Below are positions 1 through 64,000 of a stretch of DNA of 64,000 nucleotides, piece by piece. The DNA is from Marsupella aquatica (Eukaryota; Plantae; Marchantiophyta), in contig OZ316896.1 in the NCBI GenBank assembly GCA_973895155.1, positions 5,593,303 to 5,657,302 of the forward strand, given 5' to 3'. Positions within the stretch are counted from its first letter, which is position 1. Every line of letters begins with the position of its first letter. The notes under the pieces are model-generated. The model saw only the letters and a program-made list of their open reading frames with translations, had not been told where the DNA came from and ran no database searches. A program made the translations under genes and the position numbers.

Positions 1-34
1 ATACTACGGGAGAACAAACAATGAAAGAAGAAAA

Positions 35-1080
35 TTAGAAATTGAGGAATCTACGAATCAAGTTTACAGTCTCTGGTAAGAATTGACTCCACAGTGTGAG
101 ATAACCAGTTGTTCCTATTGTGTAGCTTTGTGTTGTCCTCCACTTTTTCTCGTCGTTGAGGATGACTACCTTTATGAAAGATTGAAACAAGTGCACTTTG
201 TTTGACCTGACAGAAACAAACATAGCTCAGGTGTTTTGAGATTTAATAAGAACCTCCCTAAAACTAGGAACCCTCGATCTTTAACAGAAGCCATTTGTAA
301 GGAACATATTGTACTTATGTCTCTCCGCGCGCCAGGGATGGTGTCTCGTTAAGCTCCAAGTACTCTGGAGGCGGGTGCACCCAAGATCTGGTAGTATGCG
401 GCATCTGTGAATCTATTGTTGTGTAGCTTGCATCCTCCTCCAATTTTTCTTGAGGATGACTACTTTTATGAAAGATTGAAAGAAGTGCACAGGAAAAAGC
501 ATAGCTCAGGTGGTTTGAGGTCTATCTAACAAGAGCCTCGCTAAGAATTACGAACCCTCAACCTTTTGACAGAAGCCTTTTGTGAGGAACACCCTTATGT
601 CTTCCCGCGCATCAGGTATCGTATGGTATGATCTCGTAAAGCTCCAAGTGAGTACTCTAAAGGCGGATGCACCCAAGAATGTAACGCTTTCGCAGAACCG
701 ACAGTCGTCTGCGGCATCGTTCAATTCACTTGGTCCAGAGCAATCCGATAATTAGCAATCCCCAAAATTGAAAGATTGAAAGAATCGCACTTTGCGGTAC
801 CAGAGAGAAATTAGCTTAGCTCAGATATCGTCAAGCTCAGAACACCGTCCTGAACTATGCTAATTTCTCTCGTCAAGCTCCAAGTACCCGATGCACCCAA
901 AAGTTGAAAGATTGAAAGAAGTGCACTTTGCGGTACCTGAGAGAAATTAGCTTACCTCAGATATCGTCAAGCTCAGAACACCGTCCTGAACTGTGCTAAT
1001 TTCTCTCGTCAAGCTCCAAGTACCCGATGCACCCAAGAATGTAACGCTTGGCAGAACCGGAAGCTCACAGTCGTCTGGGG
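35..1080. repeat. Degenerate tandem/dispersed repeat cluster
   Basis: AAAGATTGAAAGAA(G/T)..CAC, AAGCTCCAAGTAC and GATGCACCCAAGA recur at ~177, ~470, ~770 and ~905. A near-exact ~130-bp duplication lies at ~768-900 / ~903-1030. Confidence 0.7.
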
Positions 1081-1759
1081 CATCGTTGAGACTACTTTTT
1101 GGGTCCAAAGAAATCTGGTTGGAAATCCCAAAGCACGGGAGGGCCGGCTCAGATTCTTCCCGGAGACCGGGAGAATGGACGGAGGGGGGCACTCGCGAAT
1201 GGGCAACAGAGCAAAACTGTCGTTTGGTTATGAGGGAACCGTACAGAGCGAGAGTGGTCTGTACAGTTGGAGGGAGAGGAAGGAAGTAGGCGCGAATGGA
1301 TCTCAGCCGTGGGAGGATCCGGGCGTGAACGGCGGATGGGCGGGCGCGGGAAAGGCGGGCCGTTACTGGGGTTTTCTGTCCGCCTACTGGAGTACTGGGG
1401 TTTTCTGTCCGTCACTCCTTTTCCTTGCGGTTAAATAATTGCAGTGTACGTTGCAGTGTACGTGACCCATAGTGTCCCAGTCAGGAGGTTTCGCGGTTTC
1501 TCCTTTTTAGCAGGTGGGTGCCCGACTGCCCGGGGGAGATACCAGACATTATTATTATCATTTTTCTGATGATCCTCAACCTTCGTAGGGTCAGATTATT
1601 ATTATTTTTATTATTATTTCAGATTAAAATATGACATATATTTAATGTTTTTATTACTATCATAAAATTTCTTATTATTTAAAAATAAATTAGTGCACTC
1701 CATATATTATCAGATTTTGATGTGTTATTACCTGCTCTGTGATTGCATAATTGAAATGT

Positions 1760-2195
1760 TCAGGGTGACCCTGTCCCCTTTATTCTGGGTCCTGATTACT
1801 TATTTAGGGCCGCCTGGGCAAGAGAGCATGTAGGGTAACCATCCTTTTGGGCCCTGAAAAAGGGATGGATTATCAAGTGTAAACAGGATAAGTCTGTGAG
1901 AAGTTTAGCGTGGCCCTGGCCCTGGCCCCTTCTGGGTCCTGATCTTTGTTTTGGGCTGCCTCAGCAAGAGATGATGTAGGGTAACCATTCTCTTGAAGGG
2001 ACATTGAAGAGAAGATGGGTTATGGAGCGAGGACAGGATAGGAAAGTTGGGGATGGGGTGCCTGGGCACTGAAGAGATGATGTAGAGTAATCATCCTCTT
2101 TGAAGAGGAGATGGGTTATGAAGCAAACTAAATAAGTTATAGCAAAATTGGGGGTGACCCTGGCCCCTTCTGGATCCTGGTTCCTTGTTTTGGAG
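1760..2195. repeat. Degenerate ~170-200 bp repeat (about 3 partial copies)
   Basis: (GG)GTGACCCTG..CCCTT..CTGGGTCCTGAT and ATGTAGGGTAACCAT...GATGGGTTAT recur at ~1762, ~1910 and ~2150. Confidence 0.45.
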
Positions 2196-3037
2196 ACAAT
2201 TGGGTTTTCGCCATTGAAATTGATGGTCCCCAGCTTATTCAATGTTGATGATTTGAGTCTTTGGAACAATTTTTCTTGCAATGTTTAAAACTTGGAGACA
2301 CATAGAATGCATATTCCATAAACATTCTAGGCATTTTGGTCTGTTTACATGTTATTTTATGGTATTGGCCTAGAATTTGAAAAGAAAAATAAAATCACAT
2401 TTTGTCGCATGGAATGCAGGAACCCGGGGTCCCTTTTGAAAAGCAGACATTATACGGCCCAAACTAATTGAACAGAAAAAGAAAAACAATACCTCGGGAC
2501 TTGGCTCCCCTGGCCCTCGGGAGTTGGCCGACCCGCCCTGACCCCGGTTCCGGTCCCGGTTCACGTAAAGCCGGTGGCCCCCCCCGTCTCCCAACAAATT
2601 CACCAGAAACACCTGCCACATGCAATCTGTGGCTTCCACGTACCAACCGGGTTTGAACGCTTCTAAGACTCCCTACAGTAACACCCATATCATACAAACA
2701 TTCGTGTAACTGAAATTCTTCAGAAGCCGTCGATTATATAGATCGAAGGTCGAGATCGTTCAGATCTGGGAAACTCCTCCTCGCTTACAGTCGCCGCTGG
2801 ACGTAATCGGGCTACGGGGATAAGCTCCGGAGGGCTGGATTATGACGCGCCTACTCTGGTAGACGTTTTACGGCTGTTTCGAACTATGATAGTACGGTCC
2901 TTGCTGCTGTTCCCAACGACCATGAATATTCGCGAGTGACGCCTTGTGTTACAGGTAAAGTGGACTAGTGGAGTGAATTGAAGCTCACTGACAATTCGTC
3001 GTCGTCGGCGCTTTTTTTTGCTGTCTGGCAATTCGAT

Positions 3038-3075
3038 TAGTTGGTTGGTTGGGTCGTTCGTTCGTTCGTTCGTTC
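3038..3075. repeat. Compound microsatellite (GTTG)n/(TTCG)n upstream of the MYB gene
   Basis: AGTTGGTTGGTTGGGTCGTTCGTTCGTTCGTTCGTTC read directly. Confidence 0.8.
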
Positions 3076-5153
3076 ATCGTCGGTAAGCTGATTTTGACCA
3101 CGCTGGTTGTTGATTTCTGTGATGCACTGATGCTTCTCGTCGCTGCGGCTCCGTCTTTGAGCTTTCCTGAATGAGTGGAGTCTCTCCTTTCGGCTTCCTT
3201 CTGCTGTTTCGTCGTTGCGTCTTTTGGGAATGTGAAATTGAGCGAGCGATGAGAGTTCGTTCGGTGCTTGTGTGGGCAGTGTCTGTTCCCATGTCACTCT
3301 GTGTCCATCCGAGGATGTGCAATTGAGCGGGTGATGGTGTAGCACGGCGTAGTTCGAGTCTGTGTTTGTGTGGAGCTCTCCGTGTTTCTTTGGGCTTGAC
3401 TTGCTGCCCAACTGATTGAGGGAGCGAGGAGAAAGGTGATCATTCGGCATTTCCTGATGTAGCGCACGCTCTGTGTTCGCTTCGGTGACGCTGCTGGCCC
3501 TCTCTCTGTGCCACTTCACTTTCGTACACGTGAATTTGAGCAAGCAAGAGGCGATGGTTGGCAAAGACATTTGCTTCATCTCAGAGCTGACTTTCGGTGA
3601 TGAATAAGGCAATTCGAGGTGGCTTGGAACAGCTATCTTTAGTTGGGTGAGCGAATGAGGTATGTTTATCTGTTGTCCTTTCCCGTTCGCTGGTCTTGCT
3701 TCTTGTTCTAGTCCGAATAAGGCTGTGTTCGTGAGATGTTTCCTCTTTCTCTCTCTGTGTCTGTGGCTGACCGTCCGAGGACGAGCCACCGGCCGACAAG
3801 GCAGTTGCAGAGTCTTGGGGTCCTTTTTTTGCTCGGCTTGCGAATGAATTGTTTCGTGCTGTTTTGGAACAATGCGGTGTCTCGAATGACAGGTGATCTC
3901 TGAAGAGGAAGTTCCACAATACCCTGGAGATGCCTCACTCCAAACGCAAAACACTCACCTTGTTAGTGGTGTCCTGTCTAGAAATCAGATAAAGAATACT
4001 CCCTCCCGAAGATTTGGACGACCAGATTCCTCACAATATTATGCTTAGAACGTAGATCCTAGCAGACTTCTTACTCACGCAGGCAATAAGGTAACACGCA
4101 CCTCAATTGTTGCACCGACTTCTCGAATGTGGGCCTCCTTCTCTTGGAGTCTCTGAGTGCTCCCGTCCTGACTCCAGCGCGGGCTCTGTTTTTGTTTCCA
4201 AAGCGCCTTATCATTCACTGATTCAAAGCAAATGCATATTGCCACAACTTGCAACGTGAACTATTTGATGCTTTTAAGATTATGTAACTGGAAGTGAAGG
4301 AAGTTTACCGGAGCCCTTTGCGATGCGTGATGCTCTTGAGAAACGTGCCTGCGGGGAAAAAAGCAACAATTCAACAAGAGCCATTTTAATCCGGAGTTTC
4401 TTCTGAGCTTAAACGTGAATGGTTCATTATCCAACCACGTGAACTCTCAGATTTTGCATTAACTTCACTTCAGATCGAGTGGCAATGAAGAGTCCTCTAA
4501 TGTATTCGCTCTACATTAATTTGCACACGTATTCAAGATTTGGATTTTGTTTCTGCTCTTCACTAAACGCAGCAGTGAATCCCATGGTCCAGGTACCCCG
4601 GCCAAGCGTTTGCAATTCAGGTTACTTGTCTTTCGATCTCACCAAACACAGGAGCTTAGGGGTGCGAGTTTGTGCATGATCCGGGTATGTACAGAAATAG
4701 ACCGAGTGACATATATGAGATGACCAGCATGCTGTGGAGCTTCTTACGTTTTTGAAGGTGTGCCTTATGCGTGGAGTTGCAGGTAGCTGACTTTCTTCTT
4801 GCCTCTTTCCCATCTGGCTATTGCGCCAAATCTAGAGCATAAATTGTAATTGTGGATGAAGATTTCTATAGCTATCACTTTTTCTATTTGTGCTCGTTAT
4901 TTGTATGCTACCTCCTTCTAGTCTCTGTTCCATATGTTCAGTCGAGTCAGGGGCCTTGAAAGGTACTCAGCGGCCGTCTCTTTAAATGTCTCTGTCCACC
5001 CCTCTTGTCCTTACGATGTTTGCACTGTACAGTACCAGATTTGGACCTTTTCCTTACTTCTGAACGTCTGAAATGGATGCAGCAGCGGTTCTTTTCGGCT
5101 CACAGGACTTATGGTGGCTGATGTGCATATTGTAGGTAGATGCCAGAGCAGAA

Positions 5154-7356
5154 ATGAAAGGACGAGGAGGAGGAGGACAGGCAGTTGATGATCGTATCAA
5201 AGGACCTTGGTCGCCAGAGGAGGACGTGATTCTCAACAAGCTGGTAGAGAAATTTGGGGCCAGGAATTGGAGCTTGATTGCCCGGGGAATACCAGGGCGT
5301 TCTGGGAAATCCTGTCGCTTACGCTGGTGCAATCAGCTGAACCCTGGTGTCAAACGCAAACCATTCACAGGTAACTGTGCTTCCGGGCCCATTTCCTTTT
5401 TGTACCCTTCTTTTTGTGTCTAGAGTTGAATTCTTGTCCTTAAACATGACGCGGGGGTTATTCCTCGTATGTCTTCCGTTGTGGTGTTTCTGCTTTGGGG
5501 TTGAGGGCGCCAGGTTCTCACCATCAAGGTTAAGTCTTGGTTTTTTGTTCTTCATTGTGTGTGACTTCTTGTTTTAGATCCGATCGGTTGGCTTGCTTTG
5601 AGCTTTGTTTTCCACAGTTATGTACATTCTGGCCGTCCACTGGGTCCCAAATCGAAAGAGACAACGACCATTATGTCAAGCTTTAATCATCCGTTTACTC
5701 TTGCACCTTCACGTGAAAGTGCAGTCAGTTAATCCGTCATGGTATCTTTCGTGGCCCAGAAATATGTGGGACTGCTCGTTCCACAAGTAGGTTTGAGCAG
5801 AGGAACGAACCGAACACGGTCCCCGATCATTCAATTTCTACTCATTCAATTTGTACTTGCAATTCATTTGCCTTTCAGTCATTTATGTATTCTATGTCTT
5901 GCAGGTGTTTGCTGCATTGCAGACATTAGATCCCTTTAGACGGAAAGGCTCTATTAAACGTCTCTAGTTGTGAACGTGGATATCAATGACTCGCCGGACA
6001 AGACCATGAATTCATTCCAACCGTCCATTCAATGTCTGTAGTAACCATCTGGTTGTTAACTAACATAGTTGTGGCGTACCTCAGATGATTTAATATATGT
6101 TCTAATAATCGGCTCGCATTTGTGTTGCAGACGAAGAAGATCAGAAAATCGTCGATGCTCACGCTATTCATGGTAACAAATGGGCCTCAATAGCTAGGAT
6201 GTTGCCTGGGCGAACTGACAATGCAATAAAGAATCATTGGAATTCCACATTGCGTCGCAAGTATGCTGGTGAATATCGGGGCCGGAAGGAGGGCTCCTCA
6301 GATGGGTCTGAAAAGCCGAAAGAGGAACTAAGTGACACAGATCCCAGTAACACGGGTGGGCACGAGGAGGAAATTAGGATTGATGGAGGCGAAGATGACT
6401 CTGGCCGAGACGGTGAGGAGCGGGATGTTTCATCGGAACGATCATGGCCTTCATTTCAGCGTCTTGGAGCCGCGAGGAGTTTAAAGGTAGAGACACTCGA
6501 TTCGAGGAACAGTGCTGCAGGGGCCAGTTTTACACCAGACACTAAAAACATTATTCATGGCCGTTCAGAAGGAAATGACGAAGTGCGACCATGCTTCCCA
6601 GCATCATCAACTGCTGCCGTACCCTTAATAAGACCAGTTCCTCAAGTTGTTCCTCGGCCAAGTGCGTTCAGCAGTTACAATCCAAACAAGATGAGGCCTC
6701 CAATTCTCAAGGAGGAGACCGTTCTTCGCCCTTCTTATATCTCTCCTCCTGCATTCACGAATTTTGAAGAAGAAAGTTCAAAGTTTAACGCCCCCAAAGT
6801 TCTTTCGCCTTCGATGATGTACCCTCAGTTTGGGCGGAGTATTCCCGAAGTGCCCAGTCATTGCGGGAGAGGATGCTGTCCACCGCCAGCTGGTAGTGGC
6901 AAATTTGGTGATCACAACATCTCTCCAAAGAGTCCGCTCATGGGACCTGATTATGTGGAGTTTGCGGAAGACGCTTTTTCAGCAGGCAGTGTACCAGGAT
7001 TCAATGGAATAGGCAGAAATTTTGGTGGGTTGAGTAGCGGTTGGAGGTCTGTTGGGAACAGCCCTGTAGCCGGTGGAGGTGGAATGAAAAGACCTCCCGA
7101 AGGCTCCGCGAAGCAAGCCTCGGAAGTTCTCTCTGCTGCCATCAATGCAGCTGTGGCCCAAATGATGTTGCCTATGTTTCAGGCCCAGCTTTGTCCAGAT
7201 AAATGGCCAATTCCAGATGCCCCCCTAACTCAAGGAGGCAATCAACTGGTGGAGATCATGCGGGAAATTGTGGCTCGTGAAATTTCACAGTATACATCAA
7301 TGATTGTTCAAGCCCACCACTCTGCTACCGATGGAACTAAACAGCAGAATCACTGA
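5154..7356 (+). CDS. R2R3-MYB transcription factor (AtMYB1/25/109-like); exons 5154-5370 and 6131-7356
   Basis: R2 [12 protein letters not shown]...[31 protein letters not shown] intron (5371-6130) joins PFT|DEED to R3 [32 protein letters not shown] long low-complexity C-terminus follows. Confidence 0.95.
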
Positions 7357-8760
7357 TGTTCTTTTTATTCTTGTTCGCCTCAGGTTTGGTTGTTTCCACT
7401 AGCTGTGAACCTGTAGTCCTTAGCCACTTTGTAACATATCCAAGAAACTCAGGGAAGGTTGTAAAATTGGAGTTCGAGGATTTGCTAGCAACAACTGGCA
7501 CTGCGAGATTGCTCAAAATGCAGGCAATTTTGTGGAGGTATTTATAGGTTTGGTTGTACTGAGGTGACTTTTAGTAAAGACACAACTAAAGGCTATTGTC
7601 AGTGCCAGGTAGCAAAGAATATGATGGCTAGTGGCCAGGATCTGGAGCTGCGAGTTTGTCATGAATGGTTACGTTGACCATTAGATTACTTTTATCCATT
7701 CATGGCACACTGCATGCTTATGGAACGCTCATCTTCGTAATTCTTTGGAATCATGTTAGGAAAAGCGATCTTTCTTTAGCACCTCTCTGTACTCCGTCAG
7801 ACGCCAAGCATGACTCAAGGTGTGGGCAGCTCAGCAAGAACCGCTTCCAGCAGACTTTGTCAGGTGGTAGTACAAGAGTGGCCATCCCAAATCCAACCAC
7901 TTACTGTAGTAAGAACAGAGTTTTCTCAATTCAGTCAAACGCCGGGACGAGGAGACACTTTGACGGATTTTAATGCTGGTTTTGGAGAAAATAGTGTTCC
8001 CGTGCCTTCCAAGAAGGAGGAAAGGAATGACAAAAAGTCCTTCCCAGACTTTCTCTAGTCATTATTCGTGTAAACTTTTGTAGAGATATTTGCAATCTTC
8101 TCCTCAACAGACCACTAGATAGAATCTTGAACCTCTGAATTCAAAGCTAGCAAAAGCAGAATTTCTGCAGTCCTGTCTAAGCAGGTCCGTTCTTGACCAA
8201 AACAATTGCTTGAAGCCAAATTTTGAGCTTCAAAATACATGGGAGTTATTTTGCATTCATGGTGTGAAATCAGGAAGAATCAAGATGTGGAACAACCCTG
8301 TTGGTAACTTTCAACTACACTACGTCACACTCAATACACTGAAATGCCAATTTTCTATGGATGTGCAAGAAACATGGATCTTAGCTACGAAAATTATGAT
8401 AAAGATGTGGCAGTCATCATTCCCCTTCTAGTCCTCTTAAAACTGCAGGAGTCCCAATGTATGAATACTATACGCCGCTAGATAAGAAGAACCGTCGCAG
8501 AGTCGCACTTCATGCGGGACCCAACTCTGAGGTCAACACTCATCGGAGTAATTCTCAAGCATGACACCTAAACTGGGAAAAAGAGCATCGGGGGATTCGG
8601 GAGTACTAGAAATGACGTGCCACAAAAGGCCTACCTGTCCTCAATAATCTCGCGTAAAACTACTTGTTGCTCTAGGATCCAATGGGACAATGAGAACCAG
8701 TGGGTCTCCTAAAGCAGGGCAAAAACAAAAAAACTGTCCTCTACGTAAACTCAAGAACGA

Positions 8761-11700
8761 TTACATTTGGGGCCTGGTTTGTACAATGTAGAGTTCTCCA
8801 TCTTTAATGACACCCTCTATATCCTGAGGCGACCCATATAACTCTTCTATGGCTGCACCTGCGGCAGCAATCTTTGAAAGCACTGACTTTTGGAACTGTA
8901 GGTCTAGAAGCAAAGGGTCAGAAGAATAATCCACTACTTTCTCATCCTCTGAATCCATGGGTACACTGCATCACCACCAAAGAAAACAGACGTAGCTCAG
9001 AATATGTTGTATGACCGAGAAAATTTCTTCACAAACATAAAATACTGGAAACCTAACCAATTCATCATATATTCAAGACCCTAGCCAGTAATATGGTTAT
9101 AAACACATCCCTACATCCTTCCGGTCCCGGTAAGATTTAATCGACTTGTTCAAAAGCATGAAAATTTACCCGCCATGACTTGAAACTCCATATTACGTTC
9201 ATGAACATCCTCGAATCTGTGTTACTTATCCATCTTTGCCACGAAGTTTCTAGCATTTTTCGCTTCTCTCACTAGTTCTCTTCGGAAAAATGGGGCACAA
9301 ATAATAAACATTGCCATGACTGATGGGTGGAGAGGTTATCATGTACTGTACCTGTCATACAGTCCAGCCCCGGCATACCCCTCCAGATCTTCACCATTGG
9401 AGTCCGACCTGAATATTATTGACTGCTTGATGAATAATCCAATTCGCTTACTAGGAAATCCTTGGATGATAGGCGTACTGAGATCAGATTTTTTTGCGAT
9501 GAAACTCAGTGCACGCCCTGAATATGCACCGACAAGAGTCTCGCCCAGTCCCTTGACCACCTGTTCACACGGTTAAAGGTATAAGACACATCGCACGATT
9601 CCACTTGTGGCCACATTAATCTATTGCTTTTGAAGGAAACAGGAGCAATTCATACAGGTTGTCTTTTTGGGGGGGCAGGCGGGGGCCGGGAAGCAGAGAT
9701 AAACTATGTCCATCTGTTTCAAGTTCAAACTTCATCATATACCTCGGCATAAATCTCGGAGGAGTCTTCTGTAGATGGGTTCGTCGTATGTATCACAAAT
9801 GCGTAGTCGGCGCGAATGATTTCTTGTACTAGAACTGACATGCAAAGATCACTGTGATCAATCTTCACTTTTCGAGTGCTGAAGTAGGCCCTTTCATTCC
9901 ACTTAGATCCCCAAACCTTCTTGATGGCTGTCCAAGCTTGCTCCCATCTTTCCTCACTTTCATCTCCAGGCCATGGCATGTCGGAACCTTTTAGAGTAGT
10001 CTTCAGCTCTTCTACCAGAGCTGGAGGAGCCTGCAGTCTCAAGACTGTCTCTCGAGCATCTTTAAGCTTGTGGAAGTCACCAGCTGCCAAGTCCTTCTGC
10101 AGAGTAGCAAGGTCTGCCGCTACATCCTTGTTAATAGGTTCAGCGAGCACTTTCTCAAACACTCCAAAGGGCAATGCCACTGATGTTGGAAGTTTTACCC
10201 AGGCTGGCAGCTTCCCCCTCAAGTGTGCAATGTTTCGCGATTTAGCACCAACCAATTCGGGAGTGAAATCGTCGGCTGGAACGGCATACTTTCCAGCGAA
10301 AGTTTTCTTCGTTAAGGTGATGTTGGGCGGAGGTGCGCTGTCGGCAGTTGCAGTGCCCGTCCCTGATAATTCCGATACAGCAATTTCACTGCATCCACAT
10401 GTCCTCATCATCAGCCCATAAAGAGTGGAACGATATCGTCCGATGACACACGCAACAACAGTATTTCAGAAAATCTCTCGTAAAGTGGAATGCAGTAATC
10501 TGTACCTGTATTTCAGATCAGTGCCGGTAAGTTGAATTTTGATGGCCTTGCCTTTCAATTTCCGGAGGTCAGCTAGAACGTCCGAATCGAAACAGGTGGC
10601 AAACAAAATCTGTTAATGGATGACAGCACAAGGTAGCAATTTAGTAAAACTAAATTTCACTGAAAATGCAAGAGTCCAACGTTTCGATCAGCATTGTAAC
10701 CACGCAATCACCTGCAGAGATCATCAAGCGCAGGAAGTACAGCGAGGGACTGGGAGAACGAAAATCGAAAGTATCACAGTCGGACAGGCTGACGGTTAAC
10801 AATCACAAACACATTTATGGCCAACGATTCCAGCCCAGCACTATTTGCTCTGCCAGCTCCAAAGTAATCTTACATAAATTCATGCCCATTCATTATGTGT
10901 TTAGGACCCGAGCTCCAAACTGAGCGATACATTTATATCTCTAGCTTTGATCGTTCTTGCAGATAGTTTGTCGAAGATTGACACAGCTGAATCAGCTGTA
11001 TGACAGTGGCAAAGCAATTACCTTGCCATTTCGAGCTCTCACTGACACATGGGAGAGAATGTCGGGCATGTCAGGAGTGAGAACTGCCACTGCACCATCA
11101 GGTATCTCCTCCTCTCCCCGAACTCTGCCGGCCACCAAAATGGTTGGCTTGTCGTAAACTTTATCTTCAACCGACAAAAGTTCGTCGACAACCACAACTT
11201 CACCTTGAGTCTCCACCGGGCTAATAACTTGCCAACTGTACAACGGAAAAACTATGATCACTATGGATGTGTACCAATTCGCAAACATCGCAAACATACA
11301 CATCTTCTGCAATTTTAATACTGCCCAAATGCTTACAGCAAATCACAGGTTACCTGCCCATGTGTGCCTCCTTGCGAATAACAGGGTCTAAGCGGTTGAG
11401 AAGAAGAGAGAGCGAGGCTGCTGAGCCACCCCTGATCATTTCCTCCGTGAAAATGTCAATCTGCAAGAGACAAGAAATCCCTGATTTTAATGAGTAGCCC
11501 TTGCTCAGAAAAGTCTCGGAAGCCCTATTATTGCTTTGAAGAGGGTGAGGACTTCATGGTTAAGGTAAACAGGATGTGATCGGGACGGTACTTACAGCCC
11601 ATTGTTCAACCCCAAGCAAAGTTCCGAGATATTCTGCAGTTGGTTGCAGTAGTAGTTGGTAGTGCTCTGCCTTTTCTTGCAGTGCCAAACGTGTTCGGTC

Positions 11701-14700
11701 TAAAACTGCTTTGGCACGTAGAGCCCACTGATCAGCCTTAGTCTCGATCAGATTCATAACGCTGTACCAATCTTTCAATGTAAAAACGAGCTCCTCGTTG
11801 GTGTTGCTGGAGAGCGCTAGATTTTCCACCACCATGCTAATGATGTAAGAAAGCTCCTGCAGACGTTCACGTAGAATTCAATTAACTTCTACCGCAACAA
11901 AATTCTGTAACGATCACGATAGCAATTCCTCGCCAACAAGGGTAGTGGACATGTAATGTCGAACAGACATGCAAAATTAGTATTTCAGGAGGTAGACAAC
12001 ATATTCATAAGATAAGACCGAAATTGCACACAGCATAAGAGCAGCTTCTAAGGTAAGATAAAGGAGCTGAGCAGACAATACTTACTTTGGGGCTTGCGTT
12101 GTTCAAAGTCTCCAAGCCTCTTTCAACAACTGTCCGGACAGTCGAGTCGAGAGCCAGGTCCAGGAAAATGATATCTCGCAAACGATCATTTCCCTTCAGG
12201 AGGTTCGGTCTCAGCTCTCTCCGTGCTTCCAACAATCCCTGTATCGTGCGAGATAACATTTCAGTTTCGCCTAGATTATAACCTTTGTAAAGTACTCCAT
12301 CAATTCATCCTATTTACATCACTCCTATTGAAAACTCTACTGGGGTGAATGTGTCATAGGACTGGAGCTCGCGGGAGTGCTATTGCTGTATTGAAACATC
12401 AACTGTAGTGAATACTTCATATTGACCGAAGCTTGCAGGAGTGCTAATGCTGCAAATTTCAGGGAACCCATTGAAAGTACATACCTCCAATAATGGCACG
12501 ATGTCTCCCTTGTCTTCCACGCGGGACAGAACAAACCGCAACAAATCCTTCACAACACAAAGCGGATGACTAATTGAATGACTTTTCATGGTAAGGTCCG
12601 AAGACTACGTAAAATCTAAGATGTACACACACCGGAGGAAGAAAACTGACGAATGCCAATTGAAATACAAAACAAAAAAGTAGTTGAAAACACTGAAAGA
12701 TACAAATTGATCCAGAGATAATTAGCAGTCTCGTCGTTACCGGTAGGTCTTGTGACAGCCCGCTGATTGGATGGATTTGAACGCCTCCCATGAAGCCCTC
12801 ACCCTGTATCATGTCCTTTCAGAGATCAGCAACCGAAGTTGTTTGATAAATGCACAGAAGGAAAGGGCGGGTCAGAGGCATTCACGGATTAGTCCAGGGT
12901 ATACATACATCCGCAGAATAACCCATTGCGAGTGCAATTGCAGATTCCAAGTCGGCTCCAGAATGCACAGCCTGCATCATACACGCTAGTCATTAAGCAT
13001 CACCCAGGAATCTCATTTTTTGAAAATGCGGATCAAATACAGCAGCAATTTGAAATGGAGATTGTCAAAATTCCAGAGGAAATTATGCCAACTTGGAAGT
13101 CCCGTTCCATTCTTACCTTCAAAGTACGAAGATAGTTAGTCAAGTCCCGAGTAAGGCTGTCCTTCTCTTCACGTCGTAGCTTTGGTTCAGACACTATGGG
13201 CCTATCATAGCTTCTCATCCTCTCCTTCGTGACTCCATTATCGTTCAGTGACTTCCAGTAGACATCCATGTTGAAATCAGCTGCGATGAAGTCTAGAAGA
13301 GCCTGAAACATCCAGGAAGATGTTAGTCAAAGGAAGGAAGGAAAGTTGGGGATTATGAATTGCAAACGTCAATTCCAAGTCCAGCCGAAGTGTGGGAATG
13401 GCGCCACCTGACAGATGACTACATCGTCTGGACTGGTGTTGTTGTGAAGTTTTTGATGCCATTCTTCCATCATTCCCCCTTTAGCGTCATTGTTCCTCTG
13501 AACAACAAGAATTTCATCCCGAATTCGTTGGCCCACGTCACCTTGTCCTCCTCTACCCACGGTTGACATGATTAGCCTAACAATTTCGCGGTTTTGGGGT
13601 TGATCACGATAAGTGGACTGTAGAAGATCCGTCAACTTCTCCTGGGCAGCACTAATCTCTCTTGGCTTCACATTGTAGTTTTTGTTCCATGTCAATTGCC
13701 TGGTAGCCATGTATCGCAACCAGACAAGAATTCCGACTAATGCCAATTCTCCCTCATCCTTCGCACGTTGTGCAAATCCAGCTGTAATGTTATATCTGAG
13801 ACACGAAAACGAGGTTGTATTTTAACATCTTGTATTCTTTGAAACTCTTGCTTTCAGGGTGTTTTGCAGTCGAGTACAATTTTGTTTTGCAGAGCTGGCC
13901 AACTGCTAAGACATACACTCTCACCTGAAGAACAATACTTACCGATGCATCAAGGACCGTTCAGCCTCACTTTCCTGGCTTGCAATATCCTCCAAGAAAG
14001 CTTTGGCTGTCCCGCTTCCATCTCCGAGCGCCTGGTAATTGCCGATTAAGAACCAGACCTTAGTGACAACGATCCATCTACAAAGACTGAAAGTACGAAT
14101 ATACTTGGAGGAAGGATCTGAATTGCCCAGATCTGTTCATATCTGCAACAGAGTCAGAGCTCACCTTAGGTTTCTTTTGGTCAGCTGCCTTGAGAGTCAC
14201 ATAGTAGTCCCCACCATTGTCTTTCCACCAATCCTCTCCAACCTTGAAAAGGCATGGCATCCCAATGTAGTCGCTGTCGCCCAAGTTGATCTCCACGGAC
14301 TGATGAAACAAAACACGACAAGGCTTAAGCTAATATCCTGCCTTTCCTAAGGCAATGAGTACCAGGTCAGATGGTACGAACGCAACCAACAAAACCTCCA
14401 AACAGAAGTCCAGCTTGGGTATAGCATGAAGGTCGACAAATAACAAATCCTCAAGGAATAATGTATTCACAAAAGCTGAGGGCATCCCGTACCGTCCTGG
14501 AATCTAAAGGAGAACACAGGAAATGGAGGAAGTTGTTGTGCTACACAGCTCATCTCAAGAGAAAGACGAAAGTTTCTCTTTCTTCAGAAAAACAACGCCA
14601 TTTCAATAGATGTGAAGTACTCTGCTACGAAACTGTGTTCGTCTCAAACGTCTTTTAGCTCTCGAGAAACTAATCCTGAAGGTTCGCACATTATCCACCT

Positions 14701-17700
14701 TTAGAAAATCTTCATTTCCATACCTTGAGAGATGCGTCGCCAGCAAAACCGTCGCTGAAAGGAGTTTGTGCGAAACCTTCGGTCAAGACGGACCCTTCGG
14801 GCACGACTTTCTCTGCGGGTGCCTGATTGTAGATGCAGGCCATTCACTTAGGGGACACTTTTGATAATTGGCCGTATTGTGCAAACTTGGTCTAGTCCGA
14901 GAAAATTGTTCAAATAAATGACAGTAAAGTAACAACCGTAAGTACTTGGGAGGTCCTAGTTTCCAGCCTTACCAGCCATTCCCTTGCATTGTTCGTCGAT
15001 ACAGCCCAATGTAATGTCAGTGGGCCCTGCTGCAGATTTGTGGCCAATCTCACTTTGAGCTCTCCATCTGGATTTGTCACAAGTACCTGGTAGGATACAA
15101 AGGGAGTGAGGGGAAAAAATTGCAGGACCCTGAAGGACAGGCAACCAGCCTCCTTGGTCACAAAAAGAAGCATAATAACCAGAACACTCAGGCGTCGTCT
15201 AGCTGCGACAAACTTAATTCTTCGTTGTAATTGTTCGATATAAGCTTACCAGAAGATCGCTGGGTCCGAGCTTGAATATTTTACGAAGAAGTATGAAACC
15301 CTCTTCCTCTTCTTCTATAACTTTAGCTGCTGCTTCCAGGGGAGTGGGTTCCCTCGGAGGAGCAGGTGTACCTCCTTGGACTGCCCCTGTGGAGAGCTCA
15401 TCCGCGCGGTTGAGAAGCTCCAATGGGTCCCTCTGCTTCCGGGTCACTTTCGAAAAGTTCATCTTTCTGCTGGATTTTCCATTATTACTTGTAGAAGGCG
15501 GTGATCTAGTGTCACTGCTGCCTCCCCCTCCAGTTAGCTTCGATCGCAGGGCATCAATTGAAAGTCCTGCAGCGACCTCCATCTGCAGATCTTTTCGAGC
15601 TGCCTCAAAATTTTCCTGGGAGCCGCATGAATGCCATGGTCAAGGAAATATAGGTACGGGTATTCCAAGAACAAAAATAAGGTCCTAAAGGTTCATGAGT
15701 TGTAACAGAAAAGGGAGTTGTCCATTTTCCGAAAGGCACTAAAGAGGTTGCGAGACTTTCTCATGCTTGGGAATCCACGATTTCTAAAACTTGGACAGCA
15801 AATATATCCCATTGACAGGCCATCCAGTGAACCAACAACGAAAACTCATCGGCTCACTCACGACCCCCGAATGATCCTTTCCCGACCATATTGAAATTCA
15901 TTTATGGCGCTCAAGTGGAATGAATTGCGTTAAAATATATATATCCCTGCTCGTCTGTACAATTTCTTCAGTGTGTAACATCTGGGTTTCCCGTGCAGTT
16001 AGTACGCATTTTAGCAGCAAACCCGGGCACGAACAGTTTTACATGCACGATTCCTCCAAACTTCCTTTTGGCTGAAGGGATTTATCTGACTTAGTCTGTA
16101 CCTTCTCTTGCTCGGGTGAATACATTTGTTTGCCATTCTTCTCCCAGCGTAGGTAGGACTGGATCCCAATCAGATCATCCGGAATATTCACGTCGAAGCC
16201 AGGATTCGGAAGCTCTACACGGTAGTTCCCGCCATTGTTCTTGAACCTAAAGTAGAGCACCGATGCCAAAAAGAGTGTGACCGCACAACATTTTCGTGGG
16301 TGTCCAAGATCACCTACAAGTAATGCAATTCTGTAGCTTCTCTCTTGAGGTTGGTACCTATATCATCTGAATCTTTTGGATGACATTTCTACAGTGCAAG
16401 AGGCTGAACTGAATGTAACGACTCAATTGAAACCCCTTACCATCGATCGCTGTTATCTTCTTTGAGGAGGAACTCGATTGCGTTGAATGCAGCATCCTCG
16501 AGATCAACTCGAACGAAGGCTCGGTCTCCGTCCTGAAAAATACATGTTTAGGAGAAGATGCAATGGGAAGCTTCCATACTTTAACAGATAAATAGATACC
16601 AGCAACAGAAACGTACTAGGAACTAGCTCAACTCAACTAAGCTGCAGCACCTGGAATCGGAGGGGAGGGGAGGGGAGGGGAGGGGAGGTATAGACTACCT
16701 TCACGAATCGCGACTGTACTGCTTGATTCTGAAAGTCCCAAGAATCAGCCGGTCTTCGATTCGGAAGATACCACTTGCTGCGCATAACATTGAGATCGGA
16801 ATGAGATCATGCCCTTGGAGAAGTAAGGGCATTTGACAAACATGGGAAAAATCGTACACACTATGGAATGCTAGGATCTAGACGGGAGTGGTCACGTGAT
16901 ATTTTACCCTTTTCCAGGCTTGGTCGCACCCCAGTGAAGAATCAGGGATGACACATTGCTGGAGGTAACTTCTAACTCAACAAATGCTGGTGATCCAGGA
17001 GCTCCACTGGATGTTTTGACCTGCAAAAGTCCGCGCAAAAAATCAGAATAAACCCTGGGTACGGCACGTCCGTAGGCAATGCTCTAGGGTAAGAGCTGCA
17101 AGAACAGATAGTCCAATTCACAAGATACGCCAATGGGCAAAGACCATGCTTCAGAGAAACCCCATTCCATTACTGACATGACAACCAGTAAGGAATGCCA
17201 CAAGAATTGCCGTCTACTGAGATGCGGTTTGGATCATGATTATGCCACATCCTCATTCAGACCCAAAAGAGCGGAAACCGGTCAAAGCCCACCTTTAAAT
17301 TTCCAGCTCCTCCTTCAAGCTGATACTCGCCAACGACCTGGACGTACAATCACAAGTTAGGGATATTAGCAATGAAACCTTTAAGAAGAAGCCCCGATAC
17401 CTCAAGCTATAGTAGAGGATCACAGAATGATTGGACGCGAATGTTATCCCCTGTATGATCTGTTCGACACAAAACACAATCTTCAAGCATCACTCGGATG
17501 CAATTGGGGAGTTCATATGATTTTCTGGAAGTTTGGGGGGAAAACGTCGCTTCTAGAGCTGCAGAGTAAAAAGGACAGATAATCCGGCCGGTGGTCCATT
17601 CATGGATGTACTTTAGTAATTAGTCAAGTTCTTCTGTGTACATGGGGTATGCATTCATTCAATAGAGAGCTCAATATATTTCAACAGAGTTCTGATCAAG

Positions 17701-18475
17701 CCTTTAGCGCCCATCGTATTATCTTCTTAGGCTTGGAGAAACTCGTGGCCCCATAATAACCGAACCGTGCTCTGGCCATTCTCACGCGCCATCTGCACTG
17801 GTCGGAGGCACATATCGCATCACAGCTCAGCTTTAGGGACTCAAATCTCAAGGTTTCTGGGTTTCATTCTCTGTGATTATGTTTATGTTCCGTTCAGACG
17901 TAGAAAACATATTCGGACGATGAACAATCTAGGACCCGGCATTGCATGCCACAAGTCTTAGATCACAGATTTCACGCCGAGAACTGCAACACCTTCCCTG
18001 CAGACTATGTCAGATGTCTTTGAATTCCTAAGCTGTGGCACAGGCATGTAAAACGTTTATTCGTGGGCGCTTAACACAACGCCCTTTGCGCTGTAGGACG
18101 GAAAAGAGTTCTTACCTCATCAACCGGGGCATCGACAGCGATGGCTGCGCGAGGCATGACTCCGCCCCTTCTACTCACGCCCCTCGCATTATCGAATCTG
18201 GAGGAGGCCGTCAAGGAAGGGAGGCCTCTTGCGAAGTAGGTGTTTCTCTTGAGAGAAGACGCATTCGCTGCGCCCGCAGAGGACGACAACAAGCGCGACG
18301 CCCCACACGCAGAGCAGGAGGAGGCGGGGAAATCCACCACATGCGCGCGTCCTATTTGCGCTCCTCTGCTGCTGCTGCTCAATGCTCCGCTCTGCTCCGT
18401 CTTCGCATGACTAGCGGTCGGACATAGCGCCAAAGGCTGAATTGTCGCCGCTACCGCAAACCCACAGCCCTGCAT
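8761..18475 (-). CDS. GWD1: Alpha-glucan, water dikinase (plastid starch phosphorylation), many exons
   Basis: Ser/Ala/Arg-rich transit-peptide exon (18116-18475). CBM45-like exons (LILHWG, LHWAV). GWD motifs YLRWEKNGK, WLRYMATRQLTWNKNYNVKPREIS and MMEEWHQKLHNNTSPDDV. Phospho-His motif DILSHVSVRARN. Nucleotide-binding VGAKSRN, VKGLGETLVGAY and C-terminal QDIEGV...IVQTRPQM. Confidence 0.96.
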
Positions 18476-18815
18476 TCTGGATAGAATCTCCTCGTCTGCT
18501 TCTTCTTAAAATCTATGTGCTCGAAAAGAGAAATCGAAAGAATTGAAGTCTGCAACGCTGAAACGCTCGGTCTGTCCGACTCGTTTCGTTCTGGTACAAG
18601 CTCTCTTCGCCCTCTGCTGCTGCTACTGCTTGGGTGGAGAGCAATCACGCTCTACAGCCCTGCATTCTGGATAGAATCCTCCTCTTCTTCGTCTTCTTAA
18701 AATCTACCTACTCAAAAAGAGGAAATCAAAAACATTGCAGTCCGCAACACTGAAACCCTGTGTCCGTCCGATTCGTTTCCCTCTCATACAAAGCTCTCGT
18801 CGCCCTCTGCCGCTG
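18465..18815. repeat. ~190-bp tandem duplication spanning the GWD start codon and 5' UTR
   Basis: CAGCCCTGCATTCTGGATAGAATC...TCTTCTTAAAATCTA...TCCGA.TCGTTTC...CAA.GCTCTC..CGCCCTCTGC occurs at ~18465 and ~18656. Confidence 0.75.
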
Positions 18816-19156
18816 CTCCTGCATGGGCGGTGAGGAATCAAGACAATTAGTTCCTTCGCTCGATGCTTCGGGGCTCAAAATCGGAATCAAATCGGAGTCA
18901 AAAACTCACCGAAATGCGTCCCGAAGTCCGAATTCCGCGACCGAATCGTGAGGTTTCACTCCGTTCTCAAGAGGGCAGGTGCGAATTCGTGTGGAAGGGA
19001 ATCATGCAGCTCTCCGTCACCTGGCTCACTCCCAATCTCCTCCGCGAAGAGGCGCGGATGATCCCCCCTTTTCTAGCTGGGCCCGGCAGATGGGCCTCAC
19101 AATCCTCCCCCGATGTCTCCTCCCTCTCTTTTTTTTCGCTTGCTCGTCCTGTTCGC

Positions 19157-19188
19157 TCTCCTCTCCTCTCCTCTCCTCTCCTCTCCTC
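19157..19188. repeat. (CTCCT)n microsatellite in the GWD upstream region
   Basis: About six CTCCT units read directly. Confidence 0.8.
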
Positions 19189-20091
19189 GACTCGTCTCCG
19201 TTTTCTACGGTGGCATACGTAACACGTGATGAAAGAAGCCCTTTTCCCTGCCCCCAGCCCGTCAATCGTTATTTCATCTGCCCTGCCCAACAGCCCGCCA
19301 TCTCGACACCTTTGCTTTCAAGACATTTATTTGATGGACCGCCCCCCCCCCCAAAGCAAAGTTTTCTCTCCAAGTCTCCAACCAACCCTATGAGCTTTTG
19401 GATACGTCAATTTAAAGTCTAACAAAGGTCTGGATCACTTGTGGGGTCCATCCAGGACACTTTTAGTTTTAGGGGTCCATTGAGTAAATGTCTCTTTGTT
19501 TTTACCCCAACCCCCTCAACCCCAAGCATAAGGTTTTTTTCTCCTATGAATTTTTTTGGCTTAGGAGCTCGAGTGAGGATGATGGACCCCCAAAATGAGA
19601 AGTGTTACTTGGCGGACCTCATGCGTGATCCAGAATGTTGATAGATGTTCACATGTTGATAGATGTTCAATTGATCTATCCAAACCCTCATGGGGATGGT
19701 TGGGGATAAAACTTTGGTTTGGGGATACATTAAGTACATGTCTCCTTGAGAGACATTTACAAGATGGGCCCCCAAAATAAAAGTCTTACTTGATGGACAT
19801 CATGAGTGATCCAGACCATTGATAGATCAACCTTCAATTGACTCACCCACGAACTCATGGGGTTGGTTTGGGAGAAAACCTTGGTTTGGGGGTCCACCAA
19901 GTAAATGTACCCCAACTGTGTTGCCTGTTCCTTGAATGTAAATAGAGGTAAGCCTTACCCCCCTTGGTAAAGGTTTTCTTGGCCATGAATGTTTTCAGCT
20001 TAATTGGGAGCTTAATAGCTTGAGTCCCAAGTGTGCTACCGGTTCTTTGAATGTAAATAGCAGTCAGCCTTACCCCATGCGAGTAAAGTTC

Positions 20092-20229
20092 TGTCGTGCG
20101 CATACATATCGCTACACAACATACATCGCTTGTCACATACATCCAGACATAGTCACACTGCCACATCACAAACACAAGATAATGGAATACAAGTGGAACT
20201 CATGTCCACACATGTCCAAAACCCACAAT
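20092..20229. repeat. Terminal repeat segment A, outer copy (138 bp)
   Basis: Matches 20559-20696 with 3 mismatches by eye. Confidence 0.9.
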
Positions 20230-20556
20230 AATCTCAACACAATCGACACAACGATCCCGGTCAACAATACCCCATCGATCCCGCACCAATCCGATCACAC
20301 ACGTATGTCAAGCCAACGCACCTTGCACTACTCAAGGAATCCACGTTACACAAGCGGAGCTCACAGCCACCATAGCCACTCAAGCTCCTCTCTCTCCAAG
20401 GCTCAACATTGAAAGATGACCTTTCAATGTCTCACAAGTGAGAAGTACCCTCTCACACAAACCTGACGGAACCTTATCGGCTCCAATAGCACTCATACCA
20501 AACGTACATACTCTAATAGCATGATATACTACTACACTACTCAGAATGGTGTGACA
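20229..20556. repeat. Terminal repeat segment B, inner copy (328 bp)
   Basis: Matches 28741-29068 with 6 mismatches by eye, all transitions. Confidence 0.92.
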
Positions 20557-20558
20557 GT

Positions 20559-20696
20559 TGTTGTGCGCATACATATCGCTACACAACATACATCGCTTGT
20601 CACATACATCCAAACATAGTCACACTGCCACATCACAAACACAAGAGAATGGAATACAAGTGGAACTCATGTCCACACATGTCCAAAACCCACAAT
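20559..20696. repeat. Terminal repeat segment A, inner copy (138 bp)
   Basis: Direct repeat of 20092-20229, separated from B by a 2-bp spacer (GT, 20557-20558). Confidence 0.9.
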
Positions 20697-20706
20697 CGCC
20701 CCCCTA
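20697..20706 (-). other. Candidate polypurine tract
   Basis: Minus strand reads AGGGGGGCG immediately before ATTGTGGG, the start of the inner A copy. Confidence 0.5.
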
Positions 20707-20869
20707 GCTGGGAGTAAGGTCCCCTAACTCTAGCTAGCCATGAGTTCTACAAGGTTGATATACACCTTTTTAGGTGTGAAGATCAGGAGGCCGGGTGCAA
20801 GTGAGCCCCATCGATCACCTACCTGCAATCCATATCTGCCAAGAGAACACAAATGATAACTAGTCGGCT

Positions 20870-21012
20870 TCACCGACACTGAGGACACAACCATGATCCA
20901 CTAGGAATCACCTGCAATGGTGGTGTCAAACATGACATGTGCCATCCTCTAGAACACTTATCACAATCAACATAGTAGTTGCTCCCTGAGCAGATCCACA
21001 CAACATACATTT
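20870..21012 (-). pseudogene. PHD finger (C4HC3) at the integrase C-terminus, one frameshift
   Basis: CMLCGSAQGATTMLI, then after a frameshift CDKCSRGWHMSCLTPPLQVIPSGSWLCPQCR*. Confidence 0.85.
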
Positions 21013-22410
21013 CAAGCCAGCACGAATATGTGCCAAGCTTGGATCTACTGTACCATCAATGTTGGGAAGGTGACATGGTGCACAGTTGCGCACATGATCC
21101 TTCCAAACCATACCATCGCGTCCCTCCAACATCAGGACACCAGAAGGCAACACTTCACGCACACGTAAGATTGTCCGGTCTGCGGTCACATCAAGTATCG
21201 TGGGTGCTGTCTGCTGCAAATAAATATAATCACCAAGATGAAATCGCCGAATGCTTGCACGGTAACCTCCTCCACGAATAGTGGCATACCTCAAAGTATC
21301 ACGATGTTGGGCAATGGCAAGGTTGTCGAAAGCCATGGGCATCACTCGCTGAAATACCCGTGCTCTCTCTGAACACACCTTGACCCAAACATCAGGATCA
21401 TCCAAGTTCACAACTGATGCAGCACCACGACGAATAACTGCTGGCAAATCTGGCTCTCTACCATAGAGCAAAAAGTAAGGTGAGAAGGATGCAAGTGATG
21501 CTTGCCGATTGAAACGGTAGCCCATAGCTAACCAAGGTAGCTGGAGATCTCAATCTCCCAGATGACCAACCTGCAAGCCATACTTACGCAATCCTCTTTT
21601 CATAGTTTGCACAACTCTCTCAACTAACCCATCTGCCTCAGGATGATCACGAGAGGTAGTACGATGATCAATCAGAGCTTGTTCACACAAACTCTCAAAC
21701 TCTCCACGGAACTCAGTTCCCTGATCAGTCAACACCTCAGCTGGTGCTCCAAAATGACTGAGTACACGATCCAAAAATATAGCAGCAACTCCTCCACTGG
21801 CTTTATCTGGCAACGCCACTAGCTCAATCCACTTGGAGAAGTGCTCCACCATGACCAAAACATACCGATTATGACGTTGGGTAAGAGGTAATGGACCAGC
21901 AAAATCCAAACTCCAACGATATCCCAAACCCATGATCGGCAACGGGTGCAATTGGAGAGTGGGAGCATTAAATGATGCTCTCACTCTGTCACATACCACA
22001 CATTTAGCTATCAACTGCTGGACATGAGTGTGCATACCATGCCACCAATACTGTGTCTGCAGCAAGCTGTAAGTGCACTTTATACCAAAGTGACCCAACT
22101 CCTCGTGCGCATGTCGCACCAAATGTACTCTTTGTGATGGTTTTGGGACCACCAACACTCTACCATCATGCAATACTCTCAAAAGATGGTTTCCCTCCCA
22201 TCGAAACCTCTTGGCTCTCTGTAGAACCCTGTCACGTTCCTTGGCATCAACACTGCCAACAATAGAACCACTGCGCAGATATTCCAACACTCTCACATCA
22301 TTGTGAATATCTTGCTGTCCAGTAGTTACCTCACTAACATCCACATCTGAAGACTCATCATCCACTCCATCCAATGAGGTAGAGTCCACAGATCCATTGT
22401 ATGCTGGCAC
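21013..22410 (-). pseudogene. Gypsy DDE integrase with HHCC zinc finger
   Basis: HAHEELGHFG...CVVC, WSLDFAGPLP, VLTDQGTEF and HPEADGLVER. In-frame TGA at 21550 (TGG expected), then MGYRF..SPYFLLYGREP. Confidence 0.92.
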
Positions 22411-22499
22411 CCAACAAAGAAAGGCAGATGCATGTCATGTTGGCACCATCTCCTTATCTGACTCATCATTCCATCTGGCTCCAGTCTCATCTTGCTGAC

Positions 22500-23937
22500 T
22501 GGTACATGGATTGCGGCTTAATCCATCTGCATCCAAGTTCATTTTTCCAGGCCTATGCACCACCTGGAAATCATACTCCTGTAACAACAATGCCCATCAT
22601 GCAAGCTTCCCTGTAAGCTTGTCAAACTCCATTAACCACTTAAGAGGCTGATGATCAGTGATCAAGGTGAAGGGGTTACCAAACAAGTAACAACAAAAGT
22701 GTGCAACAGCCCACACTGCTGCCAAACACTCTCCCTCATAAGAGCTATACTTAGCCTCTGCTGAATTGTTTGATCTACTGGCATAAGCCATAACAAACTC
22801 ATTCCCCTCATCATCCTTCTGAGTCAGCACTGCTCCAAGTCCTACTCCACTCCAATCAGTGTGTAGCTGAAATGGTCTGCCTGAAATGGGTCTTCTCAAA
22901 ATAGGGGATGATGCCAACCTTTGCTTCAACTCCTGAAAGGCATGCTCCTGGTCATCACCCCAAATCCATTCCTGATCCAACTTAGTGAGTATGGTCAAAG
23001 GTTTAGCAAGCTGGCTAAATCCTTTAACATACCTCCTGTAGTAGCTCACCAATCCCAAGAATGCACGAACTCTACTCACATCAGTAGGACAAGGAATCTG
23101 TGTAATGGCCTCCACTTTAGTCTGCTGTACACCCAATCCCCCTGGGTATATAGTGTGGCCCAAATACTCAATCTGGTCTTGGAAGAACTTACACTTGCCA
23201 GGATGGAGCTTCAACCCATGTGCTCTCAATCTCTCCAACACAATTTGCAAGTGCTGCTGATGTTCTTCCACAGTAGAAGAATAGACCAAAATATCATCAA
23301 TATAACATCTAACAAAATCCAAACCTGCAAGGATTTGATCCATAACTCTCTGGAACTCAGCTGGTGCATTCTTCAACCCAAATGGTAAGAATAACCACTG
23401 ATACAAACGATCTTTGCCATAAGAATCAATCCCCCAGAATGTTGTCTTGGACCTGTCAGTATGCCTAATTGGAAGCTGATGGTACCCGGCCCTCAGATCC
23501 AATGAACTGAAAACCTTTGCATGCCCCACAGCATCAAAGATCTCCTCAGGTGTGGGCATGGTATATCGATCAGATTTTGTCTGGCGATTAATAGGTCTGT
23601 AATCACCACACATGCGTCTATCTGTGTAATTGCCATGCACATCCTTCTTGGCTGGCATCACTGTGGCAGATGCATACTCCCCATATGAAATCTCCACCAA
23701 TCCAGCCTCCAACAAATCTTGAGTTCCGCTTTGAATCAGAGCTCTCTCCATGTCACTATAACGGTATGGTCTACGAAAGACTGGCGCATCAATCTGAATA
23801 CCAAGGCCCTTCAGTGTCCCCAAATCCTTCATGCTGAATGCAAAACAATTCCAATAACTCTTCAGGAATCGATGCATGCGACGTCTCTCCTCCCCTGTTA
23901 ACTTAGGGCCAAGCTGTGGTTCCCAACTCTCCACCAA
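22500..23937 (-). pseudogene. Gypsy reverse transcriptase and RNase H
   Basis: RMCGDYRPIN, LDLRAGYHQL, LPFGLKNAP, YIDDIL, FQLHTDWS and TDHQPLKWL. In-frame TGA at 22597, then WALLLQEYDF...DADGLSR. Confidence 0.95.
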
Positions 23938-24179
23938 ATCCCTAATATCTCTTTGTAGGGTAGAAGAGATGGCCGATGATTGCTATTTAGCAGTAGATTG
24001 AGCAGTCCCTTCCTGCTCAACAATCTATCCAACCTTGGCCAATCCTGCCATAGGTCCATGGACTGTCTGCTCGCCCCCAGCTGTGGTCAATACTGTCTCA
24101 GTGGACCGCAAGCTCACCAAGGGACAATCAGTAATTCCAGCAGAGCGCATCCGCAACTGTTCAGCTACTCCCAAGCTGA

Positions 24180-25130
24180 TAATCCAAGTCAAACAATTCA
24201 GGTCCATTGCTTGACCAAGAACCTGGCGCCGCAAACCCTCTGACACAAAGGCAACTGTAGTGGTGCCAGTCAAAAATCCCATAGCACGCTCTCTCTCATC
24301 AGTAGTAGGCTCCACTAACTGCTGGAGAGCTATGTCCCACACTAGTCCAGGGCCACCTGCTCTGAATGCATATGAAGTAGAGTGGCTTACAAGAGTCGGT
24401 AATGCACAATGTGGGCGCCCAACTACATTGACCATTGTCAATGGAGGTCTATCAGGTTGGGTCACACCCTGTGCCCGACGCCCTGGATCCAAAATATCAT
24501 CCACCACTAAGGCTGGTGAGCGTGGAATGCTGTCAAATGCGCGCTTCAGCACCTCACATGGGATCAAATTAGTCCACCACAAGCGTGGACGATGTGCACG
24601 AGAACCCACACGTGCAGCATCCAATAACATAGCAGGTCCAATCCAAGACCTCACCTGGTGAACAATGGCAACAATCCGACTATGATCATCACCTAACAAT
24701 GGCACATTCTCCAAAATGTATGTTGGAGACTGTGTCTGATGTAGCTGGAGATGACGCGGCACCCGTAACATCTCCCAAAACAATGTAGAGCGTGGATCAT
24801 GAAGTCCATGCCCAATGCCAGCTCTAGATTGGCCCTGACATGGCCAACCAACAATCACCAAATCAATGGGGCCAACACGATGTAGATGATCCGCCCCCAG
24901 CAATGAAATATCAGCAGGTAGTGCATGCTGATAACCACAAACAGCATACTACTGGCAGCAACTGTGGATATCTATCCACCAACATAGCCACATGTCGCAA
25001 TGAGACCCTCCGTGCTGTCTTATCTGTCTCCACATACAAATAATGACGCACAGGAATTCCTGCCTGAAGAACAACAGCCAATCTAGTGCTAATCCCACTA
25101 AAAAGATCCAACAAACAAATACCCTCTGGT
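24180..25130 (-). pseudogene. C5 cytosine DNA methyltransferase domain (DNMT3-like, non-permuted) inside Pol; one frameshift near 24950
   Basis: Motif I LLDLFSGIST, II YLYVETD, III ADI, IV DLVIVGWPCQG, V LFWEMLR, VI ILENV, VIII LDAARVGSRAHRPRLWWTNL, IX ERERAMGF and X RRQVLGQAMD, in canonical order. Confidence 0.9.
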
Positions 25131-25198
25131 GGATATTGCCAAGCAATAGGAGTGGTATCCAATGGTGAAAGAGTCACAGGTCCATCTACAAGAGACTG

Positions 25199-25909
25199 CT
25201 ATGCTCCTGATTGTGGTGTAAAAGCATGACGCCATGCATCATGTACCAATCGTGCTACTGCCTGTGGCAAGGCCTGTGCAGTGCCCCACACTGGTGGCAC
25301 AACACTGCCAACAGGTAATCCTCGCATGATGTGCTCCTCATGAGACTCCTCCAATGGTGGAACATCGGCTGCATGCACATTACCCTCGATCAAATCATCA
25401 GGTCCAACAATTACACCACTGAATGCTGCCAAAGACAATGGTGTGGATTTAGGGCCTCCCACAGGTCCACTAAATCTCACTGGCAATTTTCTCAATCGAG
25501 CATCTCTTGACTGCCAATCAGGTCTATATGACACTGATTCCTCCCAAAAATCAAGAATAAATCCCATGGGGTAGAGCACTATACATCCCACCAACACATC
25601 ATATGACTCTGCCTTAGTCAGAATAGCTCGCGCCTGTATCTGTGAGCTATCTGTGGTATGACCTTCCTGAATCCTCAAATCAAGTGGTCTCCTAGTGATA
25701 TGTTGTGTAGGTGTAGGTCCCCCCAATGAAGTCTGAATGGGAAAGGGACAATCCTCCAAATCCTCTGGACGCAATCCCAATCCACGTATGACAGACTTCC
25801 CCAACATCAAGGGCTGAGCACCAGTATCCAGTAACACTCTCTCTAGTTGGTATACTGCTCCAAAAAGCCCAACTAATCGGAAGATACCACTCCGATTATC
25901 CAATGACAC
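25199..25909 (-). pseudogene. Retrotransposon aspartic protease
   Basis: VLLDTGAQPL catalytic motif and downstream YDVLVG. Confidence 0.85.
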
Positions 25910-27946
25910 AACACTAGGTTTAAACCTAGTCTCTCAAATGCAGGGCGTGCTGATAAATCCACCAACCTCGCTACTGCTGCATGCCATGTCTCACTAGTAG
26001 CAGTAGGTGGTATGGTCTTCACTACTTCTGCATGGGAAACAACAACTGGAGTGTCCTCACAGAGTGTAGCTGCTAATTTGAACACTTCTGCAGGACCAAC
26101 TCCCAAGTTCAGCATGTCTATCACTGAAAATAATGGGGTGCGTACTATGGCAGTAGCCACCCCCAACAGGGTACCTGTCATCCCTACTGTATCACTACCG
26201 GATTTTGTCAACTTACCCACGCCAGGGTTTGTCCAAACCGGGTTCATAGAGGCAGTCTGAATTGTCTTTGACAATGTAAAAGACTGAGGAAGCTTTGTCT
26301 GCCAACGTGCATCCCCCCTCTGTGGATCTAGCTCCACTACTGCTCCTCGGGGCTCAAGAGCTTTGGCTGCCCCACGTGTCAAAGCTGCTGATGCATCAAT
26401 ATGTGCAGTGCCACACATGAATCCCATGGTGACAAGATCTTCATCAGCTCCATAAGATGTGGAAGGACCATGGGATGTGGAAGGTCCATAGGATGTAGAT
26501 GCCCCATCACCAGAAGTAGGTCTCACCTGGGAACTAGCCATGGCAGCTAGCTGTTGCTTCAATTGAGCAATCTTAGCATCCTTTGGAACTATGGTTACAG
26601 CAGGGGCAGCGTCACCTCCCTGTCTCCCTGCATGTGGCATGCCACGACCACGTCCACCACCTCTACCTCCTCCTCCTCTTCCCTGATCATGTGTACGGGA
26701 TCCTCCCCTCCGTAACTCAGGGTGGAGTGAGAAACACCTATCCTTGGTGTGTCCAGAAGCTCCACAATGATCACACTGTCGCTGATCAGGTGCTGATGCT
26801 CCCCCTGATCCTCTATGATCTGGGCAATATTTTTGTGCATGATCCCCACCACAGGTCCAACATCCTGATTGCTGTCCAGCATAAGAAGGCACAGGTCTCT
26901 AGCTGGTAGACTCTCGTGCAGTAGGCTTCTCCCTCTGGCTCTTCCGTGCAGTAGGCTGTGGTGTAGATGTAGATGTAGCCTTTGGTGCTTCCTTGGAAAA
27001 TCCGGAAGTCATCACCTTCTCATTCATCATATTGAGCTCAATACGCTCAGAAAGGGTGAAAACAACTGCTAATGTGGAATTTGCATCCCTAAGCAGAGTG
27101 ACATCTCTCACTCTACGTCGCAATTCTCTGTCCAGAATTGCATACCAAAACTGGACTGCTTGAGCCTCTGTCACTCCCTTGGTGACAGTGATCAATCTGC
27201 GTATACGAGTGTATGCCTCATGTAGACTCTCTCTAGTCTTGCGCTGGAACTCCTGGAGACCCTTCAACTTATCAGTTCTCACACCCTAATAGTTCTGCTT
27301 CAGTACCTCAAAGAATTTCACCACAGGATTAAATGTTGGCGCAACTCCAGTTCCTGTCACAATCACACCGGCAGGAGTAGCGATGGATGCTACTGGTGGA
27401 TGGTGTGCCACTCTGGCTAGTGCTGCTAGAAGAGGCAGCAGCTGTGGCAATGGGTTGGGCTGCCGCACTAGTGCCATAGGTGATGGACACGTAATTAGGT
27501 GACCAATGCTGCCTTCATGCCTCAATCTCAACCAAATGAGCCTTCCGAAACTCATGGTAGTCATCCATGGGTGGCCCTTCCAAATGCTGAAATAATCCCT
27601 TCTATGCCATGAAAGGGGTAAATAACATGGCGTTACGCAATGTCTGCATATCGCACCACGTATCAAACTCCTGGATGAAGTCATCCAGATCAATTGTGCC
27701 AACTGCACCAGAGTATCGTCGTGGGCCCTTTGTAGCCCCGTACATCTCGTCCATATCCCACAACAAAGGTGCAACCACCTGATGACGAGGAGAACTAGTC
27801 ACTGAGTCCTCATCGGAATCACTGTCTGAAGCTACACTACTGACTGCTACCAATACCGCTGGCCAAAACTGTGCCCTACTCTGAGTGAAACCGGTCCGTC
27901 GTCCATCGGGTAACCCAGCAGCACCAGAAGAATCCGTGGTGACCAA
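25873..27946 (-). pseudogene. Gag with two CCHC zinc knuckles and an RGG tract (stops/frameshifts)
   Basis: YSG...DDFIQEFDTWC, FQRKTRESLHEAYTRIR, CWTCGGDHAQKYC, CDHCGASGHTKDRC and GRGGGGRGGGRGRG. Confidence 0.85.
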
Positions 27947-28729
27947 CCTAACATAATCTATATGCTAACCCTAAGGGCAACCTGTCCCTGTCAGCAACAC
28001 AAGCACTCACCATGGTGTGTTGGGCATCACTCCAACACCACCAGGAGAGAAATACGTAGCACAACTAGAATGTCCGGTCGTAAACCCGGATCACTCCTAT
28101 AGAATCAAGTGCCCACGCCAAACCAACATGGCGCATAAACAGGAAGCATGTGTGGAGAGGATCCAACAACAAGAAGAGGATTTACCACAACTCTCCACAC
28201 CAATCAATGAGAAATACATGAAAATAATGTGCATATAGATCAATGTAGGGCCTTCATAATAGGCCTCAAGAATCCCGCGTCAAATATTCAAGAATCCATC
28301 GCAAACTAGCTAAAACAGAGTATCTAGATGAATTCAAAAGTGCATAAAACCCCTAGGGCCTCATTCCTTGGACACCAAGTGTGGAAGGAAGCATGTACAA
28401 TGCACCACATAGGAACTTGCTAGTTAAGCGCATGAGGGGAGGAATAGCTTTGGGATGGGTGACCTCTCATTTGTCATTATGCACCAAATCTGCCACTCCA
28501 AAATGGCAGCACTTGCTATTCTCCTCACGTACTAGCAAGCTGGCTTGCTGGCCCGCCTGCTCTGCCCTCACGCCCCTCATCCCGAGTAACCACGAGTTGC
28601 CTCGAAGCCTCCATGCCGGCGATCCAATCAAATGATATGCTGCACAATTCGAGATACCACGAACCGTCGCCAAACACAATCAAACTGAAAATCGAAGCTC
28701 TGTCCAACAACAGCAGAGTCCGATGCCTG

Positions 28730-28741
28730 ATCTTTCAATGT
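28730..28741 (-). other. Candidate self-priming primer-binding site
   Basis: Minus-strand ACA|TTGAAAGAT at the inner end of B is the perfect 12-nt complement of 28918-28929 inside B. No TGG-type tRNA PBS is seen here. Confidence 0.5.
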
Positions 28742-29068
28742 AATCTCAACACAATCGACACAACGATCCCGGTCAACAATACCCCATCGATCCCGCACCG
28801 ATCCGATCACACACGTATGTCAAGCCAACGCACCTTGCACTACTCAAGGAATCCACGTTACACAAGCGGAGCTCATAGCCACCATAGCCACTCAAGCTCC
28901 TCTCTCTCCAAGGCTCAACATTGAAAGATGACCTTTCAATGCCTCACAAGTGAGAAATACCCTCTCATACAAACCTGACGGAACTTTATCGGCTCCAATA
29001 GCACTCATACCAAACGTACATACTCTAATAGCATGATATACTACTACACTACTCAGAATGGTGTGACA
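28739..29068. repeat. Terminal repeat segment B, 5' copy
   Basis: Matches 20229-20556. Minus strand reads TGTCACAC...GATTACA. Confidence 0.92.
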
Positions 29069-32000
29069 GTTCTCTTCTGGCCATGAAATTTGAGCTTACT
29101 AAGCCTACTGTGAATCTAAACATAGGTAAGCCTCAATGTGTTGTCGTGTTTATTGAATGCAAATAGAGATAACAACATTCACATGTCATTTGTGGAGACA
29201 CTATTACCTTTCAAAACACAGTGTTCAGTTTTAATTTTGAAACCAATGTAAACACTGATAAATCAGTTTGTCACATCAAAATTCTAAGAATATTCATAGA
29301 GTTTTGGGAACTAAATTGAAATTCATATAGGTAAACCATTTCTATATTTTCTGTGTAGTTATTTATCCACCAGTTCATATTCAAAGTTTTACTTTGGGCT
29401 ATGGACCTGTTGTAGGCTATGAGAAGAGGGGACGCCCCAAGTTGCTTACAGAACTTATGGTCTTGATGACTTGAATTTTTGTTTCTCAAACCCCATCCAA
29501 CTCAAGTTGCCAATTCTTAAGCAGATTTGAGTTTTTGCTTTGTTTTGAGTTTCAGTGTGCGTGACATGTTGTCACTTTCCACTTTAGTTCCTGTTTTGGC
29601 CCTTGTCCTCGGGATTGGATGCATTTGATCTCCGGGTTATGTATTGGTCCTTGATATTTGGTTTGACTGGCCAGGTTTTACTCCATGTTTTACTGGGTTT
29701 TTCTTTATATAGGTAAAGTATTCCTTCCAAGATAAAAACCCCATCCAACTCGAGGGTACACATTACAAAATTTTCACAAGTTTCACGAAAAAAGTACTCT
29801 AAAACTTCACCCCTGGATTCAAGTTTTCAAAAACTATTTATCTATTGCATGAACCTAAATTTGTGGGTGTGACCGGCCGGTGATGAAACTGTCGTTTTTC
29901 CCCTGCCCAGGTGCCCGGGAGGCCTGTCACCGACAATCGTCGATCCTATAAACATTACCCATCGGCCCGCTCCGCACTTCTGTTCGGTTTGACTCGACAA
30001 GCTGCCTGACCGTACGGCGTCAGAATTTATTTCAATTGGTTTTACCAGCGGGCAGGAGTGAGGCGGTCCTTTTTGGCTTTTTCCTATACGATCTGCCCGC
30101 GGGCAGGACTGGGACCGATGATTCCCAGCCTCTGATTAGAACAGAGCTTACGAACGAATGCAGCAGCGACTGAGCTCCGAGAATGACACGTGTCCATGGG
30201 GTCTCGTTGTGCGACACCTGTGAGCATACACTCCGTCCCATCGATTCAACATTTCAACTGAGTAAGGTTGCTAGACGCCAAAAAACCGAACGAACGTGTC
30301 AAGCAGCTATGGGCCGGTTTGGGGACATTGGCTAGGGAATGGTTTGTGCCCAAGAAGGCATAGACACGTGTTTTTTAACCTCGTTTGTAGTACCTACTGG
30401 GGTCCACCCGGGATTCCCACTTATCTTTCCACTTGACCAAAGGGACAACCTTGCTTTGGTTTGGCCAATCCGCAGGAGTGCCGAAGTACTGGGGGGGTCT
30501 CAAATATAGCCAGCCGGAAGTCTCAAGGCAGTCCACATTAGGTTTGCATGGAGGGGGCCTAAAAATGTGTGGCATTTCCTGAGCCTAGCACTCTAGTGTA
30601 GCAAAATTTCACTTCAGCCAATAGGGTGTGTCAAAGCATAACTGTAACTAAGTTACTTTAACTAAGTTACGACTAAAAAATTCTTATGACCAGGACAGAT
30701 TTGCTATGGGCTACCAAAACACGTACCCGGTAAGAGTGGTACGTCCAGAAAATGAAAGTCAAGTCATAACACTTTGGTTACGGGAGTCCTTTGACATGAC
30801 CTAATGACCCCCCCATCCAGAATTAAATTGACCAGAAAAACGTGATCTCCAAAGAGTCTCTCTGCCAGTTGATGTCACAGGCAGGCCACATTACAAGCAC
30901 TGGCCTGTCTCACAGACGAGCAAATGGGTCTATATTTGAGACCCCTGTTATAAAATTATTAGAGTTAAACATTAGCCCAAGATTAATGGTCGGATGGACC
31001 ACTCCCATGAACCTTGCAACCCCAATGGACCAGTTTACTGTTAGTAAAAAATGTAAAGATTTGTGTACAAAGAAAAGTGTTATCTGAGTACCAAGAAAGC
31101 TTCTCTGTCATCCAGCACTGGGGCAAACATTTAGGTCCATGGGGGCTTCAGTTTCTACCAAAATTAATAAATATATTTAAAGTTCACAAAAATATTGAGA
31201 CATATAGGAATATTACCTGAAAGCCCTGCATTGCACAGTATTGTCGCTAGTAAGTGTTGGGGTAAGTGTTGTTGAACGGAAGTGTTGTCAAGTGAGATCG
31301 TCGGGCAGTCAAGTTGCGGGGAGTCAGCAAATTGGTCTCGCGGCTGGATTTGAAGGAGTGTGCAAGAGCTGCGAGGAGAATGATGGGTTAGATGTAAAAA
31401 AAGTGCATATTGGCATTATTAGGTCCATCTCATGATTAGTGAAAAATGTTGCCATAATCAAATGACCAGGAAGGCTTATTATCACATTGACATTTAGTAA
31501 ATAGACCATGAAAAAGAGAGCAAGATTGCATAGTAGAGTATTGAAGTGTTAGATTCATTGAACAAATTCATTCATTACCATCCTTTTTTTATCTAATTAA
31601 ACATATATTTCACTCTTTTAGTTTAACTAGGACCTCAATTAGGACTTTGCCATCTTTTTCACAGTGGGTTTGGCAAACTAATGCAGGTATGGTTAGCTTT
31701 GAATATTTGAATGGTGTTTCTCTTGAACCTTTTTTTGCTTCAGATGGTCTGAAGTCTGTTCCCTTTAACCCTGATCAATCTATATATCTTGCTACCACCC
31801 TCCACCTTGGGGCGAGTCACTTGCCGTTACCCCATCCCAACCTGTTCCCTTTGCGGTCATCAATAATTTGTGATAAGAAGAGACCCGGCACCCAAGTTGG
31901 AGTACAGCAAAGGGTGGGCAAGATAGGATCAAGGTTAGTAGTTTCACCCATCAGATGTAAATTTGGCCACTGTTGGATCCTTTTGGGCTATCCTGAGTTA

Positions 32001-35000
32001 ATTTGCTTAACCCTAGTTAAAAATGATGACAAAGTACTAAATTCAACAAACAGAGTATGTGGCACCTAGTAAAACTCAGTACCAAAACATCCTTGGCAAA
32101 TGTCTCCCCTAGCTGTTGCCATCATAATCTACAGAGTAGAGTCTACTTTACTATGCCACCCGAGTGCCATAATTGCACAACAATAGATTACAATGGCAGT
32201 TGATAGGGGTGATGACATAAGGAACACTTGCATTCCAGAGAATTCACAAGGGTTGTTCTCTCATTTCTTAAATTATAAGCATACCTTTTGGTAAATCTGG
32301 TAATTTGTGGGGATAATTTGGTAGATTTCCTTTTACTTTGCCTTAATAATCCAAATGTTTGTCAGGGCAAAAGCTGGGTACAAAAGGACCCTAGTTTGTA
32401 ATCCTTGATACAAATTGTGAACCATATTGTATCACACATCCATGTCATATGGTGAGACCAGGTGGCCCATGGCTTCTCCTTTAGTGACAATGGGAGTTTG
32501 TAATTGCCATTGTTTGGGAAATTATGGCTAATGGTTAACAAAAATTTACAAACAAGGGATTTAGTTGCAAGAGTGTTGTGCTAAATTGGTGCCATTGGGT
32601 TTTGTGAGGATAAATTGTTGATTTCATTGAGTGGTGGACCGTGCCACCCAGCACCCTCACCAATCCCAGCACTCACGCCTAAGTGCCCTTGGTGCCCGAA
32701 CGCCTCCACGGAATACCTCAAGCAAGCAACCTAGTGCCCCTTGCACCGCCATCGGCCCCTCCCATACGAAGCCGCACTTGCTCTCCAACACGACCGCTGC
32801 TCAACGGTCCTCACTGTCTGCACAAGCAACCAAGCACCTCGGTAAGTAACCTTTCAGGATCTAGAATTCGCCAAGCCAGCTCAACAGACGTTGGTAAATA
32901 GGTCAGCGATAGGTCCTCCCGATGCCATAAGCCGGAAGTAGAACCCACACCCACTATTCGTCTAGAACAACTCCTTCCTTGGGTGAGGCCTGGGTTCCCC
33001 CTTGTCCTATCCGTCACCAAATGACCGCCCTGACCCCAAGACATGCTCATGGCCCAAATAGCGTAGCTTGTCCTAAAGCTTGTCCCAACACGCCAGGATC
33101 AGAATGGCCCTAACTCTAGCAACCAACTCACGGTTCTTGCCCCACTGATGGTCTAGGGGCCGAGCACCCTTGGAACTCAACCTCCACGCCTACTTGGCCT
33201 TGCCTCCCCAACGCAAGCTCCCTTGGGGGACTGAACGCGGCTTGGCTGCTGTTCAACAGGATTTGGCAAGCGAGCGAGCTAACACCCGCAAGAACCCATG
33301 GCGCTCCTAGACCCAACTGAGCTCAGGAGGACGTAGCCCTCCTCGAGAGATTTCCAACGTTGGGAAGATATCGCTATTTTTGTTTGACGTTTTTCCTTAG
33401 TGTCGCGACCGCCGCAGCTCACGACTTCGGCTCGCCCTTGGCCCCCAGGGAGACACCACTCCCCTCATATATGCTTCTGGAGACCTGCCACCCCCGGACC
33501 AACTTTGGTCCCTAAGCATTTGGTCTCCAACCCGGATCCTATCGCGCATAGTGGGTGCGTCACCAACTGGCAACGCCCATAACTTTCTCGATAGGCGTCC
33601 GCAAGCGGAGTGCCTTAGCCCGTTGTGATTGGGCCGACCCAATGCTCATGCCTAGGCCCTCAGGTCTCATTGCCGCTTGGGTTCCCTGATCGACCAAACC
33701 CGGATCGGGCCATAACTCACGCCCCAAGCGTCCGTTGCCCATGGCGTCAACTCCATTGGCCTTGGGCCCAAGAGGAGCTCACACTCAAGCCCTCAAAACT
33801 CAAAGTCCGTCCGAGGGCCCGGATGGTCGACCTTGAGTCCGGCCCCTTTCCCCTTGACCCGACCAGCTCTCAGCTCTCAGCTCGCCTAAGTCCTTAGTGT
33901 GTGTCACCAGCTTGGCTCCTTGCCTTCGCTAGTGCCACGTCTCATTGCCCACTAGTCTCCCCATGCAAAGTCCTCCCCGGATGGCCTATCTGGGCCTGGA
34001 CCATAAGGGAGCTCGGCGTCGGAATCAGCGACGCCAGAGCTAAGTGTTAAGGTAGTCGAGTTCCGCGACTCTTTGGCTTAAAACACGTTCCATGAAGGAC
34101 ACTTTTTGACGCCTCCTTTTGGCACAACTCTGTTGCAATCTCCTAAGCCCATTTCTTCAGTTTAAAAATTTTATTTTTTATTTGGGCATTTGATGGCTGT
34201 CTTCTTTTACTATTATTTTCATTTTCAAATTAATGAAACCCCCATACATGTTTTTTCATTTCTTTCTTTCCCATAACCCTCTTGGTAACCTCTTTTCCAG
34301 ACTACACATTATTTATGCTGTCATTTTACCCTTGTTTACATCCTAGCTTTGTTAGGAAAATATATCTCTTGGAGCAAGGCTTGAGCCCCCATGCCAACCT
34401 GTCAGTCCTAAGTGAAGACCACCACAAATGTGCTACACACAACTGCGGAATGTATTTGTTCCTGATGATATAATTAGTTTATAATTTTTTTGATTTTCTT
34501 GAGTCTGACACCCCCAGCTCGCACCAAACCCATTGAACAAACAACTTTACCAGGTAGGATCACTCTTTGTAAAGGGCACTCACCTTGGCTATGCGCAAAA
34601 CAAAACCCAAAAAAGAAACAAGCAAGTGTGACTACATGTTTCATGTGTCAATTTTGAGATCCCCAACATGACATCACAAACCATATCTATCATCTCATCA
34701 AGGAACATCATTATACTAGAAATCAAACCTACTTTCTGAAGAATGTTCTGCAAGATTGTGCATGTATGTCTTTGTTTCTTCTCACCCCCCCATGGATTTA
34801 CTCAATAGCTTTACCATACTTTTCAGTTTGTTGGTCAGTAGGACTTTAGTTCTTTTGCAGTTGCTTTTTGGCTCATTTGGTCTTATTGGGGTGTTTCCTT
34901 TGAATTCTCCTCTTTAATGGCTCTCTTGTCTTAGTTTGGGATCTTATCTCTCCATTTGGAAGTTTTCTTTTCTAGCAATGTGATATATATCTTTTCCATT

Positions 35001-35469
35001 CTGACTATCCTCATCAGCCATTGACCATCTGGAACTATCTCTCCCTCCTGATAGGATAGCATCTCCCCTCATGGGTTACACCATATGTTGTGTGTTCCAA
35101 AGAGGGTCATTTGCCGCTGGGTAGATCATATGTCCGTTTCAAGGCCCAAATATGAAAAGCTTCAATGAGAGTAAGGGGAGCCCATGGGTTACCCTACACT
35201 AAACCCTAAAATGAAACCCAACCCAGTGGTGTTCCAACTCTCAAAACCCTACAAAACCCAGTCCCTACTCCCTGCTGTTGTGAGCTATGCTGAAACTTTT
35301 GAGAGAGGGCATCCTTTGTGTGGCTATCACTCGCAACACATTTTGGCGGGATCTGAAGTAAAGTGCGCATTGGATTGCGGAGTCTATCGATGTCACGAGC
35401 AACATTTTGGGAAGCGAGATTGGAGAATTTCTTCGAAGCCGACCATTTTGGTGGAGCAGAATGGCTTTG

Positions 35470-35785
35470 GTTCCGCTGAGTGATGATGGATGATGATAAT
35501 GGTGATGCGATTGTCTGCCGCTCAATTTGGGTAGGGTTGCCTCCGCCTGCAGCATTGCGAAGGGCCTTCTTCGCTGTTAATTGTTTCGGCGGAGCAGATC
35601 GGTTTTTTTTGGTTTCGCTGAATGATGATAATGGTGATGCGATTCTCTGCAGCGCAGTTTGGGTAGTGTTGCCTTCCCTTGCAGCATTGCGAAGGGCTGT
35701 CTTCGCTGTTAACAGTTTCGGCGGAGCAGATTGATTGTTTTAGGTTTCGCTGAATGATGATTGATGATGATAATGGTGATGCGCA
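35470..35785. repeat. ~135-bp tandem duplication (about 2.3 copies) upstream of cyclin H
   Basis: GATGATAATGGTGATGCGATT...GCAGCATTGCGAAGGGC..TCTTCGCTGTTAA..GTTTCGGCGGAGCAGAT is repeated. Confidence 0.8.
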
Positions 35786-35899
35786 ATTTACTTTAAACCC
35801 TTGCGTTGAATTGGCTTTGGCCTGGAATGACCAGTGTCCCACCATTGGTGGATTTCTCGGTGGACTTAGTTTGTTGTGAGTAATCTAGTCAGAGGTGCT

Positions 35900-36955
35900 A
35901 TGGCGGATTTTGCTTCATCGACGCATCGCCATCATTGGATTTTGCCTAGGCAGAAGCTCCTTGAGAAGTGCGGGGCTGCAAATGCGAGAGCGCGAGAGGC
36001 TTTGCGAAAATACGGAGCCACCCGAATTGAGGTTCAATCGGATGGATCACTGACATATCCGGGTATCTCAGAAGAAGGAGAAAACGGTGCTGCAGACAAA
36101 GGACCCTTGCCCGAGCCTCTGACTGTAGAGGAGGAGTTACTTGTTCAAAAGTACTACGAGAGGAAGATCCAAGAAGTCTGTGCAGCTTTTTCATTTCCTA
36201 ACAAGATTCAGGCCACAGCCATCTTTTACTTCAAGCGTTTTTACCTGAACTGGTCTGTGATGGAGCACGATCCGAAGCACATCATGCTTACTTGCATATA
36301 TTTGTCATGTAAAGTTGAAGAGTTTCATGTCTCTGCGGAGGAACTTGGGAAGGGCATTCAACAGGATCCGCAAGTGCTCCTCAAGAATGAAATGACAGTT
36401 TTGCAGGGTCTAGATTTTGAGCTTATTGTGTACACGCCATATCGAGCACTGGATGGATATGCTTTTGACCTTACGAATTCCGCTCGAAGGATGGGCGTCA
36501 CATCCTTGAACCATATTCAGGAACTCAGGGATGCAGCTAGATTCGAAGTAGATGCCATGATGCTGACAAATGCCCCTCTTCTTTTTACCCCGGGACAGCT
36601 AGCAATGGCAGCATTGCGAAAAGCCAATCGAGAGGAGAGGAAGGTGGATCTCGAACGATACATGAGAGGTCTATCCGAATCACTAGCAGTCAAACATCCA
36701 TACTCAGAGTTGGCAAGTGCTCTGGATGCAATTGATGCGGTAGTTATGGACAACAAACAGACTGCCGAAGCTGACGTGAAGCGTATTGATCGTAAGTTGA
36801 AAATATGCCGTAATCCTGGTCTGCAGGACGAAAATAAAAAACGTGAAAGAAAAAGTAAGCACAAGCCAAGGCGTGGCCAAGCCGTGCCTCCTGGGCAGGA
36901 TGTTTCCGTTTCGGATATAGACCTAAATCATGGTGTGAAACGAAAGGCACAGTGA
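35900..36955 (+). CDS. CYCH;1: Cyclin H (CDK-activating kinase subunit), single coding exon, 351 aa
   Basis: MADFASSTHRHHW start. Cyclin box FPNKIQATAIFYFKRFYLNWSVMEHDPKHIMLTCIYLSCKVEEFHVSAEELGKGI, then LDFELIVYTPYR and LLFTPGQLA. Confidence 0.95.
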   Translation: MADFASSTHRHHWILPRQKLLEKCGAANARAREALRKYGATRIEVQSDGSLTYPGISEEGENGAADKGPLPEPLTVEEELLVQKYYERKIQEVCAAFSFPNKIQATAIFYFKRFYLNWSVMEHDPKHIMLTCIYLSCKVEEFHVSAEELGKGIQQDPQVLLKNEMTVLQGLDFELIVYTPYRALDGYAFDLTNSARRMGVTSLNHIQELRDAARFEVDAMMLTNAPLLFTPGQLAMAALRKANREERKVDLERYMRGLSESLAVKHPYSELASALDAIDAVVMDNKQTAEADVKRIDRKLKICRNPGLQDENKKRERKSKHKPRRGQAVPPGQDVSVSDIDLNHGVKRKAQ

Positions 36956-38969
36956 TCCCAGTTCAAGAAGAAGGCAGAGAGTAACCATTGCTCAACATGC
37001 GCCAACTGTTAAGATGCTATATCTCTGCTAAAGAGTACAAATTCATCGGAGCAGTCGTCCAGGTGCATGACCATTGTCGTTTGATCCTGCTGCTCTGGGC
37101 GGCGTTGTTTATCGATCTGTAGGTCGCGGAGTACCCGTTCAATCTTACGGCGCTTCAATTTTTTGGGTGCGCCTCCCTGTGCACCAGGAAGAAAAGTTTA
37201 AGGAAGCTGTAACACGGTACAAATTCTATCTCGACGTCGTCTAGGTATAGTGCTGTGGTGGTTTGCCTTTTCTGTACCTGGGCAGACTTGGGCACCAGGC
37301 GGGAAGGATAAAAGACGCAAAACCTCTTCGAAAGGGTGAAATTTCGCTGGATATTCTGCAAGTTTATCGGAGCAATCATCCACTAACATCAGTGTTGTGG
37401 TTGACTTCTGCTGCTCTGTCCCTGTAAACCAAGCAGCATGTAAATATCCATTATCTTTGCCGAAGAATGGAATTTTATATGAGATGTCCTTCAATTGGAT
37501 CGTTGCTGTAGTTTGCTTATGCTCTGGCATCAGGCTGGATGATGCACTTGGGCAAATGCATCATAGGCGCGAATTGCTGCTGCTGCTCTGTCCCGAGGCA
37601 CCGGGTTGGAAATTGTAAACGTGCAGTGCCTCTGCTTAAGGGTGCGAATATATCTTGACAATAGTCCAGCTGCATTGCTGTTGTGGCTGACATCTACTCC
37701 TCTATCTCTGGGAACCTGGGAGGAAATTATGAAGATGCCATATGCAATTAAGTGTTTAACTTCATTAGACCATTTGTCCAAGTGTATTACTCTTGTTGTG
37801 GTTTACTCCAGCTGCTCTATTCCTGGGCCAGGCATGGAAGCGTAAAGGTGGAGAGTCTATCCTGTACAAATAGGAAACCATTTAAGAAATCTGTTGCGGT
37901 TTTCGTCTTGGCTATATTGCTGGCACCAGGCTCATTCGGTACATGCCAATTCATTTTGTTGATGAGACTGAGTAGTTCTATTTCATGAAAATAGATCATT
38001 CTTCTGTACCAGGGCTTTGATCTACTCATAGATATCGTGAGCCTTGATGTTCGTATCAAGAACATTGCTCAATCGCGAATTGTAAACATTATTATTAAAA
38101 GTTCTCTGCCCTAATCGGCTGAATACTCTTCTACGCGGATGATCTCCACCCCCAGAAGGATTTCGAACTTTCAAAAATAATGTGGTCATTACTGTGCTAT
38201 ACAATCATGGCTAGATTGTAATTTATTCAGAAGAGTCAACCCAGAATATAATTTGTAGACAGCACATCACAAAGACCTAGTCGTCATGACGAGCCATGGC
38301 ACTTCCTATTTTTCTGGAACGGAGAACCATATCAAAATTTCGAGTGGGCTATGTGTGTTGAACCGTTTAGCACTCTCCATCGAGTCGTGGATGCCAGAGG
38401 CGATCTGATACACAGATGAAGTCAAATAAAGTTATTTGGATGTGCAATGGCTTATGCCTGCCTGCCCAAACTACCCTGAAGATCGTCTGCTTCGAATGAT
38501 TTTGGTTTTCTAGTCATTTCAGGGCAATGTTGTCAGCACGAAAGGGACTCTTGGGTTTGGAACTTTGCGGAAGGACCTCACTCACTTTAGTTGATCCGAT
38601 GTTAAATTTTGAAGCTCTGAATGAGGCACGCTCCGGCCAGTCGAGAATGCTGCCAGTCATTAGGTTCAGAGTGCCAACAACGTTTCTTGCTTGAATATTG
38701 AATGGCTTCTATATGTTTATGCCGAGAAAGCCAACAAAATTCTTCCTTGAACATCCAAGGCTAGCGAATTTTTCACGGATGTTATGGGCAGTCTTGGTCT
38801 CATATTATTTCAACAAATGCTTCACATGATTTTCAGGAAATGAGATTCGTGTCTACGAGGTGTAAAATTTTGACCCATAATTTTCCGTGATGTCCGCAAA
38901 GTGTGCATTCGTCTGTACTGCATCAGCAAGGAATAAGCTTGGATCGAAGGGCTCAAAAACTTATTTTGC

Positions 38970-39190
38970 CACACTTTCAAGCAGAAATCTTAAGCGTCTC
39001 AAGAGCATCACGCTAAGCATAAACTTAACATATTTTGTCAGGTAACTTTCAAGCAGAATAATCAAGCCTCTCCAGAGTATCACGTTAAGCATAAACTTGG
39101 CAAGGAAGAGAACTGCAAGTACCATGCATTAAATTGTCGCTGTCTGAGAACTTGCCAAGCGACCTTCCCCTCTCAAGAGCATCACTCAAA
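38970..39190. repeat. Short degenerate direct repeats
   Basis: ACTTTCAAGCAGAA...CTC(A/C)AGAG(C/T)ATCACG.TAAGCATAAACTT occurs twice plus a partial copy. Confidence 0.55.
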
Positions 39191-39504
39191 TATTCATGTG
39201 TCCAGGAACTTGGGCACGGGACCCTAGCCTTTCAAGACAATCATGCAAAAGTTCTGCGTAATCTATGAAGTCTGTAAGGGATCTTGCAAGATTGCATCAT
39301 GCCCATGTTTATGTTGAACGTACCATGTAACATCACAACAAGCTGGAAAGCTGTTCTCCAACAACCCTGGATCGAAAATAACATTAATTTTCCAACTGTA
39401 CAATTGATTTGCCACATCATGCATTATGAGTAACCAGCACATCAATGTTCCACTTGACGGTCACTACTGTAGACAATATCGGCAGGAGCTAAAGTGGAAC
39501 TTTC

Positions 39505-41795
39505 TCATCCTTTCGTGGAAGACCTTTTCTTCCCCCTCTGGTAGTAGTTTCTTGGTATTTTGTACCGCTTTCTACGTGCACGAGGTCTACCTTCAACCTT
39601 GATCTTGCAAGATTGATCAACTTCAACATTTACATCATCTTTGTGCGTGATAGTGTCCTCATTTTCTAATTCTCCATCAAGTTCAAGATCTCCTTCCTCC
39701 GTTACATCAGGAGAAGCGTCCACTGGACGGTCACTACTGTGGAAACTATCGGCAGGAGCTACAACTGGATCCACCAAGGGAATGTCAGCAACAGGTGAAT
39801 GTAATTCGCTCCTCGGTCTCTTTGTTCTCTCCTCAGGTGATTGTAATTCGCTCCTCGGTCTCTTTGTTCTCTCCTCAGGTGATTGTAATTCGCTCCTCGA
39901 TCTCTTTGTTCTATCCCTGGTTTTGACTGTTGGGGTTGTTGGGGTTGTTGCAGAAGTGGGACATACCCCGAGAGTTTCCGTCCTTGTTGCTACGTCTGGT
40001 CCTGCTGTAAATAAAGGTGACTGTAATATGCTCTGTACAAGATCCGCTTCTGGAGATATGGTTGTTCCTAGACAGTCTTTGATTGTATTTCCGGTGATTC
40101 CTGGTGGTCCAGCTGAACTGGTTGGACTTGCAGAAGGTGACGGTATGCCAGGAGAAGAACTCTTCGGAACACCTTTTCGCATATTCAACAGCATGTAGAC
40201 CCATGCAGAGGGAAACCCAATCATGAAGCATTGGACTAGCTGCACATGGCATATCCAAGAAACAGTAAGACAACCAAAAGACGGAAGTGCAATTCAGACT
40301 GAATGACAAAGAAAGAACACTAAGAGCCTCAAGAGTGTAAGAATATGAAATTTTGGGCTATGAAGATTGATGGTGAAACGGATGCTCACAGAGGGCGAAA
40401 AGCCGCTGGCAATGGACTTTTCTATGTTGATCATGCCCATCAATCCAACCTCCAGTCCGTCAGTTGTGCGCAGCTTCCACCTTTCTAACCGCTCCACCAC
40501 AGTCCCGGCTTCGAAATAGTCTTGGTCTTCCATTCTGCATGACTCGCAGATTTCAGAGTTAGACTCGACCAGAGATCCTGGAAGGTATTTCTAGGGATTC
40601 AATTGTCATACCGATTTATCCCTTTTAGAATGTCAGAGTGCTTCGAATAGAGAAGGGTAATGTGCTTAGCCAAGGAGAATTCCACACAGCGATCAAACTG
40701 ATGCATTTTCTTTCCATTCGTTCCATTCATTGAAATTCCTTCTATTTCGTTTCGCACTATCCCTTTGACCCTGATGCGTTCCCTCTCAATAGAGGAAGGC
40801 ATCTATCATGAAAACGAGGGATGTGGAAACGAGTACAGACCGAGGGCACCGATAGCCACCAATAGCCACACTCGAGAATCTGGAGGGGTCTGCAGCATAA
40901 CCTTCGCGGGGGGGTTTCATCAGATGCCAGCCATAGAGAATTATCTGCGAGGGCAACAATTATGGTTGAATTGACGCCAAAAATCTCTTCAGCCTATCTC
41001 GACAGAAGATAATTCTCTAAACACACGGGAAAAAGTGCAAGAGAAATGCAATACCTGTTTTAGCGGAGCCTTCGTTTGCGTGGGAGAATTGGCCATGAAT
41101 CCTGGGCGCAACGAGGAGCTCCTCGTCTCAACTTCCCCGCGAATTAATGGAAAGTTTGGCATGCCACCAACAGCCGCAGCGTTTTGCTGAAACTCGAGGG
41201 ACTCGACAAACAAGGAGCTTCGGCTTCTGGCCCTCGTTCTCTCGACCATACAGTTTGCTGAACCACTCCTTTCACGGCGCATCGCTACAGAGCCACAGCA
41301 GCCACGGTCGCAAATGTTATTCGGGCGGCCAGTTTGGTCACTAATGGGAGTAGAGGAACCGGTTATTCCGTGGCAGTATCTCTTATGACTCGAGCTCTGA
41401 TGATGATCATGATCGTCGTAGATGAGTTCTGGTTGTTGGCATCCACTGCAACTGCATGTCAGATGAACGGAACCTCTTTGAACGTGACCAGCTCCATAGA
41501 GGAAAGCTTCACTATGAAGCTCGCCCATGTCCGGCTGCATATCAGGAAATCTCCCCGGCAAGCACGCTATCTGATTACCGTAAAACTCATCCCTATAGTT
41601 CCTTTGGTGGCACTCCCCAGTTGTCACATGGCCTGAACGGATAGCTCCTCCATTCCTTATGTCAACACTTTCATATCTTCTTGGCGGCAGTTCCCCAGCG
41701 TAGAACATAGAGGAATTCATACTCGTTACCAATGGACAATGGAGAACCAAAGCAAGCAGCCCGCAAAAATGCAGCTCGACTCCCGACCTCTCCAA
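39505..41795 (-). CDS. SANTA (SANT-associated) domain protein, KNL2/EMB1674-like; approximate exons 41056-41720, 40834-40944, 40391-40534, 39505-40239; start uncertain
   Basis: Spliced SANTA signature IILYGWHLMK...VAIGG / VVERLERWKLRTTDGLEVGLMGMINIEKSIASGFSPS / LVQCFMIGFPSAW, with plausible GT/AG boundaries. Confidence 0.75.
39790..39912 (-). repeat. Coding 42-bp tandem repeat x3 (RTKRPRSELQSPEE)
   Basis: TGTAATTCGCTCCTCGGTCTCTTTGTTCTCTCCTCAGGTGAT is repeated in frame. Confidence 0.9.
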
Positions 41796-43059
41796 CTTCC
41801 TTCAAGCTGCCAAATCATTTAATCCCAACTCCAATGCCAAGATTCGAAGAGCTGTGGGAGAAAGAGCGAAGCGCTCTGCAGCCAAAATGTAGAGAGCATA
41901 TCAGTAGACGTAAGCAATGTGCGTTCGAGTAGACCAAGCTCGCAACAAGACATAAACCCACGACGAGGCGAGACGTTGAGAAACTGAAATCGCGCCAGCA
42001 AGCGAAACTTCCACATTCCAAGCCAAAGTTGATTTTACTTCGGACATGAGAGCCAGCAACAACGCAGGGAAGAACCCCGAGCCATCCCCAAAAGAGTCCT
42101 CGTCGGTCAGTAAACTTCGGAGAGCGTTTCCTAGTTCGAGACACCTGACGAAATTCGTTTAGAGACAGAAAGCTGGAGGGCCGTGAACTTTCCCGCCAAG
42201 GTATGACAGAATATTCATTGGAACTAGCACAAGAGAGCGAACACAGTCATGTGGAATCAGAAAGGGCGTCAGAGAGGGTCCTTCAATCTTCCACGAGACC
42301 GTAACAGTCTTGCCATGCAACAACGAGAAGTGAGACATCGTGCTCTTAAAAACACGCGGTATGCTGGAAACGATCATACCCATTGATTGAGAAGCTCCGC
42401 CAACACTGACGGAACGACCCATCCGTCAATCGTTTCCACCAGAACTGCATAGGGCTGGCCCCGAAAGAACCCAACTGGAACGACGACGCTCTAGCAATTC
42501 CTCAAGCTCATCCCCGAAGGAAACTCTCCAGCCTCCTCGCCCCCTCGCCTCTACTCGCCAAAACAACCATCCCCGTCCTCGAGTGAGCACCGCAGTGATT
42601 TCAGAAACGCCTGAGGAAGGATGTGCGTGACAACGCGCCAGCAAATGCTGAAAAACTCTCTCGACCGCAGTTTCCATACACCAAAACAAAACTCACTGGA
42701 CCACAGTTTGCGTTCGAGACCAAAAACTAAATAGAATCGCTCTCGAGGTCGACGATTACCATACTTTGCAGATTGGGTTGACGTCGGGCGGTTCCCTGCA
42801 GTGTGTGATGTCCACCTGCTAATGGTGAATTCTTGGTGAGAGGAAACAGCGAACGAAATAATACGCAGGAGGTGCTGAGTTGGGCATTTTGAGGGTTTTA
42901 CAGGGTTTTGCCGTCCCGCCAAATGAGCACCGGGATACGGTATGGGTTTGAATGGAAAAGTTTGTTTCAAGAGAGACATAATAGTTGAAGGGACCCCATG
43001 AAAAATATTATCTGATGGACCCACTGATGGACCCCATGAGGGATCTATGCTCATGATGA

Positions 43060-43490
43060 AGCTTAAATCAAGGTACCCAAAATCTCATGGGGCCTCATGG
43101 AGTCCACCACATAGCACTTTTCAATTTAGGACTTGAAATGAAGGTACCCAAAATCTCATGGGGTTTCATGGAGTCCATCCGGTACCACTATCCAATTACT
43201 ACCTGAAATCAGGGTACCCAAAATCTCATGGAGTCCATCAAGTAACACTTTTTCAATATAGTACCTTAAAAGAAGGTATCTAAAATCTCATGGGGTCTCA
43301 TGTAGTACATCAAGTAACACTTTTCAATTTAGTACCTTAAATCAAGGCACCCAAAATCTCATGGGGCCTCATGGAGTCCATCAAGTAACACTTTCCAATT
43401 TAGTACCTGAAATCAAGGTAATCAAAATCTCATGGGAACTTATGGAGTCCATCAAATAACACTTTTCAATTTAGGGGTCCATCAAGTATA
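43060..43490. repeat. ~70-bp minisatellite, about 6 copies
   Basis: The unit AAGGTACCCAAAATCTCATGGGGCCTCATGGAGTCCATCAAGTAACACTTTTCAATTTAGTACCT.AAATC is repeated. Confidence 0.9.
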
Positions 43491-45888
43491 TTTTTTTTCT
43501 TAACCACAAGGTACAAGTTACTTGTGTCTTGATTAGAGCACATCAAAATGTCACAATATATGGAGTACAATAAACATCACTCAGCGATGAAGATTGAGTT
43601 TATCATGGTATGGAGTGTCACACTACATTATATATTGTCCCATTTTGATGTGCAATTACCGGAATGCCACTTTATATATTAGAGGATGATCCCAATGGGA
43701 ATTATAGGATCCATTAACCAAACCAACTCCTGATCAATAATATTGAATAATCTTGCAAGTACCGGTCGAGTTAGATGAAATAGTTGATTTTAGAGCCTCT
43801 AGCCAAATTCCTTTCAAAGACCCTCCTATGCAGTACCTGGGAGCTCTACCAGACTTATCAGTCTACTGATAGTTCGGGTTTTAGCTTTTTAGTTCATGGT
43901 GATTGTTGCAGGGACTTTTTCATAGGATTCCTGTGTTTACGGACCCCACTAGAGGTCCCTTCCAAAATTCCTGGCACCACAGCATGCCACGTCAGCAACA
44001 ACCGCAACAAACAAGAATGGTCATGTTTGCGCAACGAATAAACTCCTCTCCATCTTGTTTACGTCGCTTTTCGTGTAATTTTATGGACGCCGTGCCGTCA
44101 AAACATAATGTAAAAGTAATTAAAAGTAATTCATCCAAATCTATTGATACAAAGGGTGAGATTAAAAACATTCACCCATATTCTCTTTACTTAAATTTAT
44201 AAAGTTTTTTTATAAAAGTAAATAGTGCTCAACATTGAAAATAACCGTATTCCTGTGTAACTGCCGAAATAAAACCGTCAGAACAAAAAAAGCAAATCAA
44301 CATTTCGGATAGGGAGGCTAACGTTGCTGGAGCCGAGGTGTTAACAGAACAACCAGCGAAGGCAAAACCAGTGCGCATTGGATTCATTTTGGGCGAGATT
44401 CTGCAATTGTTTCCCGAATCCCCTCATGAACTTCTAATTTACTTTCCACAACGGATAATGGAACACCACAGATAGACTAGGTAACATATCAAGCTTCCTC
44501 GAGCAATCCCTCCACCAGCCAAGTACGACCAGTCTTCATGCTGTTCAGACTCCTTCAGCCTCCCTAGACGAAGCTACCGTCCTCGCCTCCTTCGACCTAG
44601 CAAATGTCCGAGATCTCGAGAGAAGCAAAGAATTCAAGCAGCTGTCGAACCACAACCCGAGTCTCACACACAGAGCAGCCGTCAATTAGGAGAAATTCCT
44701 AAGCATGTAGGAACGAACACACTACCTCTTTCCCGAGTGCCGATTGCCTCGCTCCCCTTCCTGAAGAGCCGTAGACGAGATGAGCACTAACTGTGAAGGA
44801 AACTGGCGTACAAGTCGTGGCATCCGAACCGAGTAGGCGTCCACCACCGGCTGCCCAAACTAGCATGCAAACAGAAACAACATCACAGCCGGACCACATT
44901 TGCGGAGGGGGAAACGGTGATGGCGGATGGGCATTTTTCCAATTTTCTGGAAACCCCAGTCAGATCGTCAAGGCAGTCAAAATGCAGGTGCATTTGAGAA
45001 TTCGCATGTATTCCAAAACCAAAGAGGTGGAAAGGACATTCTATCGTACCTCAGGGCCAGAGATCTGAATTTCAGAAAAGAGGCGCAACACATCTTAATC
45101 AGAAACAAATAGATCGAGCAGAAAGAAGTAGAAGCAAAGAGAATTGATAAGGACATTGACAAGATCGAGAGAAAGCCTCGCATAGAAGAGCAGAAAGGCA
45201 GCGACCTGAGCAGAAGAAAAAGGCAAAAGCAGATCGATCGAGACAGAAAGAAAAGTGAAACTGAACCCCGATCTAAGGCCGAAAACTCACAAGCAAAAGA
45301 GAGAATTGAAGCAGCAGAAGTATCGGGAGGCACTGGCGAAAGAGATTTGACAAGGAGATTTGAAAAGCATATAAAGGCTCTGAAAATTGAAGAACGAGAA
45401 ATAGAAGCGCCGGCCCCGGAAGGAACTCAAAACTGAAATCGAACAAGGTCAACTTTCATTGTTGAACTCTTCTCTTGATTCTGACTTGTTAAGGCTTTTA
45501 AGGATTCTATTCGTCAGACTCTTGCTTCTTGTTGTACTTTTTTAGTAGGAGTAGTGGTCGTCATCGAATTCCTGGTTGTAGTCATTTGAGTGAAGGACGC
45601 TTTTGAACACTTGTCTGAACTCTAAGCAGTTGCAGGATTACGTACTGAACAATTATAGCACATGAGGAAACTGAGTCAGTTTGCATTTAGCTTGCGATAG
45701 GATGTCTTGTTTTGTTACTATTCGAAAGTTTCTGTGTTGGTGCTGGAAACGAAAATGGAATTATAGATCATCATGTTATAGAGATAAATGGCCGAGAGGG
45801 AGAGAACATTATGTTTCCAACCTTATGCCGCGCGTATGTGAGAGCTATTTCCTGGACCACAGAATCAACGCACGGGACTCAAATGTGC

Positions 45889-46065
45889 ATTTTTGTTTCC
45901 CAGTTAGAAAGGGCTCATCAATTATTTGCCGTAAGTTTTAAGATCCTATGACATAGATCATCCCGAGCTCCTTTGGGATTTTTGTTTCCCAGTTAGAAAG
46001 GGCTCATCAATTATTTGCCGTAAGTTTTAAGATCCTATGATAGAGATCGTCCCGAGCTCCTTTGG
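45889..46065. repeat. ~89-bp near-perfect tandem duplication
   Basis: ATTTTTGTTTCCCAGTTAGAAAGGGCTCATCAATTATTTGCCGTAAGTTTTAAGATCCTATGA...CCCGAGCTCCTTTGGG occurs twice. Confidence 0.85.
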
Positions 46066-48729
46066 GGCCGGTAAGCCAGTCTCTCGAGGACTTTTTTAGT
46101 AGGAGTAGTCGATGTTTGAAACAAGGCCCCGAGAGCTCTCTGAATTATGACCACAAAATTCAAATTCCGCATTGGCGCTCCCTCCTCGGAATCGGCGGTC
46201 GATGCCACTGGACTATCCTGGATGTCAAGGGCTCTGCTGCTAGGCTATTGTTTGTAACCCAACTTTTCCTGTCATTCCTCTCATCCCACTTTCGTGATTC
46301 ACCAAACGAAAACGATTTGGGCCCCGCAGCTGAAAAGCATATCGCCTGCCTTTGAACCAAAAAAACAACTCTAGTTGCTCCTCCTGCTGTTTCTTCAGGA
46401 CGCCTTTTCCCTCCCACAACTTTCACCGATCTCTTGGCCAGTCCACTTACATTATCCCCCGAAAATACAAAGGAACCCAATAGAGACTCGGAATAGGCAC
46501 TTTGCCCTGTCGAAACACGCCATTGGGCAAGAGCTGTCATCGTGCGTGCTTGACGCCCCGTCCGCCCTCCACTAAAGCACACAGCCAAGCTGGTGCCTCG
46601 TCTTAAATCTCTCCTTGTCATCCGTGTCCTACACCATCTAGCAAATTTAAATCTACACTAACCGCACTTCAAGCGCACTACTCAAATTGAAGAAGAATCA
46701 TGACAGGTCAAACTAGCCAAAGGCACTGCCACTGCAAGGAGCGGCTTGACATCAAAACAGTTCAGTCATCCATTCACTAACTCAGTGAAACACTTCTCCC
46801 ATCATAGCACAACCATTCTCCCTCAGTGTAGCAAACCAACTCCTTCCATTTAAGCCCTTTCCCTTCCAGAATGTCTAAGATATCGGCATCCCGAGTGGAT
46901 GTTCACTTCAGGCTCGATCAATGAACAAACGCCATCGGGACCTAGGCCCTCCAATCTACTGCACATGTACCCTAATTCCTCAAGCGCGGTGCAACACCGG
47001 TCCCGCTGAAAGATCCTCCCATGCCTCCCGGCTCCGTTACTCCTTCCCCTTCATCTCACTCACTGGCCTCCCTTCCTTCCTCCTCCTCTTCCTCCTCACC
47101 TCGTACCTTGCTACATCAAATTCCACCGCGCCAATGCTCCCAAGCTCTCAACTACAATCCAATCCAATCCGTCCTCTGTCTCACTCACTCTACGTCTCCC
47201 TGTCCTACGAAATTCTATGTCTATGGACGATGGCGTGGAAGCACTTCAATCAAGCAAATTCAATCAATCAATCGATCCATCACTCGATCAATCAATGAGG
47301 GGAGACGAGAAACACAGAGAGCTACAAGACGAGAATATGAAATCCTCAAATTGCAAGTGTCGACAATTGTCACTGCTCCTCCTCCACGAGACTGAAAGGC
47401 GAATACGAAGTGAGCATTTTTGTTTGGAGCTTCTTGGCGGCCCAATGAGAAGTCTCTTGCCACTCGTTTAAAAAGTGTTGCTAGGTTCCATTGGTGAAAC
47501 TCGGGCGACAAACACTGCCGACTTTTATTTGATATACACATAGAATCTTTTATTTATATTATATTATATTATTTTCCCTTCCGTGGCCAGTCATCGATAC
47601 GAGCATCTCCAGAGGTGACTACTATAGGGATTTATTTGTAAGGATGCAAAGAGTATGGCAATTTAAAACATTGTAACTTCTCTGCTGAATGCAGGAAATG
47701 CTTAGACTGGGATCGAATCACAGACCGAGAGATCGAGAGGTGAAAGACTGAAAGCTGGACATCATGTGACCTATAATTAGAGAGACACCTTAAATAAAGT
47801 GAGTCAAGCAACTTACACTTAGAGCCTATAATTAGACTGAAATTTATAACTAGATTGACACCTGAAATAAACTTAAGTGAGTCACAATTTTATGTGAGAT
47901 GTATTTTATAGGCTAAGCTATCTTACTAATAATTTGCAAAGCTACTTAAGGCCTATGGTCTAGAGTTGGCAACTCCCAATAAAGACAAAACTGATAATGA
48001 GTCTTTAATAATCACACAACTTAAAAAATGAAAAAAAAAGTATGGGGGAGGGTGGACAAAGAACTAGATTGGCACAGACGAACCCAAATTAAAGCATACT
48101 TAGAATTGTTTCCGTGTTAGTCAGGGTGTTAGTGTAACTTACTAGAGGTTTAAAGTTTGTTTGGTACTCACACAAGTCTTCTTGCAGAAAGGGCAGGTGT
48201 GTCGGCTGACTTACTTAATGGTGTTCGGGAAGTTGGACGTGAGTTTTCAAGTTACCTAGAGAAGAGAAGCTTCGGATAAGTTAAACAGCGCTTCTACATA
48301 CAGGTTTGCTGTCTCCTAACATCAAGTTCTTCCTGCTTTTTGTGTGGTCCCTAACATGATTATTGAACCCTAATTTCCTTACTATTTTCTAATATAATTT
48401 TTGGTTATTTAATTTGGCATTTACTCTGTTGCGGTCCTTTTAAGACGGTTTAGTGTGCTTCGAATCCGGACCAACTCCAAATCATAGCCATGTTTGAATT
48501 GCTTTTTGTCATTACAATTTTGAATTGCAACAAAGATCCTCACTTTGTAAAGAACATGAAGTAAAAAAAGTTTATATATACAAATATATCTTTATATTGA
48601 CTGAGTATTAAACTTATATAATTCATTAGATTAGATTACAAGGTTCTATAGTTGCCTGTACCATTAGCATATTGTCCAAATGCAAGACTTGATCCCGGTT
48701 GGGATCATCGTCTTGGACAAATTTCTTGA

Positions 48730-49450
48730 TTCGGCTTTAGGGGTGATACCCAAAACTGGGAGAACTATGCCTTGACTTGGTACAAGTCTTGGAAGAAGTC
48801 GCAAGAGGACTCCTCCTTGCCGTTAACTTGGGAAATCCTAGTTGAGGGTCTTCGTGCTCATGTCACCACTAAGTACCTAGAGCGGCACGCTTAGAGATGT
48901 GTAACGTAAATGAGCTTTAGGGGTGATATCCAAATGATCATCACTTATTATCAAAACCAGTTGGTGTGTATCCCGACGGGGCAAGAGACACTACATACAC
49001 AACTGCACAACTTTCTAGTGATTCACGAGTGGCGCCATGGGTCATCATTGTAGTAAGGATTGTTCCACCAAAGGTGGCAAGCCGAGCAGAGATGGAGGGC
49101 AGAAGGGCATTAAGTAATGCTCTAACCGAAATACCTAGGAGAACTATGCCTTGACTTGGTACAAGTCTTGGTAAATGAGCTTTAGGGGTGATATCCAAAA
49201 GCTCATCACTTATTATCAAAACCAGTTGGAAGTTAACGGCAATCACTTATTATGTCACAAGTTCTAACGGTAATCTGGGTGTTGCGTTGGTGGATACAGG
49301 CGCGGCCGCCTGCTTCATGAGTGGCATGACCTTCGAGTAGTGTTTATGGCATGACTTTGAAGAGGTGCTTGGCGCTCTGCTAACTTGGGCTGGAGCCAAG
49401 CAACCAACTCTTCTTGGTAACTACGAGATCGCGATAAGCAAGTCTCGTTT
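48730..49450 (+). mobile_element. Highly degraded Ty3/Gypsy-like gag/protease remnant with internal duplications
   Basis: Gag-like YALTWYKSWKKSQEDSSLPLTWEILVEGLRAH at ~48766 and protease VALVDTGAAACFMS at 49281. GCTTTAGGGGTGATA occurs three times and GGAGAACTATGCCTTGACTTGGTACAAGTCTTGG twice. Confidence 0.55.
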
Positions 49451-49479
49451 CTGAAATTTCATTGAGCGAATTTTGGATG

Positions 49480-50869
49480 GACCCTAGCTAAAGATCAACC
49501 ACACAGTTCACGAGAACAAGTTCATCTCGGGATAGCAAACCCATCGGAAATCCACTTTCCCTCTCATGCTCGGATACGCCATAACAGGTCACAAAAGCCA
49601 AGGTTGCACACTAGCGGGCAAGGTCGTGCTAGAAATATACAGTGCATTCACACCGGGACTGGTGTACGTTATGTTGAGTAGGGTCACAAATAGAGCATCC
49701 ATGCGCATTGTTGGAGATCTTACGCCGCCGGACTTCAAAGTGTTCCACTTACCAATTCGTCGTGTTCAACAAGCAGATGTCGACCACCAAAGGCAACAAG
49801 GCAGCGAAGGCATCACAACAACAATGAGAAACAATGACAGGCGCAAATAGCAATCCGACGAGCGCTACTCCTACAACAGTTTAGGTAAACAGTGTCCACA
49901 TCATACTTCACCTTGTTGATGCAAGCGATATACAATGAAATGATGATACGAAAGTTGCAAGATTCATTAACATTGACGGGCACTATTGTTCTAACACATT
50001 GTTCACGTCTTTCCTATGCAGCCCATGACAGCCGTGGAGATGGCAAGGATGATCATGAGAGAGCTGCCGTCGGATGACTTCCGGACTGACGAGGAGGTAA
50101 CGGCTAAACAAATTGATTTCGGCAACGGTCTCGGAATCGAGACAACTGAGATGGTGAACGGGATCAAGAGGAGAGATCTGTCGAAGATGATCGAGGAGAG
50201 GAAAGTGTTCAAGGCAGACTTCTACGATCATTACGGAGATAAACCGGCGACTGGTAAGCACAAAGAGAAAACCCCCAATAAAAAATGAATTCAACCATCT
50301 CATGCACACATTAAGCACTAACTCCGTGTTGAAAACAAATGCAGGTGTCATGAAGGAGATTCTTAGGTACATGGCAGTTCCGTTCGAGGAAGACCAGCTC
50401 ACTTACAAGGACGGGATGCGCGAGTACATCCAGGTCACAAAGGGAGCTCGTCTAGAGCAACTGACCAGATTGAGGCATGATTTCAAGATGCCACTTGATA
50501 TGTTGGTAGGGCTGACACATCAGCAATCCCAGTCCCTGATCGACAGGGTGAGGAGGAGCAGCAACCAGGGGCTGCTATCTGACGTCCCTGCCCAAACAAC
50601 AACGGAACAACCCACCACATCCAAGCGCAAATTCAACGCAATGTGACAGTTGTTTCCATGATGTAGTACAAGTTTCATTTTTCAGAACAATGTGGTGTAT
50701 CATGCAAAAACAAATTATGACATGTCCCAATAAAGATACCCATTGCCGGAAACATATTTATCTATATCAAAAATAACTATCTACTTTTTAACACATTTTT
50801 TATTTGTATCAATAACTATCCACTTTTCAATCTCAATCGAATAAAAACAGGTGGGGGTCCACGAACTAA
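49480..50869 (+). mobile_element. 5'-truncated Helitron-like fragment: C-terminus of a PIF1-type helicase, a downstream spliced ORF and a candidate 3' end
   Basis: FPLMLGYAITGHKSQGCTL...FTPGLVYVMLSRV (SF1/PIF1 motifs V-VI). A short hairpin GTGG-GGGT-CCAC (50851-50862) is followed by CTAA|T (CTRR). Confidence 0.6.
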
Positions 50870-53800
50870 TTTTGGCTTTTCTTGGGGTTTTCCCTTGTTG
50901 CTTTCCCTTTATTTGATCTCCTGTCTCTTAGATCTTGTCCCCTGGATGAATCTTGTCCCCTGGATGACTGCCTTTTGGTTTTTGACAGTGAGTTATATGT
51001 ATCTGCTAGGCGTTTGTCTTGTTGATTAGCCAGTTTCCCACCTAGCCACACCCCATGTTAGCCAAAATCTGATAATTATCCTTAAATATAACTTTTGCCA
51101 TTTGTAAAAGAAAAAGAATCCTAAATAATTACCTTGGTTCTTGCAATGATATTTGGTACAAAGCACATTTGTTCCCACCAAAGAAAATAGGAGGCCCTTC
51201 TTGTTATAACAATAGACTCCGGACCAAACTCGTTTGAAATGAAGGTCAATAAATTGCAACTCCATTGAATGGAGGAGCCCAAGTTTAGCCACAGAGGTAG
51301 TCTAAAATTCAAGACAATATAAACACTACACATTAGCATTTATTTGGGATCACTGCTTGCCGTGTAGGATATGTAAACACCCTACCTGAATGGGCCCCAG
51401 ATTCATGTAAAACCAATTGCATCAGTTTCTCCTCATTGTATGGTCTGACCAAATTTTGTCAGGGAGGAATTTAAAAGAAACAATGGTCCCCACTTCTTGT
51501 AAGGCCACTCTAAAGTACTCAAGGGAACCCATAGTACTCATTTGAACACATACAGTATTAAAGAACATATCCTATTAAACCCAGATGACACTACTGCAGT
51601 TGAAGAAGGGGATACTTTCCCTTCGTTTCTCCCTTTTATTGGGCCTCCTGCCTTTGGCATCTTCTCTCTGTTGAGCATAGACGACATTCGCAACGGCAAG
51701 CCCATGAACCATCCAACGCACAATAGTCGACACAGAGAGATACGTGGTTCACCTCCACATGAGGCTACGTCCACGGGAACACACAAGAGCTTTACTGCAC
51801 TCTAGGCCGACCGGCCATACCAAACATCCACAGCACAAGCTCTCCCTATCTCTCAACTAGCTCCGTAACAATGAGCCTAAGTTCCACCAGGGTCTAGCAT
51901 CAGCCCTGGCTATATGCACACCAACACTACCGCTAACATTAGCTAAGTCCTAACCAGAGTTAGACTAACTGTGGTTAGCTCATGAGTCACAAGACTAGAG
52001 CAATATCTAACACTCTCCTTATGTGGGCCTCCCTTTGGTATGTTGTCTTAAGGTTTGATTTTTTCTGGTTCTTTGGCAATTGATATATATAAACTAGGAT
52101 ACTATCTCTCACTTGATTCAATCAATCATGAGATTGTTGAACTTACCTCAGGGTGCAACTGAAGACTCCAGCCGAGGAATGTTTTGCCTAATCCACACGC
52201 AAGACCCCAAACTGCAAAAGGGATTGGAGGCATTCAAGTGAATCAAGTGGGATGATTTGTGAATCCGGATTATCAAGGAGGTTGTTAACCCCATCAATAA
52301 TCATTCACCTATATCAACGAAGCTCACCAGCCTTGCCCAATTCAGACAACGTCTTGACGGTCATCTGTTTTTCAACTCATAAAATTTGCACTTGGCTGAC
52401 CTTGATGATTCACTTTTTACCTATGAATAGACTAAATACAATAGCCTTAGTGTATGTGAGAAGTTATGCTCAAGGAGGTGACACTGAATTTGACTCCAGT
52501 CTTTTTTTCTAAGGCTGATTAGTTAACGCTTTACTCTGGCACACTCACTTTCCATTTCTTATCCAATTGACACTTAACAAGTTGACCTTACTTGCTTATA
52601 GAGGGGTGACAATTTCCAATCCTTCAATCTACTGAGCTAAGCAGAGAAGCTTCAGTAGCGACCATCTTCATGAACCAATGCTAGATTCGATGTATTGCCA
52701 CAACTACACCCACACATCGCTCAAAGAATGATGGAAACCTACCGCCGGTCAATCAATCTAGCAATGCGGATTAGGCACATTCAACTGAGATTGAGAACTT
52801 TCTTGAAGTAACAAGCCCACGGTATCTGCATCATCGCTACGAAGGGGAAAGGAGATCTTGCCAAACCAACTCCCTCCCATCTCAGTGTTGTTCTAGTGGT
52901 GACCTTCTTACCCGTAGAAGCTCCTTGTAGCTCCACTACTATAATGTTGACAGACAGATATGTTGACTATATAGACAGCTAATGTTGACTATAAAGTTTG
53001 GCAGACAACTATGGGAGTGCTTGCAAACAAACTGAACATCCGTCTCCTTATTTTTCTGGTTTCCGTGATCACTAGGTCTCTCAACAAGTGCAACCGTGTA
53101 GATTTTGTGGGATGGAGGGGTGGAGACGTTTGCTTGAATGTACAACAACAGGAAAGGGTTTATCAGCGACCGAAGGGTGAGATTGAATAGGTTTTGCAGG
53201 GGAGTGCCTTTGTGATGTCTACAACGTGACCATGGATGGGTTTGGCAGGGACATACCTTGGGGCGTTTACCTAGTGTATATATGCTAGTACCACGTGCAA
53301 TTGTAGCCTAATTAAAATACTCGTATTTTTGCTTAGCAATTTGGGGAATATACCTATTTTATTTTTTGGGGGTCAATATATTGAGGGGTATTTTAACTTC
53401 TAAAATTATCATTTTGAAAAATAAACATACCTATTTTGCTTGCAAAATTTTGTTTGTTAACCAACACATCTACCGCGGCGCCAGAGACATTAACCCTTCA
53501 ATGTCAGACACTTACAAATGTATCAACGGTACATGTAAGGTTCAACTAAGGTTTAACTCAGTAGATTGTGACTTTGCAACATAGGATACTTGATGCACAA
53601 TACAAGTAATTTCAACAACTTGCATGAAAGATGTTGAAGATCAAACATGAATTTAATGCATTAAAGAAGTTGAAAATCAATCTTCTATAGAAGGTTATCT
53701 ACTATTTTTGGTTAAATTTCTTAAAATTATAAGCTTTGGACATAATCAAGCAAGCCTTGTTATAAATAATATTGATCTAGGTATTTATTAGAAACATGTA

Positions 53801-55617
53801 TTTACATCTCCAAATCACTAGCTAATGATGCTACAAGATTAAAAGACTTGTATACCTGTAGGTAAAATAATTGAACTCCCAAATTAGCCCAAATTCTGGA
53901 AAATTAGAGCCGCCTCCACTCTTTGCTCTTATCACTTTAGGGTGCTATAACAACATTACCCTACAATGAATATTTACTATTACTCACACCTATCCAAGCT
54001 TGCTCCAAGGTTGGCAATATGTCATTATATGAAGTATCAATATATATCTTATGTATTTTTCAAGGCATTTTATATGTGGACTAATAGGACAATGCCAAAT
54101 GGACCAATGAAACTATGACATTTGTCATGTAATATGTTTTGGAAAATAACCTATTTTGTAAATTACTTTTTTCTAAAATAAAAATAATGAAGTGCCTATT
54201 TGACTTTATAAACTCATCCAATGGCTTAAAACACCTTCTTTTGCATCTTATGCTTTTTAATACTATGGCTAATTTTTATCGAAAGTACCTATTTTGGATC
54301 GGCATGTGGTTCCTAAAGTTTTTGATAGTCGACCCCCCGAGGGACATACCTCCGAGTTACAAGGGTGGGACGTTTTGCTGCCATGATGAGACACATTGCC
54401 CATTGAGGACTAGCGGTGCTTTGCGATAGCTTTGGACAGCTCCTAGAAGCAGTCAACAAGAATGAATTTAGGCAATGAAGGCAATTGCCCCAATTTTTGG
54501 TTCAAAACTAGCTATTCTACTCAATGCCAAATGTGAACCAATAAGCGTGGATCGATTCTTCACCATGAGATTGATTCAATGTAGAGTATCATTTTGGCTG
54601 AAGCATCGTCCTTCATTAGCTCACTGACATTTACAAGAACAAGTAATAATATTTTGAAGCACATTACTCTCAGTCGAGTTGACAAACAATGTGATTCATT
54701 ACTCAAGCTCAATGCAGTCAGGCAAAAAAAGACTACTTGCTCTTGGTTGAGTTGACAAGTAGGCGTGAATATTCCTTCAAACAATGCAGAGAAGCGCAAC
54801 ATAGGGTCGAGGCAATGTAAACAATTTTTTTATGATAAAGAGGCTTCAACTTGAAGTTTGCATAAGGAACATCAATCGGAAGAATGAACATCTTTGGCGT
54901 ACCTGTGCCACTCACGATCTTGCCTTGGCATTTTTGTGTAATGTGGATCGGGCTTAAGAATCATTTTAGCCTTCGCCCAATACTCCCGAATCAGCTTCCC
55001 CTCGTTGCCATTCTTTGTCGTCGCTGCCTCAATTGTTATTACATGTGGAAGTAACCTCTATATTCTTGAATGCAACACAACAAAACAATGATCTAAACAC
55101 TCCCTGAACTCTTTTCATTCCCGCATGTCCTCTAATCTCCATTTATCCTTTGGTTCGATGATCTGCTGCTTAAACAAATTTTTCTCAATCAACTTCTCAA
55201 GATAAACTTCAACCACATTAGGCCTGGATGTAGCTTGTGAGGTAACTGCCCTCCTTGTTGTTCCTCGTCGTGGGCCGTGTGGTGTCCTGCGAGTTGACTG
55301 AGGCAAAGTCAATCTAGGTGCTGCCTGAGAAGCATTGGGAGATCTTGTTCTCAGCGGTGTTAAGGCTAGCTCAGGTTCATCCGGTTGAAGATAACCATGC
55401 TCAAACACTCTGTAGCTCTACCAGGCTTTTGAATTCTCCGCCCACTAGGGGTTTAGTTTTCTTTGCTCCTTTGGGGGCTCTTGGGTTTTTGTGGTTGTTC
55501 CTCCGTTGTGATGGGTCTCCTTGCCTTGTTCCACCTCTTGGGTCTTCTTGAGTTCTTGGGTCCATTCTCTCTTCTGTTTCCTTCCCTTTTATTATATCTA
55601 TATTGTGTGCTTTGCCT

Positions 55618-55763
55618 CTGGCACCCTTTCTCCCAGTTTGGCGTTTTTGTCCTCTGGCACTTTGATATATAAAGTAAATTGAAGAAACAGCTGGCACCCT
55701 TTCTTCCAGTTTGGCGTTTTTGTCCTCTGGCACTTTGATATACAAAGTAAATGGAAGAAACAG
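55618..55763. repeat. ~73-bp tandem duplication
   Basis: CTGGCACCCTTT...CCAGTTTGGCGTTTTTGTCCTCTGGCACTTTGATATA.AAAGTAAAT.GAAGAAACAGC occurs twice. Confidence 0.85.
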
Positions 55764-56169
55764 CAGAAGTTTATGACAGACCAAAAAGTTTGATTCGAAG
55801 TACTGCCTTATCTGTAATATGACGAGCCGCCAGCAGTGGCAGGTTCGACGACGTCATCATGGACTTCAGGATCGTTGGAGACGTCATGGATTGCAGTCTT
55901 CCCATTGTACAAATCCCTTTCGTGCCGGTCGTCTAGAAGTTCTACTGCTCGAGCTACTGTTACAGGGTGCTTATTTCAGGGGCAGCATTCTTGCTATCTG
56001 TTCTTTGTTAGGAGATTTTTCATGGAGAAGAGAATGTCCTGTTCCAGTTCCCGAGTAACTCTTCACATTTCTGTCGTTTGAAAGCTCGCCATCCGAGAGG
56101 TCGTGCTTGGATTGCTTCCTCGGATTACTGTCGTGACGTCCTCTTTCTCGAGCTTGCATTCAGTTGGCT

Positions 56170-56520
56170 TCACTTGTAAGCAGTTCTGCAGAGACACGAC
56201 GGATCTGGTGTATTTTTTTGCCTTGAAATTTTTATTGAACTCCACAACATATCCAGTATACCACGGATTAGCTGATGATATTGTGCTTTGCAAGCAGTTC
56301 TGCAGAGCCATGACGGGTCTTATGTATTTTTGTTGCCTTGAAAATTTCATTGAATTCCACGACATATCCAGTATACCACGAATTAGCTGATGATATTGTG
56401 CTTTGCAAGCAGTTCTGCACAGCGGTGACAGATCTGTTATATATATTTTTTGCCTTGAAACTTTGATTGAATCCCATGTATATATGCAGTATACCACGGA
56501 TCAGCTGATGATTTTGCGCT
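56170..56520. repeat. ~115-bp tandem repeat x3 upstream of the MDR gene
   Basis: AAGCAGTTCTGCA...TTTTTTGCCTTGAAA.TTT.ATTGAA.TCC...CAGTATACCACG.AT.AGCTGATGAT occurs three times. Confidence 0.85.
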
Positions 56521-56708
56521 GCGTCTGACGGAGAATAGAAGCTGCCATTGAGCACTAGCTTGCTGGCCGACAGTGGACTTAGTGACTGATAGACTGGAGG
56601 AAGGTTTCCACCGACCACGGCATGTTGGTGACGTTTCCTCGTTTAATCTTCTGGGAATTCGGGAAGACAATTCAATAACGTAGAGCGTGGTGTGTGTGAA
56701 TTATCATC

Positions 56709-59021
56709 ATGACTTCGAGAGCGGTGAAGCTGACACGACATTCGGGTAAGCCCGAGGAGATTTATGAGCTGGTCACCGAAGCGAAGCCACGAGCATCTCC
56801 GGGTCACGTTGTGATTCGCATGACCCTAATGCCTGTGAATCCGAAAGATCTCCAAAATGGCGCAGGGCGCATGTGGCTTACGCTCGATCTGAAGGACATC
56901 TACGTCGGTGCTGAAGGGACTGGTGTTGTAGAAGAGGTGATCGTCCACAATTCTCCAGCCCGTGATGTCCAGAATCAGTAACGAATGAAAAACATTTTCA
57001 ATTTCTTTGGGAGCTCGCACTTAGGGCAAACTCTCAACAGTTGTGGATGCATTTTGTGATATTTCCCTCCTCTGTCGCAATAACTCCGACTGACAAACTG
57101 TCAAATGCTTTGAACTTCCGCAACTCTGTATTTTTCTCATGCCACTGGTATGACATCAACCTCTTACTCCGTCTCTTATTCTATGAGTTGGAAAGCATGA
57201 AGTGTGGAGTTAGCGTTATCCCTCATATGTGGGGATTGTAGATTCATCTCCCAAAGGATCTGTTTCTGTGTCTTAGCAATCCCGCCGAGTCAGCAAGGAA
57301 TTGCACCCGCTCTGACTCGTAGAATCTAGATGCAATTAATTTCATTCACGAGAATTGTTTCGATCACATTCATTTGGTGGTGCGAGTGTTAATTCTCCGG
57401 AAGACATCCTGTGAATTCCATACAGGTCGGAGAAGGGGTGACCAATTTTATTGTGGGACAAAGAGTCATACCTTTGATATTCGATCGGTACGTTGCTGAA
57501 GGATTTGGTGTCTGGAGAGACTATGTGGAGATCCCTGAAGTGGATCTGATTAGTGTACCGGAGGATGTTCCTGATGAATTAGCTGCTCAATTTTTCATCA
57601 CCCCTTGGCTCGTCTATGGGATTCTCAAGGAGATTGATATACCCAAGGGAGGTTATCTTGTTTCAAATGCTGCTGGATCAGTTGTTGGAAGGTGCGTTTA
57701 AGTGATCAGCAGTCTTCTTTGATCAGCAGATCATTAAAGGAAATACGTCCATCAGATTTTTCCTGCAAATGAAATCCACCGCTAGCATTCCAAAAAGCTT
57801 AGACAATGACAATGACTTCCACGTGTTCTACCTGTTGAGCAGACAAATAGTTCAGCTGGCGAAGCATTGGGGCATTAAAACCATCAACGTTGTAAGAAGA
57901 CAGGAGCACGTCAAAGATCTAAAAGCTCTAGGGGCAGACGAAGTCATCAATTCCTCGACTGAAGGTGTGACCGTAGATCTGATATGTCCTCTTTCAAAAA
58001 TTGCGTGCCTGAACTAAACCAATGTTGAGGGGAGAGTTGGCGTTACGATTTGGTTGCCACATCTCTTATTGAAAGAATTATTCCCCTAGATCATGGTCTG
58101 ATGAAAGCCTTGCACTTAGGAATAGCGCTTTTGCCTCTGTATATGTATATGAACAGCTATCCCATCAAATTTCTTGTAATTCCTATTGTAACAGTCACAC
58201 TGATTATATCCCTCACAAATCGTATGTTCATTACTTTGGGGAATACCTCACCCTTAAGTATTAAAATTAATGCCTTCAAAACGATTCATTGTAGAAAATG
58301 AAGTCTTATATACTTGACACAATAGGGTGTCCCTGCTTCATTTTGGCAACAATTCGTTTTGGTGTCCAACAGGACATAATTATCCTAGAAGTGCTGACAA
58401 AAGTGTCTTAAGTCTCTCAGACGTGTTTGCTCGAGTGAAAGAAATTACTGGAGGAAAACTTGCTTACGGCGTTGTTGATCCAGTAGCTGGTGAAAGTACA
58501 AAGGTCCGCAGAGCCCGACTCTTCCCGACTTCAATTCGAAATACTTCGTTCAAATTACAACAGCGTTACAAAATTCAATGAAATCTTCTTCAATATTCAA
58601 TTAGAGGTATTGTATATTCAATTAGAGGTATTGTATATTTAAGGGGGAAGATGGAACTGATTATTGTGTTTTATCTTGGTGTGGAATCTGTGGAATTATG
58701 ATGCAGATCTTAGCTACTTGCGTACGAAATGGTGGCAAAGTCTTTCTCTATGGAAGACAGTCGTCTAACGATGTTATATTCGGTGTAACGGAGTTGGTCA
58801 GACAAGTGAGCTTGCGCTTCTTCATTATCAGTGATCTTGGCCACGATCCTTCGAAAAGAAACGCGACAGTTACTGAAGTGTTCCAACTTCTGCAACAAGG
58901 AGTCATTGAACCAATCGTCGGCAAGAGATTTCTGCTGAAGGACTTCAAAGAAGCTATTATAGAAACTCAGAAGCCGGGTCGTGTTGGGAAGGTTTTACTC
59001 ATGAACGAGTCCCAGACTTAG
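56709..59021 (+). CDS. Medium-chain dehydrogenase/reductase (enoyl-thioester/quinone reductase-like); exons ~56709-56936, 57426-57691, ~57843-57964, 58421-58503, 58708-59021
   Basis: PVNPKD, GAEGTGVVEE|VGEGVT...GQRV, G.WRDY, AAQFFITPWLVYG, NAAGSVVGR, GIKTINVVRR, LGADEVI and GRVGKVLL, with GT-AG junctions. Confidence 0.9.
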
Positions 59022-60670
59022 AAAAAACTTTCTTCAGGGATTCTGTAAAGTTGTCAGGATGCAAAGTTGTAAGCTACACAACGACTTGAAGTGGAAACAC
59101 TTCAACAATAAGGATACTTTGATACAATGCCAGATTCATCCATTCGAAGTTGCCTTCTGACAGTCAATGTGAAGTTTTCGTGCAAATATACAATTCACAG
59201 ATGCCCAAACCTCGCATATCTCTGTTATATTTTTGCCTTCAAATCGAAAGACCATGCACCCATCAGTAGACTATCATCTTGTGGCATACCCCTGTCGTTC
59301 AACACACGACCGTCTGTCAAGAGGAATCATGCATACTTCAAGGTACTGACCGAATGCGAATGAACACGGACACCAGGTTACGGAAGGGAACATTTCCTGC
59401 GAATTAAAGCTCTGTTTCCATCTCTTTCGCATAAAACGGTTCTTGGCGCCTGTTGCGGATGGTTTCCTTCCAATGTGAAAGTCTTGCCCGAAATGCCTGG
59501 GTCTCTCTGGATACGTTCAGTACTGAACAAGTCTGCAAGAAATGGATCACCAATTGCTGACATCAGAATGACCAGGTCTTTCGCCGTGGATTGTAAGGCA
59601 ACAACGAGAGCCGCGAATGCACACTCTGCCTTGACAAGCAGCGCCCATCCTGCAAAGTCTCTCCCGTGTGATCTTTCTTACGTTGGCGCGGCGTCACAGT
59701 CTTGCCCCTGCAGTCATTTCCATCCTTTGTTTATTGCTTGGTGCCCATGTCCTAGTGCAATCTCACCATTCCTAGTCTTGCGGGCAGAGTCAGATCCAGA
59801 GTCAGATCTCAGCTATGCGCCTCTCGAAAAACAAACCTCGACCAATCAGCTGGGGCATATTCGGTCCTCCGGTGGTGACAACAACGTGGTGGACCTTCAT
59901 TTGATGCCTCACCCCTGGCCTTTCAAGTTCGAAAGCTGTCCCGGCCTGCCGTACCACCCCATTTGGCAGCATCCTGCTCACACTCCACAGCCACAAGACT
60001 TCGTGGCCATTTGACTGGGATAGGACGATCACAATTCGCATCCTTCCTGGTTCTTCGCTCCGCAGCGCTCTTGAATCTTCTGATTGTAGTTTTGTTCTTT
60101 CCTCCAAAGCTAAGATCTTCCTAAACGCGTAGTAGATATCGTACGGGCATTGGATCAATTTCTGTGTAAAGCCAACTTAATCTTAATTTGATCGAGACAA
60201 AAATGCATGTGAGTTGAACGTATCGTTGACATTACAAAAAATAAAAATAAAAATAAAATGGCAAAATAAAGACTCCTAAGAGAAGCTGCCACAGAGCTGC
60301 AAGACGACGGGAACAGTCATGTCAAACGGGAAGGGATCAAATCAAGTGAAATTGACAATGGTAGAGTGCTAGAAAAAGTGCTCTGAACTTCTATGGGCTA
60401 TGGCGAGAGTGTACGTTCCTAAGGTTGCCTTGTGGCACAAGCGATGTCAAAGGACGGGCTGTAGTTCTGTTTCTCCGTACCTTGGAAAGCTGACAGTTGC
60501 TAGGCAGCGGGAAGAGGCAGCGGGAAGAATAGATTCGGATTCCTGACGAGTGGGAAGCATAAATTCGGAGGTCAGCTGGAGAGTCCCTTCATTTGGTCAC
60601 GAGCTTTGAAAGGTTTTGGCTGCCGATTCGTTCATTATTTGTAACTCGATGGCCACGACTAGCTAAGACG

Positions 60671-62903
60671 ATGGTTGAATCTGATCTTACTAACCCTCTA
60701 CTGAAGAAAAATGACCGAGCTGATGGACACGAAGCCACTGAAGTCGATGCGTCCCTTGTGGAGAAAGGGTTTCCTCTCAGTGATGCTAAGGAGTCGTCAC
60801 TCCAGGAGAATACCGTCGATACTCGTGGGAAAACTTCATTTTGGCCGACCACCATGAACCTTGTCAACATTTTGATAGGTCAGTTCAGCTCAATTTTTGG
60901 TAGCATTCAAGTGTCGATCCCCTCAGTCCCTCTTTTCGTGCCAGTCGAGCTCATTTGTGTCCGTGGCCAACTGAAATTTATGACCAGCTGATCGACAATG
61001 TTATTTGTTGTCCACAGGTATGGGACTGATAGCTCTTCCAGCTACTTTCGAAGAAGGGGGCTGGCTGTCGCTAGTTTTACTCTTAGGCTTCGCTTGCATC
61101 TGTTGTTATACAGGATTGCTGTTGGGCCGCTGCATGGAAAGGAAATCGGGCATCAAGACCTACCCAGATATTGCAGATGCAGCTTTTGGTTCTCGGGGCC
61201 GAAACATAATGATGGCAATCATCTTCTTGGATATCTCTGCTTTCCTGGTTGGAAATACCATAGCGCTGGGTGACAATCTAGCCCGAATCTTTCCAAATGC
61301 TAGACTGAATCTCCCATGGTTCGACATCGCGCTGGAGCCTTCGCAGGTTCTTGTTATAATCGCTGTGTTGGTGGCTTTACCAAGTACATGGCTAAGAGAT
61401 ATGAGTTCGCTTTCCTTTATTTCCGTGGGAGGTGTGGCGACATCTTTTGTTGTAATTGCAGCTCTGGCATGGGCAGGGCTGTTTGGTGGGGTGGGGTTTC
61501 ACTATTCTCCCCCACTTTTCAACTTGTGGAATGTGCCAATCGTATCCGGGATCTACGCTTATTGCTATGCTGGACATATTCTCATACCGAACATCTATAG
61601 CGGCATGGCTACTCCAGCTCAGTTTCCACGGGTAAGATCTCAATTGCTAAGTTTTGACTCCCTCTTTGATTGCCTAATCATTATGCTCCTGGTGCTGAGT
61701 GACCGTAATTTATTTTTCGCAGATTGCATTGGTGTGTCACGGTCTTTTGTGAAATTCTATGTTTCCGTTCTTTGAAATCGTGGAGAATTAAAGGAAGACG
61801 TTGGTCAAAATTTTCTTCAGATGATGAACTTAGAGGTGAATTTCCAAACTTGTAAGCAAAGCAAACTTTTCTGGACTTCACCCGGGAATTTTCATTGTCA
61901 TGTTCTCCGCGCATTCCAGGGCTGTTCACAGTCAATTGCTGATTAATTCGAGGTTTGTTTATAACTTTTTGGTCCGCCGCCGTTGTGGGGAAAAACAAAT
62001 TGCTCCAGGCATAAAAGTTGTTACACACGACGATAAGAGCAGTGACGCGGCTTTAAATAAACTGGTGTTCATAAGAGTGCACTACGTGGAAAAAGAACGA
62101 TGACGATAGCTCTGCTACAGACTCATGAGTCGTCTTTTGGATGTTCGGGCTCCATATTCATCTTGTGTTGTAGAAACTAAGTGTTCTCGCTCTGTTTTTC
62201 ATATAATATTTCTTGATCAGTCGGTACTATTGTTTGAGAATGATGTCGCTAGATTGGTTCCTGCCAACTGCCTCATGGCCGTCTACTATGAAGGTCAGTG
62301 CTAACAGCTTCAATCAGGTGATTAATCTCTGCTGAATCTCAAAGTCATAATTCAATTTGGGTGTGTGTTTGACAGGCTTTGATTGCAGCGTTCTCTATTG
62401 CTTCGGTAGTTTACGCAACAACCGCGATCCTCGGGGTTACCATGTTTGGCGAGGACACTCAATCTCAAATTACTCTCAACATACCCAGAGATCTTACTGT
62501 GGCAACCATTGCCTTATGGACAACAGTGCTCACGCCTCTCAGTAAATATGGTTTGGCCGTAGCTCCAGCAGCCGAGCAGATCGAAGGCTTCCTTCGATTT
62601 CCACAAGATTCAAGGGAGTTTCTGACCCTGAGTACACTCATCCGCACCTTGATTTTATTTTCTGTGACAGCCATCGCAATAGCACTGCCTTTCTTCCACA
62701 ACATTCTCGCCCTGTGTGGAGCTTCAATTGCCATGACAATGACAATAACGTTCCCTGCAATCTGTAACATCAAAATGTTCCGAAGATCACTGTCCTATGC
62801 TGAGATTGGTTGCAGTCTGGCCTGCATTGTTGTGGGCGTTTTGTTCTCAATTCTTGGCACTGAAACTTCAGTCAGGGCTCTAATTGAGGACTTGAGGAGC
62901 TGA
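60671..62903 (+). CDS. Amino-acid transporter, AVT1/Aa_trans family; exons 60671-60878, 61018-61631, 62376-62903
   Basis: SFWPTTMNLVNILIG|MGLIALP, CCYTGLLLGRC, TYPDIADAAFG, LPSTWLRDMSSLSFIS, YCYAGH..PNIY, QSQITLN and SKYGL. Confidence 0.92.
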
Positions 62904-64000
62904 CAGTTTCTTCACTTGATTCCATAGCCTTTGAAGAAGTTCCGCGTTCAGTAGACTCAAGTCAAAAGTGATGCTCAGATTTCTCGTTAGATTTCTTGAT
63001 CAAAAAGCTCTTGACCAATTAGGACTGTTGAGCATGGAGCTACGTGGAAGTGAGCCTTAGGACTGATTGAAGCTAGGTTTTTCTTTCAGACAGTGGTGTC
63101 GATTTTTTCTTCAGACATTAGTGTCTTCAGCTTAATGGAAAATTAATATCATTTCTGAGACTAGGAAGAAAGCATTGAGGAGGAAGACGCCATAGAAATG
63201 ATATTATCTCTCCAGGATCTTAGAATTTAGACAATGTCCTTAGTAAACTAATTCATCTCGACTTCAGGGTTGAGGATTTGGAGGCATTTCCAAAGTATCC
63301 CAGCTCAGCATTCTCAGGATTCAATTGGGCTGGCAAAACTAGTTTCACCCAAACCATACAAATGAAGACTCCTGAGATATAAGAGCATCAGATATTTCAA
63401 TTCTCAATTTGTCACCTGCCACGTTAGTATATTCACGAAATGCGTTTTGTTATTCACATAGTTTTCAAAAATTTCATAACTATATAATTATATTTTTGTT
63501 CATAATAGTCAATGTGTTTCGTGGATATACTGGCGTGGGCGAGTGACAAATTGCATCGCATATAAACAATTTATGGATATGAAAAACAAAAATCATGAAA
63601 TATCAAAACTTGGAAACAAGTATGAACCAAGTAAGTTGGAGCTAGAGGAGCGTGGAGGAGGGGCTGGAAACAAGGGAGGAGAACATCAACTGAGGCATGT
63701 TAAAATTGGCAGAGCTTTCAGATTCAGATACAAAAGATGATTTTGCTTTGACATAGGACAAGAGTCACTCCTCTATTGTGTCATGGGGTGGCATCAAGTT
63801 CAAATACCACATGTAAGCTTAAACCCAAATAGCAAGTGGTCCAATTTTATATGTTGATAAGTTGCAGGCCAATGGATTCCTTGCTAAGATTAATTCAATC
63901 CCTCTTTGGCGAGAAAGAGTAATAGTTGCAAGGCTCAAGAGATAGGGTTGGGCAGGGGTTGAGCAGCCAATCCCACACATTTTTCCTGTCCTTGTGATTG

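Follow-up and report, generated by a model that had tools for sequence, protein, structure and literature searches.

What is a DNA methyltransferase doing inside a plant retrotransposon, and does it belong there? The question is raised by a stretch of 64,000 nucleotides (the window) from the liverwort Marsupella aquatica, positions 5,593,303 to 5,657,302 of contig OZ316896.1 in assembly GCA_973895155.1. A first-pass annotation had placed a cytosine C5 methyltransferase at positions 24025..25201 of the window, between the protease and the reverse transcriptase (RT) of a Gypsy element. That location was right, but the span covers one domain of an 8977-bp element with split repeats, a self-priming site, and an internal junction. 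We read the element as a decayed liverwort copy of a DNMT3-carrying Gypsy family known from Klebsormidium, a kind of element that had therefore been seen before. The whole explanation developed below, to which we lean with some reservation, combines a decayed family copy, readthrough past a conserved stop, and an enzyme that would methylate the element's cDNA.

The element spans positions 29068 to 20092 on the minus strand, as do all the features described here. Its repeats run in the order A1-body-B1-two bases-A2-B2, with 321/327 identical positions between A1 and A2 and 135/138 between B1 and B2, and a 4-bp target-site duplication, GAAC, bounds it upstream (29069..29072) and downstream (20088..20091). 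Repeat A1 (28742..29068) starts TGTCA and forms the 5' end. The first open reading frame, ORF1, opens with a Gag region (25940..27754) that carries two zinc-knuckle-like motifs and aligns with the Marchantia protein P0004 from residue 1; it matches no Pfam Gag family and in the window copy is interrupted by stops and one frame change. Next come an aspartic protease (25517..25873; LLDTGAQP), which is 80% identical to the relative P0003 and matches Asp_protease_2 at an E value of 0.004, below the cut-off, and the DNMT3-type methyltransferase domain (24130..25140), the last in ORF1. Beyond a stop codon lie RT and RNase H (22600..23900; RVT_1 2.6e-34, RT_RNaseH_2 5e-33) in the same frame as the methyltransferase, then an integrase (21000..22140) with H2C2, rve, and C-terminal parts and with stops in the window copy, and finally a C-terminal PHD finger (20873..21004; 8.6e-10) with a frame change near 20975. 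The order is thus Gag-PR-DNMT-stop-RT-RH-INT-PHD, in which Pfam places protease, RVT_1, RNase H, rve, and PHD as in Gypsy elements. There is no Pfam match to a chromodomain, the domain looked for in the plant chromovirus clades Tcn1 and Chlamyvir of REXdb, in the element, which has the PHD finger instead, and searches for tRNA genes and Rfam families found none.

The element shares with Ty3/Gypsy the PR-RT-RH-INT order, a DDE integrase, TG...CA ends, and a target duplication of the 4- to 6-bp class. It departs from the canonical form in its terminal repeats, which are not two equal end repeats but a split A ... B-NN-A-B. Judged by its sequence, it is an element that functions in a Gypsy-like manner and yet is a non-canonical LTR element. 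Its CpG is depleted (0.41 versus 0.66 to 0.72), which can be the host's doing. The surrounding DNA contains Myb, glucan water dikinase, and amino-acid transporter genes. A cyclin H gene 7 kb from the element, with 94% identity to its Calypogeia fissa counterpart and 69% to that of Marchantia paleacea, marks the host as a leafy liverwort. Contamination was considered and rejected, since plant host genes flank the element on both sides.

Is the domain the enzyme it was taken to be? Six-frame reading and Pfam recovered every feature that had been described between protease and RT. Motif I (LDLFSG) lies in the protease frame, beyond one TAG at 25199-25201. A change near 24948 leads into the RT frame, which contains GWPCQ, ILENVP, HRPRLWWTN, ERERAMGF, and LGQAMDL and, after them, two TAGs (24025-24027 and 23983-23985). 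The reported division into an N-terminal part in the protease frame and a C-terminal part in the RT frame, with one internal frameshift and two TAGs, therefore stands, positions included. The motifs, which we take to be I, IV, VI, VIII, IX, and X, are in nonpermuted order, and the catalytic PC, ENV, and RxR are present. The proposed check against the Pfam family DNA_methylase (PF00145) was run; the C-terminal part matches at 6.2e-10 with 39.4 bits, above the curated cut-off of 22, while the 94-residue N-terminal piece alone matches no Pfam family. P0003, a natural relative with 83% identity over the C-terminal part, also exceeds the cut-off (46.1 bits), and its methyltransferase domain is encoded whole in the protease frame.

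The P0003 domain also helps to place the enzyme among known ones. Against solved sequences it scored 4e-11 with DNMT3A, 1e-6 to 4e-3 with DRM, 5e-5 with HaeIII, and 0.012 with HhaI. A structure model built from a 57-row alignment (pLDDT 96.8) found its best matches in DNMT3A/B/C (E 5e-20, TM 0.70/0.83), and DNMT3 entries made up all 34 top matches listed. Sequence and modeled fold thus indicate a domain whose nearest kin is DNMT3 rather than DRM2 or the bacterial enzymes, in keeping with the DNMT3-like, nonpermuted style first proposed. A DRM fragment was rejected because the domain is not permuted, and a domesticated host gene because the sequence is multicopy and has a target duplication. 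Strict motif patterns fit 22 to 42 of the 57 aligned rows, many of which are partial or diverged, so we relied on invariant alignment columns instead. The catalytic C and E are unchanged in 57/57 rows, and the domain has therefore been kept as an enzyme. The DNMT dN/dS is about 0.12 to 0.15 between lineages, where dS is near saturation, compared with 0.7 between two decayed copies within one family; at a Ka/Ks below 0.2, the comparison of coding sequences shows the methyltransferase to be under purifying selection.

How widespread is this arrangement? Named relatives carrying the domain occur in Marchantia, Calypogeia, Sphagnum, Closterium, and Klebsormidium, those of Marchantia with up to 69% identity over the C-terminal query. 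Marchantia polymorpha has full-length ORF1 models of 1278 to 1281 residues, annotated as hypothetical or CCHC proteins, several of them on the V chromosome. The Klebsormidium protein KFL_009030040 has the order PR-DNMT-RT-RH-INT and 47% identity in the methyltransferase domain; we infer that it is one of the KnitGypsy-Dnmt3 copies of PMC5890265. In a Haematococcus relative the methyltransferase sits between RNase H and integrase, as it does in 57/244 related proteins. Single-protein locus scans of metagenome and viral contigs found no relative; scanned with a profile, the viral contigs yielded 6 matches, all of them short (46 to 78 residues, E 4e-8 to 1e-5). FastTree trees were made from 34 rows picked by hand from 304 proteins and 80 loci, with a midpoint root and with neither host enzymes nor REXdb references included. 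In the RT tree, all elements with DNMT before RT, together with Klebsormidium, form one clade (support 1.0), within which the stop-bearing elements are one subclade (1.0 for RT, 0.985 for DNMT). The two trees branch alike, which shows, at the level of these sequences, that the methyltransferase was co-inherited with RT; the DNMT tree resolved neither the deep branches nor in what order the domain moved. Klebsormidium elements, with the same domain order, the same repeats, and a place in one RT clade, were indeed the right comparison.

The broken state of the window copy, and nothing else, could suggest a recent, passive event in which this one copy picked up a fragment of a host DNMT3 by capture or insertion. 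The chance of this is close to nil. In 80 related loci, and in the named proteins listed above, the domain occupies the position that it has here; the situation named at the outset as one that would refute an element-borne methyltransferase, sister copies lacking the domain, is the reverse of what was found. Thousands of sister contigs cover the domain in four public runs (5079 in run X1, though summed contig depth is not copy number). In addition, introns are absent and RT and DNMT branching is congruent. Passive capture of a host gene is therefore excluded by the sister copies, and purifying selection and the congruent trees bear out the earlier view that the domain was inherited with the polyprotein rather than inserted late.

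As mentioned, the window copy is broken. Compared with natural relatives it has about ten stops and four frame changes, and it is dead. Are all of its stops then the products of decay, as the first-pass annotation had implied? At the stop positions 24027 and 25201, nearly all contig depth in runs X1 and X2 reads another letter, and near 24948 most of the depth is one base shorter. Because sister contigs mostly lack them, the frameshift and the stops at 25199 and 24025 count as lesions of the window copy alone, and for these the implication was sound. It fails for the TAG at 23983-23985, which is conserved across diverged relatives.

This conservation was surveyed in 80 metagenome loci, of which 60 span the junction (the other 20, too short, were dropped) and 52 are distinct at 98.5%. 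An in-frame stop lies 55 to 90 nt ahead of the RT anchor in 47/52 distinct loci, with CAR-YY next in 46/52; after decay stops in the same loci, CAR follows in 12/418. Five loci have no stop at this site, and two of these have a Tyr codon. About 43 of the 52 loci belong to one family, and the independent stop contexts therefore number only about five: CAA TCA in the window, CAA CCA in L015, CAG TTA in L025 and L029, CAA TCA in L051, and CAA CCC in the main family. The strict form CAR-YYA is found in 5/48 and CAR-YY in 47/48, retained where synonymous sites are near saturation. Linkers measure 249, 306, 348, 390, 420, and 429 nt, and the frame is kept in each. The last residue of P0003 is directly before the TAG at 23985, and 24/27 clade proteins with the protease motif and motif X end ahead of RT, the remaining 3 being NCBI models. 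Given a conserved stop at 23983-23985, the methyltransferase closes ORF1 (Gag-PR-DNMT) and is not "inside Pol," as had been claimed. Nor is an intact PR-DNMT-RT reading frame, which was to be sought in other copies, expected in a lineage that conserves the stop between DNMT and RT.

How, then, are RT, RNase H, integrase, and the PHD finger made? They are likely reached by readthrough of the stop. The window's TAG CAA TCA (23977..23985) fits UAG CAR YYA, the readthrough signal of tobacco mosaic virus, and in-frame stops also separate reading frames in MuLV, SIRE1, and Tca2 (PMC2194720, PMC3159437). With these systems the element shares an in-frame stop, the UAG CAR YY context, and possibly a 3' stem; it differs in that its stop follows protease and an accessory enzyme, whereas the SIRE1/MuLV/Tca2-type stops lie between gag and pol or between pol and env. 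The putative long-range RNA stem (23875..23975; arms at about 23975-23952 and 23901-23875) has counterparts about +10 to +100 after the stop in relatives, with predicted energies of -14 to -28 kcal/mol within clades and -6 to -15 across them. In the window, 8/1647 control pairs were equally strong. We treat the stem as a lead only, since its arms were picked after the folds had been seen, the whole-region fold of the window behind the stop is not significant (z 0.07), and RNAalifold did not recover the long-range stem.

An in-frame stop is not proof of simple readthrough, as Tca2 shows: a second start or promoter at such a stop is described as first found for Tca2 in yeast. A stop may also be spliced around. 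In Ogre elements, splicing bypasses the stop, and the NCBI models P0009, P0010, P0016, and P0042 join DNMT to RT, three of them through a predicted intron to a shared acceptor region; these models are predictions, and their donors differ. In the window, L015, and the main family a pyrimidine run ending in AG comes after the stop codon, and the main family has an ATG six bases past that codon, but both features are absent in L025, L029, and L051, and the window too lacks the ATG. Neither splicing nor a second start would call for a frame kept over six linker lengths or for CAR-YY retained near synonymous saturation, and we consider bypass by either means rather improbable. Low-rate ribosomal readthrough of UAG CAR YY remains our first step, and quite a probable one. 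If readthrough is real, the particles would contain the methyltransferase at the level of Gag, with RT and integrase at a fraction of it.

Another challenge for the element is to copy and integrate a genome with such unusual ends. Directly after A1 is a predicted primer-binding site (28730..28741) that is not of the tRNA type; a tRNA-type site was looked for and not seen. All 12 of its bases form Watson-Crick pairs with 28929-28918 inside A1, a match as long as is found in 1/1272 control windows, and 28918..28929 is the predicted self-primer and likely the 5' end of the transcript. Members of the main related family pair here through a different sequence, over 11 to 24 nt in 9/20 5' repeats (6 insertions) and over shorter stretches in the others. 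Tf1/Sushi and plant Tcn1 Gypsy elements are known to prime themselves (PMC6317226), and they share a primer site complementary to their own 5' repeat without a tRNA; the window element differs from them in its PHD finger in place of a chromodomain and in the extra B repeat. A term search of the main text of PMC6317226 found no mention of a methyltransferase, PHD, or Marchantia.

At the other end, a polypurine-tract-like site, AGGGGGGCG (20697..20705), lies directly 5' of B1 (20559..20696, ending ACA), as it does in the main related family, L025, and L051; no such tract precedes A2. B1 and A2 (20230..20556) are separated by a two-base spacer (20557..20558), which creates an internal CA-NN-TG junction, mostly as the palindrome GACA-GC-TGTC, in the window, the main family, L025, and L051. 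Tract and junction are retained in three diverged lineages, and the junction is the predicted integrase attachment site. B2 (20092..20229), ending CGACA, forms the 3' end, and the seam between A2 and B2 falls exactly at the two predicted cDNA ends in the window and 5/7 related insertions. Six insertions (the window and 5 others) are flanked by 4-bp duplications and a seventh by one with a single mismatch. Eight loci terminate after B1.

We propose that the transcript primes itself, that plus-strand synthesis starts from the tract before B1, and that the linear cDNA would read [B-NN-A]-body-[B-NN-A]. Its ends would be joined, A to B, and integrase would cut the left internal CA-NN-TG junction to give A-body-B-NN-A-B, while a single-repeat circle would give the A-body-B copies. 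Taken jointly, these events have a somewhat better than even chance of being correct in our judgment. The joining could also follow strand transfer rather than take place in a free circle. One observation requires more: if the two internal junctions of such a molecule were equal, half of the full insertions should be A-B-A-body-B, and this form was found in 0/16 distinct 5' ends. Either one junction is favored, it would seem, or a DIRS-like copying route operates.

The element is not itself a DIRS/PAT element, a candidate rejected because it has no tyrosine recombinase but an rve integrase and a 4-bp duplication. It could nevertheless be copied in a DIRS/PAT-like way, with B2 and the A-to-B join inherited from the parent RNA, the internal junction only templating new ends, and A-body-B arising later by recombination between B1 and B2. 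Such a route would account for the missing permuted copies and for A-to-B joins that are mostly identical, and the repeat layout is shared with split-repeat tyrosine-recombinase elements. It leaves no role, however, for a self-primer site that covaries or for the tract before B1. Some joins also appear to be newly made: that of L071 has 19 extra bases with a tract-like ending, and that of L030 a primer-site remnant plus filler. L030 has neither B1 nor the tract, yet B forms its end and its target duplication is perfect, and its 3' A piece starts within one base of the primer boundary. We judge DIRS/PAT-like copying unlikely, if worth keeping in mind, and continue with integration from joined ends.

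The nearest precedent for such integration is foamy virus, whose integrase cleaves palindromic 2-LTR circle junctions (PMC1180852). A DDE integrase acting at a palindromic CA..TG junction within double-stranded DNA would be common to both, being predicted for the window element. The foamy virus junction is an end-to-end join, whereas here the site would be a fixed internal position carried in the repeat and the end join a separate, variable seam.

What might the methyltransferase contribute? The fact that it is fused to Gag suggests that it is packaged and that it methylates new cDNA. In our third step, the packaged enzyme would place 5-methylcytosine in this cDNA, with CG as the most likely site, so that the cDNA would enter the genome premarked, and the PHD finger would direct integration according to chromatin marks; on these two proposals together we are evenly balanced. 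CG is the most likely target by analogy with dinoflagellate Dnmt3 enzymes (PMC5890265). The CG at the junction itself is kept in 17/29 B ends, and 12/29 have deamination products. A more elaborate speculation, which we regard as improbable, ties the parts together: the clade would have moved its integrase attachment site to mid-repeat and integrate from end-joined cDNA, and a DNMT3 made at Gag level through readthrough and co-packaged would methylate the CG of the earlier-made junction, leaving the last-made copy as the only one to be cut. On that reading, escape of the methylated junction from cutting would be the reason that only the viable form, A-body-B-A-B, is found.

The enzyme may instead do most of its work outside the particle, with the insertion site or host genes as targets, or serve as a noncatalytic DNA- or RNA-binding part of Gag. 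A nuclear role would be consistent with the high abundance predicted for the enzyme and with a PHD finger that reads chromatin, the position of the domain is flexible (the 57/244 proteins with it between RNase H and integrase), and the Klebsormidium enzyme showed no activity in yeast (PMC5890265). Against a purely structural part are the invariant catalytic residues, and packaging is suggested by the fusion to Gag or Pol that all observed architectures share. We hold action outside the particle to be possible but doubtful, and methylation of the element's own cDNA to be the preferred reading.

How do these features compare with those of known carriers? In KnitGypsy-Dnmt3 of Klebsormidium nitens, described by de Mendoza et al. 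in 2018, a Gypsy element with DIRS-like repeats (A-coding-B-A-B) carries a Dnmt3 in its Pol ORF, with a Ka/Ks below 0.2; the authors deem the yeast result inconclusive (PMC5890265). Common to both elements are the Gypsy body, a nonpermuted Dnmt3-type domain, the order PR-DNMT-RT-RH-INT, A-body-B-A-B repeats, purifying selection, and one RT clade. The window element differs in being from a land plant, with many copies, and in its reading frames: KnitGypsy-Dnmt3 has a continuous Pol ORF that includes the methyltransferase, whereas here the methyltransferase closes ORF1 before a conserved stop. Because that stop separates it from RT, we class the window element as a variant of KnitGypsy-Dnmt3. 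Readthrough, self-priming, and target duplication are terms that a search of the main text of PMC5890265 did not find. SymbioDIRS-Dnmt3 and SymbioLINE-Dnmt of dinoflagellates are described as independent acquisitions, with CG activity for two DIRS enzymes (PMC5890265). They too are retrotransposons bearing a cytosine methyltransferase, with split repeats in the DIRS type, but they use a tyrosine recombinase or a LINE endonuclease rather than a DDE integrase. REM1 and Gypsy-7a_cRei of Chlamydomonas are PHD-bearing Gypsy elements with unequal left and right repeats; no methyltransferase is reported for them in the text of PMC9940879 that we consulted.

What appears to be new is the presence of a KnitGypsy-Dnmt3-like family in Marchantia, Calypogeia, and Sphagnum. 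In the open-licence literature we found no report of the family in land plants, nor any of its stop, self-priming, or internal junction. As far as the portions consulted go, PMC6453930, PMC9940879, PMC6673714, PMC8616336, and PMC5784723 do not report it in land plants; PMC12344493 refers only to "streptophytes" where we consulted it, and its trees and tables may include Marchantia copies. The Marchantia methylome paper lists five methyltransferases and never mentions DNMT3.

Since 2018 it has been asked why retrotransposons retain a cytosine methyltransferase of their own. Symbiodinium and Klebsormidium, in which such elements are known, are difficult experimentally. The copies in Marchantia polymorpha place the question in a genetic model with methylome data. 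Linear cDNA is the precursor of retroviral integration, and retroviruses are generally held not to integrate from joined cDNA ends; the internal-junction route, if true, would provide a natural DDE retro-integrase that uses them. The stop codon, for its part, indicates how much of the enzyme the element "wants."

The element sits among host genes and repeats. A glucan water dikinase-like gene, rich in introns and encoding DUF7067 and PPDK_N domains, occupies window positions 9725-18505 on the minus strand. A candidate for the gene's first exon is an ORF that has the element about 1.6 kb upstream. On the plus strand, cyclin H is encoded by a single long ORF at 35870-36955 that is apparently intronless and whose product shares 94% identity with a protein of Calypogeia fissa. 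An inverted repeat at 19418-19826, with 78-nt arms that are 76% complementary, shares a 40-nt repeat with positions 43459-43498 and is possibly a small non-autonomous DNA transposon. An array of six units of roughly 71 nt spans 43050-43471.

Not all related insertions end in the same way. Eight metagenome loci (L008, L011, L024, L028, L046, L047, L049, and L067) have the form A-body-B, ending after the first B, and in L024 the 4-bp duplication is perfect. How might such copies arise? Single-repeat circles and recombination between B repeats are possible origins. L030:14836-15124, the same insertion as L035, lacks the stretch from RNase H to B1. Its 3' end opens with an A piece whose start coincides with the primer boundary; then come a remnant of the primer site, 5 bases of filler, and B, and the duplication that follows is perfect. 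This structure looks like the outcome of an aberrant first strand transfer.

Every annotation among the 15 listed Marchantia cluster members is either hypothetical or CCHC-domain protein. At least 4 of the 15 are carried on the V sex chromosome.

The position of the methyltransferase varies. A second architecture, RT-RH-DNMT-INT-PHD, is found in 57 of 244 related proteins (P0041-P0108 and others), Haematococcus models and a related domain in Cymbomonas among them. These look like chlorophyte elements carrying the same methyltransferase family, here within Pol. The available part of the text of de Mendoza et al. (2018; PMC5890265) does not mention this architecture.

The conserved stop between DNMT and RT is not present in every relative. 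Two loci carry a Tyr codon in its place (approximately L037:6959-6961 and L044:5029-5031) and retain CAA CCC behind it; in both, similarity to RT is lost soon past the RT start. Five proteins (P0117, P0253, P0292, P0297, and P0298) encode Gag-PR-DNMT-RT-RH-INT as a single ORF of 2100-2400 residues, which likely represents the state that preceded gain of the stop.
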